DNA of 64,000 nucleotides from an uncultured Pelagibacteraceae bacterium. Lineage in GTDB: Bacteria; Pseudomonadota; Alphaproteobacteria; Pelagibacterales; AG-422-B15. A program made the translations under genes and the position numbers. The stretch spans positions 180,311 to 244,310 of the forward strand of contig CACNCV010000003.1 in the NCBI GenBank assembly GCA_902619105.1. Reading direction: 5' to 3'. This document shows, one piece after another, positions 1-64,000 of the stretch (positions within the stretch are counted from its first letter, which is position 1; the number at the start of each line of letters is the position of its first letter). Under the pieces are notes generated by a model, which was not told the origin of the DNA, made no database searches, and saw only the letters and a program-made list of their open reading frames with translations.

Positions 1-705
1 CTTTATTCAAATAAAGGTTCAAAATTAAGCACCCAACTATTGTATGGTGAAGAGTGCGATGTCTTTGAAACCAAAAATGGATGGTCTTGGATTCAGTCTC
101 GAAGAGATAATTATGTTGGATATACTCCTACAATTAATCTAACGAGAAAAATCTATAAACCTAATTCAAAAGTTATCTCCTTAAGAACAGTTATTTATAC
201 TAAGCCAGATATTAAAAGTGTTACAAAAGGTTACTTAAGTTTTAACTCATTAGTTGAGGTAATTAAAATTAAGGGAAAATACTCTTTAATAAAAAATTTG
301 GGCTGGTGCCCAAGTCTAGATCTAGTAAAGATTAAAAGTAGTAAATTCAACCATATAGATTTGTCAAAGCAGTACCTAGATACTCCTTATCTGTGGGGCG
401 GAAGAGACTCAATGGGCATAGACTGTTCAGGGCTAGTCCAAAATCTTCATCAGATTAATAATAGGCCTTTTCCAAGGGATACAGATATGCAAGAGATATT
501 TGTAACAAATGAAGTCAAGTATGAAAAAGATCTCAAAGCGGGAGATCTAGTATTTTGGAAAGGGCACGTTGCGATGATGATTGATAATTCGAATATCATT
601 CATGCAAATGCTTTTCATATGAAAACAGCGATTGAACCATTAAGTACAGCGAAGAAAAGGATATTAAAATCAAATGGTAAGATAAAAAAGCTTGCGAGAT
701 TGTAA
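1..705 (+). CDS. NlpC/P60 (C40) cell-wall peptidase with N-terminal SH3b-like region; 5' end runs off the window
   Basis: The frame of listed ORF 40..705 stays open back to nt 1, and its first codon at 40 is TTG. Catalytic Cys motif GIDCSGLVQ and downstream GHVAMM...IIHANA are typical of NlpC/P60. Confidence 0.8.
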   Translation, partial: LYSNKGSKLSTQLLYGEECDVFETKNGWSWIQSRRDNYVGYTPTINLTRKIYKPNSKVISLRTVIYTKPDIKSVTKGYLSFNSLVEVIKIKGKYSLIKNLGWCPSLDLVKIKSSKFNHIDLSKQYLDTPYLWGGRDSMGIDCSGLVQNLHQINNRPFPRDTDMQEIFVTNEVKYEKDLKAGDLVFWKGHVAMMIDNSNIIHANAFHMKTAIEPLSTAKKRILKSNGKIKKLARL

Positions 706-706
706 A

Positions 707-2038
707 TTAATTGAATGAAAACTTATTTCTAATAAACCAAAGCAAAATCAATGAAGGAATTACCATGACAGCGGTAATTATAAAGAAAACACCCCAATCA
801 CCCTGCAACCAGTCGACTAATGATCCTGATGATGATGCCATTAGTGTTCTTCCAGCTGTTCCAAGCGATGCCAAAAGGGCATATTGAGTTGCGGTATATG
901 TTCGGTCAACAAGTAGCGAAATAAAAGTAACAAAAGCCACAGTTGCAAAAGCTGCAGCCAAATCATCAAGTAATACCGCGGCAGCAAAGAGTAAAACTGA
1001 TTTCTCAGACCATGCCATCACACTAAACATTATGTTTGTAATCGCCATTGCAATTCCTGAAATGAATAGCGCTCTAACCACACCTGATTTTATGGAAAAC
1101 CAACCACCCAATAATGTAAATACAATTGTTGTTATCCATCCAAGTCCTTTTGAGTAAATTGCAATATCAGATTTTGAAAATCCCATTTCGTCGTAAAATA
1201 TAATGGACATGCGTCCCAAAAATGCCTCACCAATTTTAAATAAAAATATGAACCCAATTATTAATAGACTGATGGTTAACCCATTTTTTTTGAAGAAACT
1301 AATTAATGGACTTACGATAGTACTTACAAACCAAGCTGAAAATTTATTTAATTTTAAACGATCTTGGTCACTCTTTTGAGCAATTTGCCTTCTATTCGAT
1401 AGATCTTCTGGAATAAATAAAAGTCCAATATTAAAAAAAAAAATGATTAAGCAAATGAACAGAAAAGTTAATTGCCAATAATTAGCTAGGCCTTGCTGTT
1501 CAAAATAATCAGCAACAAAAAGTGTGAGCATTCCACCTATTTTATAACCCGTCCACCAACCAACCACAGCTATTGATGCGCCAGCTGCCATTGATGCTTT
1601 TTCATTCTCACCTATTTGCTCAATTCTTAAAGCATCAATTGTTATATCTTGAGATGCCGAGGAAATAGCTATCAATAATCCAATTAAAATAATTAATTCT
1701 AAATTTGTAACAGGATTGAGAGTTGTCCAAATAAATAGACATACCAGTATTATTGCTTGTAAAGAAATGATCCACGATTTTCTGTGGCCAATTTTTTGAG
1801 TTAAGGTAGGAATTTTTACACGGTCAATGATTGGAGCCCAAATAAAGTTAATTGCATATACACTAAAAATTAGACCAGCCCATCCAATTGTACTTCTCGA
1901 TAATTCATAATCTTTAAGCCAAAGCGAAAGAGCGCTTCCAATTATCACCCAAGGAAAGCCACTAATTGCTCCGAGTAGCAAGATGCGCAACATTCTATTA
2001 TCAAAATAAATTGATAATCCTACATTTTCTCTAGTCAT
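707..2038 (-). CDS. ampG: AmpG-family muropeptide MFS permease
   Basis: 443-aa polytopic protein. N-terminal region LRILLLGAISGFPWVIIGSALSLWLKD...FIWAPIIDR resembles the E. coli AmpG N-terminus. Confidence 0.8.
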   Translation of the reverse strand: MTRENVGLSIYFDNRMLRILLLGAISGFPWVIIGSALSLWLKDYELSRSTIGWAGLIFSVYAINFIWAPIIDRVKIPTLTQKIGHRKSWIISLQAIILVCLFIWTTLNPVTNLELIILIGLLIAISSASQDITIDALRIEQIGENEKASMAAGASIAVVGWWTGYKIGGMLTLFVADYFEQQGLANYWQLTFLFICLIIFFFNIGLLFIPEDLSNRRQIAQKSDQDRLKLNKFSAWFVSTIVSPLISFFKKNGLTISLLIIGFIFLFKIGEAFLGRMSIIFYDEMGFSKSDIAIYSKGLGWITTIVFTLLGGWFSIKSGVVRALFISGIAMAITNIMFSVMAWSEKSVLLFAAAVLLDDLAAAFATVAFVTFISLLVDRTYTATQYALLASLGTAGRTLMASSSGSLVDWLQGDWGVFFIITAVMVIPSLILLWFIRNKFSFN

Positions 2039-2101
2039 TAAATATTAGAATAGGTAATAGTGCTAACTAACGTCAATCAATATATTGAAGATTATTTAAA
2101 C

Positions 2102-2656
2102 TTATTCAATGGGTGCAGGATTATCGCTGAAACTTCTTAAATAAAGTATGACGTTCGCTCTATCTTTTTCTTTTTTTAGACCCACAAAAGACATTTTTGT
2201 ACCTTCAATATATTTTTTGGGATTTAAAAGGTAACCGTTAAGTTGCTCGTATGTCCAGTTGCCACCATAGGCCGCCATTGCGTTTGAGTATTTATAATCC
2301 TCTTTTGAACCAATATCTTTATTTACAATATCCCAGAGCGCTGGCCCAATTTTATTTGCTCCGCCTTTTTCTACAACATGACACTGTGAACATTTCTTAA
2401 AGACCTTTGCACCTTTTTCTATATCCGCTGATGCAAGCAGAGTTTGAATTGGTATTTCAGGTTCCGCTGTAGCAGTGTCATCTGCCATTGCTGCTGATGC
2501 AGATACTACTATATCTTCAGCACCTTCAACTTGATAGGCTGCTACCTCGGGTTTTTCAACATGATATAAAATCTCACTGAAATTTGCTAAACCGATAAAT
2601 ACAAGGGCCACAACTAATACACAGGCTACGATTTTATTGATTTCAAATGAATCCAT
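2102..2656 (-). CDS. cycM: Membrane-anchored class I cytochrome c (CycM type)
   Basis: Start moved to ATG at 2656 (MDSFEINKIV). One N-terminal TM helix, then a c-type domain with heme motif CSQCH and distal Met region GTKMSF. Confidence 0.8.
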   Translation of the reverse strand: MDSFEINKIVACVLVVALVFIGLANFSEILYHVEKPEVAAYQVEGAEDIVVSASAAMADDTATAEPEIPIQTLLASADIEKGAKVFKKCSQCHVVEKGGANKIGPALWDIVNKDIGSKEDYKYSNAMAAYGGNWTYEQLNGYLLNPKKYIEGTKMSFVGLKKEKDRANVILYLRSFSDNPAPIE

Positions 2657-2744
2657 GATGTCTCTTGACGTAATTAGATAATTATTTAAACAATAACCGA
2701 ATTTAATCAAGTTTTTATGCGTCTTCTAGTCGCATAATTTATTT

Positions 2745-3488
2745 ATGATAAGCCAAGAAAACACAGCGATAATCATCCCGGTCAGATTACAAGCGAGCAG
2801 GCTACCAAATAAGCCTTTGCTCGACATTGCTGGCAAACCAATGATCCAACATGTTTGGGAGTCAGCCATTGCTTCTGATTTGGGTCGAGTAGTGGTTGCT
2901 ACAGACAGTGATGAAATCGCCAAGTGTATTGAAAGTCTTGGGGGTGATGTATGTATGACTTCTGAAAATCATCAGACAGGTACTGATCGTATGCATGAAG
3001 CGCTTCAAGCAATTGATCCAGGTAAAATGACTCATTACATCATTAATTTACAAGGCGACTTGCCTACAATTAACTCGATGGCTTTAGAGAAAGTTTTAAA
3101 TTTATTATCATCAGAAGAAAATGAAATAGGCACACTGGTCACCCAATTTGAAAGAGAGGAAGATCTAAAGAAAGAGCAATTTGTAAAAGCAGTCTGTAAT
3201 TTATCTGGTAGTGAAACTGAATCTTATGCAGAGAATTTTGTAAGAAAACAAGGAGATTATGATTCTAAGAACCTTTTTCATCACATAGGTATTTATTCTT
3301 TTAAGAGAGATGCTCTAGAAAAATTTGTCACTTTGTCTCAAACTGATCGAGAAAAAAATGAAAAATTAGAGCAATTAAGAGCACTTGATAACAATATGAA
3401 AATAAAAATTGGTTTAATTGACTTTTTACCTCTCGGAGTTGATACTCCGGATGACTTAGAAGAAATTAGAAAGATATTAAGCAAATGA
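2745..3488 (+). CDS. kdsB: 3-deoxy-manno-octulosonate cytidylyltransferase (CMP-KDO synthetase)
   Basis: N-terminal IIPVRLQASRLPNKPLLDIAGKPMIQHV and length 247 aa. Overlaps the next gene by 4 nt. Confidence 0.9.
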   Translation: MISQENTAIIIPVRLQASRLPNKPLLDIAGKPMIQHVWESAIASDLGRVVVATDSDEIAKCIESLGGDVCMTSENHQTGTDRMHEALQAIDPGKMTHYIINLQGDLPTINSMALEKVLNLLSSEENEIGTLVTQFEREEDLKKEQFVKAVCNLSGSETESYAENFVRKQGDYDSKNLFHHIGIYSFKRDALEKFVTLSQTDREKNEKLEQLRALDNNMKIKIGLIDFLPLGVDTPDDLEEIRKILSK

Positions 3489-4318
3489 AAAAAATAGCTT
3501 TCCAGGGTGAACTCGGAGCTTATTCACATCTTGCGTGCATTGAAGCTGCGCCTGATCACAATCCTGTTGCGTGCAGAACATTTGAGTCTGCCATGGAGCA
3601 AGTTAATGCATCAGAGTGTCATTTAGCCATGATACCAATTGAAAACTCGGTCGCGGGCAGGGTAGCGGATATTCACTACTTACTTGGTGGATACGATTTA
3701 AAAATATATTCAGAACACTTTCAAGAGATCAATCATCAGTTAATGGTAAAACCAGGCGCTTCCTTAGATACAATTAAAAATGTACGTAGTCATTCTATGG
3801 CTATTGGACAATGTCATGCTGCGATAAAAAAATATAATTTAGATGTCATCATAATGGCGGACACCGCAGGTTCTGCCAAATTTATTAGTGAACAAGGAAC
3901 AATGGAAGATTCAGCGATTGCCTCAACACTTGCAGCTGATACTTATGGATTAGATATAGTAGATACAAATATTCAAGACATGAAAAATAATACAACTCGA
4001 TTTTTAATAATGTCAAAAGAACTTCAACAAGAAAGAAACGAAAACTTGTCATACCTGACAAGTTGCATATTTGAAGTAAAGAGTGTTCCTTCAGCTCTTT
4101 ATAAGGCACTTGGAGGTTTTGCAACTAATGGGGTCAATTTAACTAAATTAGAGAGTTTTATTGTTGATGGTGATTTTAATAAAGCTCAATTCTATATTGA
4201 TCTAGATGGCCACGCTGAAGATCAATCGGTAAAAGGAGCTTTAGAAGAACTATCCTTTTATACTGAAAAACTGAAAGTCTTGGGTGTTTATCCAAAACAT
4301 TCATATAGAAATAATTAG
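3485..4318 (+). CDS. pheA: Prephenate dehydratase
   Basis: IAFQGELGAYSH N-terminus, NNTTRFLIM motif, C-terminal ACT-like regulatory domain. Confidence 0.9.
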   Translation: MKKIAFQGELGAYSHLACIEAAPDHNPVACRTFESAMEQVNASECHLAMIPIENSVAGRVADIHYLLGGYDLKIYSEHFQEINHQLMVKPGASLDTIKNVRSHSMAIGQCHAAIKKYNLDVIIMADTAGSAKFISEQGTMEDSAIASTLAADTYGLDIVDTNIQDMKNNTTRFLIMSKELQQERNENLSYLTSCIFEVKSVPSALYKALGGFATNGVNLTKLESFIVDGDFNKAQFYIDLDGHAEDQSVKGALEELSFYTEKLKVLGVYPKHSYRNN

Positions 4319-4319
4319 T

Positions 4320-5243
4320 TTACTTATTGTGCATCCAAGCAACAATTAATTGGTGAGCTACAGCCATTGCAGGAGGTATCCATATTCTGTCAGGGCTTTT
4401 ACCAACGAATATACGATTTAAGTCTTCTCGAGATAACCAAACTGCATCTTCAATTTCATCCTGATCTAAATCAGTTGTATCACCATCTGTTTGACAGAAA
4501 CATGCGATCATTAATTGAGAAGGAAATGGCCATGGTTGGGTAAATTTATACTCAACACTTGTAACATTTAATCCCACTTCTTCTTTAACTTCTCTAATAA
4601 CTGCATCTTCGATGGTTTCACCAGGTTCTAAAAAACCTGCTAGTGCTGAGAACATTCTGGGTGGAAATATTTTTTGGCGACCGAGTAAACATTTGTCTTT
4701 AAAAATAGGAAGCATGATTACGACGGGGTCAACACGAGGAAATAATTCTACGTTACAATTTTTGCAAATTTTTTTGCAACCTGCATCAACAGTTTCAAGT
4801 CGGGAACTTTCACATCTGGTACAAAAAATATTGGATGAATTCCATTCGACCATCGACTTAGCCTGAGCAAGAATACCTGTGTCTTCCGGGGAAATACTCT
4901 GCGCTATCGATCTTAAATCAATAAATTTACAGTTAGGAAATGCAGTTTTGTCGAAGTCTGTGTTACTTTTTGATAAATCTATGGCGTAGTAGCTTTTATT
5001 TTTTAACTTGCCTAGGAAAAGCAAATAAGCATCTTCAATAAAATTTTTTATTTGATCATATGTGGCTAAAAAAATTGTTGAATTTGAGCCAGGTTCACTG
5101 CTCACGAGTATCAATGGTTTCCCTGTGTGAAAAACAACAAAACGTGTTTCATTGTCCAATAAATTTGTTTTTTGCCAGTCTTTATCGCTTCTAAAACCTG
5201 ACATTCTATCGAGAGGATTATTTGCAAATATTATTTTGTTCAT
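4320..5243 (-). CDS. nudC: NAD(H) pyrophosphatase, Nudix family with zinc ribbon
   Basis: CTRCES...CKNCNVELFPRVDP zinc ribbon followed by Nudix box GFLEPGETIEDAVIREVKEEVG. Confidence 0.8.
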   Translation of the reverse strand: MNKIIFANNPLDRMSGFRSDKDWQKTNLLDNETRFVVFHTGKPLILVSSEPGSNSTIFLATYDQIKNFIEDAYLLFLGKLKNKSYYAIDLSKSNTDFDKTAFPNCKFIDLRSIAQSISPEDTGILAQAKSMVEWNSSNIFCTRCESSRLETVDAGCKKICKNCNVELFPRVDPVVIMLPIFKDKCLLGRQKIFPPRMFSALAGFLEPGETIEDAVIREVKEEVGLNVTSVEYKFTQPWPFPSQLMIACFCQTDGDTTDLDQDEIEDAVWLSREDLNRIFVGKSPDRIWIPPAMAVAHQLIVAWMHNK

Positions 5244-5294
5244 TAATTTATTATTTATTAAACAACATTTTATTTTCGTTATGATACAATATTT

Positions 5295-5387
5295 TGGGAG
5301 ATTGAGTAGACAAGTTATTCGCCAATCCGGTCAGGTCTGAAAAGAAGCAGCCGTAACGAAGATATTTGGGTTACGTTGATCTCCCAC
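5295..5387 (+). ncRNA. ffs: Signal recognition particle RNA (small bacterial 4.5S type)
   Basis: Contains GGTCAGGTCTGAAAAGAAGCAGCC, matching the conserved SRP domain IV core GGUCAGGUCCGGAAGGAAGCAGCC with a GNRA-like apex. Terminal helix TGGGAGAT (5295-5302) pairs with ATCTCCCA (5379-5386). It sits directly upstream of dnaX, which from memory is a common arrangement. Confidence 0.8.
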
Positions 5388-5405
5388 TAAAGATTAGTGA
5401 TTTTT

Positions 5406-6680
5406 ATGTCCGAAACAAACAACATACCTATTCCATTAAAATATAGACCGCTAAAGTTTAGTGAACTTATTGGTCAAGATCTCATGTCTAAGACAATACA
5501 AAATGCAATTGAGATGAATAGAATTGCCAACGCTTATTTACTCACAGGGGTTAGAGGTGTAGGAAAAACAACTACAGCTAGAATTATTGCAAAATCACTA
5601 AATTGTTTGAACATAACGGAGCAAGATAACAACGAGCCATGTGGGGTTTGTGACAATTGTAAAGCGATAACAGAGTCCAGAAGTGTTGATGTTTATGAAA
5701 TGGATGCAGCATCGCGCACTGGAATAGCTGATATAAGAGAGCTGATTGAAGGCGTTCAATACTCGCCCGTATCATCAAAGTATAAAGTATATATTATAGA
5801 TGAAGTTCATATGTTATCGACCGCAGCCTTTAATGGATTGCTTAAAACATTGGAAGAGCCGCCACCTCATGTGAAATTTATTTTTGCAACTACTGAGGTA
5901 AGAAAAATACCTACAACAATACTATCAAGATGCCAAAGATATGATTTAAAAAGAGTTGAACCTGATGATTTAGTTATTTTTTTAAAATCCATATGTGAAA
6001 AGGAAACTGTTGAGTTTGAAGAAGGTGCATTGAAAATTATCGCAAGAGCTGCAGATGGATCTGTAAGAGATGGCCTATCTATACTTGATCAATCTATTGC
6101 ATTTTCAGGTAAGCATATTTCTGAAGAGCAAGTAAAAGAGATGATCGGTTTAAATGATCCAACCAAAATTTTAGAACTAATCAAATTTATTACTGCTGGT
6201 CAAACTCAACAGTCACTTGAAAAAATAAATGAACTTTATGACAACGGAGCTGACCCATCAATGATTGTAAAAGATCTAATAGAAACTGTTCATAGTTTGA
6301 CTATGATTAATATTGATGCAGCTGAGGGAGTTAAAAGCTCACTTACTGACAGTGAATATAATGCAGTGCAAGAGGTAGCAGGAAATCTTGATGTATCCAC
6401 TCTCTCAATGATCTGGCAAATGCTTAATAAGGGATTGCATGAAGTTACAGACTCATTTTCTCCTATAACTTCTCTTGAAATGTTGATCATTAGGATCATT
6501 TATTTAAATGATATACCGAAACCTAATGAATTAATAAGTGAACTAAATAATTTGGTTGAAAAAAATGACAATAAAATACAGGATAAATCAGGAGAAACAT
6601 TTTCAGAAATGGATCCAAAAGTAAAAGAAATTATTGATTTCTTTCCTGGAACTGAAGTTGAACAAATTGAAGAGAAATAA
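5406..6680 (+). CDS. dnaX: DNA polymerase III subunit gamma/tau (compact form)
   Basis: Walker A GVRGVGKTTTARI, zinc module CGVCDNCKAI, DEVHML, SRCQRYDL. ATG at 5406 preferred over GTG at 5397. Confidence 0.9.
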   Translation: MSETNNIPIPLKYRPLKFSELIGQDLMSKTIQNAIEMNRIANAYLLTGVRGVGKTTTARIIAKSLNCLNITEQDNNEPCGVCDNCKAITESRSVDVYEMDAASRTGIADIRELIEGVQYSPVSSKYKVYIIDEVHMLSTAAFNGLLKTLEEPPPHVKFIFATTEVRKIPTTILSRCQRYDLKRVEPDDLVIFLKSICEKETVEFEEGALKIIARAADGSVRDGLSILDQSIAFSGKHISEEQVKEMIGLNDPTKILELIKFITAGQTQQSLEKINELYDNGADPSMIVKDLIETVHSLTMINIDAAEGVKSSLTDSEYNAVQEVAGNLDVSTLSMIWQMLNKGLHEVTDSFSPITSLEMLIIRIIYLNDIPKPNELISELNNLVEKNDNKIQDKSGETFSEMDPKVKEIIDFFPGTEVEQIEEK

Positions 6681-6682
6681 AT

Positions 6683-7006
6683 ATGAACAATTTTAATAAT
6701 ATGATTAAGCAGGCCCAAGACTTGCAAAAAAAAATGGCTGAGGCTCAGGAAAAGGTAGAAACACTAGAAGCTGAGGGTATCTCAGGTGGAGGAATAGTTA
6801 AAATAACTATAAATGGAAAAAATAATGTAACTTCTGTAAACATTGACGAAACAGCGATAGATAAAAATGAGAAAGAAATTTTAGAGGATTTGATAGTTGC
6901 AGCTTTTAATGATGCGCGAGACAAAATTCAAAGAAAAATCGCGGATGAAATGAGTTCTCTTACCGGTGGTATAAAACTTCCTCCAGGAATGAAACTGCCT
7001 TTCTAG
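6683..7006 (+). CDS. ybaB: YbaB/EbfC nucleoid-associated protein
   Basis: 107 aa, MIKQAQDLQKKMAEAQE N-terminus, classic dnaX-ybaB-recR order. Confidence 0.9.
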   Translation: MNNFNNMIKQAQDLQKKMAEAQEKVETLEAEGISGGGIVKITINGKNNVTSVNIDETAIDKNEKEILEDLIVAAFNDARDKIQRKIADEMSSLTGGIKLPPGMKLPF

Positions 7007-7007
7007 T

Positions 7008-7613
7008 ATGAAATCTCGTATATCTAATCCAGAAATTGATAAGTTAATACTTTTAATTAGTAAACTGCCTGGTTTTGGACCTAAATCTGCAAGCAGAGCA
7101 GCGCTTCATTTAATAAAGAATAAAGAACAGTTAATGGTCCCACTCGCTGAGTCGCTTTTATCATCGAGTGAAAACATTGTTACATGTGAAATTTGTGGAA
7201 ACATCGATGTAAATTCTCCATGCATGATCTGCACAAATGAGGGTCGATCTAAAAATCAAATCTGTGTTGTTGAAAATATCGCAGATCTATGGGCACTTGA
7301 AAAATCTGAAGTATTTAACGGACTATACCATGTGTTGGGTGGTAATCTATCTGCTATAAACAGCATTGGGCCCGATGATTTAAATCTAAAAAAACTTATT
7401 GATCGAATTGAAGGCGAAAAAATTGACGAAGTCATATTGGCTTTGAGCGCGACCGTTGATGGTCAAACAACCGCTCATTATGTAGCGGATACGTTATCAA
7501 AACACAGTGTTGAAGTGAGTCGTTTAGGACACGGCGTACCTGTTGGCGGAGAGTTGGATTATATGGATGAAGGAACTATTGCCGCTGCTCTAAGTGCACG
7601 ACAAAAAATTTAG
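7008..7613 (+). CDS. recR: Recombination protein RecR
   Basis: LPGFGPKSASR helix-hairpin-helix, Cys4 finger CEICGNIDVNSPCMIC, Toprim domain. Confidence 0.95.
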   Translation: MKSRISNPEIDKLILLISKLPGFGPKSASRAALHLIKNKEQLMVPLAESLLSSSENIVTCEICGNIDVNSPCMICTNEGRSKNQICVVENIADLWALEKSEVFNGLYHVLGGNLSAINSIGPDDLNLKKLIDRIEGEKIDEVILALSATVDGQTTAHYVADTLSKHSVEVSRLGHGVPVGGELDYMDEGTIAAALSARQKI

Positions 7614-7682
7614 TTTTATTGTATTTTCTCAATTTTTTTATTCAATCTTGACCTTATATATAAGTTAGCCTATCTAAAGATT

Positions 7683-8219
7683 ATGACAGTAAAAAAGATT
7701 TTAACTGCTCCAGATCCGTTTTTAAAACAGATTTCAAAACCAGTTGATGAAGTAACTAAAGAGATCCAGGATCTAATGGATGACATGTTGGATACCATGT
7801 ATGACGCACCTGGAATAGGTTTAGCAGCGGTTCAAATCGGCGTTCCTTTGCGCGTAATTGTGATGGATATAAGCTGGAGAAATGAAGAGGGTATAAAAGA
7901 GCCCCTTTATTTTGTTAACCCTGAAATTACAGTAAAAACAAAAAATCTTTCAACGTATGAGGAGGGATGTTTATCGGTCCCAGATCAATACGCAGAAATT
8001 GATCGTCCAGAAGAATGTGAAATAAACTTTCTTGATTATAACGGAAAAAAGTCGACTCTAAACGCTAAAGGATTATTAGCGACTTGTATCCAACATGAAA
8101 TGGATCATCTTGAAGGAATTCTTTTTATTGATCATTTATCAAATATGAAACGCAACATGATTGTAAAGAAGCTCATCAAAACAAGAAAACAATCAAAAAA
8201 AGAACGAATCGTCGCTTAG
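7683..8219 (+). CDS. def: Peptide deformylase
   Basis: The three PDF motifs GIGLAAVQIG, EGCLS and HEMDH. Confidence 0.95.
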   Translation: MTVKKILTAPDPFLKQISKPVDEVTKEIQDLMDDMLDTMYDAPGIGLAAVQIGVPLRVIVMDISWRNEEGIKEPLYFVNPEITVKTKNLSTYEEGCLSVPDQYAEIDRPEECEINFLDYNGKKSTLNAKGLLATCIQHEMDHLEGILFIDHLSNMKRNMIVKKLIKTRKQSKKERIVA

Positions 8220-8224
8220 ATAAA

Positions 8225-9142
8225 ATGAAAAATTATCGCATCCTATTCATGGGCACAGCCCCATTCGCAGTACCATCTTTAAAAAAAATTGTTTCTTCAA
8301 ATAATCATTTGGTAGGTGTATATACATCTCCCGCAAAAAAGGCTAACCGAGGAATGAAATTATCAATTTCACCAGTGGCAGAATTTGCTGAAACAGAAAA
8401 TATAGAAATTAGCTCCCCTCCTTCGATTAATTCATCAGAGGAATTAAAAAAACTACAAGAAATGAATTTGGATATGATAATTGTTGTTGCTTATGGATTG
8501 ATATTACCTGAAGAAGTAATCAATTTACCTACACTTGGTTGTTTTAATGTACATGCATCTTTACTCCCTCGGTGGAGGGGTGCTGCACCAATTCAAAGAG
8601 CAATGATTGAAGGTGATCAGACTACGGGCGTTACAATTATGAAAATGGATAAAGGTCTTGATACAGGTGATATTGGGCTGCAAAAAGAAATAAAAATAGA
8701 ACAACAAAACTACAGTGAGTTAGAAAAAGAACTCGCAAATGAAGGAGCTGAATTGCTTATAAATTTTATTGATAGATTAGATGGCTCTATTCAGTTTGCG
8801 AAGCAAAATGATACGCAGGCCTGTTATGCGAGGAAAATACAAAAACAAGAATCTTTAATAGATTGGACTGAAAATGCTGAGAAAATAAATAGACGCATAA
8901 ATGCTTATAATCCTAGCCCATGCGCTTGGTTTTCACTAAATAATAAAAGAATTAAAATACTTAAGGCTGAGGTAATTCATGAGAAAGGTGAGGCCGGAAA
9001 GATTATGAATAAAGAATTTTTAATTGGTTGTGGTATTAATTCAATTAGACCGTTGCTTCTCAGAGTTGAAGGTAAACAAGATTGTACAATCAATGACTTT
9101 CTTTTAGGACATAAAATTGAAGTTGGCTCTTATATTCAATGA
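8225..9142 (+). CDS. fmt: Methionyl-tRNA formyltransferase
   Basis: HASLLPRWRGAAPIQRA motif and def-fmt order. Confidence 0.95.
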   Translation: MKNYRILFMGTAPFAVPSLKKIVSSNNHLVGVYTSPAKKANRGMKLSISPVAEFAETENIEISSPPSINSSEELKKLQEMNLDMIIVVAYGLILPEEVINLPTLGCFNVHASLLPRWRGAAPIQRAMIEGDQTTGVTIMKMDKGLDTGDIGLQKEIKIEQQNYSELEKELANEGAELLINFIDRLDGSIQFAKQNDTQACYARKIQKQESLIDWTENAEKINRRINAYNPSPCAWFSLNNKRIKILKAEVIHEKGEAGKIMNKEFLIGCGINSIRPLLLRVEGKQDCTINDFLLGHKIEVGSYIQ

Positions 9143-9879
9143 ACAGGTACAAAATAAAAATTGAGTATGATGGCACCCCGTTTGTCGGATGGCAAAGACA
9201 AGAAAATGGACAATCAGTTCAAGGGTGTATTGAAAAAGCAATAAATAATATATTTGAGGAAAACATAACTATCTTTGGGGCTGGTAGAACAGATGCAGGT
9301 GTTCACGCAATGGGGCAGGTTGCTCATTTTGATGTTAGAGAGAAATTACTTGAACCATATGTAATTAAGAACGCATTAAACGATCACTTGAGGCCGTTTC
9401 CAATTTCCATATTAGAAGTAGAAAAAGCACATAATGATTTTCATGCAAGATTTGATGCAACTCAGAGAAAATACCTTTATAGAATAGTAAACAGAAAGTC
9501 ACCACTCACTATTGAGAAGGGAAGAGCTTGGCAGGTACATAAAGACATTGATGTTGATTTGATGAAGGAATGTATTTCTTCAATTGAGGGTCAGCATGAC
9601 TTTACAACATTCCGTTCGGCCCATTGTCAATCTGATAGTCCAATAAAAACTTTAGACAGCCTAAAAATTAGCAAATCAGAAGAAAATATCTATTTTGGTT
9701 TCACTGCAAAATCATTTCTGCATCATCAAGTTAGATCAATTGTTGGAAGTTTAAAGCTAGTTGGAGAAAAAAGTTGGTCATCTGGTGACTTTGAAAAAGC
9801 GTTTAATTCAAAAGATCGCTCTAAATGCGGAGCACTTGCTCCTCCTGAGGGATTATATTTCATGGAGGTTAAATACTAA
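9139..9879 (+). CDS. truA: tRNA pseudouridine(38-40) synthase
   Basis: GAGRTDAGVHA catalytic-Asp motif. Overlaps fmt by 4 nt. Confidence 0.95.
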   Translation: MNRYKIKIEYDGTPFVGWQRQENGQSVQGCIEKAINNIFEENITIFGAGRTDAGVHAMGQVAHFDVREKLLEPYVIKNALNDHLRPFPISILEVEKAHNDFHARFDATQRKYLYRIVNRKSPLTIEKGRAWQVHKDIDVDLMKECISSIEGQHDFTTFRSAHCQSDSPIKTLDSLKISKSEENIYFGFTAKSFLHHQVRSIVGSLKLVGEKSWSSGDFEKAFNSKDRSKCGALAPPEGLYFMEVKY

Positions 9880-10701
9880 TTATTGTGAGCAGTTTTCAAT
9901 TGTTTGAACATTTATATCTAATTTTTCTGCGGTGTTACCATAAAAGATCCCTCTAATTGGCGCCGCATAACTTGCATCTAAGCCGCATGAAACTCGAATA
10001 TATCTTTCATCAGGACAACATTGATTTGTAGGATCAAATCCAACCCAACCAAGTTTATCTATATAAAGTTCAGCCCATGCGTGTGTAGCTTGAAATTCAG
10101 AGTCATTTCTATTTTTATGCATGTAGCCATTTACATATCTTGAGGGAATGCCCAGATATCTAGCAGCAGAAATCATTATATGTGCTTGATCTTGGCAAAC
10201 ACCCTTTTCTTGATCTATTGACATAGCTGCAGTTGTGTTCGTATTGGTGGTATACGGTTCATATTTAATTTTTTTCGCAATTAAGAGCATTAAATCATGA
10301 GCAATAGTTACAGTATCTTCATTTGAACTATCTTTTGAGGCAATAGAAGCTAGCTCTTTTATTTTATCATTTGGTAGTGTTAAAATTGTACTTCTTAAAT
10401 AGACATATGGATCTATTTTATCATTCAAACTTTCATACACTCCATTTGTATCAATTGTTTCAACTTCACCTTTAACTACAAATTTAATCTCCTTTTCTGA
10501 TGGCTCACCTTTGAAGTTAATTATATTATTCCCCTCTCCATCTCTAAATATTTCGCCTCCAGATTTGTTATTTCTTTTTACAGTCCAATCCAATATTTTA
10601 AGACCATTATAGGGTGATGGAGTCAACTTTGTTGTTTGAATTAACCCTAATAGGTTATCATCGTATTCATAATTTGTTGTATGATTGATTGTAAGTAACA
10701 T
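9880..10701 (-). CDS. Transglutaminase-like cysteine peptidase family protein
   Basis: Cys-His-Asp triad context visible: GVCQDQAHIMISAARYLGIPSRYVNGY, THAWAELY, GFDPTN. N-terminal bacterial transglutaminase-N-like region. Confidence 0.85.
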   Translation of the reverse strand: MLLTINHTTNYEYDDNLLGLIQTTKLTPSPYNGLKILDWTVKRNNKSGGEIFRDGEGNNIINFKGEPSEKEIKFVVKGEVETIDTNGVYESLNDKIDPYVYLRSTILTLPNDKIKELASIASKDSSNEDTVTIAHDLMLLIAKKIKYEPYTTNTNTTAAMSIDQEKGVCQDQAHIMISAARYLGIPSRYVNGYMHKNRNDSEFQATHAWAELYIDKLGWVGFDPTNQCCPDERYIRVSCGLDASYAAPIRGIFYGNTAEKLDINVQTIENCSQ

Positions 10702-10704
10702 AAT

Positions 10705-11640
10705 CTACCTAAAAAAATGATTTTGAATTTGATTGTCCAAGAAAGATATCTTCGATACAAAATTGGTCACATACTCATGCAAACCATATTCAATAATTGA
10801 TTCGACAGTTTCGTCTTTCACAGAACTATGAACTGATTTAAGGCCAGAGTAAATATCACTTATTTTATCAGGACTGCATTTCAAACAATTAAGATGATAA
10901 ACAATATTATTTATACAAAAACTTAAAGAACGTGAACAATCATTATTAAGTATAAAAAAATGAGCAATTTTTGTTGAGGTAACGTCTCCATCATAAGCCC
11001 ATCTAAAAGCGCGAAATGAAGATAGTGATCGTAAAAGTATAATCCATTGTAAATTATCAAGATTTCCCCCTATATAATCAGCAGTGGGAAGTAGTACAAA
11101 ATATTTTACATCGAGCAATCTTGCAGAATTATCTGCTCGTTCAATGAATGTACCAAGAAATATAAAATGATATCCGTCATTTCGTAATAATGAGTTTGCT
11201 GATCCCCGAAACATATTTACTTGTTGAATAGTCCATTCAGTAAAGTTTGGTAGATCAGCACGAGTAAATTTTTTATTTTTTAACTCCAATATCTCTTTGT
11301 ATGACTTATTAATCGCAACCCATGCCTCAGGTGTGAATGCAGTCCTCACTAATAGAGCATTATTTCTAGCTTTGGATATACAGCTGTATACTGAGGAAGG
11401 GTTTTCTTCATCAAAAAAAATATAATCCTCAACATTTTCCTGATTTATTTCATTGTATTTAGTAAAATAACCCTGAGCAGCACCTGCAGCTGATAATACT
11501 GAGTCCCATTCATTGTGATAGCCTTTAGGGTTAGGAAACAAGGACATTCTATAACCCACATCAAGAAGGCGTGCCATAGTTTCTGCTCTTTCCATATATC
11601 TACTAATCCAGTAAAGATTCTCTGCTGTTCTGCTTAGCAT
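10705..11640 (-). CDS. Alpha-E domain protein (DUF403-type)
   Basis: MLSRTAENLYWISRYMERAE N-terminus is characteristic of alpha-E proteins. It lies between the ATP-grasp and transglutaminase genes. Confidence 0.8.
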   Translation of the reverse strand: MLSRTAENLYWISRYMERAETMARLLDVGYRMSLFPNPKGYHNEWDSVLSAAGAAQGYFTKYNEINQENVEDYIFFDEENPSSVYSCISKARNNALLVRTAFTPEAWVAINKSYKEILELKNKKFTRADLPNFTEWTIQQVNMFRGSANSLLRNDGYHFIFLGTFIERADNSARLLDVKYFVLLPTADYIGGNLDNLQWIILLRSLSSFRAFRWAYDGDVTSTKIAHFFILNNDCSRSLSFCINNIVYHLNCLKCSPDKISDIYSGLKSVHSSVKDETVESIIEYGLHEYVTNFVSKISFLDNQIQNHFFR

Positions 11641-11641
11641 G

Positions 11642-13048
11642 TTAATCCGCGAGGACCCAAGTGTCCTTTACTCCTCCCCCTTGTGATGAATTTACTACAT
11701 ACGATCCTTTATTTAATGCAACTCTTGTTAATCCCCCTGGGCATAATTGTACTTTTTCTCCAACTAGACAGAATGGACGTAAATCAACTCGTCTTCCTGA
11801 AACCTCATTATCTATTAAAGTTGGTGAGGATGATAAGTCTAATGTTGGTTGAGCAATATATCCTCGAGGGTTACTTTTTAGTTTAGTAGAGAACTCTGAA
11901 ATTTGATCTTTAGTTGATTTAGGTCCAATTAACATTCCATAACCCCCTGAACCATCAACTTCTTTCACCACAAGTTTTTCAATATTTTCTAATACATAAG
12001 TTAATTCGTCATCTCTTTCACATCTCCATGTTTCAACATTATCTAGAATAGGTGTTTCACCAAGGTAAAATTTTATCATTTCAGGGACAAATATATAAAT
12101 AGCTTTGTCATCTGCGATACCAGCACCAGGAGCTGAGCATATATTCACACCACCTGTTTTATAAACTTGAGTGATCCCCGGGACACCAATGACTGAGTCC
12201 GGGTTATAACAAAGAGGATCTAAAAATTCGTCATCAATTCTTCGATAAACAACATCTATTTTTTTTGGTCCATCAACTGTCTTCATATAGAGCAAATCAT
12301 TTTCAACAAAAAGATCTTGTGACTCCACCATTTCAATACCCATTTGGTCGGATAAAAAAGTATGCTCGTAATATGCACTATTTAAATGACCTGGAGTTAA
12401 TAGGACAACTGTTGGTATACTGCTATCACATTTTTTTGGGGCAAGACTCATTAGCGTCTGCAATAATCTAGTAGGATAGTCATCAACTCGTAAAACACGA
12501 TTTGTGTGAAATAAATCAGGAAACATTTTCATCATGATTTCTCTATTTTCCAACATGTATGAAACACCAGATGGTGTACGACAGTTGTCTTCTAAAACAT
12601 AAAACTCATCTTTTCCTGTTCTGACTAAGTCAACACCAATTATTGGACTATAAATCTTTCTTGGAGGTGAAAAGTTGATCATAGACTGGTCATATGACGA
12701 TTTTTTATAAACAATTTCTTTTGGAATAACCCCCGCCTTAAAAATTTCACCACTATTATAAGTATCGTGAAGAAAAGCATTTAGAGCTTTTGCTCTTTGT
12801 AAAACACCTTTTTCTATCTTTGCCCATTCGTAGTTTGTAAGAATTCTTGGAATTAGGTCAAAAGGGATGATTCGTTCAGTCATATCATCATCTTTGACCG
12901 AAAAAGTAATACCAATTCTTTTAAAATGAGACTCAGCTTCAAAATTCTTTTGGCTAATGACTGTGGATGACATGGTTCTCAACCACGAATTTACTTGTAA
13001 GTAGTGCTTTCTTATTTGAGCGTCATCGCTATACATTTCATCAAACAT
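11642..13048 (-). CDS. Circularly permuted ATP-grasp (type 2) amidoligase-like protein
   Basis: About 468 aa starting MFDEMYSDD (ATG at 13048 preferred over GTG at 13054). Conserved stretches VLEDNCRTPSGVSYMLENR and VVKEVDGSGGYGMLIGP. First gene of the conserved triad. Confidence 0.85.
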   Translation of the reverse strand: MFDEMYSDDAQIRKHYLQVNSWLRTMSSTVISQKNFEAESHFKRIGITFSVKDDDMTERIIPFDLIPRILTNYEWAKIEKGVLQRAKALNAFLHDTYNSGEIFKAGVIPKEIVYKKSSYDQSMINFSPPRKIYSPIIGVDLVRTGKDEFYVLEDNCRTPSGVSYMLENREIMMKMFPDLFHTNRVLRVDDYPTRLLQTLMSLAPKKCDSSIPTVVLLTPGHLNSAYYEHTFLSDQMGIEMVESQDLFVENDLLYMKTVDGPKKIDVVYRRIDDEFLDPLCYNPDSVIGVPGITQVYKTGGVNICSAPGAGIADDKAIYIFVPEMIKFYLGETPILDNVETWRCERDDELTYVLENIEKLVVKEVDGSGGYGMLIGPKSTKDQISEFSTKLKSNPRGYIAQPTLDLSSSPTLIDNEVSGRRVDLRPFCLVGEKVQLCPGGLTRVALNKGSYVVNSSQGGGVKDTWVLAD

Positions 13049-13387
13049 GGCCACATACTAATCAAATAGCTATCAATATTAATTTTATGCCTTTGCCAAA
13101 TTGACATGTTATTCCCCTCCCGAATTCAGCAAATAATCTGTAATGAATGATCATGAAAAAAATTTTTGAGCAATCATTTAACTACTTTCTTAGAGCTTTC
13201 CCAGTAATCTTGACTGTTTACTTTCTTTTTCAAATAGCTGGAGCAATTATTTAGGTATTTATTATGTTTGGAACTAGATGGAATTTTAATCCTTCCCCCC
13301 TTAAATTGGATATAGCTTTGACCATCATGTTAATGTTGCTAATAGTATAATACCTAAATAGCTCTAAAATTGATAAATAGTTGATTT

Positions 13388-14533
13388 TTATTGGAAGTAC
13401 TTAGTGATTATAAGACTGTAAATGTCTTTAAGCTTAGTTATGTCCTCAGTTTTTACATTTTCATCAATTTGGTGTGCGGTCTCTCCAATAAGTCCAAACT
13501 CTGCTACTTCGCAGTAGTCTTTAAAAAATCTTGCATCTGATGTTCCACCTGTTGTTGTTAGTGAAGAATTCATTCCTGTAATCTCATCAACAGAACTTTT
13601 CACTATCTCTGTAAATTTACCTTTTTCAGTTAAAAATGGTTCTGCTGAATTGTTAAAAGTTATATCAACTTTATAGTCACTATTATTGATATTTTTTGAA
13701 ACAACTTCATTGATCATTGATTGAAGACTCTCTTTTGTGTGATTAATATTGTAGCGAATATTAAATATTCCAGTTGAGGTTTGTGGAACAATATTAGTCG
13801 CACCTTCACTTGACTCGATTTTAACAATTTCCATATTTGATGGCGGAAAGTCTTCTGTACCTTTATCAAGCTCTAAATTACACAGTGTATTGAGTATTGA
13901 TGTCAGAGGATTTATTGGGTTGAGAGTCCATTCTGGATAGGCAACATGACCTTGTTTCCCTGAAACTTTAATAGTCGTGGTAATACTGCCTCTTCTTCCA
14001 ATTTTAATCATTTCACCTAAATTACTTGGGCATGTTGGTTCCCCTACCAAGCAACTATCTATCTTTTCTCCATTTTTATAAATTTCTTCTAGTACTTTTC
14101 TTGTCCCATTGATTGCAGGACCTTCTTCATCATTTGTAATTAAGAGACTTATGGTGCCTTTCATCTCATTATTCTCTAGGTATTCTCTTACCGCTGAAAC
14201 AAATGCAGCTATAGCAGATTTCATATCGCTCGCACCACGGCCATATAACTTTCCATTTTTTTCAGTGGCCTCAAATGGATTTGAATTCCATGCATTTTCA
14301 TCACCAACTGGAACAACATCAGTATGACCTCCAAAACACAAATGTGGAGCACCACTACCAATTTTTGCGAATAAATTATCTACGTCAGGTGTATCAGTAT
14401 CACTAAATAAATAACGATTGCATGTAAATCCCATGTCAGTGAGCTCCTTTTGGAGTAGGTCTAAGACCCCTTCGTTATTAGGTGTAACACTTGGACAAGA
14501 AATGAGTGATTTAGTTAGTTCAACGACTTCCAT
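13388..14533 (-). CDS. dapE: Succinyl-diaminopimelate desuccinylase (M20 peptidase)
   Basis: HLCFGGHTDVVP and TNDEEG metal-site motifs. Adjacent to dapD. Confidence 0.9.
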   Translation of the reverse strand: MEVVELTKSLISCPSVTPNNEGVLDLLQKELTDMGFTCNRYLFSDTDTPDVDNLFAKIGSGAPHLCFGGHTDVVPVGDENAWNSNPFEATEKNGKLYGRGASDMKSAIAAFVSAVREYLENNEMKGTISLLITNDEEGPAINGTRKVLEEIYKNGEKIDSCLVGEPTCPSNLGEMIKIGRRGSITTTIKVSGKQGHVAYPEWTLNPINPLTSILNTLCNLELDKGTEDFPPSNMEIVKIESSEGATNIVPQTSTGIFNIRYNINHTKESLQSMINEVVSKNINNSDYKVDITFNNSAEPFLTEKGKFTEIVKSSVDEITGMNSSLTTTGGTSDARFFKDYCEVAEFGLIGETAHQIDENVKTEDITKLKDIYSLIITKYFQ

Positions 14534-14536
14534 AAT

Positions 14537-15361
14537 TTATTCTCTGAGTAGGTCGTTTATAGATGTTTTCTTTCTTGTGCTTTCATCAACTGTTTTAACG
14601 ATTACAACACAGTATAAACTCGGCTTTTTAGGGTCTTCATTCGGAAGGCTTCCTGGAACTACTACAGAATAAGCAGGCACTTCACCGTAGCTAATTTCAC
14701 CTCTAGACCTGTTCACAATTTTTGTTGATGCGCCTAAATACACTCCCATTGAGAGAACCGATCCTTCTCTAACAATTACACCCTCGGCAACTTCAGCTCT
14801 AGCACCAACAAAACAGTTGTCTTCAATTATTACTGGATTTGCTTGTAGCGGTTCTAAAACACCGCCAATACCAACACCGCCTGATAAGTGACAGTTTTTT
14901 CCAATCTGAGCACATGAGCCAACAGTTGCCCATGTATCAACCATTGTGCCTTCATCAATATAAGCGCCAATATTTACAAAGGATGGCATCAGAACTACAC
15001 CTTTGCCTATGAATGATCCTTCCCGAACGGTACCATTTGGAACATGTCGGTAGCCAGCTTCTTTCCATTGATCCTCATTCCAATCAACAGTTTTACCTTT
15101 CACCTTGTCATACCAAGACGTATAGGGTCCTTTTAAAATTTTATTATCATTTATTCGGAATGATATAAGAACGGCTTTTTTTAACCACTGATTAACAATC
15201 CAATCATTGCCATTTTTTTCTGCAATTCTAAATTCTCCATTATCAAGTTTTTTTATAACTTCATTTACAGCATCAGCGATGTCTGTATCGTTAGGAGAAA
15301 TTTTAGTAATATTTTCCCAAGCACTTTCAATTTTATTTTTTAATTCTGTATTATCACTCAT
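14537..15361 (-). CDS. dapD: Tetrahydrodipicolinate N-succinyltransferase
   Basis: 274 aa. Left-handed beta-helix hexapeptide repeats ([36 protein letters not shown]). Confidence 0.95.
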
Positions 15362-16245
15362 TTCTTTATCAGTGTTCCTGCACCTTTCGTGGTTAAAAGC
15401 TCCATAACCACTGCATTTTGTTTACGACCATCGATTAAAGCAACTCCTTTTGCCCCATTTTTAAGGGTATTGAAACACGCCTTAATTTTGGGAATCATAC
15501 CACTTTTTATAGTGCCTTTTTTTATGTATTGAAATGCTTTTTTACGATCCAGCTCGGTAATTAATTTTTTGTTATTATCCATTACCCCTTCTACATCTGT
15601 CAAAAGTAGAAGCCTTTCGGCTTTGACTGTCTCCGCGACAAACGCAGCCGCAGTATCAGCATTAATATTTAGCGTATTTTTATTTGTATCGTATCCCAAA
15701 GGCGCAATCACTGGTATTTGATTTTTACTGAGCGTTGCTTGAATTAATGATTTATTAATTTTTTTGGGCTCTCCAACAAAACCAATATTCCCATTCATGG
15801 CTATTTTTGAATTGATGATTTTTTGTCTTATTCCATCAAAACGTTTTGGTTTACCGCCATATTTTGTAATTTCATTTGAAATAAGTTTATTGAGATCATT
15901 GGCTAGAACTGTCTTTACAACACTTAAAATCTGTTTTGTTGTAACCCTTAAACCTTGGTATTCTTCATTCTTAATTTTTTTCTTTCTCAATTGACTTTCA
16001 ATTTGCGGCCCTCCACCATGAACAATAATTACTTTCATTCCCAGTTGGTTCAGAAGAGCAATATTTTTTGCAAATGATTTTACTAAATGAGGTTTTGTAA
16101 GAGCATAACCTCCGTATTTGATAACAATTATTTGATTTTTATATCTTTTTATAAATTGGTCTGTGCCTTCAAAATATTTTTTTCCAGATGGCCAATATTT
16201 CTGTAAAAGCTTAGAGCTTTCACTCACATTATGTTTTATAGACAT
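15358..16245 (-). CDS. argB: Acetylglutamate kinase
   Basis: [16 protein letters not shown] and amino-acid-kinase fold motifs. Confidence 0.9.
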
Positions 16246-16246
16246 T

Positions 16247-17968
16247 TTAATTTGTTTTGACCGTGGTTCTTTTATTGATTATCCACTGCTGAATAATTGA
16301 GAGTACGTTATTTGTTGTCCAATAAATTACAAGACCGGCAGCAAATTGTGCTAAGAGTATTGTTATAAAGAGCGGAAAGAACATGAATATTCTTGCTTGT
16401 ATTGGATCGGGAGGAGCTGGGTTGAGTTTTTGTTGTATGTACATGGTTAAGCCCATCAACACTGGCCAAATCCCTATAATCATAAATGATGGCGGATCCC
16501 ACGGTATGAGACCGAAAAGATTAAATATGGTCGTTGGATCCTTTGCAGCAAGGTCTTGTATCCATCCATAAAAAGGGGCATGTCTCATTTCAATTGAAAC
16601 AAATAACATTTTATAAATCGCAAAGAAAAATGGGATTTGAATAAGTATTGGCAAACATCCTGAAATTGGATTTACTTTTTCCTTTTTATACAAAGCCATC
16701 AGCGCCTGTTGTTGCTGCGCTCTATCATCTTTATGAAGTTCTTTAATTCTTGTCATTTCAGGTTGAAGCATTTTCATTTTGGCCATGGATATGAATGACC
16801 AGTTAGCAAGAGGAAAGAAAACAATTCTTGTAATAACTGTTAATATGATGATAGCTAGACCAAAGTTTCCTGATAATTCAGAAAAGAAGTAAATTACGTT
16901 GAATAAAGGTTTTGTGAGAAAATAGAACCAGCCCCAGTCAATCGCTAAATCAAAATTATAAATCCCATAATCTTCTTGATATCGATCGATGAGTTTTGCT
17001 TCTTTAGCACCAATGAATATTTGACTCTCAACAATGTGATCGCTGCCAGCTGCAACTTTGGTTGCATTAAGAGATCTATAGTAAGCGATGTATCCGTTAT
17101 CATAGGTATAAATAGCTTTGAATGATTTATTCTGATCTGGAATGAGCGCAGCTAACCAGTATTTATCTGTAATGCCCACCCAACCATTATCACTTTCAAA
17201 GTTAAGTGTTTCTTGATCATCTTTTAGGTCGTCGTAATCTATTAATTCAAGTTTTTCTTGTAAGACGCCAAGCAACCCTTCATGCAGAATAAACATGCCA
17301 GATAAAGAAGGCGCCTGCTTTCTTGTTACCTTACTTGCGTTATTTATAATAATTTCTTCATTCGAATTATTTTTAACTTCTTGTGTAATATCAAATAAAT
17401 AGTCTTCATCTAAGCCAATTGTAGTTATAAATGTCTGGCCAGTTGTATTGCTCCATTCAAATTCAACTTCGTTGTTCGATGTAAGAGTAGCATTGCTATT
17501 AGACACTTTCCAAATAGACTCGGCATTTGGTGTTTCAAAATTAGCGTCTTGATTTTTTATCCATCCAAATGTTACTTCATAACCATCATAAGTATCAATT
17601 GGTTGTAAAACTCTAATTTTTTCTGAAAACTCCTCTTGAGTTTCATTATATTTTTTGAGAACAATGTCATCAATTCGTAGACCTTTAAGATTAATTGACC
17701 CAACAATGCTGCTCGTTTCAATCTTTACTCTTTTATCAGCACTCAGTGCCTCGTCTAAACCAATATTATCATTTTCGGTAATACCCAGAGATCGCTCAAT
17801 TTCATCAATGGCTTCCATATCAAGTTCATTTGAGTTCACCTCTGACACGTCACCGCTTTCTATTTCTCCATTAAGTATTTCTTGCTCAGGCGCTTCAAAG
17901 AAAAAACTCCAGATAAATAGAACACCTACCGAGAGTATTATTGCAAGTATTAGATTTCTACTTTCCAT
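16247..17968 (-). CDS. yidC: Membrane protein insertase YidC
   Basis: N-terminal TM helix, large periplasmic domain, C-terminal core NPISGCLPILIQIPFFFAIY. Confidence 0.95.
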   Translation of the reverse strand: MESRNLILAIILSVGVLFIWSFFFEAPEQEILNGEIESGDVSEVNSNELDMEAIDEIERSLGITENDNIGLDEALSADKRVKIETSSIVGSINLKGLRIDDIVLKKYNETQEEFSEKIRVLQPIDTYDGYEVTFGWIKNQDANFETPNAESIWKVSNSNATLTSNNEVEFEWSNTTGQTFITTIGLDEDYLFDITQEVKNNSNEEIIINNASKVTRKQAPSLSGMFILHEGLLGVLQEKLELIDYDDLKDDQETLNFESDNGWVGITDKYWLAALIPDQNKSFKAIYTYDNGYIAYYRSLNATKVAAGSDHIVESQIFIGAKEAKLIDRYQEDYGIYNFDLAIDWGWFYFLTKPLFNVIYFFSELSGNFGLAIIILTVITRIVFFPLANWSFISMAKMKMLQPEMTRIKELHKDDRAQQQQALMALYKKEKVNPISGCLPILIQIPFFFAIYKMLFVSIEMRHAPFYGWIQDLAAKDPTTIFNLFGLIPWDPPSFMIIGIWPVLMGLTMYIQQKLNPAPPDPIQARIFMFFPLFITILLAQFAAGLVIYWTTNNVLSIIQQWIINKRTTVKTN

Positions 17969-17971
17969 AGG

Positions 17972-18205
17972 TTACTTCTTTTCTCTTGGAACAGGATCGT
18001 ATCCTTCTGAACCACCTAAAAGTTTTATTGGATGACATTTTATTATTCTCTTCATACCTAAATAGGTTCCTTTAATTAAACCATACTCTTCAATTGCCTC
18101 TTTTGCATACTCAGAGCATGTTGGCATAAAACGACATGATGAGGGAAAATATGGAGAGATTAATCTTTGATATAATACTATCAGAAATATAAATATTGAT
18201 TTCAT
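17972..18205 (-). CDS. yidD: Membrane protein insertion efficiency factor YidD
   Basis: [23 protein letters not shown] signature, 77 aa. Confidence 0.9.
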
Positions 18206-18208
18206 TTG

Positions 18209-18541
18209 TTAACTATGAATCTTTTTAATTGCTGTATTCATTTCAAATTCTAGATTTTTAAAATCTTCAATAAGTGAATTCTTTTTACCAATAATTACGT
18301 AATTCCAATTTTCAATACCATATTCCCCAATAATTTTTTTTGCAATTACTCTTAGTCGCCTCTTTATTTTATTTCTAACAACAGCGTTTCCATTTTGTTT
18401 TGAAACTGTGTATCCAACTCTTACCTCATTACACGATTTATCCTCGTAAGCCTGTAATAAAAAGGATTTACTTCTATAGAAGAGCCCACTTTTAGCTTTT
18501 TGAAAATCCTTAGAGGATTTTAATGTCTCTAATTTGTTCAT
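18209..18541 (-). CDS. rnpA: Ribonuclease P protein component
   Basis: Start moved to ATG at 18541 (MNKLETLKSSKDF). The longer listed ORF (to 18643) reads through rpmH in another frame. Basic RNR-like motif KIKRRLR. Confidence 0.85.
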   Translation of the reverse strand: MNKLETLKSSKDFQKAKSGLFYRSKSFLLQAYEDKSCNEVRVGYTVSKQNGNAVVRNKIKRRLRVIAKKIIGEYGIENWNYVIIGKKNSLIEDFKNLEFEMNTAIKKIHS

Positions 18542-18554
18542 TGAATATCTTGTT

Positions 18555-18689
18555 CTAAGCTGAGAGAACTTTTCTGCCCTTAGCACGGCGCCTAGCCAAA
18601 ATAATCCTTCCATCTTTAGTCGCAGAACGTGCTCTGAATCCATGACGTCTTTTTCTGACTAAGTTGCTTGGTTGAAACGTTCTTTTCAT
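18555..18689 (-). CDS. rpmH: 50S ribosomal protein L34
   Basis: Hand translation of the minus strand gives [44 protein letters not shown] (44 aa) with TAG stop at 18555-18557. Absent from the ORF track because it is short. Confidence 0.95.
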
Positions 18690-18765
18690 AATTCTATTTT
18701 GTTAGGTGATTGGCTTATAAATTGCATTCTATTGATAGTCAATTAATATTCATTAAATAAGACAT

Positions 18766-19461
18766 ATGTTTAAAAATAAGTCATTAAGGTTATTGGGGAT
18801 TGGTCTCGCTATCGTTCTTATTTTATATTTTCTGGGAAAATATAACCCTATATCCATGGAATTCTTAATAAACCAACATGGATATATACAGGATTATATT
18901 GTCTCATATCCGTCACTTTCAGTTGTTATATGCATCTTAATAATTGCAGTAATGATTTCTTTAATGGGGCCCATAACTCCAGTGTGTATTTTAGCAGGAT
19001 TTTACTTTGGCCTATACGTAGGATTACTCATCGCGATAATTGGTGAAATCACGGGAGCAGTAATTGTATTTTTGTACGGTAGATATTTATTTAAAGCCTA
19101 TATTTTAAAACAATTCGGTGAAAGATTTAAAAAGTTCAAAGATGGTTTTAATCGCAATTCGATAAGCTATTTACTCTTTATAAGAGTAATAGGTGGAGTT
19201 CCATTTGGAATACAAAATTTACTTCCAGCTGTCTTGGATATGAAGTTTAGAGACTATTTTATAGCAACGATTTTTGGCGTTATTCCCTGGGCATATATTT
19301 TAGTGAGTATTGGAAATGGAATTCAAAATATTATGGAAACGCAGAATTTCTCATCAAGTGATATTTTAAAAATTGAGTATTTACTTCCTGTTTTATTGAT
19401 AAGTATAATTGTAATAGTTCCTGTAATTTACAAATTTATAAAAAAAAGATTTTTGGTTTGA
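18766..19461 (+). CDS. TVP38/TMEM64 (DedA-related, SNARE-associated) membrane protein
   Basis: Polytopic 231-aa protein with RVIGGVPFGIQNLLPAV motif region. Confidence 0.75.
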   Translation: MFKNKSLRLLGIGLAIVLILYFLGKYNPISMEFLINQHGYIQDYIVSYPSLSVVICILIIAVMISLMGPITPVCILAGFYFGLYVGLLIAIIGEITGAVIVFLYGRYLFKAYILKQFGERFKKFKDGFNRNSISYLLFIRVIGGVPFGIQNLLPAVLDMKFRDYFIATIFGVIPWAYILVSIGNGIQNIMETQNFSSSDILKIEYLLPVLLISIIVIVPVIYKFIKKRFLV

Positions 19462-19493
19462 TTATAAGAAAATAAACTATAATCAACTTATAT

Positions 19494-19570
19494 GCGCCGG
19501 TGGCTCAGCTGGATAGAGCACCAGACTACGAATCTGGGGGTCGGGAGTTCGAATCTCTCCCGGCGCGCCA
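19494..19570 (+). tRNA. tRNA-Arg (anticodon ACG), CCA encoded
   Basis: Cloverleaf by eye. Acceptor GCGCCGG/CCGGCGC, anticodon stem CCAGA/TCTGG with loop CTACGAA, T arm GGGAG TTCGAAT CTCTC, 3' GCCA. Confidence 0.95.
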
Positions 19571-19579
19571 TTAAAATTT

Positions 19580-20455
19580 ATGTTTAACAAATTATCAAAT
19601 ACACAAAAGGGAACCTTACTTGCATTTATTGGAGTAATGATTGTAACTCCAGACTCATTAATTATTAAACTCGTATCAATTGATACATGGAACCTTTTAT
19701 TTTATAGATCTCTGTTTCCTGGAACTGCATTATTAATTGGCTATTTTGTTTTCTTCAGTTCTAGAGCTGTACCGGATTTTATGAGTATCGGAAAACCAGG
19801 GCTATTAAATGCAGTCTTTATAATGGGATCTAACATTACATTTATTTTAGCTTTAGCGAATACAGATGTCGCAAACGCTTTGATAATGATTAGTCTTGTA
19901 CCGATAATTGCGTCAATATTTTCATTTATTTTTCTAAATGAAAAACCTCAATTGATCACTTGGATTTGCTCTCTTGGTTGTTTGATTGCTGTGCTTTATA
20001 TTTTCTATGAGTCATACGAGCTTAATCGATATCTCGGTGATTTTTATGGACTCTTATGTGCTACTTTTGTTGGAGCAAGCTTAACCGTAATGAGAAGTTC
20101 ACCAGATATCAATTTTGTACCGTCATATATATTAGGAAAGCTTTTAACAGCTTGCGTAGCAGTATTCTTTGTTAATAGTTTCATAATTAATTCAATTGAT
20201 TTAATACTTTTATCATTAATGATCATAACTGTTGGGGTGTCTTTTGTATTTATAAGTATTGCGCCACAATTTATTAGTTCTCCTGAAGTAGGAATTTTCT
20301 TTTTACTCGAGACCGCCTTAGGTCCTTTATGGGTATGGTTTTTTATCAGTGAGGCACCAACTGAAAAAACCTTGATTGGTGGTATTTTTATTATAATTAT
20401 TATATTTATTCACTCATACTATATGATTAGAAAAGAACGCTCAGAACGGATATGA
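19580..20455 (+). CDS. DMT superfamily (EamA-type) transporter
   Basis: About 10 TM helices in two halves, 291 aa. Confidence 0.75.
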   Translation: MFNKLSNTQKGTLLAFIGVMIVTPDSLIIKLVSIDTWNLLFYRSLFPGTALLIGYFVFFSSRAVPDFMSIGKPGLLNAVFIMGSNITFILALANTDVANALIMISLVPIIASIFSFIFLNEKPQLITWICSLGCLIAVLYIFYESYELNRYLGDFYGLLCATFVGASLTVMRSSPDINFVPSYILGKLLTACVAVFFVNSFIINSIDLILLSLMIITVGVSFVFISIAPQFISSPEVGIFFLLETALGPLWVWFFISEAPTEKTLIGGIFIIIIIFIHSYYMIRKERSERI

Positions 20456-21516
20456 TAAAAAAATTCTCAATTTTATCTTTGTTACTTCTTATCTCTTGCG
20501 CCCAACCGCAAACACAGCTTCCAGATTACAGTACAACAATAACTGAAAAAGAAAGAGATATACAAAACCAAATGTTCGCTGATTCATGGCTTGATACGTA
20601 TTTACCATTTTCAACTATGGGCACAGATATATTGTTCAGCGCTTCAGATTTATGTGCTGAAGATGATCGAATTTTTGCACTGGGCATGAATCTTGCAAAT
20701 GAGTATTCAGCATATGAAAGTATCAGAAAAGAAATAAATAAAAGTCTTGCATTAGGATCAAAATTAAAAGTTGTGAGTTTAGGCACTAACTCGCCTGCAA
20801 GTAAAGCGGGTATTTTAGTTGGTGATGAGATTTTGGAAATAGACGGTGAAAGCTTAATTCAGGGAGAAGATGCATTTAAATCTTATATTGAAAAGATTGA
20901 TAAAGAATACCAAAAATTATATGAATTTAAGATTCTTAGAGAGGGCGAATTTAAAAACATAAAAATCAGAAGCGAACAAAGATGCCGTTTTAATTTTGTC
21001 ATTGATCTTGATAACAATACTTTCAATGCGTTTGCAAATGGCGAGATCATGGTTTTTTCACTCAGGATGGCAAAGTGGTTAATACAAAATGAAACCGGTG
21101 CAGCAATTGTTTTCGCGCATGAACTAGGTCATAATGCCAATAAGCACGTTGCAGATAAAATTCAAAATGCAAACACAGGTGCTTTGCTTGGCTTATTAGT
21201 TGGAATATATGTTGGTCTGCCACAAGACATGATGGAAATGGGTCAAAGCATTGGCGCCACTGCTTATTCAATTGAATATGAGAATGAGGCTGATTATCTT
21301 AGCATGTATATTTTAGCAAAAGCGGGTTATAACTTAGATGATGCTGTAAATTTTTGGAGAAGATTTGCCGTAGAAGTTCCTAATTCAATTTACTCAACTG
21401 GAGGAACTCATCCATCAACTGCAGAAAGATATGTAAGAATGGAGTCAACAATAAAAGAAATTAAAGATAAAATAAGTAAAAGTGAAAAACTTGTGCCATC
21501 TTATAAAAAAGAATAA
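20452..21516 (+). CDS. M48-family zinc metallopeptidase lipoprotein with PDZ domain
   Basis: Lipobox LLLISC, PDZ-like GSKLKVVSLGTNSPASKAGILVGDEILEIDG, zinc motif HELGHN plus downstream ENEADY. Confidence 0.8.
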   Translation: MIKKFSILSLLLLISCAQPQTQLPDYSTTITEKERDIQNQMFADSWLDTYLPFSTMGTDILFSASDLCAEDDRIFALGMNLANEYSAYESIRKEINKSLALGSKLKVVSLGTNSPASKAGILVGDEILEIDGESLIQGEDAFKSYIEKIDKEYQKLYEFKILREGEFKNIKIRSEQRCRFNFVIDLDNNTFNAFANGEIMVFSLRMAKWLIQNETGAAIVFAHELGHNANKHVADKIQNANTGALLGLLVGIYVGLPQDMMEMGQSIGATAYSIEYENEADYLSMYILAKAGYNLDDAVNFWRRFAVEVPNSIYSTGGTHPSTAERYVRMESTIKEIKDKISKSEKLVPSYKKE

Positions 21517-21604
21517 AAATGAACTTAATTAACGGTGTAATAATAGTAATAGTAATCTTAGTGATCTTTTCTTTGGGTCTAAGCCTCTCTCTTGAGTTTT
21601 TATT

Positions 21605-22060
21605 TTAAGAAATTCTAAATTTCTTTTTAATTTTCTTTCGTTCTCTTACTTTGCTTAGCGGTTGATAAGCTTGTTTATGATGAGCTTGGCAGTAGACGAA
21701 TCCCTCATTAGTATTTCTTCCACAGAACTTAAAATCTATTTCCTCTGGTTCTCCAAGTGGCCATCTACATAAGCCATCCTTAATATCTTGAAATGATGTT
21801 GGATTCATCGGCTCATCAATAACAGGTGAGATATCAATTATTTTATGACTTCTTGACACATTTATTCTTTTTTTTCGTATTATAGATATCCCATTGCTCT
21901 TGCTTTTTGAGGCCATCCTGCCTGAAAGACCTAATCTGTGTGCTTTACCAATCACCGCATTTCTAGTGACTTCACCTAACTCCACTGCAATTCTGCTAGC
22001 TGTTAGACCTTCATCCCAAAGCTGTTTAAGCTTTTCAATTCTTTCATATGTCCAGGGCAT
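21605..22060 (-). CDS. gcrA: Cell-cycle transcriptional regulator GcrA
   Basis: MPWTYERIEKLKQLWDEGLTASRIAVELG matches the GcrA N-terminus. ATG at 22060 is preceded by AGGAG 5 nt upstream. C-terminal CRWPLGEP...FCG motif. Confidence 0.85.
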   Translation of the reverse strand: MPWTYERIEKLKQLWDEGLTASRIAVELGEVTRNAVIGKAHRLGLSGRMASKSKSNGISIIRKKRINVSRSHKIIDISPVIDEPMNPTSFQDIKDGLCRWPLGEPEEIDFKFCGRNTNEGFVYCQAHHKQAYQPLSKVRERKKIKKKFRIS

Positions 22061-22248
22061 AATTTCTCCTTTATAGATGGTAAATGTTACCACTACATTT
22101 TGATAAAATTCAATATAAATATACTAAATGTTGATATTATTGCTCAATCTGTGAGTATAAAAATTTATCTATAAATATCAGTTGAATAGAATATTTACTG
22201 AAATCTAAATATTAATGACATTTTAAGAAATTTAATTAAACAGACGCT

Positions 22249-23016
22249 ATGCATTATAATCCTATAAGTATTATTACTTTATACAAAAAAGAAGTACAAA
22301 GATTTACTAAAATCCCACTCCAGACAATTGTTGCACCTGCAGCAACTAGTTTGCTTTTTATGGTAATCTTTACCACAGCGATTGGTTCTGTAAGAACAAA
22401 TTATCCACTTGATAGCTTCAAAAGTTTTCTATTCCCAGGCTTGATAATGATGACCATTATTCAAAATGCCTTTATGAATAATTCTTCTTCCATCTTGATG
22501 TCTAAAGTGCAGGGCAATATTGTTGATCTCTTGATGCCGCCGCTTAATAATATTGAAATAATTTTAGCTTTTACTTTAGCTGGAATTACCAGGGGGCTAG
22601 TTGTTGCGGTTGCTTGCGCTCTCATGATGTACCCTTTCGCTGATGTTAGTATTTATAATATCTATATAATTCTTATTTTTGCTATAATAGCTTCAGCAAT
22701 CATGTCTTTAATTGGAACCATCTCAGGCATATGGGCTGAAAAATGGGATCATCTTGGAACGGTGGGCAACTTTGTAATTGTTCCTTTGTCTTTTCTTTCT
22801 GGTACATTCTATTCGATAACTGTGTTACCAGGACCCATTCAAACAGCAAGTTTAATAAATCCTTTTTTTTATATGATTGATGGTTTTCGATATGGCTTTT
22901 TAGGTGTAAGTGATTCTTCGTACCTTACAGCTATTTTTATATTATTAGTAATTTTTATATCTCTTATCACAATAAATTATTTGATGTTAAAATCAGGTTA
23001 CAAATTGAGACCATAA
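22249..23016 (+). CDS. ABC-2 type transporter permease (YadH-like), no adjacent ATPase
   Basis: 255 aa, 6 TM helices, N-terminal LYKKEVQRFTKIPLQTIVAP typical of ABC-2 permeases. Confidence 0.75.
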   Translation: MHYNPISIITLYKKEVQRFTKIPLQTIVAPAATSLLFMVIFTTAIGSVRTNYPLDSFKSFLFPGLIMMTIIQNAFMNNSSSILMSKVQGNIVDLLMPPLNNIEIILAFTLAGITRGLVVAVACALMMYPFADVSIYNIYIILIFAIIASAIMSLIGTISGIWAEKWDHLGTVGNFVIVPLSFLSGTFYSITVLPGPIQTASLINPFFYMIDGFRYGFLGVSDSSYLTAIFILLVIFISLITINYLMLKSGYKLRP

Positions 23017-23017
23017 A

Positions 23018-24184
23018 ATGACCAATGTTCTCCCAACATACCCAAGATCAAACTTAGAATTTACACATGGAGTTGGTAGCTATTTGTATACAAAATCAGG
23101 AGAGAAGTTTTTAGATTTTGGTACAGGAATAGCGGTTAATTCCCTGGGTTATTCGAATCCGTATCTAAACGATAAATTAAAAGAACAAATTGATAAATTA
23201 TGGCATTTATCAAATGTATATCAAATACCAGAACAAGAAAAACTCGCACAAAGATTATGTGATAATTCTTTTGCTGATTATGCATTCTTTTGTAATTCAG
23301 GCACTGAAGCTATTGAGGCAAGCATAAAAATTGCTAGAAGATATTTTCATAGTTCAGAAAATTTGTCGCATAAAACAGAAATCTTAAGTTTTTCAGGTTC
23401 ATTTCATGGCAGAACAATAGGGGCGCTTGCAGCGGGAGGTCCAGATAAACTCAGCTCTTTTAATACCACAGTAAATGATTTCAAATTTCTTGAGTTTGGT
23501 GATCATGAGCAGCTTCAGAACTCAATAAGTGAAAAAACTGCTGCAGTAATTATTGAACCAATACAAGGTGAGGGCGGTATAAGGGAAGTTCCTAGGCAAT
23601 GCCTTGAGGGATTAAGGAAAGTTTGTGATGAAAATAACTGCCTTTTAATCTTTGATGAAGTGCAATGCGGTATGGGTAGAACAGGAAAATTATTTGCATA
23701 TGAATGGTCTGAAGTAAATCCAGATATTATGACAATAGCAAAAGCTATTGGAAATGGGTTTCCATTAGGTGCATGCCTGACATCAAAAAAAGTTGGTGAA
23801 AAAATGGACTTTGGTTCCCATGGTTCAACTTTCGGAGGAAATCCACTTGCTTGTACAGTCGGAAATGCTGTTTTGGATATAATGCTAAAAGACAAATTTT
23901 TTAGTGAAATTAATGTTGTCGCAAAAAAACTCTATGAAGGACTTCAAAACGTGATTACGGATTTTCCAAGTGTTATTGAAAATATCAGAGGAAGAGGATT
24001 TATATTAGGGCTAAAGTGTAAAGTTGAAAATGATAAGTTTGTTAATCTAGCAAGAGAAAAATATATTCTAACCGTAAAAGCGTCAGACAATGTAGTAAGA
24101 CTTTTGCCTCCAATAAATCTTACCTTAACTGAATGCGATGAAGCATTAGATAAAATAAGAGCTACTTGTAGCGAGTTAAAATAA
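23018..24184 (+). CDS. argD: Acetylornithine aminotransferase (class III PLP)
   Basis: FFCNSGTEAIE, SFHGRT, DEVQCGMGRTG and TIAKAIGNG (PLP Lys) motifs. Followed by argF. Confidence 0.85.
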   Translation: MTNVLPTYPRSNLEFTHGVGSYLYTKSGEKFLDFGTGIAVNSLGYSNPYLNDKLKEQIDKLWHLSNVYQIPEQEKLAQRLCDNSFADYAFFCNSGTEAIEASIKIARRYFHSSENLSHKTEILSFSGSFHGRTIGALAAGGPDKLSSFNTTVNDFKFLEFGDHEQLQNSISEKTAAVIIEPIQGEGGIREVPRQCLEGLRKVCDENNCLLIFDEVQCGMGRTGKLFAYEWSEVNPDIMTIAKAIGNGFPLGACLTSKKVGEKMDFGSHGSTFGGNPLACTVGNAVLDIMLKDKFFSEINVVAKKLYEGLQNVITDFPSVIENIRGRGFILGLKCKVENDKFVNLAREKYILTVKASDNVVRLLPPINLTLTECDEALDKIRATCSELK

Positions 24185-25092
24185 TGAAAAATTTTATAGA
24201 TATAAAAGATCTCTCAAAGAGTGAATTAACTAGCTTATTAGATAATGCCTTACAAAATAAGAGGTCTAAAACAACAATTCAAAATCATCTGAACGGTAAA
24301 AATCTAGTACTGTTTTTTGAAAAAAAATCGACGAGAACAAGGCTGTCATTTGATATTGCAATAAAACAATTAGGTGGCTTCACTACAATTTTAAATAAGG
24401 AAGATATTCACCTAGGTAACGATAAAGAAAGCGTAAGTGATACTATTAATACTTTTGGGCTATATGCCGATGGACTTATTCTTAGGGTTAACGATCATAA
24501 AACGATAATGAGTGCTTCGAAATTATCTAATTTACCTGTTATAAATGCACTTTCTAACCTATCACATCCTTGCCAGTGCTTGGCTGGACTGATGACGTTA
24601 TTGGAGGAGAGGGGTAGTTTACAAAAATTGAATATTGTGTGGATGGGACCTATAACAAATGTGGCAAATTCTTGGATTGAGGCTTTTAAAAAAGATTTAG
24701 GTTTCTCACTCAATATTTTTTGCCCAGAGGCATGGTTTGAAAAGTATAAAGAAAAAATGAAGGAATACGATATTTCAACTGATATAAACGATATTGTATA
24801 TCATCGAATAAATGATCAAATTCTTGCTCAAGCTGACGCTGTGATGACGGATACCTGGAAATCAATGGGAGAGAATATAAAGAAACTGGATTATGATTTA
24901 ATAAAAGAATTCAGAGTTACCGAAAAAGTTATGAACAAGGCTAAATCGGATAGTATTTTTATGCACTGTCTTCCTGCAAACAGAAATGAGGAAGTTGAGA
25001 CAAGAGTAATAGATGGAAATAATTCAAGGGTTTGGCAAGAAGCGAGCAATAGACTTTTTGTTCAAAAAGAAATTTTAAAAGAAATATTTTGA
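24184..25092 (+). CDS. argF: Ornithine carbamoyltransferase
   Basis: STRTR carbamoyl-phosphate motif, DTWKSMG and HCLPA ornithine-site motifs. Confidence 0.9.
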   Translation: MKNFIDIKDLSKSELTSLLDNALQNKRSKTTIQNHLNGKNLVLFFEKKSTRTRLSFDIAIKQLGGFTTILNKEDIHLGNDKESVSDTINTFGLYADGLILRVNDHKTIMSASKLSNLPVINALSNLSHPCQCLAGLMTLLEERGSLQKLNIVWMGPITNVANSWIEAFKKDLGFSLNIFCPEAWFEKYKEKMKEYDISTDINDIVYHRINDQILAQADAVMTDTWKSMGENIKKLDYDLIKEFRVTEKVMNKAKSDSIFMHCLPANRNEEVETRVIDGNNSRVWQEASNRLFVQKEILKEIF

Positions 25093-26544
25093 TTATTTCT
25101 TCCAAAAAGCAGGGTGAAAGATAACTAATACAGTTAATATTTCTAATCTCCCCAACAACATTGAGAATATAAGTATCCACTTCGCAGGATCAGATACGGC
25201 ATAAAAAGAATTTTCTGGACCTATTGTGGCTCCAAGTCCTGGCCCAACATTGGCAAGAGAAGTTGCAGCTGCTGATAATGAAGTTACAAAGTCCAGCTCA
25301 GTCATTGATAAAAGTAAAGTAATAGTGATGAAACTAAGTATGAATATAAAAAAGAAACTCATGACTGAAGATGTTACCTCATCCTGAATCTTTCTATGAT
25401 TATAGTGTGGAACAAATACACCGTGAGGATGTAAGAGCTTTTGAATCTGCATTTTTAAAGTTTCAAATAATATCTGAAATCTAAATACTTTGATTCCACA
25501 AGTTGTCGAACCAGCACACCCGCCAACAAACATTCCAAAAAAAAGTAAGTAAATTGGAAATGGTCCCCACAAATTATAATTATCTGAAGTATAGCCTGTA
25601 CCAGTTATAATTGAGACAACGTTAAATGTGCCATGCCTTAAAGACTGTTCAAAATTTTTAAGATCAAATATCCATAAGTAGGAAATTACCAATAAAGAGC
25701 TTACAAGAATTATGATTAAAAAAGTTTTTATTTGGGTATCTCTAAATAAACTTTTGATGCCATTACGTGTAACCTCAAGATATATTAAAATTGGAAGGCT
25801 ACTTAATATCATAAATAAAATTGCAATATATTCTGTTGATCGATTATTAAAGCTAGCGAAGGAGTCATTTCTTGTTGAAAAACCGCCAGTAGCTATCGTT
25901 GTCATTGAATGAACTAAAGACTCGAAAAGTCTCATACCGCTTAACCAGTAAGATATGAAACAAAGAGCTGTTAATGAAATGTATATTACGATTACTGCAA
26001 AAGAGACCTGAGCAGTTCTTGGTAAGATCTTTTCTGTTGTATCTGATGATTCTGTTCTGAAGATCTGCATGCCTCCGACTTGCAATACAGGAAGTATACT
26101 AATAGCCATTACTATTATGCCAACTCCTCCAATCCACTGAAGAAGTCCTCTCCAAAGTAGTATACCTTCAGGCATAGACTTAATATTGCTCAAAATTGTT
26201 GATCCTGTTGTAGTAATGCCTGACATGGACTCAAAAATTGAGTCTGTGAAACTAATATTAAGGTTTGCCAAAAAGAAAGGGAGGGAACCAAAAATACAAA
26301 TAAAAACCCAAGATAATGTAGTAATTAAAAATGCATCTTGGGTCTGAATTTTATTTTCTGCAGAATTTCTTGTTGAAATAAAAAAGGTAATACCAAATCC
26401 CAGAGTAATTATTGAACTTATTATAAATGATTGCCATGTTTCGTTGCTAAATGCTAAGTCCAGAAATGCAGGTATTAATAATATAAAACTTAACGCAATC
26501 AACAAATAACCTAATACATTAAGTATTATTTTAAAATTTATCAT
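25093..26544 (-). CDS. trkH: Trk-type potassium uptake protein TrkH
   Basis: 483-aa polytopic protein with repeated pore-loop motifs (TTTGS, ATGGF, GTGYT, CAGSTTCG). Confidence 0.9.
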   Translation of the reverse strand: MINFKIILNVLGYLLIALSFILLIPAFLDLAFSNETWQSFIISSIITLGFGITFFISTRNSAENKIQTQDAFLITTLSWVFICIFGSLPFFLANLNISFTDSIFESMSGITTTGSTILSNIKSMPEGILLWRGLLQWIGGVGIIVMAISILPVLQVGGMQIFRTESSDTTEKILPRTAQVSFAVIVIYISLTALCFISYWLSGMRLFESLVHSMTTIATGGFSTRNDSFASFNNRSTEYIAILFMILSSLPILIYLEVTRNGIKSLFRDTQIKTFLIIILVSSLLVISYLWIFDLKNFEQSLRHGTFNVVSIITGTGYTSDNYNLWGPFPIYLLFFGMFVGGCAGSTTCGIKVFRFQILFETLKMQIQKLLHPHGVFVPHYNHRKIQDEVTSSVMSFFFIFILSFITITLLLSMTELDFVTSLSAAATSLANVGPGLGATIGPENSFYAVSDPAKWILIFSMLLGRLEILTVLVIFHPAFWKK

Positions 26545-26554
26545 TCTTATGATT

Positions 26555-27160
26555 TTAATTTTTTTTGAGAATTGATCCTTGGTTGATCATGCTGTAGAAC
26601 TCTCTTCTTGTAGATGCATCAGTTCTAAACTTACCTAATAATTGACTAGTAACCATTGAAATACCTGGTGTGCCAACACCTCGTGTAGTCATACATTGGT
26701 GTTGCGCCTCAATAACCACGGCAACACCTTTTGGTTTTAAGGCTTTTTGTATGCAATTTGCAATTTGTGCAGTGAGCTTTTCTTGGATCTGCATTCTTTT
26801 CATATATATCCTAGTAATTCGAGCAAGTTTACTAATACCAACTACTCTTTTATTTGGAAGGTATGCAACATGTGCTGAGCCAATGAATGGTGCAATGTGG
26901 TGTTCGCAGTGAGACTCAATTCTAATGTCTCTGAGCATAATTATTTCGTCATATCCCTCAAGTTCATCGAAAGTTTTTTTTAATAATTCCTCTGGATCTT
27001 CATTATAACCTGCAAACCAGTCCTCGTATGCTTTAACGACTCTTTTTGGTGTTTCAAGCACTCCTGGTCGTTTAACATCCTCGCCCACGTATGCCATAAG
27101 AGTTTTAACAGCATCTTCTGCTTGCTGCCTTGTTGGTTTAACTACTTTTCTTTTTTTCAT
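26555..27160 (-). CDS. folE: GTP cyclohydrolase I
   Basis: [11 protein letters not shown] zinc-site motif and [10 protein letters not shown] motif. Confidence 0.95.
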
Positions 27161-27309
27161 AAATTGCAGAGTGAGTACTATATGAAAAACTATAAAATTT
27201 ATAGTTTTATTATTTGATAGATTTATTAATCAGTAAATTTAAATCAATATTGTCAAAAAATTGTTTATTTTTCAGCGAATTGTACGATATATATGCTAAT
27301 GTCAATATC

Positions 27310-28875
27310 ATGTTACTAAATAGCCAAATTAGTGAAAACTCGAAAGCCTGGCCAATTTTGGAAGCTAGAAAGATCATTAATCAAATCCAAAAAAAAAATA
27401 AGAAAAAAATAAGACTTCAAACAGGCTATGGGCCAAGTGGACTTCCACACATCGGGACTTTCGGAGAAGTCGCTAGGACCACCATGGTGCTAAATGCTAT
27501 AAAAGCTGTATCTGACTATGAAGTTGAATTGATTGCTTTTTCGGATGACATGGATGGATTAAGAAAAGTTCCTGATAATGTTCCTAATCAGGAAATTTTG
27601 GAAAAAAATTTACACAAACCTCTAACCTCGATCCCAGATCCCTTTGAAACATCTAAGAGTTTTGGAAACCATAACAATGAGATGTTACAAGCATTTCTTG
27701 ATAAGTTTGGTTTCAAATATTCTTTTAAGAGCGCGACAGAGCTTTATGAATCAGGCTTCTTCAACGACCAATTAATTAAAGTTTTAAATTCTTATGATGA
27801 GATTAAAAAAATAATATTACCAACATTAGGAGAAGAAAGAAAAAAAACTTACAGTCCTTTTTTGCCAATTTGTCCAGAAACAGGACATGTACTCGAAGTT
27901 GAAATTATTTCAATTAATACTGAAAAAAATACCGTTGTGTATCTTCAGAACAACAAGGAAATTGAACAGTCTATTTTAGATGGTAATTGTAAATTACAAT
28001 GGAAAGTGGACTGGGCAATGAGGTGGTGTGCTTTAGATATTGATTATGAAATGTATGGTAAAGATTTAATACCAACTTTTCAACTTTCATCCAAAGTATG
28101 CCGTGCTTTAGGACATCAACCTCCTGAAAATTATTTCTATGAATTGTTTCTTGATCAGAATGGTGAAAAGATTTCAAAATCAAAGGGAAATGGTTTGAGT
28201 ATTGAAGAATGGCTATCTTATGCTCCCAAGGAAACATTAAGCTACTTTATGTACCAAAATCCAAGAAGAGCAAAAAAACTATTTCTTGATGTGATCCCCA
28301 AATCAGTTGATGAATTTTTGAGTCATCTTAATAAATTTAAGGATCAAAATGATGAGGAAAAAATTGAAAATCCAGTTTGGCATATCATGAATAGTCATAA
28401 TCATATTGGTTCAATACCTATCTCTTTCAATTTAATATTAAATTTAGTTTCAGCTAGTGGAAAGAGTGATCCAGATTTCATTTTAGATTTTATAAAAAAA
28501 TATGATGATTCAGTTATCAATTCTGATCATAATTTTATGTTAGAACTTATAACTGGAGCAATATCATTTGAAAAGAATGTTAATGCCGACAAAATTCAGT
28601 TTAAAGTACCCAGTGAAGAAGAAAAAAGTATTTTTTTAGATTTAATTAATCGAATTGAGCTTTTGCCAGATAATGTTGATGCTGAGACTATACAGACCGA
28701 AATTTATCAAATTGGTAAAGATTATAAGTTTGATAATTTAAGAGACTGGTTCAAACTTATTTATCAGGTTCTTTTTGGCAAAAGTGATGGGCCAAGATTT
28801 GGCACTTTTATTGCTATCTACGGCATAAAAGAAACAATACAACTTATTAGAGAAAGAATAAAAGTGAGCAAGTGA
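27310..28875 (+). CDS. lysK: Lysine--tRNA ligase, class I
   Basis: HIGT (HIGH) and KISKSKGNG (KMSKS) motifs in the class I LysRS arrangement. ATG at 27310 preferred over the TTG at 27214 used by the ORF track. Confidence 0.9.
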   Translation: MLLNSQISENSKAWPILEARKIINQIQKKNKKKIRLQTGYGPSGLPHIGTFGEVARTTMVLNAIKAVSDYEVELIAFSDDMDGLRKVPDNVPNQEILEKNLHKPLTSIPDPFETSKSFGNHNNEMLQAFLDKFGFKYSFKSATELYESGFFNDQLIKVLNSYDEIKKIILPTLGEERKKTYSPFLPICPETGHVLEVEIISINTEKNTVVYLQNNKEIEQSILDGNCKLQWKVDWAMRWCALDIDYEMYGKDLIPTFQLSSKVCRALGHQPPENYFYELFLDQNGEKISKSKGNGLSIEEWLSYAPKETLSYFMYQNPRRAKKLFLDVIPKSVDEFLSHLNKFKDQNDEEKIENPVWHIMNSHNHIGSIPISFNLILNLVSASGKSDPDFILDFIKKYDDSVINSDHNFMLELITGAISFEKNVNADKIQFKVPSEEEKSIFLDLINRIELLPDNVDAETIQTEIYQIGKDYKFDNLRDWFKLIYQVLFGKSDGPRFGTFIAIYGIKETIQLIRERIKVSK

Positions 28876-29915
28876 TGAGTTTGTTAACCGGTATGCTTCA
28901 GCTTTTGCCACCAGAGACTGCCCATAACGTCACAATAAAATTAACAAAATATGGAAGTCCATTACTAAGTAAAGGTTTTCAAGATCAAAGTTTGCATACT
29001 AATATAAAGGGTCTCAGCTTTAGTAACCCATTAGGGATTGCTGCAGGTTTCGACAAGAATGCTGAATTGATAGATCCTTTACTAAAGATTGGATTTGGAT
29101 TTGTGGAATGTGGAACTGTTACACCGAAGCCACAATATGGAAACGCAAAGCCAAGAATTTTTAGGTTAAAAAAGGACAATGCCATAATTAATAAATTAGG
29201 TTTTAATAACAAGGGAGAAAACAGGTTTGTAAAGAATCTTATGTCCGCAAAAAGAATAGGTGTTGTGGGATCAAATATTGGACCAAATAAAGATACTAAA
29301 AATTTTATTGATGATTATCTAAAAATTTATAGAAAGATTTCAGTTTCTTGTGATTACGTAACCATTAATGTTTCATCTCCAAATACTGAAACCTTACGGG
29401 AATTGCAAAAAAAAGAATATCTTGAAGTACTTTTAAGAGACATTTCTCAAATTAGGAATGAGGAAACCAATAGAAAACCAATCATGCTAAAAATTGATCC
29501 AGATAATACACATGATCACTACAGCATGATTCTTAATCTTGTTAATAAATATAATATCGACGGAATTATTGCTACAAATACTTCACTTTCAAGACCAGAA
29601 ATTTTACGAGATCTCAATAAGAAAAGAGACGGTGGATTATCTGGCACTCCGATAAAAGATTTATCAGACAAAGTTTTAAAATTTTTATATCGAGAGACAA
29701 ATCAAGAATTAATTTTAATTGGTGTAGGTGGAGTTGGTAGTGCATTAGACGTATATAATAAAATCAAACTTGGTGCATCATTAGTACAAATGTATACTTC
29801 ACTCACTTATGGAGGCCCACAACTAATAAATAAGATTTTGATTGATCTTGTTAAACTTATCAAAAATGATGGGTTTGTAAATATTTCAGAAGCTGTCGGT
29901 GTTAATAATAAATGA
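28872..29915 (+). CDS. pyrD: Dihydroorotate dehydrogenase (quinone), class 2
   Basis: GIAAGFDKNAE, GFVECGTVTP, NISSPNT-like NVSSPNT and GVGGV motifs. Confidence 0.9.
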   Translation: MMSLLTGMLQLLPPETAHNVTIKLTKYGSPLLSKGFQDQSLHTNIKGLSFSNPLGIAAGFDKNAELIDPLLKIGFGFVECGTVTPKPQYGNAKPRIFRLKKDNAIINKLGFNNKGENRFVKNLMSAKRIGVVGSNIGPNKDTKNFIDDYLKIYRKISVSCDYVTINVSSPNTETLRELQKKEYLEVLLRDISQIRNEETNRKPIMLKIDPDNTHDHYSMILNLVNKYNIDGIIATNTSLSRPEILRDLNKKRDGGLSGTPIKDLSDKVLKFLYRETNQELILIGVGGVGSALDVYNKIKLGASLVQMYTSLTYGGPQLINKILIDLVKLIKNDGFVNISEAVGVNNK

Positions 29916-30526
29916 ATAAAACCATTGATCTTCCTTTTAACAAAAGAAAGAGGCAGATTAACAAACAACAGAATCGCGATTCCATAATTTTAGCTTCGAG
30001 AAAAGTTTTTACTGAGAAAGGGCTTGATAGTTCTAATGTAAGAGAGATTGTATCTGATGCTGGTTTAGGTTCTGGAACATTCTATAATTACTTTGATGAT
30101 AAAGTTGAAGTTTTTTTAGTGATTGTAAACAGGCTTATTAACGAATTTAGTAATTTTATCATTCCTGAAATTAATAAAGCTAAAACCTTTGATGAATTAG
30201 TCAGTATTGCTTTTAATAGCTGGTTTAATTGGATATCTAATGATGAAGAAAATTACATTTTTTTCAAAAATAACAAAAAATATATATTAGATCTTAAGTG
30301 GTTGAGTCAAAATTCGAAAGAATACCAAAATTTTAATAATAAACTGCTAGAAGTAACAGTAAAAATGTCAAAAATTATTAAATTTCCTCAAAATGATATT
30401 TCACTTATGGTAACATCTGTCGTTGCTGTTAGCGTTAATCTTGGTGATCAATTATTGGAAAGAAACGATTTGAATCCGTCTGAGGTAAGCTTGTTTGCAA
30501 CTAAATTATTTTTAAATGGACTTTAG
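29912..30526 (+). CDS. TetR/AcrR family transcriptional regulator
   Basis: N-terminal HTH ILASRKVFTEKGLDSSNVREIVSDAGLGSGTFYNYF. Overlaps pyrD by 4 nt. Confidence 0.75.
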   Translation: MNKTIDLPFNKRKRQINKQQNRDSIILASRKVFTEKGLDSSNVREIVSDAGLGSGTFYNYFDDKVEVFLVIVNRLINEFSNFIIPEINKAKTFDELVSIAFNSWFNWISNDEENYIFFKNNKKYILDLKWLSQNSKEYQNFNNKLLEVTVKMSKIIKFPQNDISLMVTSVVAVSVNLGDQLLERNDLNPSEVSLFATKLFLNGL

Positions 30527-30532
30527 CTTAAG

Positions 30533-31336
30533 ATGACAAAAAGTATTTTTATTACAGGAGCAGCATCAGGTATCGGTAAGGCAACCGCAATATCTTTTGC
30601 AGAAAATGGATGGAATGTAGGACTTTTTGATATCAATCAAGAAGGCCTGAAAGAGGTAGCCGAAATCATTGGTCATAATAAATGTATGTATCAAAAGTTA
30701 GATGTGACTAATATTGAAGAATGGATTCAAGCAGAGAAAAGTTTCTCACAATATACAGGTGGTAGATGCGATATATTTTTTAATAATGCAGGTATAGCGA
30801 ACTTTGCAGGAGCTTTTGAGGATATAAAAATTGAGGAAATGAATAAAATCATTGATGTAAACTTTAAAGGTGTTGTTAATGGATGTTTTACAATGCTTGA
30901 AATTTTAAGGAGTACGAAAAACAGTATGCTACTTAATACAAGTTCAGTCGCGGGACTTATTACAGCGCCAGGTATATCAGTTTATGGAGCAACAAAGCAT
31001 GCGGTAAGCTCACTTACCGAAAATCTGAGTATTGAGTTTGAGCGGTATGGGATTAAAGTATCTGAAATTAACCCCTGGTTCACCGAAACGCCAATCTTAG
31101 ATGCTGAAGCTGTTACTACAGGCGCAAAAAGTCAATTGGACCGTGAATTTGTCAATCAAAAAACAAAAGTTTATCCAGTTGAAAAGGTCGTAAGCTCAGT
31201 TTGGTCTGCTTATGATTCAAGTAGAATACATCATCCAGTTGGCTTTGAAGCAAAATTTGCATCCTTTTTTATGAGACACCTTCCATCGCTCATAAGGGGT
31301 CTAAGCAAAAAGCTTTTTAAGGATTCTTTTATTTAG
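30533..31336 (+). CDS. Short-chain dehydrogenase/reductase (classical SDR)
   Basis: TGAASGIGKA cofactor motif, NNAG, YGATKHA catalytic motif. Confidence 0.8.
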   Translation: MTKSIFITGAASGIGKATAISFAENGWNVGLFDINQEGLKEVAEIIGHNKCMYQKLDVTNIEEWIQAEKSFSQYTGGRCDIFFNNAGIANFAGAFEDIKIEEMNKIIDVNFKGVVNGCFTMLEILRSTKNSMLLNTSSVAGLITAPGISVYGATKHAVSSLTENLSIEFERYGIKVSEINPWFTETPILDAEAVTTGAKSQLDREFVNQKTKVYPVEKVVSSVWSAYDSSRIHHPVGFEAKFASFFMRHLPSLIRGLSKKLFKDSFI

Positions 31337-32226
31337 ACAGACCTTTTTGCTTTATCAGCATCATTTGAGGCTTTAATCATATTTCTGAGTTGTTCCCACT
31401 CTTGATCGGTTACATCTTTTAACATTTCATAGAAATTACCCGCATGATTTAACCATTGTGCCCCATCAATTGTAATGATTTCTCCTGTTAAATAATCAAC
31501 TCCATCTGCCATCAAGAATGTTGCTAAATTTGCAAGCTCACTAAGCTCCCCAGTTCTTTTCATTGGAATTGATTCCATCATATTCGCACCTTTGCCACCT
31601 GGCGCTAATCTATCCCACGCACCTTTGGTCGGAAATGGTCCAGGCGAGATAGCATTTAATCTTATGCCTCTATTCCCCCACTCAGCTGCAAGAGATCTAG
31701 TCATTGTCGCTAAACCAGACTTAGACATTGCTGATGGTACTGTATATGGACCACTGCTATCGATCCATGTCGTTAAAATAGAAATTATACTTCCTTTTAG
31801 ATTTTCAGCTAACCACCTCTTACCTATCGCATTTGTCATGTAAAAAGTTCCATTGAAAACAATATTAGAAATAGCAGTAAATGCTCTTGGAGATAAATCT
31901 TCTGTTCTCGAAATAAAATTTCCTGCAGCATTATTTAATAGCCCTGTTAGCGGTCCTTCGCTCCAAATTTCATCGACCATATCTTCTATTGCTTCAGGAA
32001 CCTTAATATCACATGAGATTGATTTTACAGATCCCCCATGCATATTCATAAGCTCTTTTGCCGTTTCATCTAAAACTGACTTTCTTCTGCCACAGATATA
32101 GACATCAGCACCTAGTTCTAAATACCTTGTTGCCATTGCTTTACCAAGTCCTGAACCTCCACCAGAAACTAAAATTCTTTTATTTTTCAATAAATCTTTT
32201 TGAAACATATTTACTCCTTTATCCAA
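31333..32226 (-). CDS. 2,4-dienoyl-CoA reductase-like SDR (DECR type)
   Basis: SGGGSGLGKAMA, NNAAGNFISRTEDLSPRAF and AMSKSGLATMTRSLAAEWGNRGIRLNAISPGPF closely follow the DECR pattern. Confidence 0.75.
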   Translation of the reverse strand: MDKGVNMFQKDLLKNKRILVSGGGSGLGKAMATRYLELGADVYICGRRKSVLDETAKELMNMHGGSVKSISCDIKVPEAIEDMVDEIWSEGPLTGLLNNAAGNFISRTEDLSPRAFTAISNIVFNGTFYMTNAIGKRWLAENLKGSIISILTTWIDSSGPYTVPSAMSKSGLATMTRSLAAEWGNRGIRLNAISPGPFPTKGAWDRLAPGGKGANMMESIPMKRTGELSELANLATFLMADGVDYLTGEIITIDGAQWLNHAGNFYEMLKDVTDQEWEQLRNMIKASNDADKAKRSV

Positions 32227-32950
32227 ATTGCGCTAAGAATGGAAAATACTTTATAAAAAAGAAAGCCAATTCTTGAATTCTGTTTGTTAGTATCAGGATA
32301 CCAAATAAAATTAGTAAAAGACCAGTAAAAATTTCGATTAATCTTATATAATTTCTTATTCTTGATAAAAATTTCATAAAGCTGTTTATTGCATACGCTG
32401 CTATTAGAAAAGGTATGCCTAAGCCAGCTGAATACAGCATTAGTAAAACTATTCCATACGTTACTGTCTCTGAGCTTGCTGCTATCGATAAAACACTTCC
32501 TAGAATAGGCCCAATGCAAGGTGTCCATCCAAATGCAAATGATAAACCAATTACATAAGAGCCGACTATACCTGGTCTATAGCTTTCAATTTGGTATCTC
32601 ATCTCTCTATTTAAAAATGGTATTTGCACGAGTTGCATAAAATGAATACCAAATATGATAATTATTATTCCTCCAGCAATACGTAAAATATCGAGATATT
32701 CATAAACAAAGCTACTTAGTAAAGTTGCAGAAGCGCCTAAGATTACAAATACAGTTGAAAACCCAAACACAAAACTTAATGAAAAACTAAAAACCTTTTT
32801 TTTAACGTCATCACTTTGGTCCAATTGTAATTTATCTAAACTAGTTCCCGCCATAAAACACAAGTAACCTGGAACAATTGGTAATACACATGGAGATAGA
32901 AAACTAAGGAGTCCAGCTAGAACTACATATAAATATGATATCTCAGTCAC
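32219..32950 (-). CDS. ccdA: Cytochrome c biogenesis / thiol-disulfide electron transfer protein CcdA (DsbD core family)
   Basis: Both conserved Cys motifs are present: LSPCVLPIVPGY and WTPCIGPILG. 6 TM helices. Confidence 0.85.
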   Translation of the reverse strand: MTEISYLYVVLAGLLSFLSPCVLPIVPGYLCFMAGTSLDKLQLDQSDDVKKKVFSFSLSFVFGFSTVFVILGASATLLSSFVYEYLDILRIAGGIIIIIFGIHFMQLVQIPFLNREMRYQIESYRPGIVGSYVIGLSFAFGWTPCIGPILGSVLSIAASSETVTYGIVLLMLYSAGLGIPFLIAAYAINSFMKFLSRIRNYIRLIEIFTGLLLILFGILILTNRIQELAFFFIKYFPFLAQFG

Positions 32951-33741
32951 TATATTCTTCTAAATCTTTTAAATATTTCAGCACCACTCCAGCCAACAAT
33001 TATTGCGATTATCAAAGAAATCAATCCGTAAAAGAATGGATAGTTTTTTGAAAATGAGTAGATTGCCTCCTCAATTCCAACTCTAGTAACCATAAAGTTG
33101 TAAGAATATTCCTGAGATACCTCATTATCTATAATTAAATGAAGATTAACAGTGTATTCTCCTACAGGAACAGTATTCGGAATATCAATATAAGATCTGA
33201 ATAGATTTCCATCAATTATTTCAATTTCATCTGAAACTTGTTTGTACAAACTATCATTTTGTTTTGTTCTAATTAGAGCATTATAGAATTCCTCTTTTTC
33301 CTTTTCATTTATAATACTTCCCCAATCAGTAGTAAGTAAGCTCCAATCAATCATCTCTGATTTTTTCTTCTCAAGTAGTCCAATTTGATTATTTATTAGA
33401 AATTCATCTGTAAGTTCAGATGTACTTGAAAGATAATAGAAACCCGGCACATCTCTGAAAGTTACACTTTTAGAATTCAACCAAAAACCGAAATATGAGT
33501 CTTTCTTTCTTAACGCAACATCCTCAGGAGGGCCGACAACTTCTATAAGTATGTCACTTTTACTATCTCTTGACTGAGATGGATCAGAATAAAATGCCCC
33601 AAAAACGAGAAGCTCTTCACCAGAGAAATTTGCGTCTATATATATTTCTTCCTGGTCTGAGCCAATTACAAGTGCAATTGAAATTGATGGCGTCAATACA
33701 CCAGTCAAAAAATAAAATAAAATAATTAATTGTTTGATCAT
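32950..33741 (-). CDS. Alph_Pro_TM / TIGR02186-type putative transmembrane protein (function unknown)
   Basis: Signal/TM helix, about 200-aa periplasmic domain, C-terminal TM helix. The pattern LLVFGA...IEVVGPPEDVALRKKDSYFGFWLN...VPGFYYLSS matches my recollection of this alphaproteobacterial family. No cysteine in the protein. Confidence 0.6.
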   Translation of the reverse strand: MIKQLIILFYFLTGVLTPSISIALVIGSDQEEIYIDANFSGEELLVFGAFYSDPSQSRDSKSDILIEVVGPPEDVALRKKDSYFGFWLNSKSVTFRDVPGFYYLSSTSELTDEFLINNQIGLLEKKKSEMIDWSLLTTDWGSIINEKEKEEFYNALIRTKQNDSLYKQVSDEIEIIDGNLFRSYIDIPNTVPVGEYTVNLHLIIDNEVSQEYSYNFMVTRVGIEEAIYSFSKNYPFFYGLISLIIAIIVGWSGAEIFKRFRRI

Positions 33742-34664
33742 CAGAAAACTAATCGTATTACAGATAAATTAAAAATTTCGTCAGGCTCTACTAATAAATC
33801 AAGCGCAATTTTAGTTGCAACACCAAGCACTATTATAGCCAGTAAAGCTCTTATTTCTTCACCTCTTAACTTATTGGCCGCCAATACCCCTACTTGAGCA
33901 CCAATTACAGAAGAAAGTATTAAAAAGAAAGCTAGTACCGCATCTACAGCAAAAGTAGTAGTTGCATGCAGAATAGTAACTAGCGCAGTTATAAAAATAA
34001 TTTGAAATAATGATGTTCCTATTACTTTTGAGGTAGGCATTCCCAAAAAATAAATCATCGCAGGGATTAATATGAAAGCACCACCAATTCCCATTGTTGC
34101 TGATAAGATACCAATTACAAAACCAATTATAATTGGAGGAATAACACTTATGTATAATTTAGATTTATAAAATCTAACTTTGAAGGGCAATCTATGCGCC
34201 CAGTTATGATAATGAATTTTTCGTTTAACACTTTTTCTTCTTATTCTATCTCTTATTACTTTAGAGCTTTCAATCAGCATTGATAGACCTATACCTGTTA
34301 AAAGAGCAAAATATAGAATTGAGATCACAGTATCAATATGACCAATTGCAACAAGTCTACTGAATATCCAAATGCCCAAGATTGATCCAAAGAAGGCGCC
34401 AATAAGCAATACTGCTCCCATTTTAAAATCTACAAGACCTTGTCTCCAATGACCTAATGTTCCAGAAATTGAGGATGCAACAATTTGGTTTGCTGAAGTT
34501 GCTACTGCAACATTAGTAGGTATGCCCATGAATATTAATAATGGGGTCATTAAAAAGCCTCCACCTAAACCAAACATGCCTGATAGAAATCCTACAACTC
34601 CGCCTAAAGACAATAATAGAAAAATGTTAACTGAGAGCTCTGCAATAGGCAGATAAATACTCAT
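33741..34664 (-). CDS. TSUP family (TauE/SafE-like) anion exporter
   Basis: 307 aa, 8 TM helices, two-repeat structure with GGGFLMTPLL and GIGGAFILIPAMIY motifs. Confidence 0.8.
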   Translation of the reverse strand: MSIYLPIAELSVNIFLLLSLGGVVGFLSGMFGLGGGFLMTPLLIFMGIPTNVAVATSANQIVASSISGTLGHWRQGLVDFKMGAVLLIGAFFGSILGIWIFSRLVAIGHIDTVISILYFALLTGIGLSMLIESSKVIRDRIRRKSVKRKIHYHNWAHRLPFKVRFYKSKLYISVIPPIIIGFVIGILSATMGIGGAFILIPAMIYFLGMPTSKVIGTSLFQIIFITALVTILHATTTFAVDAVLAFFLILSSVIGAQVGVLAANKLRGEEIRALLAIIVLGVATKIALDLLVEPDEIFNLSVIRLVF

Positions 34665-34776
34665 AATTCTAAACTTTTCAGACTTTCCCCTTCGATATAG
34701 CCAACAAAATTAGAAATTTGCAATTTATGAGACAAAGGTTATATATATTTAAACTACAATAAATATTCTTAAACCT

Positions 34777-36546
34777 ATGTCGTACAAAAGTCCAATAGAA
34801 GATTTCAAATACAATCTTGCTATGCTTAACTATGATGAGGTCATTGCTGGTATAGAGAAGTTCAAGGAATATGACTCCGAAACACTCATGAGCGTTGTTT
34901 CTGAAATTGGGCGCCTTAATGAGCAAGAAGTACTAGATAGTAATAAAATTGGCGACAGAGAAGGCTTAAAATATGTCACTAATGGAGCAGAGGGTCCTGA
35001 AGTGCACACCCCTGAAAGATTTAAGAAGTTGTATGATGCAGTAAAGGCCTCAGGCTATGTTGGCGCTACCATGCCCACTCAATATGGCGGTGGTGGAGCT
35101 CCGTTCACGACTGCAATACTTGCAGGAGAGATCGGTATTGCCGCTAATATGGCATTCTACATGGGTCCAGGATTAAGTCATGGAGCAATGAAGACCATCT
35201 TAAAAAAAGCTACAGAGGAACTTAAAGATAAATATCTACCCAACATGACTTCTGGTGAATGGATGGGTACGATGTGCCTTACAGAACCACAATGTGGGAC
35301 TGATCTCGGTTTAATAAAATCAACTGCAATTCCTAAAGATGATCATTTTGAATTAACAGGCCAAAAAATTTGGATTTCATTTGGTGAACATGACTTAACA
35401 GAAAATATAATTCATCTTGTGCTTGCAAGAACACCAGATGCACCCGAAGGTATTAAAGGAATAAGTTTATTTCTTGTACCAAAGCGACTAGATGATAATT
35501 CTCGAAATACAATTTATTGTGGCGGTTTAGAACATAAACTTGGAATTAATTCATCACCAACCTGCGTCATGAATCTTGAAAACGCAAAAGGTTGGCTTGT
35601 TGGAGAAAAAAATAAAGGAATGGAAGCAATGTTTCTGATGATGAATGATGCGCGTCTAAAAGTTGGACTGCAAGGTATAGCAATGTCTGAGATCTCATAC
35701 CAAAACGCCTTAGAATTTGCAAAAGAAAGAAAACAAATGAGGTCCGTTGTCAAGGATAAGCAAGACAAAGATAGTAAGGCTGACAATATAATCGTTCATC
35801 CTGACGTAAGAAGAATGCTAATGAATGTAAAGGCAACAACTGAAGCAATGCGTGCATTATGCATTTATACAGCAATGAAAATTGATCTTGCGGAAGATCA
35901 TCCTGATGAAAAAGTACGACAGGAAGCTGATGATTTTGCCGCGTTAATGACACCAATAATTAAAGCTTACTGCACTGATAGAGGTTTTTTAAATTGCTCA
36001 GAATCTTTACAAGTCTTAGGTGGTAGCGGTTTTACAAAGGAATATCCTCTCGAACAGTACATGCGAGATGTAAGAATTACAATGATATATGAAGGTACAA
36101 ATGGCATTCAGGCGTTAGACCTAGTTGGAAGAAAATTAACGATGCATCAGGGACGGTTGTTACAAAATTTCCAAAAAGAAGTGCAAAAATTTCTGTCTGA
36201 AAATAAGGATAATGCAGAAATATCCTCATTTATTAAACCTCTCGAAAATGCTCTTAATGAAGTTACTGCTTCAACAATGTGGTTAATGCAAAACGGCATG
36301 CAGGATCCTGAAAATGCCCTTGCTTCTGCCACTGATTACCTAAATTTAGTAGCTCTATCGTCGATGACCTATATGTGGGCGCGTATGGCAAAATTCTCTA
36401 TCGGCAAAAATGAACCAATTCATAAAAATAAAATAAAAACTGGAACTTATTTTGTAGAAAAGATTATGCCAGAGCTAACTATGTACTCAAAGAAGGTGCA
36501 AGCTGGCAAGTCTTCAATGATGGATATGGAAGTTGCAGAGTTTTAA
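34777..36546 (+). CDS. Long acyl-CoA dehydrogenase with extra C-terminal helical domain
   Basis: MCLTEPQCGTDLG motif, YEGTNGIQALDLVGRK motif, 589 aa. Confidence 0.85.
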   Translation: MSYKSPIEDFKYNLAMLNYDEVIAGIEKFKEYDSETLMSVVSEIGRLNEQEVLDSNKIGDREGLKYVTNGAEGPEVHTPERFKKLYDAVKASGYVGATMPTQYGGGGAPFTTAILAGEIGIAANMAFYMGPGLSHGAMKTILKKATEELKDKYLPNMTSGEWMGTMCLTEPQCGTDLGLIKSTAIPKDDHFELTGQKIWISFGEHDLTENIIHLVLARTPDAPEGIKGISLFLVPKRLDDNSRNTIYCGGLEHKLGINSSPTCVMNLENAKGWLVGEKNKGMEAMFLMMNDARLKVGLQGIAMSEISYQNALEFAKERKQMRSVVKDKQDKDSKADNIIVHPDVRRMLMNVKATTEAMRALCIYTAMKIDLAEDHPDEKVRQEADDFAALMTPIIKAYCTDRGFLNCSESLQVLGGSGFTKEYPLEQYMRDVRITMIYEGTNGIQALDLVGRKLTMHQGRLLQNFQKEVQKFLSENKDNAEISSFIKPLENALNEVTASTMWLMQNGMQDPENALASATDYLNLVALSSMTYMWARMAKFSIGKNEPIHKNKIKTGTYFVEKIMPELTMYSKKVQAGKSSMMDMEVAEF

Positions 36547-37734
36547 TTAAGACCTATATCCTAATTGTCTTGCAGCTAAATCGTACATTATTTCTTCTGA
36601 TCCACCACCAATTGCATTAACCCTTACTTCTCTATAAATTCTCTCAACTTTTCCAGGTCCGCTATTAGCTCGAAGATATCCTGCTCCACCTAATATTTGC
36701 ATTGCTTCTCTTGCGCATAGTTCCATCGCTTTACTCGCATGCACTTTCAGCATTGCCAAGTCTGCAATTGGACTTTCACCATTCATTACTCTCCAAGATA
36801 GCAATTCTGTCCAAGCCCTTGATGTTTTAACTGCTCTGTTCATATCAACGAGTTTATGTTTTATAACTTGATTATCAATCAACGGCTTACCAAATGTTTT
36901 TCGCTCTTTTGCCCAAGCTACTGCTTCATCAATACAAATTTGAGAGTATGCATTCATACCAGCTGCCATACCAAGTCTTTCTTGACTGAAGTTACTCATT
37001 ACGCCAATCCAGCCGCTGTTTTCTCCACCAATCAAATTTTCTACAGGTACTTTACAATCATCAAAGTAAAGTACAGCTGTATCAGAGCTTAGCCATCCCA
37101 TTTTTTTTAGAGGAGTTTGCGTGAAGCCAGGCGTATCCTTTTCAATTACCAGAACTGAAATTCCAGTAGCACCTTCACCACCAGTTCTCACTCCAACTAC
37201 ATATGTATCAGCACGCATTCCACTTGTAATGAACATTTTTGAGCCATTAACAATGAAATGGTCGCCTTTTCTAACTGCTTTAGTTTTCAAACTTGCAACA
37301 TCTGATCCTCCCGAAGGTTCTGTCATTGCAAGAGCTGCTATTTTTTCTCCTCTTACCACCGGGGGAATAAATTTTTCTTTTTGTTCTTCTGTACCCAAAG
37401 ATTGTATCAATGGTATTGCAATATTGTGCGATAAAAGACTTGCTGAAACACCGCCACATCCATGGGCGAATTCCTCGGCTGTTACGATACCGTGAAAAAT
37501 ATCAATACCTTCTGTTGTACCGCCATACTTTTCATCATAGCCCATTCCCATTAGACCTACATCAGCAGCTTTTTTATAGAGTTCTCTTGGAAACTCACCA
37601 GCTTCTTCCCATTCTTCAACAAAAGGAGCTATTTCCTTTGAAACAAATTTTCTTACTTCTTCTCTCCATGCATGATGAGACTCATTATAAAAAAGAGGTT
37701 CTTTACCCTCAGAAATTCCAACTTTTGGTATCAT
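36547..37734 (-). CDS. Acyl-CoA dehydrogenase
   Basis: ALAMTEPSGGSDVAS, QILGGAGY and IGGGSEEIM motifs. Confidence 0.9.
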   Translation of the reverse strand: MIPKVGISEGKEPLFYNESHHAWREEVRKFVSKEIAPFVEEWEEAGEFPRELYKKAADVGLMGMGYDEKYGGTTEGIDIFHGIVTAEEFAHGCGGVSASLLSHNIAIPLIQSLGTEEQKEKFIPPVVRGEKIAALAMTEPSGGSDVASLKTKAVRKGDHFIVNGSKMFITSGMRADTYVVGVRTGGEGATGISVLVIEKDTPGFTQTPLKKMGWLSSDTAVLYFDDCKVPVENLIGGENSGWIGVMSNFSQERLGMAAGMNAYSQICIDEAVAWAKERKTFGKPLIDNQVIKHKLVDMNRAVKTSRAWTELLSWRVMNGESPIADLAMLKVHASKAMELCAREAMQILGGAGYLRANSGPGKVERIYREVRVNAIGGGSEEIMYDLAARQLGYRS

Positions 37735-38579
37735 ATTATTTCACTAACTCCATTTTTAATTACCATTTTATCACGTTCTTTGACTTTGCACTGATAATAA
37801 ACATTATTACCATCTTTCCACATTTCTGTAACTATTGTTTCTCCAGGATATACAGGTGAAGAAAAACGACAATCAAATCTTTTAAGTTTCTTTACATCTC
37901 TATCGCAGACACTTTCTATAATTGATCTGCATGCTATACCGTATGTGCACATGCCATGTAGAATTGGCCGTTCAAAACCAGCAGACTTTGCAAAATTTGG
38001 ATCAGAGTGCAATGGATTGTAATCACCAGAAAGTCTAAAAATTAATGCTTGATCAGGTTTGGTATTTATTTCATGCACATAATCTGGTTTACCCTCAGGT
38101 CTTACTAATTCTTTTTTTGGAGACTCAGGTCCACCAAAGCCACCATCCCCCCTAGCGAATGTTGTACTAACGAGCTTACAGATTTCCGTATTATCTTTTT
38201 TAAGATTTACAGTTGTTTCAACCTCAATAATTGCACCCTTACCAGGACCTTTATCATAACAACCTATAACTTTTGCGTTGGATATAAAATCTCCTGAGAC
38301 AGGTAAAGGATTAGTTACTGATAATCTCTGTTCACCATGAACAACCATAATGAAATTAATATTTGTCTTCAGCAATAATGGTGAGTGATATTGAAAATTA
38401 GTAGCCATTGACGGCAATGCAATTTGTGAATTTTCATAGACAAACTTTAATTCATCTAAATTCATTGGGTTATTCCCAAGACCGACGCCTAGACTATAGA
38501 GAATTGAGTCTTTATCAGTATAGGAAACTTCAATATTTTCTGAAGTCATGGACATTATTTCTTCGTAATTAATAGCCAT
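37731..38579 (-). CDS. MaoC-like (R)-specific enoyl-CoA hydratase, double hot-dog (hydratase-2 type)
   Basis: RLSGDYNPLHSDPNFAKSAGFERPILHGMCTYG hydratase-2 motif in the C-terminal half. Confidence 0.8.
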   Translation of the reverse strand: MAINYEEIMSMTSENIEVSYTDKDSILYSLGVGLGNNPMNLDELKFVYENSQIALPSMATNFQYHSPLLLKTNINFIMVVHGEQRLSVTNPLPVSGDFISNAKVIGCYDKGPGKGAIIEVETTVNLKKDNTEICKLVSTTFARGDGGFGGPESPKKELVRPEGKPDYVHEINTKPDQALIFRLSGDYNPLHSDPNFAKSAGFERPILHGMCTYGIACRSIIESVCDRDVKKLKRFDCRFSSPVYPGETIVTEMWKDGNNVYYQCKVKERDKMVIKNGVSEII

Positions 38580-38654
38580 TTTTTATGTATTTCTCTAATT
38601 TTTAAATGTATATATACTTTATATAGATCACTTATCTAAAGCGAGGAAAAAAAC

Positions 38655-39506
38655 ATGCCAAAACCCTTTGATGTTGAAATAAATAATTCAATTGCTCATA
38701 TCAGGTTCAATAGGCCTGAAAAAAGAAATTCAATGAACGAGGATTTCTGGAGATTATTTCCAAAGGAAGTTGAAGAGCTAGATGATAGTGGTGATATTAG
38801 AGCTTTAATTGTATCTTCCACGGGACCACACTTTTCCGCTGGAATAGACCTTAGCATGTTTAAAGATGATGTTGTTGAACACGAAACAAACCAAGAGCTT
38901 GGCAGAAGTAGGGGGTATTTTATTCAACAGTTAAAGTTTCTGCAACGTGCCGCATCATGTTTGGAGGATGCGAGATTTCCAGTTGTTGCTGCTGTCCAAG
39001 GAGGATGTATTGGTGGAGGTATCGATTTAATCACTGCCGCTGATATAAGACTTTGTACAAAAGATGCATTTTTTTTAATTGAAGAAATAAATGTTGGTTT
39101 GGCAGCAGATATTGGAACTATACAAAGATTACCAAAAATTATACCTGCTGGTATAGCGCGTGAGTGGACTATGATGGGAGAAAAGATATCTGCTGAAAGA
39201 GCAAAAGAAGTAGGACTTGTGAGCTCTTTGCATGATAGTCATGAAGAAATGATTGATAGTGCTTTTGAAATGGCTGAAAAATTAGCATCAAAAACACCAC
39301 TTGCGATGTGGGTTACAAAAGAAGTTCTCAATTATTCAAGAGATCACTCTGTTAAAGAAGGTTTAGATAATGTAGCGCTTTGGAATGCAGCTACGCTTCA
39401 TAAAGAAGATGTAATGACTACAATGATGTCAAAAATGCAAAAGAAAAAGCCAGAGTATAGAAATTTAAGAGATAAAAATTTCTTGAAACATAAATCAAGT
39501 AAATAG
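38655..39506 (+). CDS. Crotonase-family enoyl-CoA hydratase/isomerase, delta3,5-delta2,4-dienoyl-CoA isomerase-like
   Basis: NRPEKRNSMNEDFW...GPHFSAGIDL and AAVQGGCIGGGIDL motifs resemble ECH1-type isomerases. Confidence 0.8.
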   Translation: MPKPFDVEINNSIAHIRFNRPEKRNSMNEDFWRLFPKEVEELDDSGDIRALIVSSTGPHFSAGIDLSMFKDDVVEHETNQELGRSRGYFIQQLKFLQRAASCLEDARFPVVAAVQGGCIGGGIDLITAADIRLCTKDAFFLIEEINVGLAADIGTIQRLPKIIPAGIAREWTMMGEKISAERAKEVGLVSSLHDSHEEMIDSAFEMAEKLASKTPLAMWVTKEVLNYSRDHSVKEGLDNVALWNAATLHKEDVMTTMMSKMQKKKPEYRNLRDKNFLKHKSSK

Positions 39507-39529
39507 TATTTTTAATAAATTAAATTTTA

Positions 39530-40399
39530 ATGAGATTTAAAAAAGGCATTATTCTCGCTGCCGGCAAGGGGACTCGACTTTCGCCTGCAACAAAAGTAAC
39601 AGTGAAGCCTCTTCTGCCTTTATATGATAAACCTTTACTTTATTACGCGTTATCAAACTTAATTAAGGCTGGTGTTCGCGAGGTACTATTTATATCTCAA
39701 AAGAAAGATATACCAGAATTTAGAAAACTATTTGGCTCGGGAAAACAGCTTGGCATGAAATTCAGTTACACATTTCAAAAAAAACAAGTCGGAATTCCTG
39801 ATGCAGTTAATATTGCCAAAAGATTTATTAATAAAAAACCATTTGTTTTAGCCTTAGCTGATAATTTATTTGTTGGTAAGAGCTTTACATCAACTCTAAA
39901 AAAAGTTCAGTCGCTCAAGGATGGAGCTGCTGTTTTAGCTGTAAAGACAAAATATCCACACAAATCAGCAGTTATTGAATACGATAGAGAAAAAAATATA
40001 AAATCAATTATTGAGAAACCAAAAAAACCAAAGAGTAATCTTACAATACCCGGTCTTTATTTTTATGATAAGGACTCCATATCAATTGTTAAGGATTTAA
40101 AGCCCTCCAAAAGAAAAGAATTAGAAATAGTTGATGTTCATCAATCTTATCTAAGAAAGAAGCTTTTAAATGTTTTTACATTAAAAAAAGATGTTAAGTG
40201 GTTTGACACTGGTGATGCTGAAGAAATGCTTGAAGCTTCAAACTATATTAACAAATATCAAATAAAAGAAAAAAAGCTATTTGGATCTATCGAAATGGAC
40301 TCATACCTAAATGGATGGATTACAAAGAAACAACTTAGAATTCTTATTAATCAAATGCCCGACTCAAAGTATAAAGAAAAATTAAGTTCACTTGCTTAA
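39530..40399 (+). CDS. Sugar-1-phosphate nucleotidyltransferase, RfbA (glucose-1-phosphate thymidylyltransferase)-like
   Basis: GIILAAGKGTRLSPATKVTVKPLLPLYDKPLLYYALSNL, EKPKKPKSN..PGLYFYD and ELEIVDV align closely with E. coli RfbA motifs. No rfbBCD nearby. Confidence 0.8.
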   Translation: MRFKKGIILAAGKGTRLSPATKVTVKPLLPLYDKPLLYYALSNLIKAGVREVLFISQKKDIPEFRKLFGSGKQLGMKFSYTFQKKQVGIPDAVNIAKRFINKKPFVLALADNLFVGKSFTSTLKKVQSLKDGAAVLAVKTKYPHKSAVIEYDREKNIKSIIEKPKKPKSNLTIPGLYFYDKDSISIVKDLKPSKRKELEIVDVHQSYLRKKLLNVFTLKKDVKWFDTGDAEEMLEASNYINKYQIKEKKLFGSIEMDSYLNGWITKKQLRILINQMPDSKYKEKLSSLA

Positions 40400-40899
40400 T
40401 GTTTGATAAAAATTCATTAATAAATTTGTTAAAGTCAAATTCTATTAGTTACAAAATTACTGAACATAAACCGCTGTTTACAGTCGAAGATTCTAAAAAT
40501 CTCCGAGGTTCAATTGATGGCGCGCATTCAAAGAATCTTTTTTTGAAAGATAAAAAAAATAATTTTTTTTTAGTAAGTTTTATTGAGGATATTATAGCTG
40601 ATCTAAAAAAAGCATCAGTACCTTTAAACTCCAAAAAATTATCCTTTGCAAATGAGGATTATTTAATGAATATTCTAGGTATCAAACCTGGATCAGTATC
40701 TCCGTTTGGATTATTAAACGATAAAGAAAAAAAAGTTAAATTTTTCTTTGATCAAGAGTTTATGGAGTATGAAATTGTGAATTTTCATCCTTTAATCAAT
40801 ACGTCAACAGTGTCGATAGCTCCGAATGATCTGATAAATTTGATTGAACAGCATCATTCAAAAGTCGAATTTATAAAGATGAGAGATTTTCAAAAATGA
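40399..40899 (+). CDS. YbaK/ProX-type aminoacyl-tRNA editing (deacylase) domain protein
   Basis: 166 aa. HSKNLFLKDKK and GIKPGSVSPFGL motifs are typical of free-standing YbaK/ProX domains. Confidence 0.6.
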   Translation: MFDKNSLINLLKSNSISYKITEHKPLFTVEDSKNLRGSIDGAHSKNLFLKDKKNNFFLVSFIEDIIADLKKASVPLNSKKLSFANEDYLMNILGIKPGSVSPFGLLNDKEKKVKFFFDQEFMEYEIVNFHPLINTSTVSIAPNDLINLIEQHHSKVEFIKMRDFQK

Positions 40900-41429
40900 C
40901 TCTAAGAAAAGCAAAATTTATTAAAACCAAGAAAAAAATTAAAGCGAATGTTTTTGATTTATATTTTGATGAAGTTAAATGGGTAAATGGAAACAAAACT
41001 TTTAGGGATCTTATTGTACACAATGGTATAACTTGTATTGTTCCAATAATTGATAAGAAATTTATAGTTTTGCTCAAACAATATCGATACGGATCAGATC
41101 AAATTATGCTTGAAGTCCCAGCAGGGACTATTGACCCAGGAGAAAGGCCATTAAGTTGTGCTAAAAGAGAATTAATTGAAGAAACCGGTTATCATGGAAA
41201 AAATTGGAAAATGATAGGCAAATACTTTTCAACCCCGGCATATAACACTTGCTTAGTGCACTGCTATCTAACTCATTGCTATAAGAAGAGTGAGACAAAT
41301 TTTGACGAAGATGAGGTTATTGAGACAAAAATTTATTCAGTCCAAGAAGTAAGAAGACTACTTAAAACTAATAAGATTAATGATATGAAAACTTATATCA
41401 GCCTTGATCGATTTATGAATTATTATTGA
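40896..41429 (+). CDS. Nudix hydrolase (ADP-ribose pyrophosphatase-like)
   Basis: Nudix box GTIDPGERPLSCAKRELIEETGY. Confidence 0.8.
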   Translation: MTLRKAKFIKTKKKIKANVFDLYFDEVKWVNGNKTFRDLIVHNGITCIVPIIDKKFIVLLKQYRYGSDQIMLEVPAGTIDPGERPLSCAKRELIEETGYHGKNWKMIGKYFSTPAYNTCLVHCYLTHCYKKSETNFDEDEVIETKIYSVQEVRRLLKTNKINDMKTYISLDRFMNYY

Positions 41430-41860
41430 TTTAATATTTTCCAAATACCTGAGGCAGATAAAATAATTTTATCTTGTGAGATCAAATTACCCTCAATAAA
41501 GACGAGTGATTTCGTAGTTCTTGTGACCTTAGCGTCACATTCAACAATATCATCCTGAAGACCTGGACTTACAAAGTTACAATTCAGTGAAATAGTACTG
41601 CACGGTTTTTTTCCACACGCAGCAAATACCATAGATCCTAAGAAAATATCTGCTAATGACATAGAGTAGCCACCATGCGCAATACCATGAGCATTGAGAT
41701 GCTTATCCAAAATTTTAGTAATGAATTTATATTGGTTATTCTCTTCTTTTTTAAAATACATTGGCCCAACTAAGACATCGAAGCCAGCATGCCATCCAAG
41801 TTTTTTGTATCCTTCTGGAACCCAGCTTGGTGCTGATACTTCCGTCTTTAACATGACCAT
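41423..41860 (-). CDS. PaaI-family hot-dog acyl-CoA thioesterase
   Basis: NAHGIAHGGYSMSLADIFLG motif, 145 aa. Confidence 0.75.
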   Translation of the reverse strand: MVMLKTEVSAPSWVPEGYKKLGWHAGFDVLVGPMYFKKEENNQYKFITKILDKHLNAHGIAHGGYSMSLADIFLGSMVFAACGKKPCSTISLNCNFVSPGLQDDIVECDAKVTRTTKSLVFIEGNLISQDKIILSASGIWKILNQ

Positions 41861-42048
41861 AGAGAATCTCCCTAATTCAAAGAATGCGACTTTCTAAACT
41901 TCATTACGGATATGGTCAAGCAGAATAAAGAAAAATATTTGCCAAAATTGAGGGTATTTTTGATGTATTTTTAAATAAAATTAAACTTTTTTTTTTATAT
42001 AAAAAGTCTATCTTACGGTTTTCTAAATATTTATAAGGGCAATATAGT

Positions 42049-43230
42049 ATGAGAGAAGCTGCAATAATTTCAACTGCAAGGACTGGATTAGCAAAAGCTA
42101 TGAGAGGTGGATTTAACAAAACTCACGGCATTACAATGGGAGGCCATACTGTTAAACATGCTATTGAAAGAGCAGGAGTTGAAGCTGGTGAAGTAGAAGA
42201 TGTAATTTTTGGATGCGGACAACCAGAGGGAGCAACAGGTCATAACATTGGAAGAAATGTTGCAATTGCAGGTGGATGCCCCGTAACTGTGCCAGGTACT
42301 ACAATAAATCGTTTTTGTTCATCAGGTTTACAATCAATAGCGGTAGCTGCTCAAAGAATTATTGTTGATGGAATTAAAGTAGCTATAGGTGGGGGAGTTG
42401 AGTCAATATCAATGACACAGCAAAACATGAACATGAAACATCTTATTGAGCCTGAACTTCAAAAAATTTGTCCAGCATTATGGATGCCTATGATTAATAC
42501 TGCTGATGTTGTAGCAGATCGATACAAAGTAAGCAGAGAATACCAAGACGAATATTCACTACAAAGTCAACAACGAACAGCTGCAGCTCAAACTGCAGGA
42601 AAATTTAAAGACGAGATTGTTCCTTTAACGACAAAAATGGATGTAATGAACAAAGAAACAAAGGAAGTTACAGAACAAGAAGTAACAGTTGATAAAGATG
42701 AGTGTAATCGACCACAAACTACACTTGAGAGCCTTGCTGGTTTAATGCCAGTCATGGGACCTGATAAATATATTACTGCGGGTAATGCTAGTCAGCTGTC
42801 AGATGGAGCATCTTCATGTTTGTTAATGGATCTTAAAGAAGCAGAAAAAAGAAATATTGAACCTATGGGAATTTTTAGAGGACTTTCTGTTGCAGCTTGT
42901 GAGCCCGATGAGATGGGTATAGGACCAGTATTTGCTGTACCAAAACTCCTAGAGCAACACGGCTTAAAGGTAGATGATATCGATATATGGGAACTGAACG
43001 AAGCATTTGCAGTTCAAGTTTTATACTGTAGAGATAAGCTAGGAATTGATAATGAGAAATTAAATGTGAACGGAGGATCAATTTCTATTGGACACCCATA
43101 TGGTATGACCGGCTCTAGAATGACAGGACATATTTTAATCGAAGGTAAGAGACGAAACGCTAAATACGGTGTTGTAACAATGTGCGTTGGTGGCGGAATG
43201 GGAGCAGCAGGTCTTTTTGAGATTTTATGA
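42049..43230 (+). CDS. Acetyl-CoA C-acyltransferase (3-ketoacyl-CoA thiolase)
   Basis: NRFCSSGLQ (active Cys), NEAFA, GGSISIGHPYGMTG and CVGGGMG motifs. Confidence 0.95.
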   Translation: MREAAIISTARTGLAKAMRGGFNKTHGITMGGHTVKHAIERAGVEAGEVEDVIFGCGQPEGATGHNIGRNVAIAGGCPVTVPGTTINRFCSSGLQSIAVAAQRIIVDGIKVAIGGGVESISMTQQNMNMKHLIEPELQKICPALWMPMINTADVVADRYKVSREYQDEYSLQSQQRTAAAQTAGKFKDEIVPLTTKMDVMNKETKEVTEQEVTVDKDECNRPQTTLESLAGLMPVMGPDKYITAGNASQLSDGASSCLLMDLKEAEKRNIEPMGIFRGLSVAACEPDEMGIGPVFAVPKLLEQHGLKVDDIDIWELNEAFAVQVLYCRDKLGIDNEKLNVNGGSISIGHPYGMTGSRMTGHILIEGKRRNAKYGVVTMCVGGGMGAAGLFEIL

Positions 43231-43598
43231 TAGATACAATTAAATACATTGAAAAAATAGCTCTGGTAATAATTATTTTTGCTACAGTTATAGCTATTGG
43301 CTATGAAATATATGCAATGTATGAAAAAAACCTCGTTGAACTTGCAGACTTACTTTTGTTATTTATTTATCTCGAAGTTATACAAATGATTAGAGAATAT
43401 TGGACACTAAATAGAATTAGAATAAGTATACCGCTGTTTATTGCAATTACTGCTGTTGCACGTTTAATAATCTTACAGGGCAAAACTATGGATCCAAGCA
43501 TGTTGCTTTACGAGGGTGGCGCCATTTTATTGATTGCCATAGCTGTTCTTATATTAAAAGCAAGAAAGCTTAAAATATTCGCCGATGTTGACGACTAA
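43227..43598 (+). CDS. PsiE-family (phosphate-starvation-inducible E-like) membrane protein
   Basis: 123 aa, 4 TM helices. FIYLEVIQMIREYW...FIAITAVARLIILQ parallels E. coli PsiE FLYFEFIALIVKYF...IGITAIVRLIIVD. Confidence 0.55.
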   Translation: MIDTIKYIEKIALVIIIFATVIAIGYEIYAMYEKNLVELADLLLLFIYLEVIQMIREYWTLNRIRISIPLFIAITAVARLIILQGKTMDPSMLLYEGGAILLIAIAVLILKARKLKIFADVDD

Positions 43599-44019
43599 GA
43601 TTGTTAAAGGATTAGTACTTCCATTTTTGGTTGTCCTATTAATAAGCACATCTGCATTTTCACTTACTGATGAGGACGAACAAGAGATTATTTCTGTTGT
43701 AAGTCAGCAGCTGCAAGCATTTCAAAATGATGATTTCGAAAAAGCTTATTCTTTCGCATCGCCAATTATTAAGAAAATATTTCCAAGTCCAAAAGCGTTT
43801 GGTGAAATGGTTGTAGGTCAGTACCAGGCCGTTTATCGTCCCAAAAGTGTGAACTTTGGCAAGATATCACTTAGAGATGGAGTACCTTCCCTAGAAGTAT
43901 ATTTAGTTGATCCTGAAGGCGAATTCGTAACTGCAATTTACTCAATGCAGCAACAAGAAGACGGTAAATGGCTTATTAATGGTTGTTTTCTTACTCAGGC
44001 AGAGAGTAACGAAATTTAG
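43585..44019 (+). CDS. Secreted small protein, DUF4864-like (NTF2-like fold?)
   Basis: Signal peptide. The C-terminal EFVTAIYSMQQQEDGKWLINGCFL resembles DUF4864 proteins, from memory only. Confidence 0.4.
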   Translation: MLTTKIVKGLVLPFLVVLLISTSAFSLTDEDEQEIISVVSQQLQAFQNDDFEKAYSFASPIIKKIFPSPKAFGEMVVGQYQAVYRPKSVNFGKISLRDGVPSLEVYLVDPEGEFVTAIYSMQQQEDGKWLINGCFLTQAESNEI

Positions 44020-45260
44020 GATTGAGAGTTTCTGATAATTTGTTCGTAAAATTTTAGACTTTCTTTGCTTTTTCTTTTTAAAGTATCTCTATTCACCTCG
44101 ATTAAACCAAAACGCGGTTTGTAGCCATATATCCATTCAAAGTTGTCCAGAAATGACCAATAGTAATAACCTCGAATATCTAAACCGTCATCTAAACAGC
44201 TTTGAAGTCCTTTTAATGCTGTAGTGATATATTTTATTCTTTGATTATCATCATCTGTGCCAATCCCATTTTCAGTCACAATCATTGGGCAATTTATTTT
44301 TGGAGCAACATACCTCAATACATTTTCTAATGACTCAGGATAATATTCATATCCCATAACAAGCATATTTTCATCATTGACGTTAGGTTTCATGATGCCC
44401 TCAGGACCATAGGTGTGACGTGTATACGTTTGAATACCAATGAAATCGTCATCCTTAGTTTGATCCAAACACACATCCACTGTTTCAGCATGAGCAATGT
44501 CGCGTGTTTGTTCGCCTCCTTCTGCCGCTTGGTAATCCATAATTGAAAGCGTAATACCAACAGGCTGATTTTTTGTAAGTAGACCTTTAATAACTGGAAA
44601 TGCTTTTACATGCGCCGCCATCATACAGTCACGTATTTTATAGGGATGGCCAAATAGAAAAGGGCCAAAATTATCTAGAGTTGACCCGCATGATTTAGCA
44701 GCATCTTCAACAAATGGCATGATAGTTTTCATTCCTTGTTCAGGGTAGCTAGGAAATGTGTGTGCAAAACATGCAGTTAGATTTGCCTCATTTATTGTAC
44801 AAACCGTATCTATACGGTCACCTAGCTCTTTTGTTACAAATTCAGCATATTTAACATATAAATCTGCGTTTTCCTTTTTTTCCCAACCTCCTTTAGCTGT
44901 AAACCAAAGCGGGGAAGTGAAGTGTTGGAATGTGACGCACGTTTGAAGATTATTTTCATGACAACAATCCAAAACTTTTTTGTAATGATCAATTGCTTCT
45001 TTTGAAAATTCTCCCTCGGACTCTTCGATACGAGCCCATTCAATAGATAGTCTATAGGACTGTATTGCGTGAGATGACATAAGCTTAATATCTTCCTCGT
45101 ATCTATTCAATTGATCACAAGCAATTCCTGACGGTTCAGCAAATGTGGTATTTTTTGTATTTTCAAGCAGCCAAAAATCTGAGTTTGTATTATTTCCTTC
45201 TACTTGATGGGCAGCAGTCGCTGTACCCCATATAAAGTCTTTTGGTAAATTAAGTTTCAT
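44016..45260 (-). CDS. Glycoside hydrolase family 1 beta-glycosidase
   Basis: FIWGTATAAHQVEGN N-terminus, acid/base TINEAN, nucleophile VTENGIG, C-terminal YYYWSFLDNFEW. Confidence 0.9.
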   Translation of the reverse strand: MKLNLPKDFIWGTATAAHQVEGNNTNSDFWLLENTKNTTFAEPSGIACDQLNRYEEDIKLMSSHAIQSYRLSIEWARIEESEGEFSKEAIDHYKKVLDCCHENNLQTCVTFQHFTSPLWFTAKGGWEKKENADLYVKYAEFVTKELGDRIDTVCTINEANLTACFAHTFPSYPEQGMKTIMPFVEDAAKSCGSTLDNFGPFLFGHPYKIRDCMMAAHVKAFPVIKGLLTKNQPVGITLSIMDYQAAEGGEQTRDIAHAETVDVCLDQTKDDDFIGIQTYTRHTYGPEGIMKPNVNDENMLVMGYEYYPESLENVLRYVAPKINCPMIVTENGIGTDDDNQRIKYITTALKGLQSCLDDGLDIRGYYYWSFLDNFEWIYGYKPRFGLIEVNRDTLKRKSKESLKFYEQIIRNSQS

Positions 45261-45262
45261 GA

Positions 45263-46294
45263 TTATATAAATTTAGCATTTGGATACCCATCAAGAATAT
45301 ACTTTTTAAGTTCTTCAACCAGCTCTTTTTTTACTAAAGTTACGATTGCCCCACCAAAACCAGCTCCAGTAAGTTTAGATCCTAAAGCGCCAAAGGAATT
45401 AGATAGATCAACCAACTTATTTAAATTATCAGTTGAAACTCTATAGTGTCGTGATAAAGAAATATGACTTTCTGTCATTAATTTTCCAAATTCTTCAGCT
45501 TTATTATCTTTTAAATATTGAGCTGCTTTTACAACTCTCAAATTTTCCTCAATTACATGTTTACTAACATTAAGCTCTTCATCTGAAAGTAATTGAATAT
45601 CATTTTCATCAATTTTTGTTTTTGTACAGAGACTTTGAATTTTCATTTTTTTTGCAGCATTGAGACACAATTCTTTTTTTTTGTTAAACTCACTATCTGA
45701 TAAAATCCTTTGTGTGTTGCTATCAATTATTAGAAATTGATAATCTTGAAAAATTGGTATCAATTCATAATTTTTATTAAAGGTATCAAGAAAAAGAGCT
45801 TCATAATGATTTCCTAAGACCGATACAAATTGATCCATAACTCCACCGCCCACACAAACAAAATCATTTTCAACCTCAAATGCTAAATTAATTAAATCTT
45901 CATCTGCTAAATTTTTTTTAAAATAGCAACTTAGCGATTTTAAAGTACTAACGGTGATTGCAGCAGAGGAAGACAGACCGACCCCCAATGGAAGGCTGCT
46001 TTTGATATGAATTGAGATATTGTTAATCTTAACTGAAAATTTCTTCTCAAAATAAAGACATGATCCAATAACGAAATCTGCCCAATTATTTCTTTTTTCG
46101 AGTTTCTTAACAATTAGAGAGTCCTTATATTTATCTGATACTATCGAAATAGATTCACTATTTTTATTTTCAACGATCTCACAGATAATTGAGTTCTTAA
46201 TTTGTAATGGTAAAACATGTCCACCATTATAGTCTAAATGCTCCCCAATGAGGTTAACTCTGCCAAATCCCTCACCAATCGAGACTGTGTTCAT
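45263..46294 (-). CDS. galK: Galactokinase-family anomeric sugar kinase (GHMP)
   Basis: Galactokinase signature GRVNLIGEHLDYNGG, GHMP motif PLGVGLSSSAA, C-terminal GAGFGG. Confidence 0.85.
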   Translation of the reverse strand: MNTVSIGEGFGRVNLIGEHLDYNGGHVLPLQIKNSIICEIVENKNSESISIVSDKYKDSLIVKKLEKRNNWADFVIGSCLYFEKKFSVKINNISIHIKSSLPLGVGLSSSAAITVSTLKSLSCYFKKNLADEDLINLAFEVENDFVCVGGGVMDQFVSVLGNHYEALFLDTFNKNYELIPIFQDYQFLIIDSNTQRILSDSEFNKKKELCLNAAKKMKIQSLCTKTKIDENDIQLLSDEELNVSKHVIEENLRVVKAAQYLKDNKAEEFGKLMTESHISLSRHYRVSTDNLNKLVDLSNSFGALGSKLTGAGFGGAIVTLVKKELVEELKKYILDGYPNAKFI

Positions 46295-46297
46295 AAC

Positions 46298-47629
46298 TTA
46301 ACTTTGTCTTTGTTTTAATTCAGAAAATATTCTTTCATAAAAGTTACTGTCGTACTTATTAAAGTACGTAACTATTATTGCTATAGTTCCGGCAACGGCT
46401 GGAAAAATATATCCCATAATAAATAGACCATTCAATGTTTCTGGACTTTGATCTATTGCATTTGCCACATAGTCTGTACTTTCAAGAATTACTCCAGCAA
46501 GCCATGCACTAAAACCAACACTTAATTTAAAAACAAATACGTGAGCTGCGTTTAAGACTCCTTCAGCACGAAATCCAGATTTCCATTCACCATATTCGAT
46601 TGTGTCAGCTATCATTGACCAGGCCATGACACCTGCCATACCGAAACCAATGAAGCCAAAGGTTGCAATAAAAGCTAATAACCAAAAGTTTTCATACCCA
46701 GTAATATAATAGATTATTAAATCTGTGATTACGTAAAGAAATGTTCCAATCATGAATAAAGTCTTTTTCTCAAACCTATGTTTTATTAAGTTAACTAAAT
46801 ATGCACCTAACATAATTTGTAAAATTACTCCAAGCAAAATTGGACTAAAGTAAGCCTCTAATTGAAGATTATATTTTACAAAATAGACAACTGTTAGTTG
46901 CTTGATATTATTTGCAACCCAAGTTGTTAAAAGTGCCAATATTACGAAATGTAATGGATAATTGTTAAATACCATTTTAGTAACTTTTTTAATACCAATG
47001 GTTTCTTCATATGGCTTTGAATAAACTTCTTTAGTATTAAAAAAACATAGGAATGCAAAAATAGCTCCAAGGACTGCTAAACAACCTACTACAATTGGAA
47101 ATCCGAACTGTGGTGAGCTAAAAAGGCCAACTAGAGGCAATGTTAGAACTGCAACAGCAATTGATCCAGAGCTAGCTCCTAAATATCTAAATGATGCGAG
47201 TGATGTTCTTTCATCTCTGTCTTGAGTCATCGCCGGAATGAGCGATCCAACTGGAATAGCAATGATTGTATATAAAGTGGTAAATGTAATGTATGTAAAA
47301 AGTGCCCAATAAAATTTACCCGTTTGTGACAAATCAGGTGAGGTAAAGCATAAAATAATCATTATTAGCGCAGGTACTGATCCAAACAAAATATAAGGTC
47401 TGAATTTCCCCCATCTGGTCGAAGTATTATCTGCAATATACCCCATAATCGGGTCAGTAAATGCGTCCCAGATTTTCGCTAAAAAGAAAACTAAGCCAGC
47501 ATTTGCAGGCGATAATCCAAAAATATCTGTATAAAAAAATAGTAAGTAGAAGACAGTCAGTTGCCACATTATATTAATGGCAAAATCACCACCACCGTAA
47601 AACAATTTTGATCTAAAACTTAGTTTCAT
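46298..47629 (-). CDS. Glycoside-pentoside-hexuronide (GPH):cation symporter, MelB/YicJ-like
   Basis: 12 TM helices. N-terminal YGGGDFAINIMWQLTVFYLLFFYTDIFGL and DAFTDPIMGYIADNTSTRWGKFRPY are GPH hallmarks. Confidence 0.85.
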   Translation of the reverse strand: MKLSFRSKLFYGGGDFAINIMWQLTVFYLLFFYTDIFGLSPANAGLVFFLAKIWDAFTDPIMGYIADNTSTRWGKFRPYILFGSVPALIMIILCFTSPDLSQTGKFYWALFTYITFTTLYTIIAIPVGSLIPAMTQDRDERTSLASFRYLGASSGSIAVAVLTLPLVGLFSSPQFGFPIVVGCLAVLGAIFAFLCFFNTKEVYSKPYEETIGIKKVTKMVFNNYPLHFVILALLTTWVANNIKQLTVVYFVKYNLQLEAYFSPILLGVILQIMLGAYLVNLIKHRFEKKTLFMIGTFLYVITDLIIYYITGYENFWLLAFIATFGFIGFGMAGVMAWSMIADTIEYGEWKSGFRAEGVLNAAHVFVFKLSVGFSAWLAGVILESTDYVANAIDQSPETLNGLFIMGYIFPAVAGTIAIIVTYFNKYDSNFYERIFSELKQRQS

Positions 47630-48768
47630 AGGGCATCATATATTGTTTCAACTAATTTAAGTGCTCTTTGATCACCGAGCATGGATCCAGTTAATAAATT
47701 CATTGTGTATGCGCAGCTAATTCCATTTTCAGGATCCCCAAATGCCATAGAACCGCCCCATCCAGTATGACCAAATGCTTTACTGCTTTTACCAAATAAT
47801 TTTCCACCACCGACACTATAACCTGCATGTGACCACTGCATAGGTGACTTCATTACATGATCGTCTCCACTTACAGCAACTGTAGTAAGAGTTTCAAAGG
47901 TATTTGATGAAATAAATTTATTTGATAAATGCGATAAGAAAAAATCATAAATTTTTGCAAGTGATCCTGAATTAGAGTGACAGTTCATAGCTGGAATTTC
48001 CGCAAGTCGCCATTCAGCTGTATTTGCTGTTTTTGTTCTGTTTGCAGGATTAAGAAACGCAGTAATTAGATACTCATCTACATTTGTCGGATCACTGAAA
48101 GCTTTCCTTAGGCTTTCAGAACTAATTAGTTCAGCAATATTGTCATGATATGCTGAAGGTGTACCTATAAAACATTTGGTTTCAAGAGGACTATTCAGTA
48201 ACTCCTCCAAGTTCTTACCGACTGATTTATTGGTCACTCGTTTAATTAATTCACCAACTAAAAAACCGATCGTTTTTGGATGATAACATATTTTTTCATC
48301 AGCTTTATGATATGGTTCTTGATTTGCCAACAGATCAACTACATAGTCCCATTTGTAAAAATCGGTTTCATCTATAGGCTGTCTCCATCCATACATCCCT
48401 GCTTGATGGGAGAGTAATGTTTTTACTTTTATACTTTCTTTTCCGCCGTTCGCAAATTCAGGCCAGTAATCAGCAACATTTTTCTCTAAATCTAGTTTGT
48501 TTTCATCAATCAATTTAGCAACAATCATCGCAACGATACCCTTACTGGTTGAGTGGATATTTACTATTGTATTTTGGTCCCACTTGTTTTTTTTATCACG
48601 ATCCCGATAGCCGCCATAAAGGTTCACCAAAACTTCTCCATTTTGATAAACGGCAAATGATGCACCCACCTCCTCATCATTTTCTAAGTTTTTCTTGAAT
48701 AATTCGTAAGTGTTTTCGAACTTTTTATTAAACTCACCCAATTCTGTTATCTCATTTTCTGTAGTCAT
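47626..48768 (-). CDS. Serine hydrolase of the class C beta-lactamase / family VIII esterase fold
   Basis: SxxK motif HSTSKG near the N-terminus, no signal peptide. 380 aa. Confidence 0.8.
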   Translation of the reverse strand: MTTENEITELGEFNKKFENTYELFKKNLENDEEVGASFAVYQNGEVLVNLYGGYRDRDKKNKWDQNTIVNIHSTSKGIVAMIVAKLIDENKLDLEKNVADYWPEFANGGKESIKVKTLLSHQAGMYGWRQPIDETDFYKWDYVVDLLANQEPYHKADEKICYHPKTIGFLVGELIKRVTNKSVGKNLEELLNSPLETKCFIGTPSAYHDNIAELISSESLRKAFSDPTNVDEYLITAFLNPANRTKTANTAEWRLAEIPAMNCHSNSGSLAKIYDFFLSHLSNKFISSNTFETLTTVAVSGDDHVMKSPMQWSHAGYSVGGGKLFGKSSKAFGHTGWGGSMAFGDPENGISCAYTMNLLTGSMLGDQRALKLVETIYDAL

Positions 48769-48814
48769 TTATAGTGTCATAAGGCTTTTATTTATATATT
48801 CTGCAGTAGATTAT

Positions 48815-49723
48815 ATGACAGAGCAGAATAACAAAACATATTTAATAGGTTTTATACTGGCACTATCTGCTGGTTTGATATGGAGTTTTGGAGCTCCTAC
48901 CGTTAGGTACATGGTAGATGCTCAGGTCTATCAATGGCACTACCTTTTTTATAGAGGTATAGTTGTAGCAACAATTTTGTTGATATATTTGATTTATAAC
49001 GAAGGAATTTCTTTCTATCATAATTTTAATAGAGTTGGATCATCTGGCTTATTGGGTGGTATTGGTCTTGCTGCAGCTTTTATATTTTTTATTTTTGGAA
49101 TGACTTATACCTCTGCGGCTACCACATTATTTATGATTGGCACACAACCATTATTTGCAGGGCTCTTTGCATATATTTTTCTAAAAGAAAAAATTGGCAT
49201 CACAACTGCGATAGCATGTTTTGTATCTTTGTTTGGAATCTTTCTCATGGCTTATAATGACTGGTACGCAGGAACCTTTTTAGGTTGGGTATTTGGTTTA
49301 TTCTGTTCTATTGGATTTGCAATATTTGCAACAACGCTCAGATGGCAACCAGACACACCTAAATTTACAACAATCATTATTGCTGGTATTACCTGCTCAC
49401 TTTTTTCAATGATTATGATTGTTTTATTTACTGATAGTTACTCAATGCCGTTACAAAATATTTTATTAAGTATGCTACATGGAACTTTAGTTGGGATTGG
49501 ACTTATACTTTTAAGTTTAGGTGCGCGCTATCTGCCTGCAGCAGAATTTATGTTACTTTCTTTAACAGAAGTTGTGGGAGGAGTAATTTGGTGTTGGATA
49601 CCTTTATTTGGAGTAAACGAAGTTCCCTCAAACATAACTTTAATGGGCGGCTTGGTAATTATTATTGCTATAAGTTTTTATGCTTTTGGTTCTACAAAAA
49701 AAACTACACCTCCAACACTATAG
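48815..49723 (+). CDS. DMT superfamily (EamA-type) transporter
   Basis: Start moved to ATG at 48815 (MTEQNNKTYLIGF). The listed start at 48710 would overlap the divergent hydrolase gene. 10 TM helices. Confidence 0.75.
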   Translation: MTEQNNKTYLIGFILALSAGLIWSFGAPTVRYMVDAQVYQWHYLFYRGIVVATILLIYLIYNEGISFYHNFNRVGSSGLLGGIGLAAAFIFFIFGMTYTSAATTLFMIGTQPLFAGLFAYIFLKEKIGITTAIACFVSLFGIFLMAYNDWYAGTFLGWVFGLFCSIGFAIFATTLRWQPDTPKFTTIIIAGITCSLFSMIMIVLFTDSYSMPLQNILLSMLHGTLVGIGLILLSLGARYLPAAEFMLLSLTEVVGGVIWCWIPLFGVNEVPSNITLMGGLVIIIAISFYAFGSTKKTTPPTL

Positions 49724-49729
49724 AAACGT

Positions 49730-50893
49730 ATGAGTGATATTGATAATGTTAATTGGAATTATCCTACCCCAATATGGTTTGGTTTAGGCCGTTCCCTAGA
49801 GATTCAAAATGCCTTAGAAGCTCAAGGTATGCAAAATCCTTTAGTTGTAACCGATCCAGAATTTACCTCTAATAAAAACTTTATAAAAATTATTGAATTA
49901 TTGAAAAATAATAAAATCAAATATTCAATTTTTTCAAATATCAAAGGAAATCCAACAGGTAAGAACGTAATGGATGGGGTTGAACACTTTTTGTCTAATA
50001 ATAACGATGGTGTAATAGCGATCGGCGGAGGCAGTTCTCTTGATGCTGGTAAAGCAATTGCATTCATGACAAAACAAAAAGAAAATCTGTGGTTTTTCGA
50101 AGATATTGGGGATAATTGGACAAGGGCAATTACAGATCAACTTCCAAAAGTAATTGCGATACCAACTACGGCTGGGACTGGTTCTGAAACAGGCCGCGCA
50201 TCACTTATTTTGGACGAAAGTGATAAAACAAAAAAAATAATATTTCATCCCTCGTTCTTACCAGACCTTGTAATACTTGATCCAAATTTAACTTTATCTC
50301 TTCCACCTCATCTCACAGCCGCAACAGGTATGGATGCTTTAGCTCATTGTTTAGAGGCATACTGTGCTAGAGGTTTTCATCCTATGGCGGATGGTATTGC
50401 ACTAGAAGGGATAAAGAACGTGAGGGATAGTCTTCTAAGTGCTTATAAAAATCCTGATGATATCTTTGCAAGATCGAAAATGTTAGTAACATCATCAATG
50501 GGATCGACTGCATTTCAAAAAGGACTAGGAGCAATACATTCTCTTTCACATCCTATAAATGCAGTTAATGATATTCATCATGGTCTCTCGAATGCAATAT
50601 TTATGCCATATGTACTTAAATTTAATGAACCGATTATAAGTCAGAGGATACAACTTTTAACAAAATACTTAGAATTAGAAAATTCAACATTTGACGGATT
50701 TCTGTCGTGGATATTGAGGCTAAGAGATGAACTCGCTATTCCTCATACTCTAAAGGAGCTTAATCAAGAATTTGATTTTGAGCTACTTAGTGAAATGGCA
50801 TTGAAAGATCCATCCACTGGACCAAACCCACGCGATATAAGTCTTGATGAAATGAAGCAACTTTACATTAACTCATATGAGGGTATTCTATAA
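49730..50893 (+). CDS. Iron-containing (group III) alcohol dehydrogenase
   Basis: GGGSSLDAGKA, PTTAGTGSE and metal-site His motifs (HxxxH: HSLSHPI). Confidence 0.9.
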   Translation: MSDIDNVNWNYPTPIWFGLGRSLEIQNALEAQGMQNPLVVTDPEFTSNKNFIKIIELLKNNKIKYSIFSNIKGNPTGKNVMDGVEHFLSNNNDGVIAIGGGSSLDAGKAIAFMTKQKENLWFFEDIGDNWTRAITDQLPKVIAIPTTAGTGSETGRASLILDESDKTKKIIFHPSFLPDLVILDPNLTLSLPPHLTAATGMDALAHCLEAYCARGFHPMADGIALEGIKNVRDSLLSAYKNPDDIFARSKMLVTSSMGSTAFQKGLGAIHSLSHPINAVNDIHHGLSNAIFMPYVLKFNEPIISQRIQLLTKYLELENSTFDGFLSWILRLRDELAIPHTLKELNQEFDFELLSEMALKDPSTGPNPRDISLDEMKQLYINSYEGIL

Positions 50894-50895
50894 GT

Positions 50896-51636
50896 ATGAT
50901 CAAAACAGAAAAACTAGTTTATGGATCTGCAAATTCTAGTGTGCAATTTGAAGGTTCAATAAGTTATGAAGATAGTTTTGATACACCAAGACCAGGAGTT
51001 CTCGTATGTCATGCTTATGGAGGCCATTCTGATTTTGATATTAAGAAATCAGAACAACTTGCTGAGCTTGGGTACTTTGCATTTGCTATGGATTTATATG
51101 GACATGGAAGAAGAGGTTCAAATCCCCAAGAGTCAATGGAGTTGATGAATGAATTTAATTCTGACCGAGTATTGCTTCAACAAAGAATGATCCATGCTTT
51201 TGAAACCCTCAAGAATTTTGATAAAGTTGATGAAAACAAAACCGGAGCAATTGGATTTTGTTTTGGAGGAAAATGTGCACTTGATTTGGCTAGGGCAGGC
51301 GAAGATGTTAAAGGTGTTGTTAGTTTTCATGGGTTATATGACGCACCAACGGCAAGTTCAGGAAAGCAATTAAAAGGAACAATAAAAATTGACTCATCGA
51401 TTTTAATTCTACATGGATATGATGATCCAATGGCCACTCCACAAAATATGATTGATTTAGCTGATGAATTAAATTCAAAAAAAGCAAATTGGCAAATTCA
51501 TGCTTACGGCAATGTTGGTCATGCTTTTACAAATCCTGAAGCTAATGATCGAAACTCAGGATTATTCTATGATGCGCATGCCGATCAGCATTCATGGCGA
51601 GAGATGTCTAATTTTTTTGAAAAAATTTTTTCTTAA
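50896..51636 (+). CDS. Dienelactone hydrolase family protein
   Basis: Alpha/beta hydrolase with nucleophile elbow GFCFGG and HGYDDP / GHAF motifs. Confidence 0.85.
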   Translation: MIKTEKLVYGSANSSVQFEGSISYEDSFDTPRPGVLVCHAYGGHSDFDIKKSEQLAELGYFAFAMDLYGHGRRGSNPQESMELMNEFNSDRVLLQQRMIHAFETLKNFDKVDENKTGAIGFCFGGKCALDLARAGEDVKGVVSFHGLYDAPTASSGKQLKGTIKIDSSILILHGYDDPMATPQNMIDLADELNSKKANWQIHAYGNVGHAFTNPEANDRNSGLFYDAHADQHSWREMSNFFEKIFS

Positions 51637-51641
51637 AATTA

Positions 51642-51998
51642 TTATTCAGACTTCCAATTGATATTTTTCATTGAATTAAGATAATTCTTAAATTCTTTTA
51701 TCAATTCAGAGCTTGGTTTTACTGTTTTTCGTCTTTTATCGTTCTCTGTTTTCTCTAAATGTATGAAACCTCTGTCACAAGCCTCATTAATCATCATAGA
51801 TGACTTAGGCCGAGATGTATGGAAGAGTTTTGTCTTTAATTCTTCAACACATAGCTTTTCTTTATTTTGATGAGCTGACATTACAAGGAGCATCATATGA
51901 TAATGAGACGGTGTTTTTCTGAAAAAGTGCTTACTAGAGCGGTGTGAGGTTCCTATTTGTTCTTCCCAAAATCTGAGGAGTGAATTAGTTGCGCTCAT
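51642..51998 (-). CDS. Small winged-helix (MarR-like) putative transcriptional regulator
   Basis: 118 aa. Wing-like ENDKRRKTVKPSSEL after a putative recognition helix. Weak, by eye only. Confidence 0.4.
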   Translation of the reverse strand: MSATNSLLRFWEEQIGTSHRSSKHFFRKTPSHYHMMLLVMSAHQNKEKLCVEELKTKLFHTSRPKSSMMINEACDRGFIHLEKTENDKRRKTVKPSSELIKEFKNYLNSMKNINWKSE

Positions 51999-52071
51999 TG
52001 GAAAAATCTTACAGCAAAAAGATCAATCGTCTAATTAAATTTTCAAAAAAATTGATGGATTTCTTTTGTCC

Positions 52072-53139
52072 TTATTGAATATTCGTAATGGTGATATCCT
52101 CTGACTCTATCGGCAAGATTGCCATCGTACCATCATCCGCTAATGTCCAATTGTCTGGACGTACCTCATTAACACCTCTCACAAAAATTATTTTCGCAAT
52201 GAAATTTTGAGGAGCTGGTGTCAAATGATAGAATATTAGCTCCTTGACATTAGCTTCATTGGCAGCTTGGGCGGCCTCAATTGGAGAGGCATGATAATCC
52301 TGAATATCATAAAAGACAGTAGATAATAAGGGGTTTGTATCTTCTGAAATTTCTTCTAATCTTCCTATCATATTATGAGACAGAGCGTCATGAAACAGAA
52401 GGTCTGCATTTTTAGACTGTTCAACTAAGTTTTCACTGTAGTCGGTATCACCGCTTATTACTATTGACCTGCCCTTGTAATCAAAACGATAGCCTAGTGA
52501 AGGATCAACTGGAAAATGTTCAACTTCAAAAGCTGTTATTTTAAGTTTACCATCATCATAAATAACTGGATCATTTAAATTAATTATTGTTGTATCAAAA
52601 CCAGCAAAATCAGAAGGTGCTACTTCTTCTCCATGATGAAGAGTTCTCCACTCGGTATCTAGCTCATAAGCTTTTGTTATTCCCTCAGTAACGAGATTGG
52701 TACCCAATGGTCCATACACTGGTAGTTTTTTACCTCTATTTTGAGTTACCCATGAATAGAGGTGAAAGTCAGCTAAATCAGAAATATGATCTGAATGTAA
52801 GTGAGTTAATAAAACTGCATCTAAGTTACCAAGATTAATACTCCAATTTGTAAGGTTTTGCCTGCTACCATCCCCAGTATCAACCACAAACATATGATCG
52901 GGAGTTTTTATCATAATACAGGGCTCTGCCCTTCCTTTACCCGGTAAAGGCCCTCGTGATCCACAAACAAGACCAATAATATAATCACCATCAAAAGTTA
53001 CTAATTTATCCTGATTATTCCATTGTCTATTAAAATCAAAATCTATCAAAACATTTTGAACAGTAGTAGTTCTTATTCCAACAACTGCAATAATTAATAT
53101 TAAAATTGCAGCAATCAAAAAAAAATAAATTTTTTTCAT
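52072..53139 (-). CDS. Membrane-anchored/secreted metallo-beta-lactamase fold hydrolase
   Basis: N-terminal hydrophobic anchor. HLHSDH metal motif plus downstream GDTD and H residues. Confidence 0.8.
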   Translation of the reverse strand: MKKIYFFLIAAILILIIAVVGIRTTTVQNVLIDFDFNRQWNNQDKLVTFDGDYIIGLVCGSRGPLPGKGRAEPCIMIKTPDHMFVVDTGDGSRQNLTNWSINLGNLDAVLLTHLHSDHISDLADFHLYSWVTQNRGKKLPVYGPLGTNLVTEGITKAYELDTEWRTLHHGEEVAPSDFAGFDTTIINLNDPVIYDDGKLKITAFEVEHFPVDPSLGYRFDYKGRSIVISGDTDYSENLVEQSKNADLLFHDALSHNMIGRLEEISEDTNPLLSTVFYDIQDYHASPIEAAQAANEANVKELIFYHLTPAPQNFIAKIIFVRGVNEVRPDNWTLADDGTMAILPIESEDITITNIQ

Positions 53140-53141
53140 AT

Positions 53142-53519
53142 TTATTTACTAGACATTCTCTTCGATGTAACGAGCAACAAAATAATAAGTAATATTTCAA
53201 TTATAATAAATTGAGTTGCAAAGGTTGCATCATGTGCTAACCATGAGATCACTCTAAATAAAGCAGTAAAACCCAAAAGCATCGCTGGCGCGTAAAACCA
53301 AATATCTCTTAAGGTATAAACTGCAAGTATCATCATCACCCCAATACAAAAAAAATAGCTTCCTACATCACCAATAAGACTACTTCGACCTAATCCTTCA
53401 GGAATTTCTAATATACCAAAGTTAGCTCCAGCTTCGTAAGGAGAAATTACCCAGAGAAGGCCAAGTATAATAAATATGACTCCGTTAATAGTATTCAAAA
53501 CAACTAACAATCTATTCAT
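53142..53519 (-). CDS. Small 4-TM membrane protein, function unknown
   Basis: 125 aa, four hydrophobic segments, 2 nt upstream of the MBL gene. Confidence 0.5.
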   Translation of the reverse strand: MNRLLVVLNTINGVIFIILGLLWVISPYEAGANFGILEIPEGLGRSSLIGDVGSYFFCIGVMMILAVYTLRDIWFYAPAMLLGFTALFRVISWLAHDATFATQFIIIEILLIILLLVTSKRMSSK

Positions 53520-53609
53520 AATCTTTCCCCTTTAATGTTATTAAATAATGTTTATTCATATTATAATCAAGAATAAGATGAACAATGTAAAAATACATAT
53601 TCTAATTAG

Positions 53610-54083
53610 ATGAAATTTATAAGTCCTTTACCCACCGAAGCCAACAACAATTACCAAGGTTTAAAGCCTGCACTTTGGTTTTTTTATTTATATCTCCTCT
53701 TAGTAGCTTTCAGGTCGTTTACACATATGTTTGCTCAAGATGCGGGCCTAAATTCAATAGCCTCAATTATAATTTTTCCAGAAGTTAATAATTTAAATCC
53801 TAATAGTGTAATTTATTTTATAGGCTCCTTATGGGGCAGTTCGCAGATCGTTGTATTATTTATATCAATTATATTTCTAATAAAATACAAAAGCCTTTTG
53901 TCATTAGCCTGGTTAGTTTTTGTACTCGATAATATATTAAGAATAATAACTATGACGATGCACAGCTTAGACCAAAATTATCTCAATTCAACTGCTCCAG
54001 GAGGTTTAGTTGGGACAAGCGTCATGTTATTTGTTACACTTTTTATGTTTTTTATCTCGATCATTGAAAGGAAACAGAAATGA
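53610..54083 (+). CDS. Hypothetical membrane protein
   Basis: 157 aa, about 4 hydrophobic segments. Overlaps the next gene by 4 nt, which supports translation. Confidence 0.45.
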   Translation: MKFISPLPTEANNNYQGLKPALWFFYLYLLLVAFRSFTHMFAQDAGLNSIASIIIFPEVNNLNPNSVIYFIGSLWGSSQIVVLFISIIFLIKYKSLLSLAWLVFVLDNILRIITMTMHSLDQNYLNSTAPGGLVGTSVMLFVTLFMFFISIIERKQK

Positions 54084-54502
54084 AAGTAGAAAATCGTGTT
54101 TTTCCAAACAGAGAACAAATGAAGGGTTTTTTTGAGAATACCGATGATAATGAGCCAATATACATGCTCAATCTACTGAAATTTAAAGAGAAAGCAGAAT
54201 ATAGAGATGGGAGAGAAACCAACTTGACTGGAAGAGAGGCTTACACAATTTATGCTGAGTTTATGGATAAACATCTAAAGGAAATTGGAGGAGAATTAGT
54301 TTTGCATACAGATGTAAAACGTTTAGCGGTAGGTAAAGTTGAGGAGTTATGGGACGTAGTTGCTATTGCAAAATGGCCTTCAAGAAAAATAATGGGCGAA
54401 AATATGATGCCCAATGACCCAGAATATCTTGAAGCTTATCAGCATCGTGAAGCAGGATTAGCAGGCCAATTAAACATTGAAACAAAAGTCATTAATGATT
54501 GA
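54080..54502 (+). CDS. DUF1330 domain protein (dimeric alpha/beta barrel-like)
   Basis: 140 aa. [16 protein letters not shown] motif resembles DUF1330. Confidence 0.6.
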
Positions 54503-55181
54503 ATTATATACTTCACCTACACCAAATGGGTATAAGATTTCTGTAGCTCTTGAGGAGCTTGCAATACCATACAATGTTCATGTTGTGAATTTACAAGCCG
54601 GTGATCAAAAGAAGCCAGAATTTTTAGCAATGAATCCAAACGGACGTATCCCTGTAATAGTTGATACTGAAAATGATAACCTTTCAATCATGGAAAGTGG
54701 TGCGCAACTAATTTATTTAGCTGAGAAAGCAGGCAAACTATTGCCTACAGAGTCAATTGCTCGTTCAAAAGTCATTCAGTGGTTAATGTTTCAGATGGGA
54801 GGGATTGGTCCGATGATGGGGCAGGCCAATGTTTTCTTTCGTTATTGGCCAGGAGAAAAAATACAACCAGCAATTGATCGCTATCAAAACGAAGGAAGAC
54901 GCTTGTTTGAAGTTATGGAGACACGTTTAAAAGATAATGAGTATCTCGCTGATGATTTTAGTATAGCTGATATTGCAAATTGGTGTTGGGTAAGAACATA
55001 TAAATGGTCAGGTGTGAATATCGACGGTCTTGAAGGTGTAAAAAGATGGATGCAGATGATGGAAGATAGACCGGCCTGCAAAAAAGGTGTTGCAGTACCA
55101 ATTGATATTATGGAGTTGATGAGAAATATGAAACAGTCAAAAGATCTAACTGATACCGGTTCAAGAATAATTCAGAAGTAG
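54495..55181 (+). CDS. Glutathione S-transferase, Nu class (YfcG/YghU-like)
   Basis: ATG at 54495 ([22 protein letters not shown]). [11 protein letters not shown] and [12 protein letters not shown] glutathione-site motifs. Confidence 0.85.
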
Positions 55182-55191
55182 GAGAATAAAA

Positions 55192-56235
55192 ATGAGTTTA
55201 CCAAATCCATTAGTTGTTCTTGGTGGCGTCGGCTCACCCTATACACGTAAGATGCTTTCATATCTTAGGTATAAACGTATTCCTCATAAAATGATTTGGG
55301 GAGACCCTTCAAAATATCTTGATCAAGAGGGTATTGAAAAGCCCAAGCCTGGATTACTACCAACATTCGTCCTGCCTGATGAAGATGGAAATTTAAAAGC
55401 TGTAACAGATTCGACTCCGTTAATAAGAAGAATTGATGAAGAGGTTAGTGAGCGGAGTACTATTCCATCTGATCCTGCACTTGCGTTTATAAATTATTTA
55501 ATCGAAGATTTTGCTGATGAGTGGGGAACTAAATACATGTTTCATTATAGATGGCATGATCAAAAAGATGCTGAAAATGCAGGAACAATTTTACCTCTTC
55601 AAACTGTAGGAATGATGCCAAATGAAATGTTAGATAATTTAAAAGGGATGATCAGCAAAAGGCAGATAGAAAGATTATGGGTGGTAGGTTCAAACAATGA
55701 TACAGCTCCTATCATAGATGCAAGTTTCAGACGTTTATTGGGTATACTTGAGAAACATTTCACATCAACACCTTATTTGATAAGCAATAGACCCTCATCA
55801 AGCGATTTTGCAATTTATGGTCAACTGTCTCAACTTGTAAACTTTGATCCCACGCCAAGAGAAATTTGTCATGAAGTATCTCTTAGGACAGTCGCATGGG
55901 TTGGTTTAATTGAAGATCAATCTGGTATTGAGGTAGATGATGAACAATGGGGATCAATTGATACTTTGCCGTCAACGGTAAAGGAATTACTTGCAGAAAT
56001 CGGTAAGGGTTATGCGCCTGCGCAGCTAGCAAACGCTAAAGCATTAGAAAATGGCGATAAAGAATGGCAAGCAGAGATTGATGGATGTCTTTGGAAACAA
56101 AAATCATTTCCTTACCAGGCAAAGTGTTTAAAGTGGCTTAACGAAGAATATAAAATGCTTGAAGATAATGATCAGAAAAAAGTAAATGATCTTCTTGAAG
56201 ACACTGGATGTGAAAGGTTAATATTTGAGACATGA
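55192..56235 (+). CDS. GST N-terminal (thioredoxin-like) domain protein, atypical 347-aa form
   Basis: GSPYTRK...IPH...LLPTFVLPD...VTDSTPLIRRI follows the GST N-domain pattern. Long divergent C-terminal helical region. Confidence 0.6.
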   Translation: MSLPNPLVVLGGVGSPYTRKMLSYLRYKRIPHKMIWGDPSKYLDQEGIEKPKPGLLPTFVLPDEDGNLKAVTDSTPLIRRIDEEVSERSTIPSDPALAFINYLIEDFADEWGTKYMFHYRWHDQKDAENAGTILPLQTVGMMPNEMLDNLKGMISKRQIERLWVVGSNNDTAPIIDASFRRLLGILEKHFTSTPYLISNRPSSSDFAIYGQLSQLVNFDPTPREICHEVSLRTVAWVGLIEDQSGIEVDDEQWGSIDTLPSTVKELLAEIGKGYAPAQLANAKALENGDKEWQAEIDGCLWKQKSFPYQAKCLKWLNEEYKMLEDNDQKKVNDLLEDTGCERLIFET

Positions 56236-56870
56236 AAGTAGATTTATATTTCTCCTTTAGAAGTCCATACTCTTATTTAATATTACCGCGTATCGTTTTG
56301 TTAAGAGATAAGTACGGTGTAGATATAAATTTTAAACAAGTCTACCCATTAGCAATAAGAGAGCCAGAATTCTTTAAAGGTAAGAACTTATTTACATATT
56401 TTCTTCTAAAACGATTTGATTATTTTTTACAGGCAAAAAAACTCGGTATGGTATTTAAAAAACCAAATCCAGATCCAATAAAACAAAATATGCTAACCGG
56501 TAAAATTTCTGATGACCAGCCACGTATATTTAAGTTATGTCATTACTGCCAGGCAATAGAAAAAGATAGACAACTTGATTTTGCCGTTGAAGTTTCAAGC
56601 AAAATTTGGAGTGGTATGAAAAATTGGAATTCTGACGACTCAATTTCTGAGTCATCATCAAAATTAGGCTTAAATCATAATAATATTGAAAAAAAACGAA
56701 CAGAAGCTGAGCAAAGCTTGATTGGTGAAATAAAACTAAACCAAAAGGAACAGTTAGAAGCAGGTCATCATGGAGTTCCATTAACAGTCTATAAAGACAA
56801 GTTTTACTTTGGGCAAGACCGATTTAATGATCTTTTAAGAGCATTAAAAAAAGATGGACTTGAATTATAG
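56232..56870 (+). CDS. 2-hydroxychromene-2-carboxylate isomerase / kappa-GST (DsbA-like) family protein
   Basis: VDLYFSFRSPYSYL N-terminus and C-terminal GVPLTVY...FGQDR are typical. No CxxC. Confidence 0.75.
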   Translation: MKVDLYFSFRSPYSYLILPRIVLLRDKYGVDINFKQVYPLAIREPEFFKGKNLFTYFLLKRFDYFLQAKKLGMVFKKPNPDPIKQNMLTGKISDDQPRIFKLCHYCQAIEKDRQLDFAVEVSSKIWSGMKNWNSDDSISESSSKLGLNHNNIEKKRTEAEQSLIGEIKLNQKEQLEAGHHGVPLTVYKDKFYFGQDRFNDLLRALKKDGLEL

Positions 56871-56895
56871 TATATTTAACGAATTGTCTTAACTT

Positions 56896-57768
56896 TTATT
56901 GAGCTGAAATCCCTCTTATCCTCTCAGATCTTCTCCTTAACAACTCAGTCACAATCAGGATTAATGTTGAAAGCACAATTAAGCATGTAGCAACAGCCAT
57001 GATCGTCGGGCTGAGCTGCTCTCTCAAACCAGTCCACATTTGAAGTGGGATAGTTGTAAGATTTCTATCTCCTCCTGCCACGAATAGAATTACGACAATT
57101 TCATCAAACGAAGTTACAAATGCAAATAAAGCACCAGAGATAATACCAGGTGTTATTAGAGGTAATGTAATCTTAAAAAAAGTATTGGTTGGTGTGCTTC
57201 CGAGACTTGATGCTGCACGCGTAATACTGTCATCAAATCCACTTAAGGTTGCGGTAACTGTTATTACAACAAATGGTGTACCTAAAATAATGTGGGCAAT
57301 GACAATGCCAGGAAAAGTTGCAGCTAATCCTAGTTTTGCCAATGAAAAGAAGATAGCTGAGCCAGAAATAATTAGTGGAATAATCATTGGTGAAATTAAT
57401 ACACTCATGATTAATTGTTTGTAAGGCATGTAACGACTGCTTAGGCCCAGTGCGGCAACTGTTCCAAGAACGGTTGCTCCAATTGTTGAGAAAAATGCAT
57501 AGTAAACACTGTTTCGAGCCGCTATTCCCCAAGGATTTTTTGTTCCATAAACCATATCTTCATACCACCTAAGTGAGAAAGCTTCTGGCTGCAATGCAAG
57601 CATACCGTCAGAAAAGTGGATATATTGCTCAGCATTGAATGATAGTGGTATGATCACAAAAAGAGGTGCAATCAAAAATACAAAAACTGCAGTACAAATT
57701 ACTAAATAAGAATAATGCCAAACTCTGTATCTCATTTCTGTATATTTTGGTAATGCCATATTATCCAA
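56896..57768 (-). CDS. ABC transporter permease (PotC-like)
   Basis: 6 TM helices. EAA-loop region ITRAASSLGSTPTNTFFKITLPLITPG. Confidence 0.9.
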   Translation of the reverse strand: MDNMALPKYTEMRYRVWHYSYLVICTAVFVFLIAPLFVIIPLSFNAEQYIHFSDGMLALQPEAFSLRWYEDMVYGTKNPWGIAARNSVYYAFFSTIGATVLGTVAALGLSSRYMPYKQLIMSVLISPMIIPLIISGSAIFFSLAKLGLAATFPGIVIAHIILGTPFVVITVTATLSGFDDSITRAASSLGSTPTNTFFKITLPLITPGIISGALFAFVTSFDEIVVILFVAGGDRNLTTIPLQMWTGLREQLSPTIMAVATCLIVLSTLILIVTELLRRRSERIRGISAQ

Positions 57769-59008
57769 GCCTCATGTTATCTATGCCAACAATCTTATTG
57801 TACAGCCAGTATACCACTAGCACTGCTATTAAAAGAACTGTTGCCATCGCCGTAGCAAGAGACCAGTCTAGTGATTGCTGCATGTGATATGCTATTCTAT
57901 TACTAATTAAAATTCCCTTCGCTCCACCAACCAATGCAGGTGTTATGTAATAACCAATCGCTAAAACAAATACTAAAATTGATCCTGCACTTATTCCAGG
58001 ATAAGTAAGAGGGAAATAAATCTTTCTAAAAGCATGAAAAGGTGTTGCACCCATTGACGTTGCAGCGCGCATTAAACTTGGAGAAATAGTTTTCATAACG
58101 CTGTAAAGTGGTAAAACCATAAACGGTAATAAGATTTGTGTCATTGCAATGAATGTACCTGTCATATTATACATAAGTTCAAGCCTCGACTCATCTGCAA
58201 CGATTCCCAATGACACCAAGGTATCATTTAATACTCCCTGCTTTTGCAATAAAACCATCCAACTAGAAGTTCTAACTAATAGTGATGTCCAAAAAGGCAA
58301 TAAAACACATATCATCAGTAAATTGGAATAACGTGTTGGAAGAACAGAAAGTAAATGAGAAATTGGATAGGCTAAAATAAAACAACAAAATGTAACACCG
58401 ACTGCTACAAAAATTGTTCTAAGCCACAAGGTTACGTTAATTCTTTTCTTTTCTTCAATTCTTTCAATAGAGCCATCAAATTTTTGTTCAAAATCAAATG
58501 TTGTTAAATACTTTCTAAAATGATAAGCGTCTGTACCTCTTTTCATTGCAAGCCAATACTCGATATCGCCCCATTTTTTGTGAACATCAATGAACTGTTC
58601 TAAAAAATTTCCATTTTCATCAAAGTTTTCTAACTTTCGAGAAGTTTTCTTGATTAAACTTGTAAAACCACCTTTTTCATAATTGAGACGAGTAGCGATC
58701 TTTCCATGATATTTATTCTCAACAGCTGTTTTCAACTCATAATAAAATGTAGAGGTAACATCTTCCCCTGGCATTTCACTTCCATCCCAAGTTTGCATAA
58801 CTTCGTGGGTTTCAGATAAAAATTCATTCATCTGAACATTATCGATACTCCTTCCAAGCATTTGAAAAATTGGGATTACATAAGTAAAAACAATGAAAAA
58901 CAATAAAGGAGCTGCCAGTAAAAAAGCTGTTGTTCTGCGACGTCTTTCAACTTTTTTTAATTTTATGGATAAAAGCTCACCATCGGAGGTTCTGATTTCG
59001 GCAGTCAT
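57761..59008 (-). CDS. ABC transporter permease (PotB-like) with about 150-aa insertion after TM1
   Basis: ATG at 59008 (MTAEIRT). EAA-loop LMRAATSMGATPFHAFRKIYFPLTYPG. Long hydrophilic segment between the first two TM helices. Confidence 0.85.
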   Translation of the reverse strand: MTAEIRTSDGELLSIKLKKVERRRRTTAFLLAAPLLFFIVFTYVIPIFQMLGRSIDNVQMNEFLSETHEVMQTWDGSEMPGEDVTSTFYYELKTAVENKYHGKIATRLNYEKGGFTSLIKKTSRKLENFDENGNFLEQFIDVHKKWGDIEYWLAMKRGTDAYHFRKYLTTFDFEQKFDGSIERIEEKKRINVTLWLRTIFVAVGVTFCCFILAYPISHLLSVLPTRYSNLLMICVLLPFWTSLLVRTSSWMVLLQKQGVLNDTLVSLGIVADESRLELMYNMTGTFIAMTQILLPFMVLPLYSVMKTISPSLMRAATSMGATPFHAFRKIYFPLTYPGISAGSILVFVLAIGYYITPALVGGAKGILISNRIAYHMQQSLDWSLATAMATVLLIAVLVVYWLYNKIVGIDNMRLG

Positions 59009-59072
59009 ATGTGTAAAAGAATACTGAATTTGAAAGACTTGGGCAACCCATAGGTTGCCCAAGTTTTAGACT

Positions 59073-60194
59073 TTATAAGTTAGCTTTCCAAGCTTCCCAA
59101 GCGTCGTTGATTTCAGTGTTGTTATCAGCGTACCACTCTGGGTTCATTAGAACGTAGTTCTCTGTGTTAGCTGGAGCAGTAGGCATGTGAGGCATAATCT
59201 CAACAGCACCTGCTTGCTCAGAATAGAACCATGGCTCATCTGCCATGATCACATCAAGAGAAGAGATACGGAAAGGTGCATAAGCAATGTGCTTTGCACT
59301 TCCAGCTAAACCTTCAGAACTAGTGAAGTACTGAAGAGCTTTCATAGCTTCATCTTGGTTTGGTCCACCTTTAACAAGTACGAAGTACTCATAGTCAAGG
59401 ATCTGACCATCCCATACCATTTTCATTGGTGAACCTTCGTTCACGATAGCATTGAAGTGACGTCCGTTCCAGCCAGTAGCCATAAGAGCTTCACCAGAAA
59501 CTAACTGCTCAGGTGGTTGTGCACCAGCTGACCAGAAAATACATCCACCTTTAGGGTGTGTGCAAAGTTCTGATAATTTATCTAGAGCTCTGTCAATTCC
59601 ATTATCTTCCATGTAATCATACACATCAGAGGCAGGAACACCATCAGCAACTAATGCAAACTCAAGGTTTGACATTGCGCTAGAGTATAGTGATCTTACA
59701 CCTGGGAAAGTATCTGGATCAAAGAAGTCATTCATTGAGTCAGGATATCTTCCTGCGAAGTTTACATTGTCAGTGTTGTAAGCATAGTTCCATGAGTAAA
59801 GAATATTACCCACAGCACACTTACTAGGCATTGGAGCAAAGAAATCGTCACTTGCTTTCATACCGTTAACACCTGCAGGGAAGTCGTTATCGAAATCGAA
59901 TTCTACAAACAATCCTTCGTCACAACCGATAATTGTATCACGTGCATACACATCGATAATGTCCCAAGTAATTGCTCCAGACTCGACCTGAGCTTTAATT
60001 TCACTCAAACCTCCACTGTAGTCGATCCAGTTTACTTGAACGCCACTCATTTCCTGATATGGGTCCCCGTAACCTAGCTTTTGACTTTCTGTATAAGCGC
60101 CTCCCCATGACACCACGTTTACTTCCGCGGCTGTAGCCATAGATGGAGCCACTAATAAAGCAGCCAAAGAGATTAGTTTAGTTAATCTAGACAT
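59073..60194 (-). CDS. Periplasmic substrate-binding protein, PotD/PotF-like (family 1 SBP)
   Basis: ATG at 60194 preceded by AGGAGA. Signal peptide LISLAALLVAPSMATA. The mature protein begins AEVNVVSWGGAY, as in polyamine-type SBPs. Confidence 0.85.
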   Translation of the reverse strand: MSRLTKLISLAALLVAPSMATAAEVNVVSWGGAYTESQKLGYGDPYQEMSGVQVNWIDYSGGLSEIKAQVESGAITWDIIDVYARDTIIGCDEGLFVEFDFDNDFPAGVNGMKASDDFFAPMPSKCAVGNILYSWNYAYNTDNVNFAGRYPDSMNDFFDPDTFPGVRSLYSSAMSNLEFALVADGVPASDVYDYMEDNGIDRALDKLSELCTHPKGGCIFWSAGAQPPEQLVSGEALMATGWNGRHFNAIVNEGSPMKMVWDGQILDYEYFVLVKGGPNQDEAMKALQYFTSSEGLAGSAKHIAYAPFRISSLDVIMADEPWFYSEQAGAVEIMPHMPTAPANTENYVLMNPEWYADNNTEINDAWEAWKANL

Positions 60195-60315
60195 GATTAA
60201 TCGTCTCCTTTTTTTATATAAAGAAATATTACACAAGGCCTTGAGCAAAAACGCAACAAAAAAAAAGATTATTTTTCAACAAATTAATGTTTAATCTACA
60301 TGTAGTATCAAAGAA

Positions 60316-61404
60316 TTAGTAATCTAAAGCTCTGCAGTCATGAGATGACCAGCCAAGGTCTAATTTATCACCTACGTTAAGCTTTAAATCACTGCTCGCG
60401 TTCGGGACTTTTAAAATAAAGTCGTCATTACCAAGAAGATTTACACGCACCCTAGTATGATCTCCATGATAAATAATTTCACGAATCTCACTTGTGAATT
60501 TATTCTCAAGTTGTTCATTCGGGTCAATACTCACTCGCTCAGGTCTTAGAGAAATTCTTGACTTTTCTCCTGAAGAGCTCACAGCAATAGGATTAGCAAC
60601 AATAGTTTCACCAGAGTCAGTTTCAATCTTTGCTGAGCCAGATGCAATTTCTTTCACAGTCCCAGTGAAAGTATTATTTTCTCCAATAAAACTTGCAACA
60701 AACGAATTTACAGGCGTTTCATATAATTCATTTGGCCCAGAAAGCTGTTGAACCTTACCGTCGTTAAAAACAGCAATTCGGTTTGACATAGTCAATGCTT
60801 CACCCTGGTCGTGTGTGACATAAACAACAGTCACTCCTAATGACTCGTGAATATGTTTTAATTCATACTGCATACTCTCTCGTAAATTTTTATCAAGAGC
60901 TCCAAGAGGCTCATCCATTAATACAAGTTTTGGATCAAACACAAGCGCGCGAGCAACAGCAACTCTTTGTTGCTGACCACCAGATAGTTGAGCGGGCATT
61001 CTGTTTTCAAAACCAGTTAATGAAACCATTTTCAAAGTTTTATTAATTCTCTCTTCGATTTCTGATTTATCCACTTTTCTTACTTTTAAAGGAAAAGCTA
61101 AATTTTCATAAACTGATAAATGCGGAAACAAAGCATAATTTTGAAAAACCATACCAATTCCACGTTTGTGAGGAGGAATATTATTGATTGGAAGTCCATC
61201 AAAATATATTTCGCCATTTGTTGGAGTTTCAAAGCCAGCAAGCATCATGAGAGTTGTTGTTTTGCCTGAACCTGATGGTCCAAGTAATGTTAGAAACTCA
61301 CCTTCTGCAATATCTAAGTCGAGACCTTTAACAACAAGCTCTTTTCCATCATAACTTTTATCAACCTGTTCAAATTTAACAAAATCAGACTTTTTTGAAT
61401 TCAT
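60316..61404 (-). CDS. ABC transporter ATP-binding protein (PotA-like)
   Basis: Walker A GPSGSGKTT, signature LSGGQQQRVAVARAL, Walker B LVLMDEP, C-terminal TOBE-like domain. Confidence 0.95.
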   Translation of the reverse strand: MNSKKSDFVKFEQVDKSYDGKELVVKGLDLDIAEGEFLTLLGPSGSGKTTTLMMLAGFETPTNGEIYFDGLPINNIPPHKRGIGMVFQNYALFPHLSVYENLAFPLKVRKVDKSEIEERINKTLKMVSLTGFENRMPAQLSGGQQQRVAVARALVFDPKLVLMDEPLGALDKNLRESMQYELKHIHESLGVTVVYVTHDQGEALTMSNRIAVFNDGKVQQLSGPNELYETPVNSFVASFIGENNTFTGTVKEIASGSAKIETDSGETIVANPIAVSSSGEKSRISLRPERVSIDPNEQLENKFTSEIREIIYHGDHTRVRVNLLGNDDFILKVPNASSDLKLNVGDKLDLGWSSHDCRALDY

Positions 61405-61514
61405 GTCGGTAAGACTAAGGTAAAAATAGTTGGGAATCTAGGAATTTTTGAACTAAATTAAAGCTGACCTTATTGCAAAAATAGATCAGTATTTAACAAG
61501 AAAGACTCTAACTT

Positions 61515-62948
61515 ATGAAAAAATACCAGCACTATATAAACGGTGAATGGACAGATGCCTCAAGCAAAGACCTCATACCAGTTTTGAATCCTGCAAACGA
61601 GGAAATAATTGGTGAAATAACTTGCGGTAAAGATGAAGATATTAATCAAGCTGTAGAGTCCGCTAAAAAAGCATACGAGTCTCGAATTCTTGTGGATATG
61701 AATCCGATGGAACGAGCAAAACTTATGCGACGCATTGCTGAAGAGCTTCGCAAGGTCAGTAAAGAAGGTGGAGCATTACTTTGTGCCGAAAATGGGAAAC
61801 TACTTGCTGCGTCTGAATATGAGTTTGTTGATGCCGCAAACTACTTTGATTACTACAGTGGTTTAACAGATAAAATAGAAGGCCAAACTATTCCTGTAAA
61901 TAGTCAGGTCATGGATTACACAATCTATGAACCTTATGGTGTTTCAGGTCACATTGTTCCATGGAACTTTCCAATTTCAATGATTGCTCGTTCTTTGGCA
62001 TGTTCGTTTGCTGCAGGAAATTCTACAGTCATTAAACCTGCTGAGCTGACACCTTTAGCTACAACATCGTTTTTCGCTCAGGCAATTCATAATGCTGAAG
62101 TTCCAAAAGGCCTAATAAACATAGTCACGGGTTATGGAAGTGAAGCTGGAGCTGCGCTTACTGCCCATCCGGACGTTGCACAAATAACTTTCACTGGATC
62201 TGTAAAGACTGGAAAAGCAATTTTACACGCAGCTGCTGAAAGAGCTGTACCTGCAGTTGTTGAGTTAGGTGGAAAATCAGCTGCAGTTGTTCTGCCAGAT
62301 GCGGATATTGATAAAGTTGTTAATGCAACCAAAGTTGGAATTTTCAGCCAGGCTGGACAAATCTGTTCTGCAATGTCGAGAATGATCGTCCATAAATCTA
62401 TAAAAGATGAAGTGCTTGAAAAGTTATCAAAATTAGCAGCTTCAATTAAAGTTGGCCCTGGCGATGAGGAAGGTGTCGATCTAACGCCTGTTATATCTGA
62501 AGAACAGTTACAAAAAGTTGAAAATTATGCGCGTTCAGGTTTGCAAGCTGGAGCTAAAGCAGTTTCAGGTGGTAACAGAGTAGATAGAAAAGGTTTTTTC
62601 TTTGAACCCACAATTTATTCAGATGTTAAGCCAGATATGACAATCGCACAGGAGGAAATTTTTGGACCATTCTTATCTGTTTTAGATTATGAAGATCATG
62701 AAGAAGCAATCCATATTGCAAATGACACAGATTATGGTTTGGCAGCTGGTGTATTCACTAAAGATGTTGATATGGCTACAAAAACTGCTTCACGTTTAAA
62801 TGGTGGTCAAGTTTATGTGAACAGTTGGTTTACAGGAAGTATCGCAACTCCATTTGGAGGTTATAAACAATCAGGTTACAGCCGTGAGAAAGGTCAACAA
62901 GCAATTAAAAGCTACTTGCAGCTGAAGAACGTTGGTATACAACTTTAA
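61515..62948 (+). CDS. NAD(P)-dependent aldehyde dehydrogenase
   Basis: VPWNFP, ELGGKS (catalytic Glu) and GQICSAMSR (catalytic Cys) motifs. Confidence 0.95.
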   Translation: MKKYQHYINGEWTDASSKDLIPVLNPANEEIIGEITCGKDEDINQAVESAKKAYESRILVDMNPMERAKLMRRIAEELRKVSKEGGALLCAENGKLLAASEYEFVDAANYFDYYSGLTDKIEGQTIPVNSQVMDYTIYEPYGVSGHIVPWNFPISMIARSLACSFAAGNSTVIKPAELTPLATTSFFAQAIHNAEVPKGLINIVTGYGSEAGAALTAHPDVAQITFTGSVKTGKAILHAAAERAVPAVVELGGKSAAVVLPDADIDKVVNATKVGIFSQAGQICSAMSRMIVHKSIKDEVLEKLSKLAASIKVGPGDEEGVDLTPVISEEQLQKVENYARSGLQAGAKAVSGGNRVDRKGFFFEPTIYSDVKPDMTIAQEEIFGPFLSVLDYEDHEEAIHIANDTDYGLAAGVFTKDVDMATKTASRLNGGQVYVNSWFTGSIATPFGGYKQSGYSREKGQQAIKSYLQLKNVGIQL

Positions 62949-62951
62949 ATA

Positions 62952-63581
62952 TTAATCGTTATCTCGAAGACCGGCCCCAGCCCCAGTTTGTTTTGATTGT
63001 TCTGTTTCCTCAACAAAGGTCTCTGTTGACATTTGATATAGCTCATTCCAAGTTTTGCTGGAAAAACTATCTTCATTTTCTAAAATATTAATTTTCACTG
63101 TATTAGCTTTTTTAATAATTAAAGATTTGATTTGATGATCAGCAAGTACACATGTGTTTAGATTGCATTCCACATTAATATCATCAATAGAAATTTCAAT
63201 TCTCTTACCAATTAAATATGAAAGTTTATTTACAAAAGGTAAAAGTAATAATGGATAATCCAGGTTTATAAATTTTAATGCTTTTATTCCATCTACAGAT
63301 TTGTAGTTATCAATTAATTTTAATCCTGTATAGATAGGGCAAAGACTTTTATCATTCAATTTATTAGTTTTTTCAATTTGCTTTGGACCTTCTGGTTCAA
63401 TGCCTTTGATGGTTTTAAAATAATTATTTAAATTTTCTACTCCTGAAATTCCAAACATCTCTATTGAACTTATACATTTTCCAACTTCTTCTGCCACTCC
63501 CCATGAATAACCAATCGCTTTTGCAGCTCTCTTTGATATGGTATTAATTTCACTTGATGATTGCATTAATTGTAAATCCAT
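62952..63581 (-). CDS. Hypothetical protein (possibly DUF3726-like)
   Basis: 209-aa ORF overlapped by 16 nt with the upstream ORF, which suggests co-translation. The family assignment is from memory of size and N-terminal pattern only. Confidence 0.45.
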   Translation of the reverse strand: MDLQLMQSSSEINTISKRAAKAIGYSWGVAEEVGKCISSIEMFGISGVENLNNYFKTIKGIEPEGPKQIEKTNKLNDKSLCPIYTGLKLIDNYKSVDGIKALKFINLDYPLLLLPFVNKLSYLIGKRIEISIDDINVECNLNTCVLADHQIKSLIIKKANTVKINILENEDSFSSKTWNELYQMSTETFVEETEQSKQTGAGAGLRDND

Positions 63582-64000
63582 GTGTCATTTGATTTGTTTA
63601 TTTCGTGCATCAATGGTGCTCCCTGATACATGCAAATTCTCAGCCACTTGTCTGATCGAGGATCAAATTTTTGGGCTCCAAAAAAAGATAATTTTAGTCT
63701 TAGCATATCAATAGGCATCAACTCTGCACCAATGGAGTTGTCTTGAATTTCTGCGTAAGGCAACTTTTCGACAATGTGGCATCTTCTAACAACATGTCTT
63801 AGGTCACTATTTTCCTCTAAAAATATAGATAGTTCTTCATTTTTATAGGATGATAATCTTGCATGAAGTTCTTTAATATCTCTGGCAATTGCTAGAGGTT
63901 GCTCTAATTCAGATCCTGGCTCATCAAAGCGGCTCGCCAGTCGAGGCTCTTCCTTATTTTTTGAAATATACCAAAAATTTTCATTACTTTTATCAATTGA
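63566..64000 (-). CDS. Hypothetical protein, 5' end beyond the window
   Basis: Hand translation shows the frame of listed ORF 63566..63763 (whose first codon is TTG) stays open to nt 64000: ...NFWYISKNKEEPRLASRFDEPGSELEQPLAIARDIKELHARL... No family recognised. Confidence 0.5.
   Translation of the reverse strand, partial: SIDKSNENFWYISKNKEEPRLASRFDEPGSELEQPLAIARDIKELHARLSSYKNEELSIFLEENSDLRHVVRRCHIVEKLPYAEIQDNSIGAELMPIDMLRLKLSFFGAQKFDPRSDKWLRICMYQGAPLMHEINKSNDTWIYN

Follow-up and report, generated by a model that had tools for sequence, protein, structure and literature searches.

Two conserved small genes and a putative control region in the long interval between an ATP-grasp gene and a dapE-like gene of Pelagibacteraceae

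The longest gap in a 64-kb stretch of Pelagibacteraceae DNA (the whole stretch analysed, here called the window) is very probably explained by a two-cistron operon of small genes on the plus strand, smORF1-smORF2, and a divergent control region. The operon would run divergently from an ATP-grasp/alpha-E/transglutaminase triad and convergently with a dapE-like gene. Both genes are conserved and have been missed almost wholly by standard annotation, and they would represent a new small-protein family in the most abundant marine bacteria. They adjoin an enigmatic, nitrogen-linked ATP-grasp/alpha-E/transglutaminase system that is riboswitch-controlled in a sister lineage. Two small genes are an ordinary kind of discovery, useful to specialists and of little surprise.

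Organization of the dapE-like/ATP-grasp interval

SAR11 genomes are a textbook case of streamlining, and therefore any long spacer in them is expected to be functional. An earlier inspection of this DNA from its letters only (the sequence-only reading) had described the 333-bp gap between the dapE-like and ATP-grasp genes as anomalously long. It is indeed the longest of the window, where the median gap is 2 bp and only one further gap, with a YidD-like ORF inside, exceeds 200 bp. The value of 333 bp is counted from a GTG at 13054, the start in the longest-ORF call of the ATP-grasp gene; with the conserved ATG, at 13048, as reference it is 339 bp. The sequence ATGTTTGATGA at the ATP-grasp start was unchanged across all relatives, and GTGGCC just upstream varied. 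That the interval holds something functional was borne out, but the premise of a 333-bp non-coding spacer fails, since about 200 bp of it are plus-strand coding sequence.

We are confident that the interval consists of three parts, namely the smORF1-smORF2 unit, a 104-bp divergent control region (13049-13152) and a 37-bp convergent 3' gap. The corrected gene map has the ATP-grasp start at 13048 and leaves 104 and 37 bp as true intergenic DNA (Table 1). The ATP-grasp protein is circularly permuted (Pfam CP_ATPgrasp_2 and CP_ATPgrasp_1), and a pseudouridine synthase gene (PseudoU_synth_1, truA-like) follows the triad on the other strand.

Table 1. Positions of the features in and around the interval (coordinates of the window)
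Feature	Position	Strand	Remarks
Open reading frame of 31 codons from the sequence-only reading	13012..13107	minus	GGGAGGGG tract at 13114-13121; not a gene
ATP-grasp gene start, conserved ATG	13046..13048	minus	MFDEMY...; replaces GTG 13054 of the longest-ORF call
-10-like hexamer TAGTAT	13055..13060	minus	TAnnnT in all lineages; 6 nt upstream of ATP-grasp ATG
Invariant 28-nt block	13079..13106	minus	TGTCA-N3-TGGCAA-N3-CAT-N-AAATTAA; -58 to -31 from ATP-grasp ATG
smORF1, 33 aa (MKKIFEQSFNYFLRAFPVILTVYFLFQIAGAII)	13153..13254, stop included	plus	Lys-rich N-terminus and one hydrophobic helix
Lineage-specific inverted repeat bracketing smORF2	13248..13360		perfect 12-nt arms 13248-13259 and 13349-13360
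SD-like TAGGT	13252..13256	plus	overlaps smORF1 stop, 7-11 nt before smORF2 ATG
smORF2, 28 aa (MFGTRWNFNPSPLKLDIALTIMLMLLIV)	13264..13350, stop included	plus	N-terminal motif and C-terminal hydrophobic helix
M20 peptidase gene, dapE-like	13388-14533	minus	

Conservation of the small genes among syntenic loci

We compared 27 syntenic loci, taken from single-cell genomes of Pelagibacteraceae and from marine metagenomes (12 genome loci, 14 metagenome loci and the window; individual loci are given by L numbers). They shared the order ATP-grasp gene (minus strand), smORF1 (plus), smORF2 (plus), an optional thioesterase gene (plus) and dapE (minus), which was kept even where identity fell to 71% for dapE and 80% for ATP-grasp. 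When 80 genome loci with the ATP-grasp gene were surveyed, smORF2 was present within 3 kb in 12 and in none of the other 68. The smORF family is narrow, with 15 matches in 241 million metagenome records, and is limited to one Pelagibacteraceae subgroup and a smORF2-only relative beside a PII gene. In this relative (L096) the homologue is placed co-directionally between the PII gene (glnB/K-like), whose 3' end it overlaps, and a gamma-glutamyltranspeptidase gene, and the triad is not nearby. The co-directional placement is independent support for the plus-strand reading.

The optional gene encodes a 4HBT_2 thioesterase (Pfam) and begins about 27-30 nt past smORF2 in L010, L012, L060, L081 and L083-L085; strains sharing about 99% identity can differ in having or lacking it. 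With a thioesterase gene downstream in the same orientation in some strains, the unit in its ancestral form may have comprised smORF1-smORF2-thioesterase.

Coding evolution of smORF1 and smORF2

smORF2 was found in all 27 syntenic loci and was full length in 25 of them (28-31 aa, ATG start); the exceptions were L088, which is 3'-truncated, and L094, in which the stop codon is lost. The numbers of variable sites at the first, second and third codon positions were 10, 1 and 22, and pN/pS was about 0.09 (0.05-0.13) at a pS of 0.74-0.96, where synonymous sites are saturated. The conserved N-terminal motif reads WNF[NDK]P[SP]P-x-K[LI]DIA.

The frame of smORF1 was intact in 22 of the 27 loci, with a TTG start in L084 and L085, and its variable sites by codon position numbered 14, 13 and 28. 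Near pairs gave a pN/pS of 0.09-0.10 and far pairs one of 0.31-0.52, and stops occurred in all three antisense frames. In one lineage (L013, L089-L092) smORF1 has decayed and is therefore dispensable there. The hydrophobic plus-strand ORF of 35 aa that the sequence-only reading had listed among other tiny ORFs is one of the two real genes; its start has to be moved from the ATG at 13147 (MIMKK...), which is not kept in relatives, to the conserved start at 13153. smORF1 had no SD, and the signal upstream of it was weak. Taken together, the substitution patterns show that both predicted genes evolve as protein-coding sequence under purifying selection.

At the smORF1/smORF2 junction, TA[AG]GG was present in every lineage, and the full AAGGAG in L013 and L084. 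The gap from the smORF1 stop to the smORF2 ATG was 6, 8 or 9 nt depending on the lineage. Gap lengths, and hence relative frames, vary by lineage, and these alignments therefore show two separate predicted cistrons instead of one read-through gene; a single gene with a read-through TAG was rejected on the differing relative frames of L010, L011, L060 and L081. smORF2 would be translated by coupling or re-initiation after smORF1.

Records of the two peptides are sparse. smORF1 has been called a few times by JGI/IMG, always nameless, and a concatenated-peptide search of 5.8 billion proteins returned a single smORF1 cluster. The exact smORF2 sequence was not found in a collection of 15 billion proteins, and an exhaustive HMMER search with smORF2 gave one representative of 28 aa in 1.84 billion proteins. 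No longer or fused homologue was found among the 5.8 billion or the 1.84 billion proteins, and peptides and profiles compared with Pfam, NCBIfam and PDB sequences gave noise and no match. A literature search of a limited collection found no SAR11 small-protein study.

Putative divergent control region

Across all 16 distinct upstream sequences, which contain the 28-nt block in eight versions, its specified positions never changed, both N3 stretches varied at all three positions, and no indels occurred from the block to the ATP-grasp ATG. The block is present in a single copy in the window, where chance would give 0, and is a candidate operator or 5' element. The TAnnnT hexamer, at -12 to -7 relative to the ATG, kept its first two letters and its last in all lineages, and the 6 nt down to the ATG were variable. 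There was no recognisable -35 for this hexamer and the promoter consensus scan does not list the site. With TAnnnT just 6 nt from the ATG, the ATP-grasp mRNA may have no leader or almost none. To judge from their conservation, the block and TAnnnT together would most likely be the promoter/operator of a leaderless or short-leader mRNA of the triad.

Other assignments of the block were tried. A sigma-54 promoter, a pho box and a standard -35/-10 pair were each rejected on both strands, as the spacings did not fit on inspection and the consensus scan was empty. It was rejected as a regulon element, a second copy being absent from the window, and as a plus-strand leader of six codons (M-x-L-P-x-stop; ATG-NNN-TTG-CCA-NNN-TGA), in which codon 2 is TAG in L084.

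A structured 5' UTR or an sRNA was among the possibilities named in the sequence-only reading, and a riboswitch-like 5' UTR before the triad would have its parallel in the sister lineage. Tandem glutamine riboswitches in the sister group do show that a long spacer at this place can be an RNA element. RNAalifold draws a 5-bp UGUCA/UGGCA hairpin in the 28-nt block, and the CAU..AUUAA of the block can pair with ATP-grasp codons 2-6. However, none of the 18 pairs predicted by RNAalifold covaried (the block is invariant, so that covariation inside it is not assessable), and the consensus energy was -5.3 kcal/mol. Rfam gave no match at gathering score in the window and none relevant in the spacer at E<=10. 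Between 12900 and 13500 nothing was below E=1.7, and the two matches up to E=10 belonged to unrelated families, scoring 18.2 and 9.7 bits against gathering scores of 45 and 175; the spacers of L009, L010, L011, L013, L060 and L084 were also without an Rfam match. Folding of both strands gave MFE z-scores of +0.23 and -0.47, that is, no excess stability, the strongest stem in the interval was lineage-specific, and about 60% of the interval showed codon periodicity on the opposite strand. Without Rfam support, excess folding energy or covariation, a structured RNA is improbable.

Predicted products and their relation to the neighbouring triad

The smORF1-smORF2 operon encodes two products of about 30 residues, and a single segment of each is strongly hydrophobic. 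In Kyte-Doolittle profiles of smORF1, smORF2 and the L096 homologue the best windows of 15 residues scored 2.2-2.9; GRAVY values were 0.8-1.0, and the products are predicted to be membrane peptides that cross the bilayer once. AcrZ, KdpF, CydX, MgrB and MgtS of E. coli are examples of small single-pass membrane proteins that annotation has overlooked. The smORF products resemble these in their length of about 30 residues, the single hydrophobic helix, the location in "intergenic" DNA and the rare calls by gene finders, and some known small membrane proteins are likewise encoded in tightly coupled operons. They differ in being a pair of two different peptides and in having no sequence similarity to these proteins. 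By analogy, the putative membrane peptides most likely bind a larger membrane protein and modulate it. In E. coli, CydX lies upstream of ybgC; smORF2 as a CydX-like peptide was rejected, as NCBIfam and Pfam scans gave no match.

A circularly permuted ATP-grasp gene, alpha-E, transglutaminase and Anbu genes form the Anbu-type operon (PMC6376114). The triad of the window corresponds to its first three genes in the same order; the Anbu gene is absent here, and smORF1 and smORF2 are not part of the operon as described. The I35_5080-83 cluster of Burkholderia cenocepacia is NtrC/sigma-54-dependent (PMC5491218), and a sigma-54-like GGCACG-N4-TTGCT was seen upstream of the Burkholderia homologues. 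In a sister group at 73-76% identity, the same ATP-grasp gene is preceded in all 21 loci, at a distance of about 120 nt, by glutamine riboswitch aptamers in tandem, each scoring 58-66 bits. These glnA RNAs (RF01739) occupy the corresponding long stretch before the triad, which marks the position upstream of the ATP-grasp gene as a regulatory hotspot tied to nitrogen status. Unlike Burkholderia and the sister lineage, the window triad has neither a sigma-54 promoter nor a riboswitch; neither the window nor any lineage with smORF1 and smORF2 had RF01739, and the 28-nt block does not resemble the aptamer. The literature search, in its limited collection, gave no report linking a glutamine riboswitch to the ATP-grasp triad.

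One could speculate that smORF2 represents a new predicted small membrane protein family tied to nitrogen status, and that the smORF operon and the 28-nt block jointly replace the glutamine riboswitch as the regulatory device in this SAR11 subgroup. We put this forward as an unlikely extension of the two-gene reading. It is suggested because the L096 homologue of smORF2 sits between PII and gamma-glutamyltranspeptidase genes, and because the smORFs of the window face, head-to-head, a triad under nitrogen or glutamine control elsewhere. Cultured SAR11 are reportedly without PII and NtrBC (PMC3870248).

The peptides might instead be ribosomal substrates or precursors modified by the adjacent ATP-grasp/transglutaminase system; a precursor peptide for the ligase had also been considered in the sequence-only reading. 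Such a role would agree with the predicted function of the triad in peptide synthesis or modification (PMC3597751, PMC6376114), with the adjacent, divergent placement in every locus that has smORF1 and smORF2 of this type, and with the conserved polar N-terminal motif of smORF2, which contains T, K, N, S and D residues. This adjacency alone is nevertheless weak evidence, since SAR11 genomes are generally highly syntenic. The real small genes lie on the opposite strand, a transmembrane-like helix dominates both products, the smORF2 homologue after the PII gene has no triad nearby, and only 12 of the 80 ATP-grasp genome loci have smORF2 within 3 kb. RiPPs such as graspetides and microviridins are made from precursor peptides of ATP-grasp ligases, and the likeness is that a small ORF adjoins an ATP-grasp gene. 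Here, by contrast, the ligase belongs to another family (CP_ATPgrasp_1, CP_ATPgrasp_2), and the smORFs are on the opposite strand, encode hydrophobic helices and do not co-occur consistently with the ligase. A precursor role hence appears hardly probable.

Minus-strand frames, remnants and repeats

On the minus strand, the sequence-only reading had noticed an SD-led mini-ORF of 31 codons and taken it as a possible leader or regulatory uORF of the ATP-grasp operon. Its ATG at 13107, 6 nt from the first G-tract, was confirmed, and the mini-ORF with GGGAGGGG before the ATG is present in the window and in relatives at >=98.7% identity; its first 8-9 codons, moreover, overlap a truly conserved block. 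Beyond that group neither start nor SD was conserved. CTG stands in place of the ATG in L009, L010, L011, L060 and L084, the L013 lineage has an in-frame TAA as its third codon, and even L008, at 89% ATP-grasp protein identity, has other sequence where the G-tract would be. Variation within the block occurred as whole 3-nt units and not at third positions, and the sequence past it was unconserved. TnaC and ErmCL are regulatory leader peptides encoded by short ORFs in the 5' region of operons; the mini-ORF is likewise short and so placed, but it is not conserved. What look like its opening codons arise by accident from the conserved 28-nt block, and the comparative data refute a uORF.

It is equally hard to credit that the true coding sequence lies instead on the minus strand, in the ORF antisense to smORF2 (13251-13328, MMVKAISNLRGEGLKFHLVPNIINT), which is co-directional with dapE and the triad. 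Its frame is stop-free in all 11 lineages examined and has third codon positions in common with smORF2, but it is open because smORF2 has no Tyr, His or Gln codons. There is no in-frame ATG in L009, L011, L013 and L093, and in L096 the ORF would be antisense between two co-directional genes. The pN/pS was 0.26 for the antisense frame and 0.09 for the sense frame, about three times as high, and replacements were more than twice as many and non-conservative (54, mean BLOSUM62 0.0, against 24, mean +1.9). Second codon positions in the antisense frame would vary more than first positions (10 vs 1).

A decaying remnant, be it a larger membrane-protein gene turned pseudogene or a mobile insertion of small size bounded by inverted repeats, can be set aside as most unlikely: smORF1 and smORF2 of the window are in the same frame with one TAG between them, the thioesterase gene is on or off among strains about 99% identical, and an inverted repeat of 27 nt and 78% surrounds the module (13055-13081 and 13365-13391), but the relative frame varies by lineage (gaps of 6, 8 or 9 nt), no longer homologue was found among the 5.8 billion or 1.84 billion proteins, and purifying selection is strong at saturated synonymous distance. 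In the window the outer repeat is equalled by 3.5% of shuffles and is thus marginal, and L008, L009, L011 and L013 lack it; the repeats were rejected as ends of a mobile element or MITE, not being conserved.

The remaining features of the sequence-only reading exist where they were described, with the C-rich tracts CCCCTCCC at 13114-13121 and CCTTCCCCCC at 13291-13300 and the octamer AAATAGCT beginning at 13064, 13232 and 13356. In all likelihood the G-tracts, octamers and mini-ORF are by-products of the smORF and control features or lineage-specific sequence. The second G-tract, GGGGGGAAGG, is no signal of its own but the antisense of the smORF2 codons CCT TCC CCC CTT (P-S-P-L); G-tracts in AT-rich DNA can be mere antisense proline or serine codons. 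When the spacers of relatives were aligned, codon-like conservation was found on the plus strand and no covariation, and the octamers and the GGGAGGGG tract were limited to the closest relatives. The tract was confined to the group at >=98.7% identity and already missing in L008. The octamer occurs 15 times in the window against 5.5 expected, and three copies in 333 bp are unusual. All three were present in most of the >=98.7% group, with L012 lacking two; two survive in L008 and none is conserved beyond the closest relatives.

The inverted repeat that brackets smORF2 has an imperfect stem reaching about 13236-13363. Two of the three octamers fall within this extended stem, at or beside the repeat arms, that at 13356 overlapping the right 12-nt arm. 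The repeat was rejected as a conserved structure, being lineage-specific: the lineages of the window, L008 and L012 have a duplex of -23.5 kcal/mol, and L009, L011, L010, L060, L084 and L013 have only -6 to -12 kcal/mol, at other positions.

Gene content of the longest gap in the window

Rough gene mapping placed 69 ORFs in the window, separated by a median of 2 bp. The longest gap, 333 bp, lay between the dapE-like M20 peptidase gene and a circularly permuted ATP-grasp gene, and its anomalous length, noted in the sequence-only reading, was confirmed. This gap holds two overlooked, conserved genes for small, predicted membrane peptides, smORF1 (33 aa) and smORF2 (28 aa), which run opposite to the strand favoured in that reading, plus a short conserved control element. 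Pfam assigned the downstream neighbours to CP_ATPgrasp_1/2, Alpha-E and Transglut_core (the triad), and the upstream neighbours to Peptidase_M20, tetrahydrodipicolinate succinyltransferase, amino-acid kinase and YidC. Two other gaps longer than 100 bp were occupied by an SRP RNA and a tRNA. Next in length came an apparent gap of 240 bp, situated upstream of yidC. It is no real spacer, because it contains a 77-aa ORF that, judged by inspection, resembles YidD (membrane protein insertion efficiency factor).

The most likely start of the ATP-grasp gene is a conserved ATG (MFDEMY...) rather than the GTG of the longest-ORF call, which was not conserved. No SD sequence preceded this ATG in any lineage. 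With this start, 104 bp of truly intergenic DNA remain on the divergent side and 37 bp on the convergent side.

Positions of the features discussed, in window coordinates unless a locus is named
Feature	Position	Strand	Remark
ATP-grasp gene	11642-13054	minus	longest-ORF call, GTG 13054; conserved ATG at 13048
31-codon mini-ORF	13012-13107	minus	ATG at 13107
Divergent region	13049-13152
TAnnnT hexamer	13055-13060
Octamers 1, 2 and 3	13064, 13232, 13356
28-nt block	13079-13106	minus
C-tract CCCCTCCC	13114-13121	plus
smORF1	13153-13254	plus
smORF2	13264-13350	plus
C-tract CCTTCCCCCC	13291-13300	plus
Convergent region	13351-13387
Inverted repeat bracketing smORF2	13248-13259 and 13349-13360		12-nt arms
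Outer inverted repeat	13055-13081 and 13365-13391
M20 peptidase gene (dapE-like)	13388-14533	minus
SRP RNA and tRNA	5293-5391 and 19494-19567
YidD-like ORF	17972-18205	minus
Glutamine riboswitch aptamers, locus L015	2762-2817 and 2829-2884		ATP-grasp ATG at 3001
Region with smORF2-like gene overlapping PII gene, locus L093	2522-2972
Same, locus L096	553-2846
Same, locus L097	3-477

Conservation of the gap in related genomes

Using the ATP-grasp protein as query against species-representative genomes, 80 loci were obtained. The order dapE, gap, ATP-grasp was kept in 12 Pelagibacteraceae single-cell genomes (L001, L003-L006, L008-L013 and L060), whose ATP-grasp proteins were 81-100% identical to that of the window; L006 is essentially the same strain. 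Nine of these genomes had gaps of 317-343 bp, and in the other three the gap was about 750-800 bp long. When metagenomes were searched with the smORF2 alignment, 15 further loci were obtained, and 14 of these shared the synteny. In seven loci (L010, L012, L060, L081 and L083-L085) a 138-aa 4HBT_2 thioesterase gene was situated between smORF2 and dapE, co-directional with the smORFs. It was missing from the convergent region of the window and from other strains about 99% identical, and its presence or absence constitutes a roughly 410-bp indel polymorphism among strains whose flanking genes are about 99% identical.

smORF1 and smORF2 evolve as protein-coding genes

When the gaps were aligned, conservation was organised along the plus strand, with two small ORFs whose ATGs and stops were conserved and whose differences were synonymous. 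Between the window and L009, for example, these were AAT to AAC, CCT to CCA, TCC to TCG, CCC to CCT, AAA to AAG, TTG to TTA, GCT to GCA, TTG to CTA and ACC to ACA. The smORF1 product was MKKIFEQSFNYFLRAFPVILTVYFLFQIAGAII in the window and MKKKIEKSFNYSLKYFPGLIVAYFIFLIFGAIL and others in relatives; that of smORF2 was MFGTRWNFNPSPLKLDIALTIMLMLLIV in the window compared with MFGTKWNFNPSPIKLDIALTIFLMLLVIPK and MFESSRWNFKPSPEKIDIAISIFLFLLILPK. Among ten distinct DNA versions of smORF2, the first, second and third codon positions had 10, 1 and 22 variable sites, and pN/pS was 0.05-0.13 against relatives with nearly saturated synonymous sites (pS 0.74-0.96). The corresponding counts for smORF1 were 14, 13 and 28, with pN/pS of 0.09-0.10 in close pairs and 0.31-0.52 in distant pairs.

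The minus-strand frame antisense to smORF2 was also open in every lineage, because smORF2 contains no Tyr, His or Gln codons. This frame had no conserved start, its pN/pS was 0.26 compared with 0.09 for the sense frame, and it accumulated 54 mostly non-conservative replacements compared with 24 conservative ones. It follows that smORF2 is encoded on the plus strand, and the antisense frame was rejected as the gene. A single gene with a read-through TAG was likewise rejected, since the stop of smORF1 was separated from the ATG of smORF2 by 6, 8 or 9 nt depending on the lineage; the two are thus separate cistrons. In every lineage a purine-rich TA[AG]GG, extended to a full AAGGAG in L013 and L084, overlapped the smORF1 stop 7-11 nt upstream of the smORF2 ATG, an arrangement typical of translational coupling. 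In two metagenome contigs (L088 and L094) the 3' end of smORF2 was altered: one was truncated after 23 codons and the other had lost its stop, adding 9 residues.

Nature of the peptides

Both products were hydrophobic (GRAVY 0.8-1.0; best 15-residue windows 2.2-2.9). A passing remark on a hydrophobic plus-strand ORF in the sequence-only reading was correct. No match was found in Pfam, NCBIfam or PDB sequences. The sole match among 5.8 billion clustered proteins was one unnamed 35-aa JGI cluster, corresponding to smORF1, and among 1.84 billion representatives smORF2 matched one 28-aa protein; its exact window sequence was absent from a collection of 15 billion proteins. We infer that both are single-pass membrane peptides, which would probably modulate a larger membrane protein. 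They represent a new small-protein family, though of a familiar kind.

smORF1 was frameshifted or decayed throughout one lineage (L013, L089-L092) in which smORF2 was intact. More distant smORF2 homologues (KKWNFNPPPEKIDIALSIFLALLILPK; 40-41 aa counted from an ATG within the preceding gene) overlapped the 3' end of a PII (PF00543) gene in three loci. In L096 a gene for a secreted gamma-glutamyltranspeptidase follows, and in L097 the ORF was broken after KIDIALS by a rearrangement. The decay of smORF1 and these PII-adjacent homologues indicate that smORF2 is the family's core member and can occur independently of the ATP-grasp triad.

The divergent control region

The divergent region holds an invariant 28-nt block, TGTCA-N3-TGGCAA-N3-CAT-N-AAATTAA, which is unique in the window and keeps the same spacing to the ATP-grasp ATG in all 16 distinct sequences. 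A TAnnnT hexamer occurs exactly 6 nt upstream of that ATG, with variable sequence in between. We regard this hexamer as a putative -10 element of a leaderless or near-leaderless triad mRNA, and a candidate operator for the triad would be centred near -52. No -35 element was recognisable for the hexamer, and a consensus promoter scan did not report the site. As an alternative, RNAalifold offers a predicted UGUCA/UGGCA hairpin, with CAU..AUUAA pairing with codons 2-6, but this structure had zero covarying pairs. A tempting plus-strand reading of the block, ATG-NNN-TTG-CCA-NNN-TGA, was rejected on account of a TAG at codon 2 in L084.

Further features of the gap had been reported on sequence alone. 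The minus-strand mini-ORF does exist, but its proposed role as a uORF was contradicted by a change of its ATG to CTG in five lineages and by TAA at codon 3 in the L013 lineage. Both C-tracts were also present. The G-tract GGGGGGAAGG proved to be the antisense of Pro-Ser-Pro-Leu codons within the most conserved smORF2 motif, and GGGAGGGG is in a variable part of the divergent region, already replaced by GGCAGAGC in L008. A structured RNA was unsupported: Rfam gave no match in the gap at the gathering score or at E<=10 (601-nt slice), and minimum-free-energy folding of each strand was not better than shuffles (z = +0.23 and -0.47).

The octamer AAATAGCT was found at all three positions reported, and three copies in 333 bp exceed chance. 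None was conserved past the closest relatives. It is generally enriched in this genome (15 copies on both strands of the window vs 5.5 expected from dinucleotide-preserving shuffles). Copy 1 lies in the variable stretch upstream of the ATP-grasp ATG, copy 2 within the smORF1 codons Q-I-A (L-I-F in other lineages) and copy 3 just after the smORF2 stop; all three were retained in most of the closest relatives (at least 98.7%) and two in L008. Copies 2 and 3 fall within the extended stem of an inverted repeat that has perfect 12-nt arms and brackets smORF2 (duplex energy -23.5 kcal/mol), copy 3 overlapping its right arm. This repeat was limited to the window, L008 and L012 lineages, and an outer repeat was marginal and not conserved.

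Nitrogen context of the triad

In all 21 loci of a sister group with 73-76% identity (L015-L034 and L067, single-cell genomes of uncultured Alphaproteobacteria), tandem glutamine riboswitch aptamers (RF01739, 58-66 bits each) preceded the same ATP-grasp gene by about 120 nt, a contig end leaving a single aptamer visible in one locus. No such aptamers were found in the smORF-bearing lineages. In Burkholderia and Caballeronia homologues (L071-L079), a sigma-54-like GGCACG-N4-TTGCT lies upstream, about 90-110 nt from the ATP-grasp start, and is consistent with the NtrC/sigma-54 dependence reported for the DUF404/407-DUF403-transglutaminase cluster of B. cenocepacia (PMC5491218). Nitrogen starvation has been reported to induce an Anbu-type operon (PMC6376114), and in marine metagenomes the triad domains vary together with those of urea metabolism (PMC3597751). 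PII and NtrBC are reported missing from cultured SAR11 (PMC3870248). Given the riboswitches of the sister group, their absence where smORFs occur and these nitrogen-linked reports, it is conceivable from position alone, although improbable, that riboswitch control is replaced locally by the smORF operon together with the 28-nt block. Our literature search found no report tying the glutamine riboswitch to the ATP-grasp/alpha-E/transglutaminase triad, and its tandem occurrence on the sister-lineage triad is a worthwhile side observation.

Follow-up and report, generated by a model that had tools for sequence, protein, structure and literature searches.

On balance, we believe that four adjacent genes in the window, the 64-kb stretch of DNA that we analysed, form a conserved catabolic module with which one lineage of Pelagibacteraceae (SAR11) takes up a small beta-linked glycoside intact. 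The genes encode an esterase, a symporter, a sugar kinase, and a beta-glycosidase, and the best reading of the block is a lac/gal-like module for the uptake and cleavage of a beta-galactoside, possibly O-acylated. Most likely, it lets one lineage of the abundant SAR11 bacteria of the ocean feed on a galactose-containing compound that is beta-linked and possibly acylated.

The four minus-strand open reading frames, at 44016-48768, have the same coordinates as in the original prediction, and their junctions of -4 (an ATGA overlap), +3, and +2 nt are likewise as described there (Table 1). The 3' end of the GH1 gene overlaps a convergent DUF4864 gene by 4 nt, and strand switches bound the block at both ends, making it a discrete co-directional unit. 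No terminator-like site was found inside the block, one lies just outside it at 43579-43594, and the four genes are probably co-transcribed. The term 'tightly coupled', which had been applied to them, is true of the junctions, but these are no tighter than the default of this genome: 37 of the 45 same-strand neighbour pairs in the window are 10 nt or less apart and 20 overlap, the median same-strand gap is 1 nt, and ~96% of the window is coding. Such closely spaced pairs include genes as functionally unrelated as fmt and truA. Since tight spacing is the norm here, it says little about the functional coupling of the esterase. The GC content of the block genes (0.30-0.37) brackets that of the whole window (0.344). 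Pfam and NCBIfam profile matches, together with PDB relatives, bear out all four of the original family annotations, the motifs quoted for them (STSK, GRVNLIGEHLDYNGG, NEAN, and TENG) are present in the translations, and none of the four translations has an N-terminal hydrophobic leader, in agreement with the proposed cytoplasmic location.

Table 1. Features of the block and its surroundings (window positions).
Feature	Coordinates	Strand	Remarks
Esterase	47626..48768	-	380 aa; leads the block
GPH cation symporter	46298..47629	-	443 aa; 4-nt overlap of its start with the esterase stop
Galactokinase-family GHMP anomeric sugar kinase	45263..46294	-	343 aa
GH1 beta-glycosidase	44016..45260	-	414 aa; last gene of the block
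Divergent intergenic region	48769..48814		46 nt; between the esterase gene and an EamA-family gene
RmlA-type sugar-1-phosphate nucleotidylyltransferase	39530..40399	+	Speculative candidate downstream partner

The only conserved non-coding motifs of the block lie in its 5' intergenic region, where ATATATAA, ~30 nt upstream, and ACACTATAA, directly 5' of the ATG, are invariant in all 16 distinct sequences, although the esterases of the lineages concerned share only 57-76% identity. This region presumably contains the promoter and the translation start of the block; as a consensus promoter scan of it gave no score above that of shuffled sequence, the promoter role is one that we infer.

Twenty Pelagibacteraceae species representatives, all of them SAGs or MAGs, carry the block at the same site and with the same gene order, as do Tara metagenome contigs. 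Among the 80 best GH1 loci, none from another taxon has it, which fits the SAR11-type source and the restricted distribution that had been foreseen. Gene order is identical in 26 complete loci, drawn from the 20 species representatives and from Tara and other metagenomes, even where identity falls to 57% for the esterase, 70% for the symporter, 45% for the kinase, and 71% for the GH1 enzyme. The ATGA overlap between the esterase and symporter genes is present in all 26, and the other junctions vary between -4 and +9 nt. No catalytic motif varies among the copies, and the genes are under purifying selection, with dN/dS values of 0.02-0.17, the exception being one near-identical pair of symporter genes (0.28). 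The block is therefore 'accessory', as originally suggested, at the family level, but it is no recent island: it is syntenic, genome-like in composition, and stably inherited within its lineage. Indeed, the whole region is syntenic, the flanks as much as the block, and with tight spacing as the default neither property is proof that the genes are functionally linked, and for the esterase least of all.

The product of the first gene is predicted to be a cytoplasmic serine hydrolase with the class C beta-lactamase fold, of the family VIII carboxylesterase type. It matches PF00144 (Beta-lactamase, E 8e-50), and its best PDB matches are the carboxylesterases 5gmx and 5gkv ('Esterase A'; E 3e-68), followed by 7y3z, a fenoxaprop-p-ethyl hydrolase, and 8j5v. 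With these enzymes (E 3e-68 to 1e-50) and the NCBIfam LipL esterase/beta-lactamase it shares the fold, the S-x-x-K nucleophile motif, a conserved Tyr, the W-G-G box, and a cytoplasmic location, no signal peptide being visible in its sequence. The class C beta-lactamase equivalog model, which has a cutoff of 415 bits, gives only 45.7, LipL gives 146 against 650, and the protein falls below every other curated equivalog cutoff too. Across 21 distinct SAR11 orthologues, S73-T-S-K76, Y162, and H334-T-G-W-G-G339 show no variation, and dN/dS is 0.04-0.09.

We believe that the esterase probably works in the same pathway as the glycoside genes. What ties them together is co-orientation and the invariant ATGA overlap; this is weak evidence because almost all neighbours abut in this genome, and the tie is not established. 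The esterase might instead be a bystander, an unrelated housekeeping or detoxifying hydrolase beside a transporter, kinase, and glycosidase that cooperate without it, an alternative that we consider doubtful though deserving of weight. Streamlined SAR11 genomes do pack unrelated genes together, as the spacing figures and the fmt/truA pair illustrate, the synteny extends beyond the block, PF00144 proteins are common and functionally diverse, and outside SAR11 an Est-like gene (~32% identical) lies near a related GH1 gene in just 3 of 63 loci, adjacent in none. Nevertheless, those three loci (Parvibaculaceae L050 and L064, plus L094) are independent, if loose, co-occurrences, and we found no locus that has the transporter, kinase, and glycosidase but lacks the esterase. 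Furthermore, the ATGA overlap has outlasted the divergence of the esterases themselves, and the esterase is the promoter-proximal gene, directly behind the conserved non-coding motifs.

The second gene product is, by its profile matches, a glycoside-pentoside-hexuronide (GPH) family cation symporter: it scores 393 bits against TIGR00792 (cutoff 231) and matches PF13347 (MFS_2) at E 2e-86, while the YagG, UidB, and MelB models all fall below their cutoffs. Its best PDB match is MelB (4m64, E 5e-45), of which it retains the cation-site residues Asp55, Asp59, Tyr120, and Thr121, with Thr in place of Asn58. In the sugar site, Asp124 is replaced by Ala and Trp128 by Gly, and since neither is conserved the symporter gives no clue to the sugar.

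The GH1 enzyme (PF00232, E 1e-72) is predicted to act on non-phosphorylated substrates. The phospho-glycosidase models score far below their cutoffs and E375, the Glu of the NFEW motif, is retained, which points to a non-phosphorylated substrate and fits uptake by a symporter rather than by a PTS. The enzyme belongs with a subgroup of ~410-435 aa that comprises BGL167 (4r27, E 9e-108), Bgl1317 (6ier), SGR_2426 (8kap/9u98), and Pyrococcus horikoshii BGPh (1vff), its best PDB matches; it aligns with them over the full length (E 9e-108 to 6e-66) and, like them, is short, lacks a signal peptide, and has the same catalytic Glu pair and subsite -1 residues. Q19, H113, N157-E158 (acid/base), Y279, E330 (nucleophile), W368, E375, and W376 are invariant across 30 clade members and 23 SAR11 orthologues, and dN/dS is 0.03-0.06. 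In a search of 5.8 billion proteins, the nearest non-SAR11 homologues were only 52-58% identical, and a GalK gene is absent from all 60 of the non-SAR11 loci with related GH1 genes.

The third gene product appears to be an anomeric sugar kinase of the GHMP type and the galactokinase family, in the short, ~345-aa form of the Pyrococcus enzymes. It matches PF10509, PF00288, and PF08544, passes the galactokinase model TIGR00131 (234.4 bits, cutoff 226.65) while falling below cutoff on three of the four other galactokinase equivalog models, and is closest in the PDB to Pyrococcus GalK (2cz9 and 1s4e, E 6e-53). It shares with these all GHMP motifs, the catalytic Asp/Arg pair, and the Glu-His-x-Asp sugar motif, and R12, E18, H19, D21, D154 (catalytic), PxGxGLSSSAA, and TGAGFGG are invariant in the SAR11 orthologues. 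In contrast to the Pyrococcus enzymes, it has no adjacent galT, and the sugar-contacting Tyr of their S-E-Y motif is replaced: position 203 is Phe or Leu in 27 of 27 SAR11 copies, whereas it is Tyr in the four characterised galactokinases compared (2cz9, 1s4e, 1pie, and 1wuu) and in 138 of 148 family representatives. The SAR11 kinases form an isolated clade, with no more than 40% identity to the nearest representatives outside it.

The loss of this Tyr, rare in the family (10 of 148), is one reason to consider that the module instead serves a beta-glucoside or a mixture of beta-glycosides, for example laminaribiose, sophorose, or an alkyl or aryl glucoside, with the GalK-like enzyme either an altered or broadened anomeric kinase or one that only clears away galactose or fucose released as a minor side product. 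The kinase is also the fastest-evolving gene of the block (dN/dS 0.12-0.17), with allele classes that are only 45-56% identical. In addition, the closest characterised GH1 enzymes, BGL167 and SGR_2426, are beta-glucosidases with weaker galactosidase or fucosidase activity, and the top-scoring NCBIfam model for the block enzyme is BGL (TIGR03356), albeit at 258 bits against a cutoff of 478. The original prediction of a galactoside rather than a glucoside is not established, as it drew solely on a kinase that itself lacks the sugar-contacting Tyr, and the Vmax/Km of SGR_2426 for pNP-Gal is about one tenth of that for pNP-Glc. The subsite -1 residues of GH1 enzymes do not discriminate between the two. 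Nevertheless, we consider a glucoside module unlikely. Besides passing TIGR00131, the kinase has retained the Glu/His pair, Asp, and Arg that belong to the galactose pocket, no galactokinase-family enzyme characterised so far is known to be a glucose kinase, and the +1-subsite residues Gln229 and Trp291, to which the sophorose preference of SGR_2426 has been linked, are Met241 and Tyr304 here.

Favouring the beta-galactoside reading, we propose the following model. First, the GPH symporter would bring the glycoside into the cell with a cation (Na+ or H+). The GH1 enzyme, a retaining beta-glycosidase, would then split the beta-glycosidic bond in the cytoplasm, and the galactokinase-family enzyme would phosphorylate the freed hexose, most likely D-galactose, at C1. 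The family VIII esterase, presumably encoded on the same message, may free the imported compound or its aglycone of an O-acyl group; a galactolipid-derived substrate is an attractive possibility. Finally, Gal-1-P would pass to genes outside the block, since the Leloir genes are not nearby: as originally noted, galT, galE, and galM are missing from the window, in which Pfam labels revealed no GalT, GalE, or mutarotase domain, and no route for Gal-1-P is visible within the 64 kb.

A speculative route is the conversion of Gal-1-P to NDP-galactose by the RmlA-type enzyme, whose gene heads a tightly packed trio with YbaK-like and NUDIX genes 3.6 kb from the GH1 gene. Its best PDB match is RmlA (1lvw, E 5e-72), it scores 274 bits against TIGR01207 (rmlA, cutoff 360), and no rmlBCD genes are present in the window. 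Salmonella RmlA accepts Gal-1-P in vitro. All cluster-bearing loci that extend far enough contain the trio, whose divergence (64-79% identity) keeps pace with that of the cluster genes, whereas the interleaved beta-oxidation genes are 77-96% identical. Together with the missing Leloir genes, these points would suit salvage of galactose for cell-surface glycans in place of catabolism, yet we find this improbable, as the RmlA-like gene is on the opposite strand in another tight trio with five unrelated genes between, its presence pattern comes from block-bearing loci alone, and a dedicated importer and hydrolase would be a costly source of a sugar that GalE can make.

The catabolic module that we favour has its architectural precedent in the gal-lac region of Streptococcus thermophilus, which combines a GPH transporter, a cytoplasmic beta-galactosidase, and galK. 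There, as in lactobacilli, the transporter is LacS and galK is accompanied by galT/E/M; in both systems a GPH symporter imports, or would import, a non-phosphorylated beta-glycoside for cleavage by a cytoplasmic glycosidase, and a GHMP galactokinase encoded nearby traps, or would trap, the galactose as Gal-1-P. Unlike the gal-lac regions, the block has a GH1 rather than a GH2 glycosidase, lacks galT, galE, and galM within 64 kb, starts with a family VIII esterase, has no regulator gene, and encodes a kinase without the conserved sugar-contacting Tyr. A second parallel is lacZYA of Escherichia coli, also a compact permease/glycosidase operon with a third enzyme acting on acyl groups. However, LacA is a hexapeptide-repeat transferase that adds acetyl groups, whereas the serine hydrolase of the block would be expected to remove an acyl group; LacY and LacZ belong to families other than GPH and GH1, and the lac operon has no kinase.

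Each part of the block is a known enzyme type, but the gene combination and a SAR11 galactokinase seem to be undescribed so far: in the literature searched we found no description of the operon and no report of a glycoside operon headed by a family VIII member. Indeed, galKMT was reported to be missing in SAR11 proper, while AEGEAN-169 / HIMB59 pairs galKMT with ABC transporters (Getz et al. 2023, PMC10308909). These bacteria resemble the hosts of the block in being streamlined marine alphaproteobacteria with a galactokinase linked to sugar uptake. In the block, however, galM and galT are unlinked and a GPH symporter would perform the uptake, its host records are labelled Pelagibacteraceae, and the GC content of the window, 34%, is outside the 27.0-32.5% of AEGEAN-169 (PMC10308909).

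The esterase (Est), GPH transporter, galactokinase-family kinase (GalK) and GH1 beta-glycosidase genes make up a genuine module for glycoside utilisation that is conserved, abundant and specific to one SAR11 lineage. The ORF listing returned exactly the four consecutive minus-strand genes described in the original prediction (see the table below), with a 4-nt ATGA overlap between the Est and transporter genes, a 3-nt gap between the transporter and GalK genes, and a 2-nt gap between GalK and GH1. That prediction had also called the genes tightly coupled; the spacing is as it stated, but spacing has no discriminating value, since same-strand neighbours throughout the window are separated by a median of 1 nt. 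Indeed, 37 of the 45 same-strand neighbour pairs in the window lie no more than 10 nt apart, 20 overlap, and fmt and truA overlap too, though they are functionally unrelated. Across the compared loci the flanks of the block are as syntenic as the block itself. Given tight gaps and syntenic flanks throughout, close coupling and fixed order are background traits of SAR11 genomes, and we discarded the short junctions as proof of coupling. Strand switches flank the block on both sides: at the 5' end a 46-nt region separates Est from a divergent EamA-family gene, and at the 3' end GH1 shares 4 nt with a convergent DUF4864 gene. The GC content of the block genes (0.30-0.37) matches that of the window (0.344) and so gives no hint of recent foreign origin.

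Features of the block and its surroundings, in window numbering
Feature	Positions	Strand	Remarks
Est	47626-48768	-	380 aa, first gene
GPH transporter	46298-47629	-	443 aa, second gene
GalK	45263-46294	-	343 aa, third gene
GH1	44016-45260	-	414 aa, last gene
Upstream region	48769-48814		two invariant motifs
Terminator-like match	43579-43594		just outside the block
RmlA-type sugar-1-phosphate nucleotidylyltransferase, YbaK/EbsC-like protein, NudE/NudK-like NUDIX hydrolase	39530-41429		tight overlapping trio
Beta-oxidation neighbourhood	34777-43230		beyond the thiolase flank; two acyl-CoA dehydrogenases, MaoC-type hydratase, enoyl-CoA hydratase, hotdog thioesterase, thiolase
Fe-ADH	49730-50893		divergent from the block
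Circularly permuted ATP-grasp, Alpha-E domain protein, transglutaminase-like protein	9880-13054		widespread conserved trio
Bacterial small SRP RNA (50.7 bits) and one tRNA	5293-5391 and 19494-19567		sole Rfam matches in the window

The GH1 alignment was run against one genome per GTDB species and the 80 best GH1 loci were compared, 20 from Pelagibacteraceae and 60 from outside SAR11. The 20 Pelagibacteraceae SAGs and MAGs carry GH1 proteins that are 75-99% identical, and the next matches, from Binatia, Chloroflexota, Deltaproteobacteria and others, reach no more than 57% identity. In every Pelagibacteraceae locus of sufficient length the four genes occupy one and the same site and keep their order, with EamA, Fe-ADH and DLH genes on one flank and DUF4864, (PsiE) and thiolase genes on the other, and the same arrangement is present on Tara Oceans and other metagenome contigs. 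Proteins identical to those of the block occur in the single-cell genomes GCA_902633755.1 and GCA_902574005.1, and ocean metagenome assemblies contain each of the four many hundreds of times over, single 90% clusters having 800-885 members. The SAG contig CACPHM010000002.1, which carries identical block proteins, does not span the whole window: by coordinate arithmetic it would stop near window position 32,900, and genes to the left of that point are found on CACGLT010000005.1, from another SAG, and on a contig of 0.2-1 Mb. Over 26 complete loci the Est/transporter junction is always -4 nt, that between transporter and GalK ranges from +3 to +9 and that between GalK and GH1 from -4 to +2. Pairwise dN/dS is 0.12-0.17 for GalK and, with the exception of a single near-identical pair, 0.02-0.09 for Est, the transporter and GH1; the lowest protein identities across loci are 57% for Est, 70% for the transporter, 45% for GalK and 71% for GH1. 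Judged by their sequences, these are working genes that have long been inherited within one lineage.

Wider conservation of the block, followed through the relatives of GH1, was not borne out, as GalK is absent from all 60 non-SAR11 loci. A PF00144 gene whose product is 32% identical to Est lies within a few kb of a related GH1 in three of 63 non-SAR11 loci, two of them from Parvibaculaceae and one on a metagenome contig, and a GPH gene can also lie within that distance; these genes do not adjoin GH1, and such co-occurrence is possibly due to chance. In all likelihood the host belongs to SAR11 proper. We judged AEGEAN-169 to be unlikely, the window having a GC content of 34% against the 27.0-32.5% reported for that group (Getz et al., 2023; PMC10308909).

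The GH1 protein (PF00232, E 1e-72) has an acid/base residue E158 (N-E-x-N), aligned with the acid/base Glu168 of the characterised enzyme SGR_2426 (8kap/9u98), and a nucleophile E330 (T-E-N-G); neither varies among 30 members of the clade or among 23 orthologues from SAR11. The subsite -1 set is complete, with E375 and W376 of the NFEW motif invariant; the Glu of this motif bridges O4 and O6 and is replaced in 6-phospho-glycosidases. Since this Glu and its companions are intact, GH1 is predicted to cleave non-phosphorylated glycosides, consistent with uptake by a symporter; on 6-phospho-beta-glycosidase models it scores 84-180 bits against cutoffs of 561-686. Its score on the TIGR03356 BGL model (257.8 bits) is so far under the cutoff (478.5) that the name beta-glucosidase is unwarranted on that basis. 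The nearest characterised relatives are BGL167 (4r27), Bgl1317 (6ier), SGR_2426 and the Pyrococcus horikoshii enzyme BGPh (1vff). SGR_2426 has been reported to favour pNP-Glc, with the same Vmax/Km for pNP-Fuc as for pNP-Glc and about one tenth of it for pNP-Gal. Sophorose specificity by analogy with SGR_2426 is unsupported, as the two +1-subsite residues tied to that preference are replaced here by Met241 and Tyr304.

The product of the third gene is predicted to be a galactokinase-family kinase that lacks one defining galactokinase residue. Its domains PF00288 (E 5e-19), PF08544 (E 9e-13) and PF10509 (E 6e-11) all score above gathering thresholds, and it passes the TIGR00131 galactokinase model marginally (234.4 bits, cutoff 226.65); it lies below the cutoffs of PRK03817 (308 vs 443), PRK05322 (255 vs 385), PRK05101 and PRK00555. 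Residues R12, E18, H19, D21 and the catalytic D154 align with the Pyrococcus galactokinases 2cz9 and 1s4e and with two other solved galactokinases, 1pie and 1wuu, and are invariant in 27 SAR11 orthologues, all of which also keep both nucleotide motifs. The galactokinase Tyr (Tyr233 in Lactococcus, Tyr236 in human), which we take to contact the sugar by hydrogen-bonding one of its hydroxyls, is replaced by Phe203. At this position the 27 SAR11 kinases have Phe (18) or Leu (9) and never Tyr; among 148 family representatives Tyr is found in 138, Phe in nine and Leu in one, and all four solved galactokinases compared have Tyr. The closest solved relatives are the short Pyrococcus enzymes, and the kinases of SAR11 stand apart as a clade of their own, with the next family representatives at most 40% identical.

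The presence of GalK beside GH1 had been taken to indicate a beta-galactoside substrate. This argument held in part: the galactose pocket residues of the kinase are kept, but its Tyr is lost, and SGR_2426, a relative of the GH1, prefers a glucoside substrate in vitro. Because of the kinase, galactose would be the best single guess for the released sugar, and a glucoside or mixed-specificity substrate in place of a galactoside is a live rival. The transporter does not decide between them, as the transported sugar is, on our alignments, not readable from its sequence. It matches the GPH symporter model TIGR00792 over its full length (residues 8-441; 393.2 bits, cutoff 231.35) and falls below the equivalog cutoffs for MelB (238 vs 456 bits), UidB and YagG. 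Aligned to MelB (4m64), it keeps Asp55, Asp59, Tyr120 and Thr121 and has Thr for Asn58, positions that we take to form the cation site; at the presumed sugar site Asp124 is replaced by Ala and Trp128 by Gly. It thus probably works by cation symport, and we rejected its identification as the melibiose permease MelB, given the low equivalog score and the replacement of both sugar-site residues. Its N-terminal half has weak homology to the lysolipid symporter MFSD2A, a member of the same family; such homology is general among GPH proteins.

The first gene of the block encodes a PF00144 protein whose best solved relatives, 5gmx and 5gkv (E 3e-68) followed by 7y3z and 8j5v, are all named carboxylesterase or esterase. 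The family VIII motifs are present, with S73-T-S-K76, Y162 and H334-T-G-W-G-G339 invariant in 21 orthologues, and no signal peptide was found, the N-terminus (MTTENEITELGEF...) being acidic. On these grounds Est is predicted to be a cytoplasmic family VIII-type serine esterase, although amidase or peptidase activity is conceivable for the fold. A role as a class C beta-lactamase, that is, a resistance enzyme, is ruled out by a score of 45.7 bits on the model NF033085 (cutoff 415) together with the absence of an export signal. Since Est is predicted to be cytoplasmic, any acyl group would have to enter on the transported molecule. If Est is part of the pathway, an acylated glycoside must be what is taken up, which would tie SAR11 to glycolipid turnover.

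It is improbable, in our judgement, that the block is specifically a pathway for the utilisation of lyso-galactolipids (acyl-galactosylglycerols), although a complete route can be drawn. The GPH carrier would import monogalactosyl-monoacylglycerol or a similar acylated beta-galactoside, and Est would free the fatty acid, possibly feeding the beta-oxidation genes that lie 1-9 kb away. GH1 would then split the glyceryl-beta-galactoside, GalK would trap the galactose, and Gal-1-P would be processed by a route other than the Leloir pathway, in which the RmlA-type nucleotidylyltransferase nearby may take part. Four hints are compatible with such a route, none of them specific: the gene set, which a lyso-galactolipid or acyl-glycoside substrate suits well, the lipid-catabolism neighbourhood, the MFSD2A homology, and the alkyl-glycoside preference of the related Pyrococcus GH1 (1vff). 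Nothing that we found contradicts or specifically supports it. The divergent Fe-ADH was considered as a glycerol dehydrogenase and rejected, as it scores better on 4-hydroxybutyrate dehydrogenase and lactaldehyde reductase models, all below cutoffs; the idea of a glyceryl-galactoside therefore gains no support from that gene. Were the lyso-galactolipid route real, this SAR11 lineage would gain access to the membrane lipids that are commonest in the phytoplankton and cyanobacteria around it.

With galactose as the favoured sugar, the fate of Gal-1-P comes into question. In agreement with the original prediction, which had reported no galT, galE or galM in the window, the domain search detected no GalT (PF01087/PF02744), GalE (PF01370) or mutarotase (PF01263) in the 64 kb window or in the 7 kb past one end. 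The RmlA-type nucleotidylyltransferase lies 3.6 kb from the block, stays below its model cutoff (274 vs 360 bits) and has 1lvw as its best PDB match; rmlBCD genes are absent beside it. The trio that it heads, with the YbaK/EbsC-like and NUDIX genes, is kept in all block-bearing loci of sufficient length; its rate of divergence equals that of the block genes and exceeds that of the beta-oxidation genes among which it is interleaved. It is speculation on our part that the RmlA-type enzyme is a candidate for a pyrophosphorylase-type Gal-1-P route. The trio is odd in pairing a maker of NDP-sugars with a possible splitter of NDP-sugars. One of the acyl-CoA dehydrogenases in this neighbourhood is 589 aa long and has an ACOX-like C-terminus.

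The four genes are likely to be co-transcribed as one unit, as all four run in one direction between two strand switches, have no terminator-like site within them (the single match of the scan lies just outside) and are preceded by two invariant motifs. These motifs, ATATATAA and ACACTATAA, lie in the 46-nt upstream region and are the same in all lineages, and ACACTATAA abuts the ATG of the esterase gene. They are likely to be a shared promoter, translation-start signals or an operator; this region has no Shine-Dalgarno-like sequence, and no regulator gene adjoins the block. In a promoter and terminator scan of positions 43400-49400 nothing exceeded shuffled controls, the consensus promoter scan being uninformative, and an Rfam scan of the window turned up neither a riboswitch nor a leader close to the block.

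The block consists of known parts in an undescribed combination, and the two biochemical questions that it poses are the sugar of the kinase and the route taken by Gal-1-P. Its proteins are recognised at the superfamily level, and curated equivalog models were failed or only marginally passed. Functionally, it is similar to the GPH/beta-galactosidase/galK regions known from lactic acid bacteria; the likeness to lacZYA, which also has an enzyme acting on acyl groups, is looser. SAR11 is the most abundant heterotroph of the surface ocean and is usually pictured as living on small and simple molecules and possessing very few glycoside hydrolases. For one lineage the block would alter this picture, adding conserved and strongly selected import and cleavage of glycosides. 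As it is conserved, strongly selected and present in many uncultured species, the block suggests that glycosides of a defined class, derived from phytoplankton, serve that lineage as a niche resource. We found no description of this operon, and a literature search for SAR11 and galactokinase gave no relevant paper; the sole relevant galK paper that we found reports galKMT from AEGEAN-169 and lists it as missing in SAR11 (Getz et al., 2023; PMC10308909). The block places a galactokinase-family gene in SAR11 and raises the question of how Gal-1-P is used without linked Leloir genes. A metagenome survey has reported that Pelagibacter is one of the dominant GH1 carriers in estuarine water. As the block proteins are soluble or standard membrane proteins, expression and assay are feasible and the hypothesis is directly testable.

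Comparison of individual loci suggests that the block is a recombination mosaic. Between L009 and L010, two SAR11 loci compared together with L014, Est and GH1 are 96% and 98% identical, yet the transporter and GalK are only 75% and 54% identical, which argues that the two genes of the central pair (window positions 45263-47629) were replaced together by a deeply divergent allele. In a further SAR11 locus, L013, Est (89%), the transporter (96%) and GalK (78%) resemble those of the window and GH1 is equidistant from both groups. SAR11 has at least six allele classes of GalK, mutually 45-56% identical, and these could be specificity variants. In L094, a metagenome locus (ERZ24794679, positions 209-8248) from the sister clade of the GH1 (57% identity), penicillin amidase, SDR, PF00144 and URO-D-family genes precede GH1 on the same strand; the PF00144 protein, at 380 aa, is 32% identical to Est. 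The PsiE gene is absent from its site in loci L015-L018 and L083-L088. An extra gene for a 317-aa NAD_binding_2/NAD_binding_11 protein, resembling 3-hydroxyisobutyrate dehydrogenase, lies between Fe-ADH and EamA in L013, L016-L020 and L083-L088.
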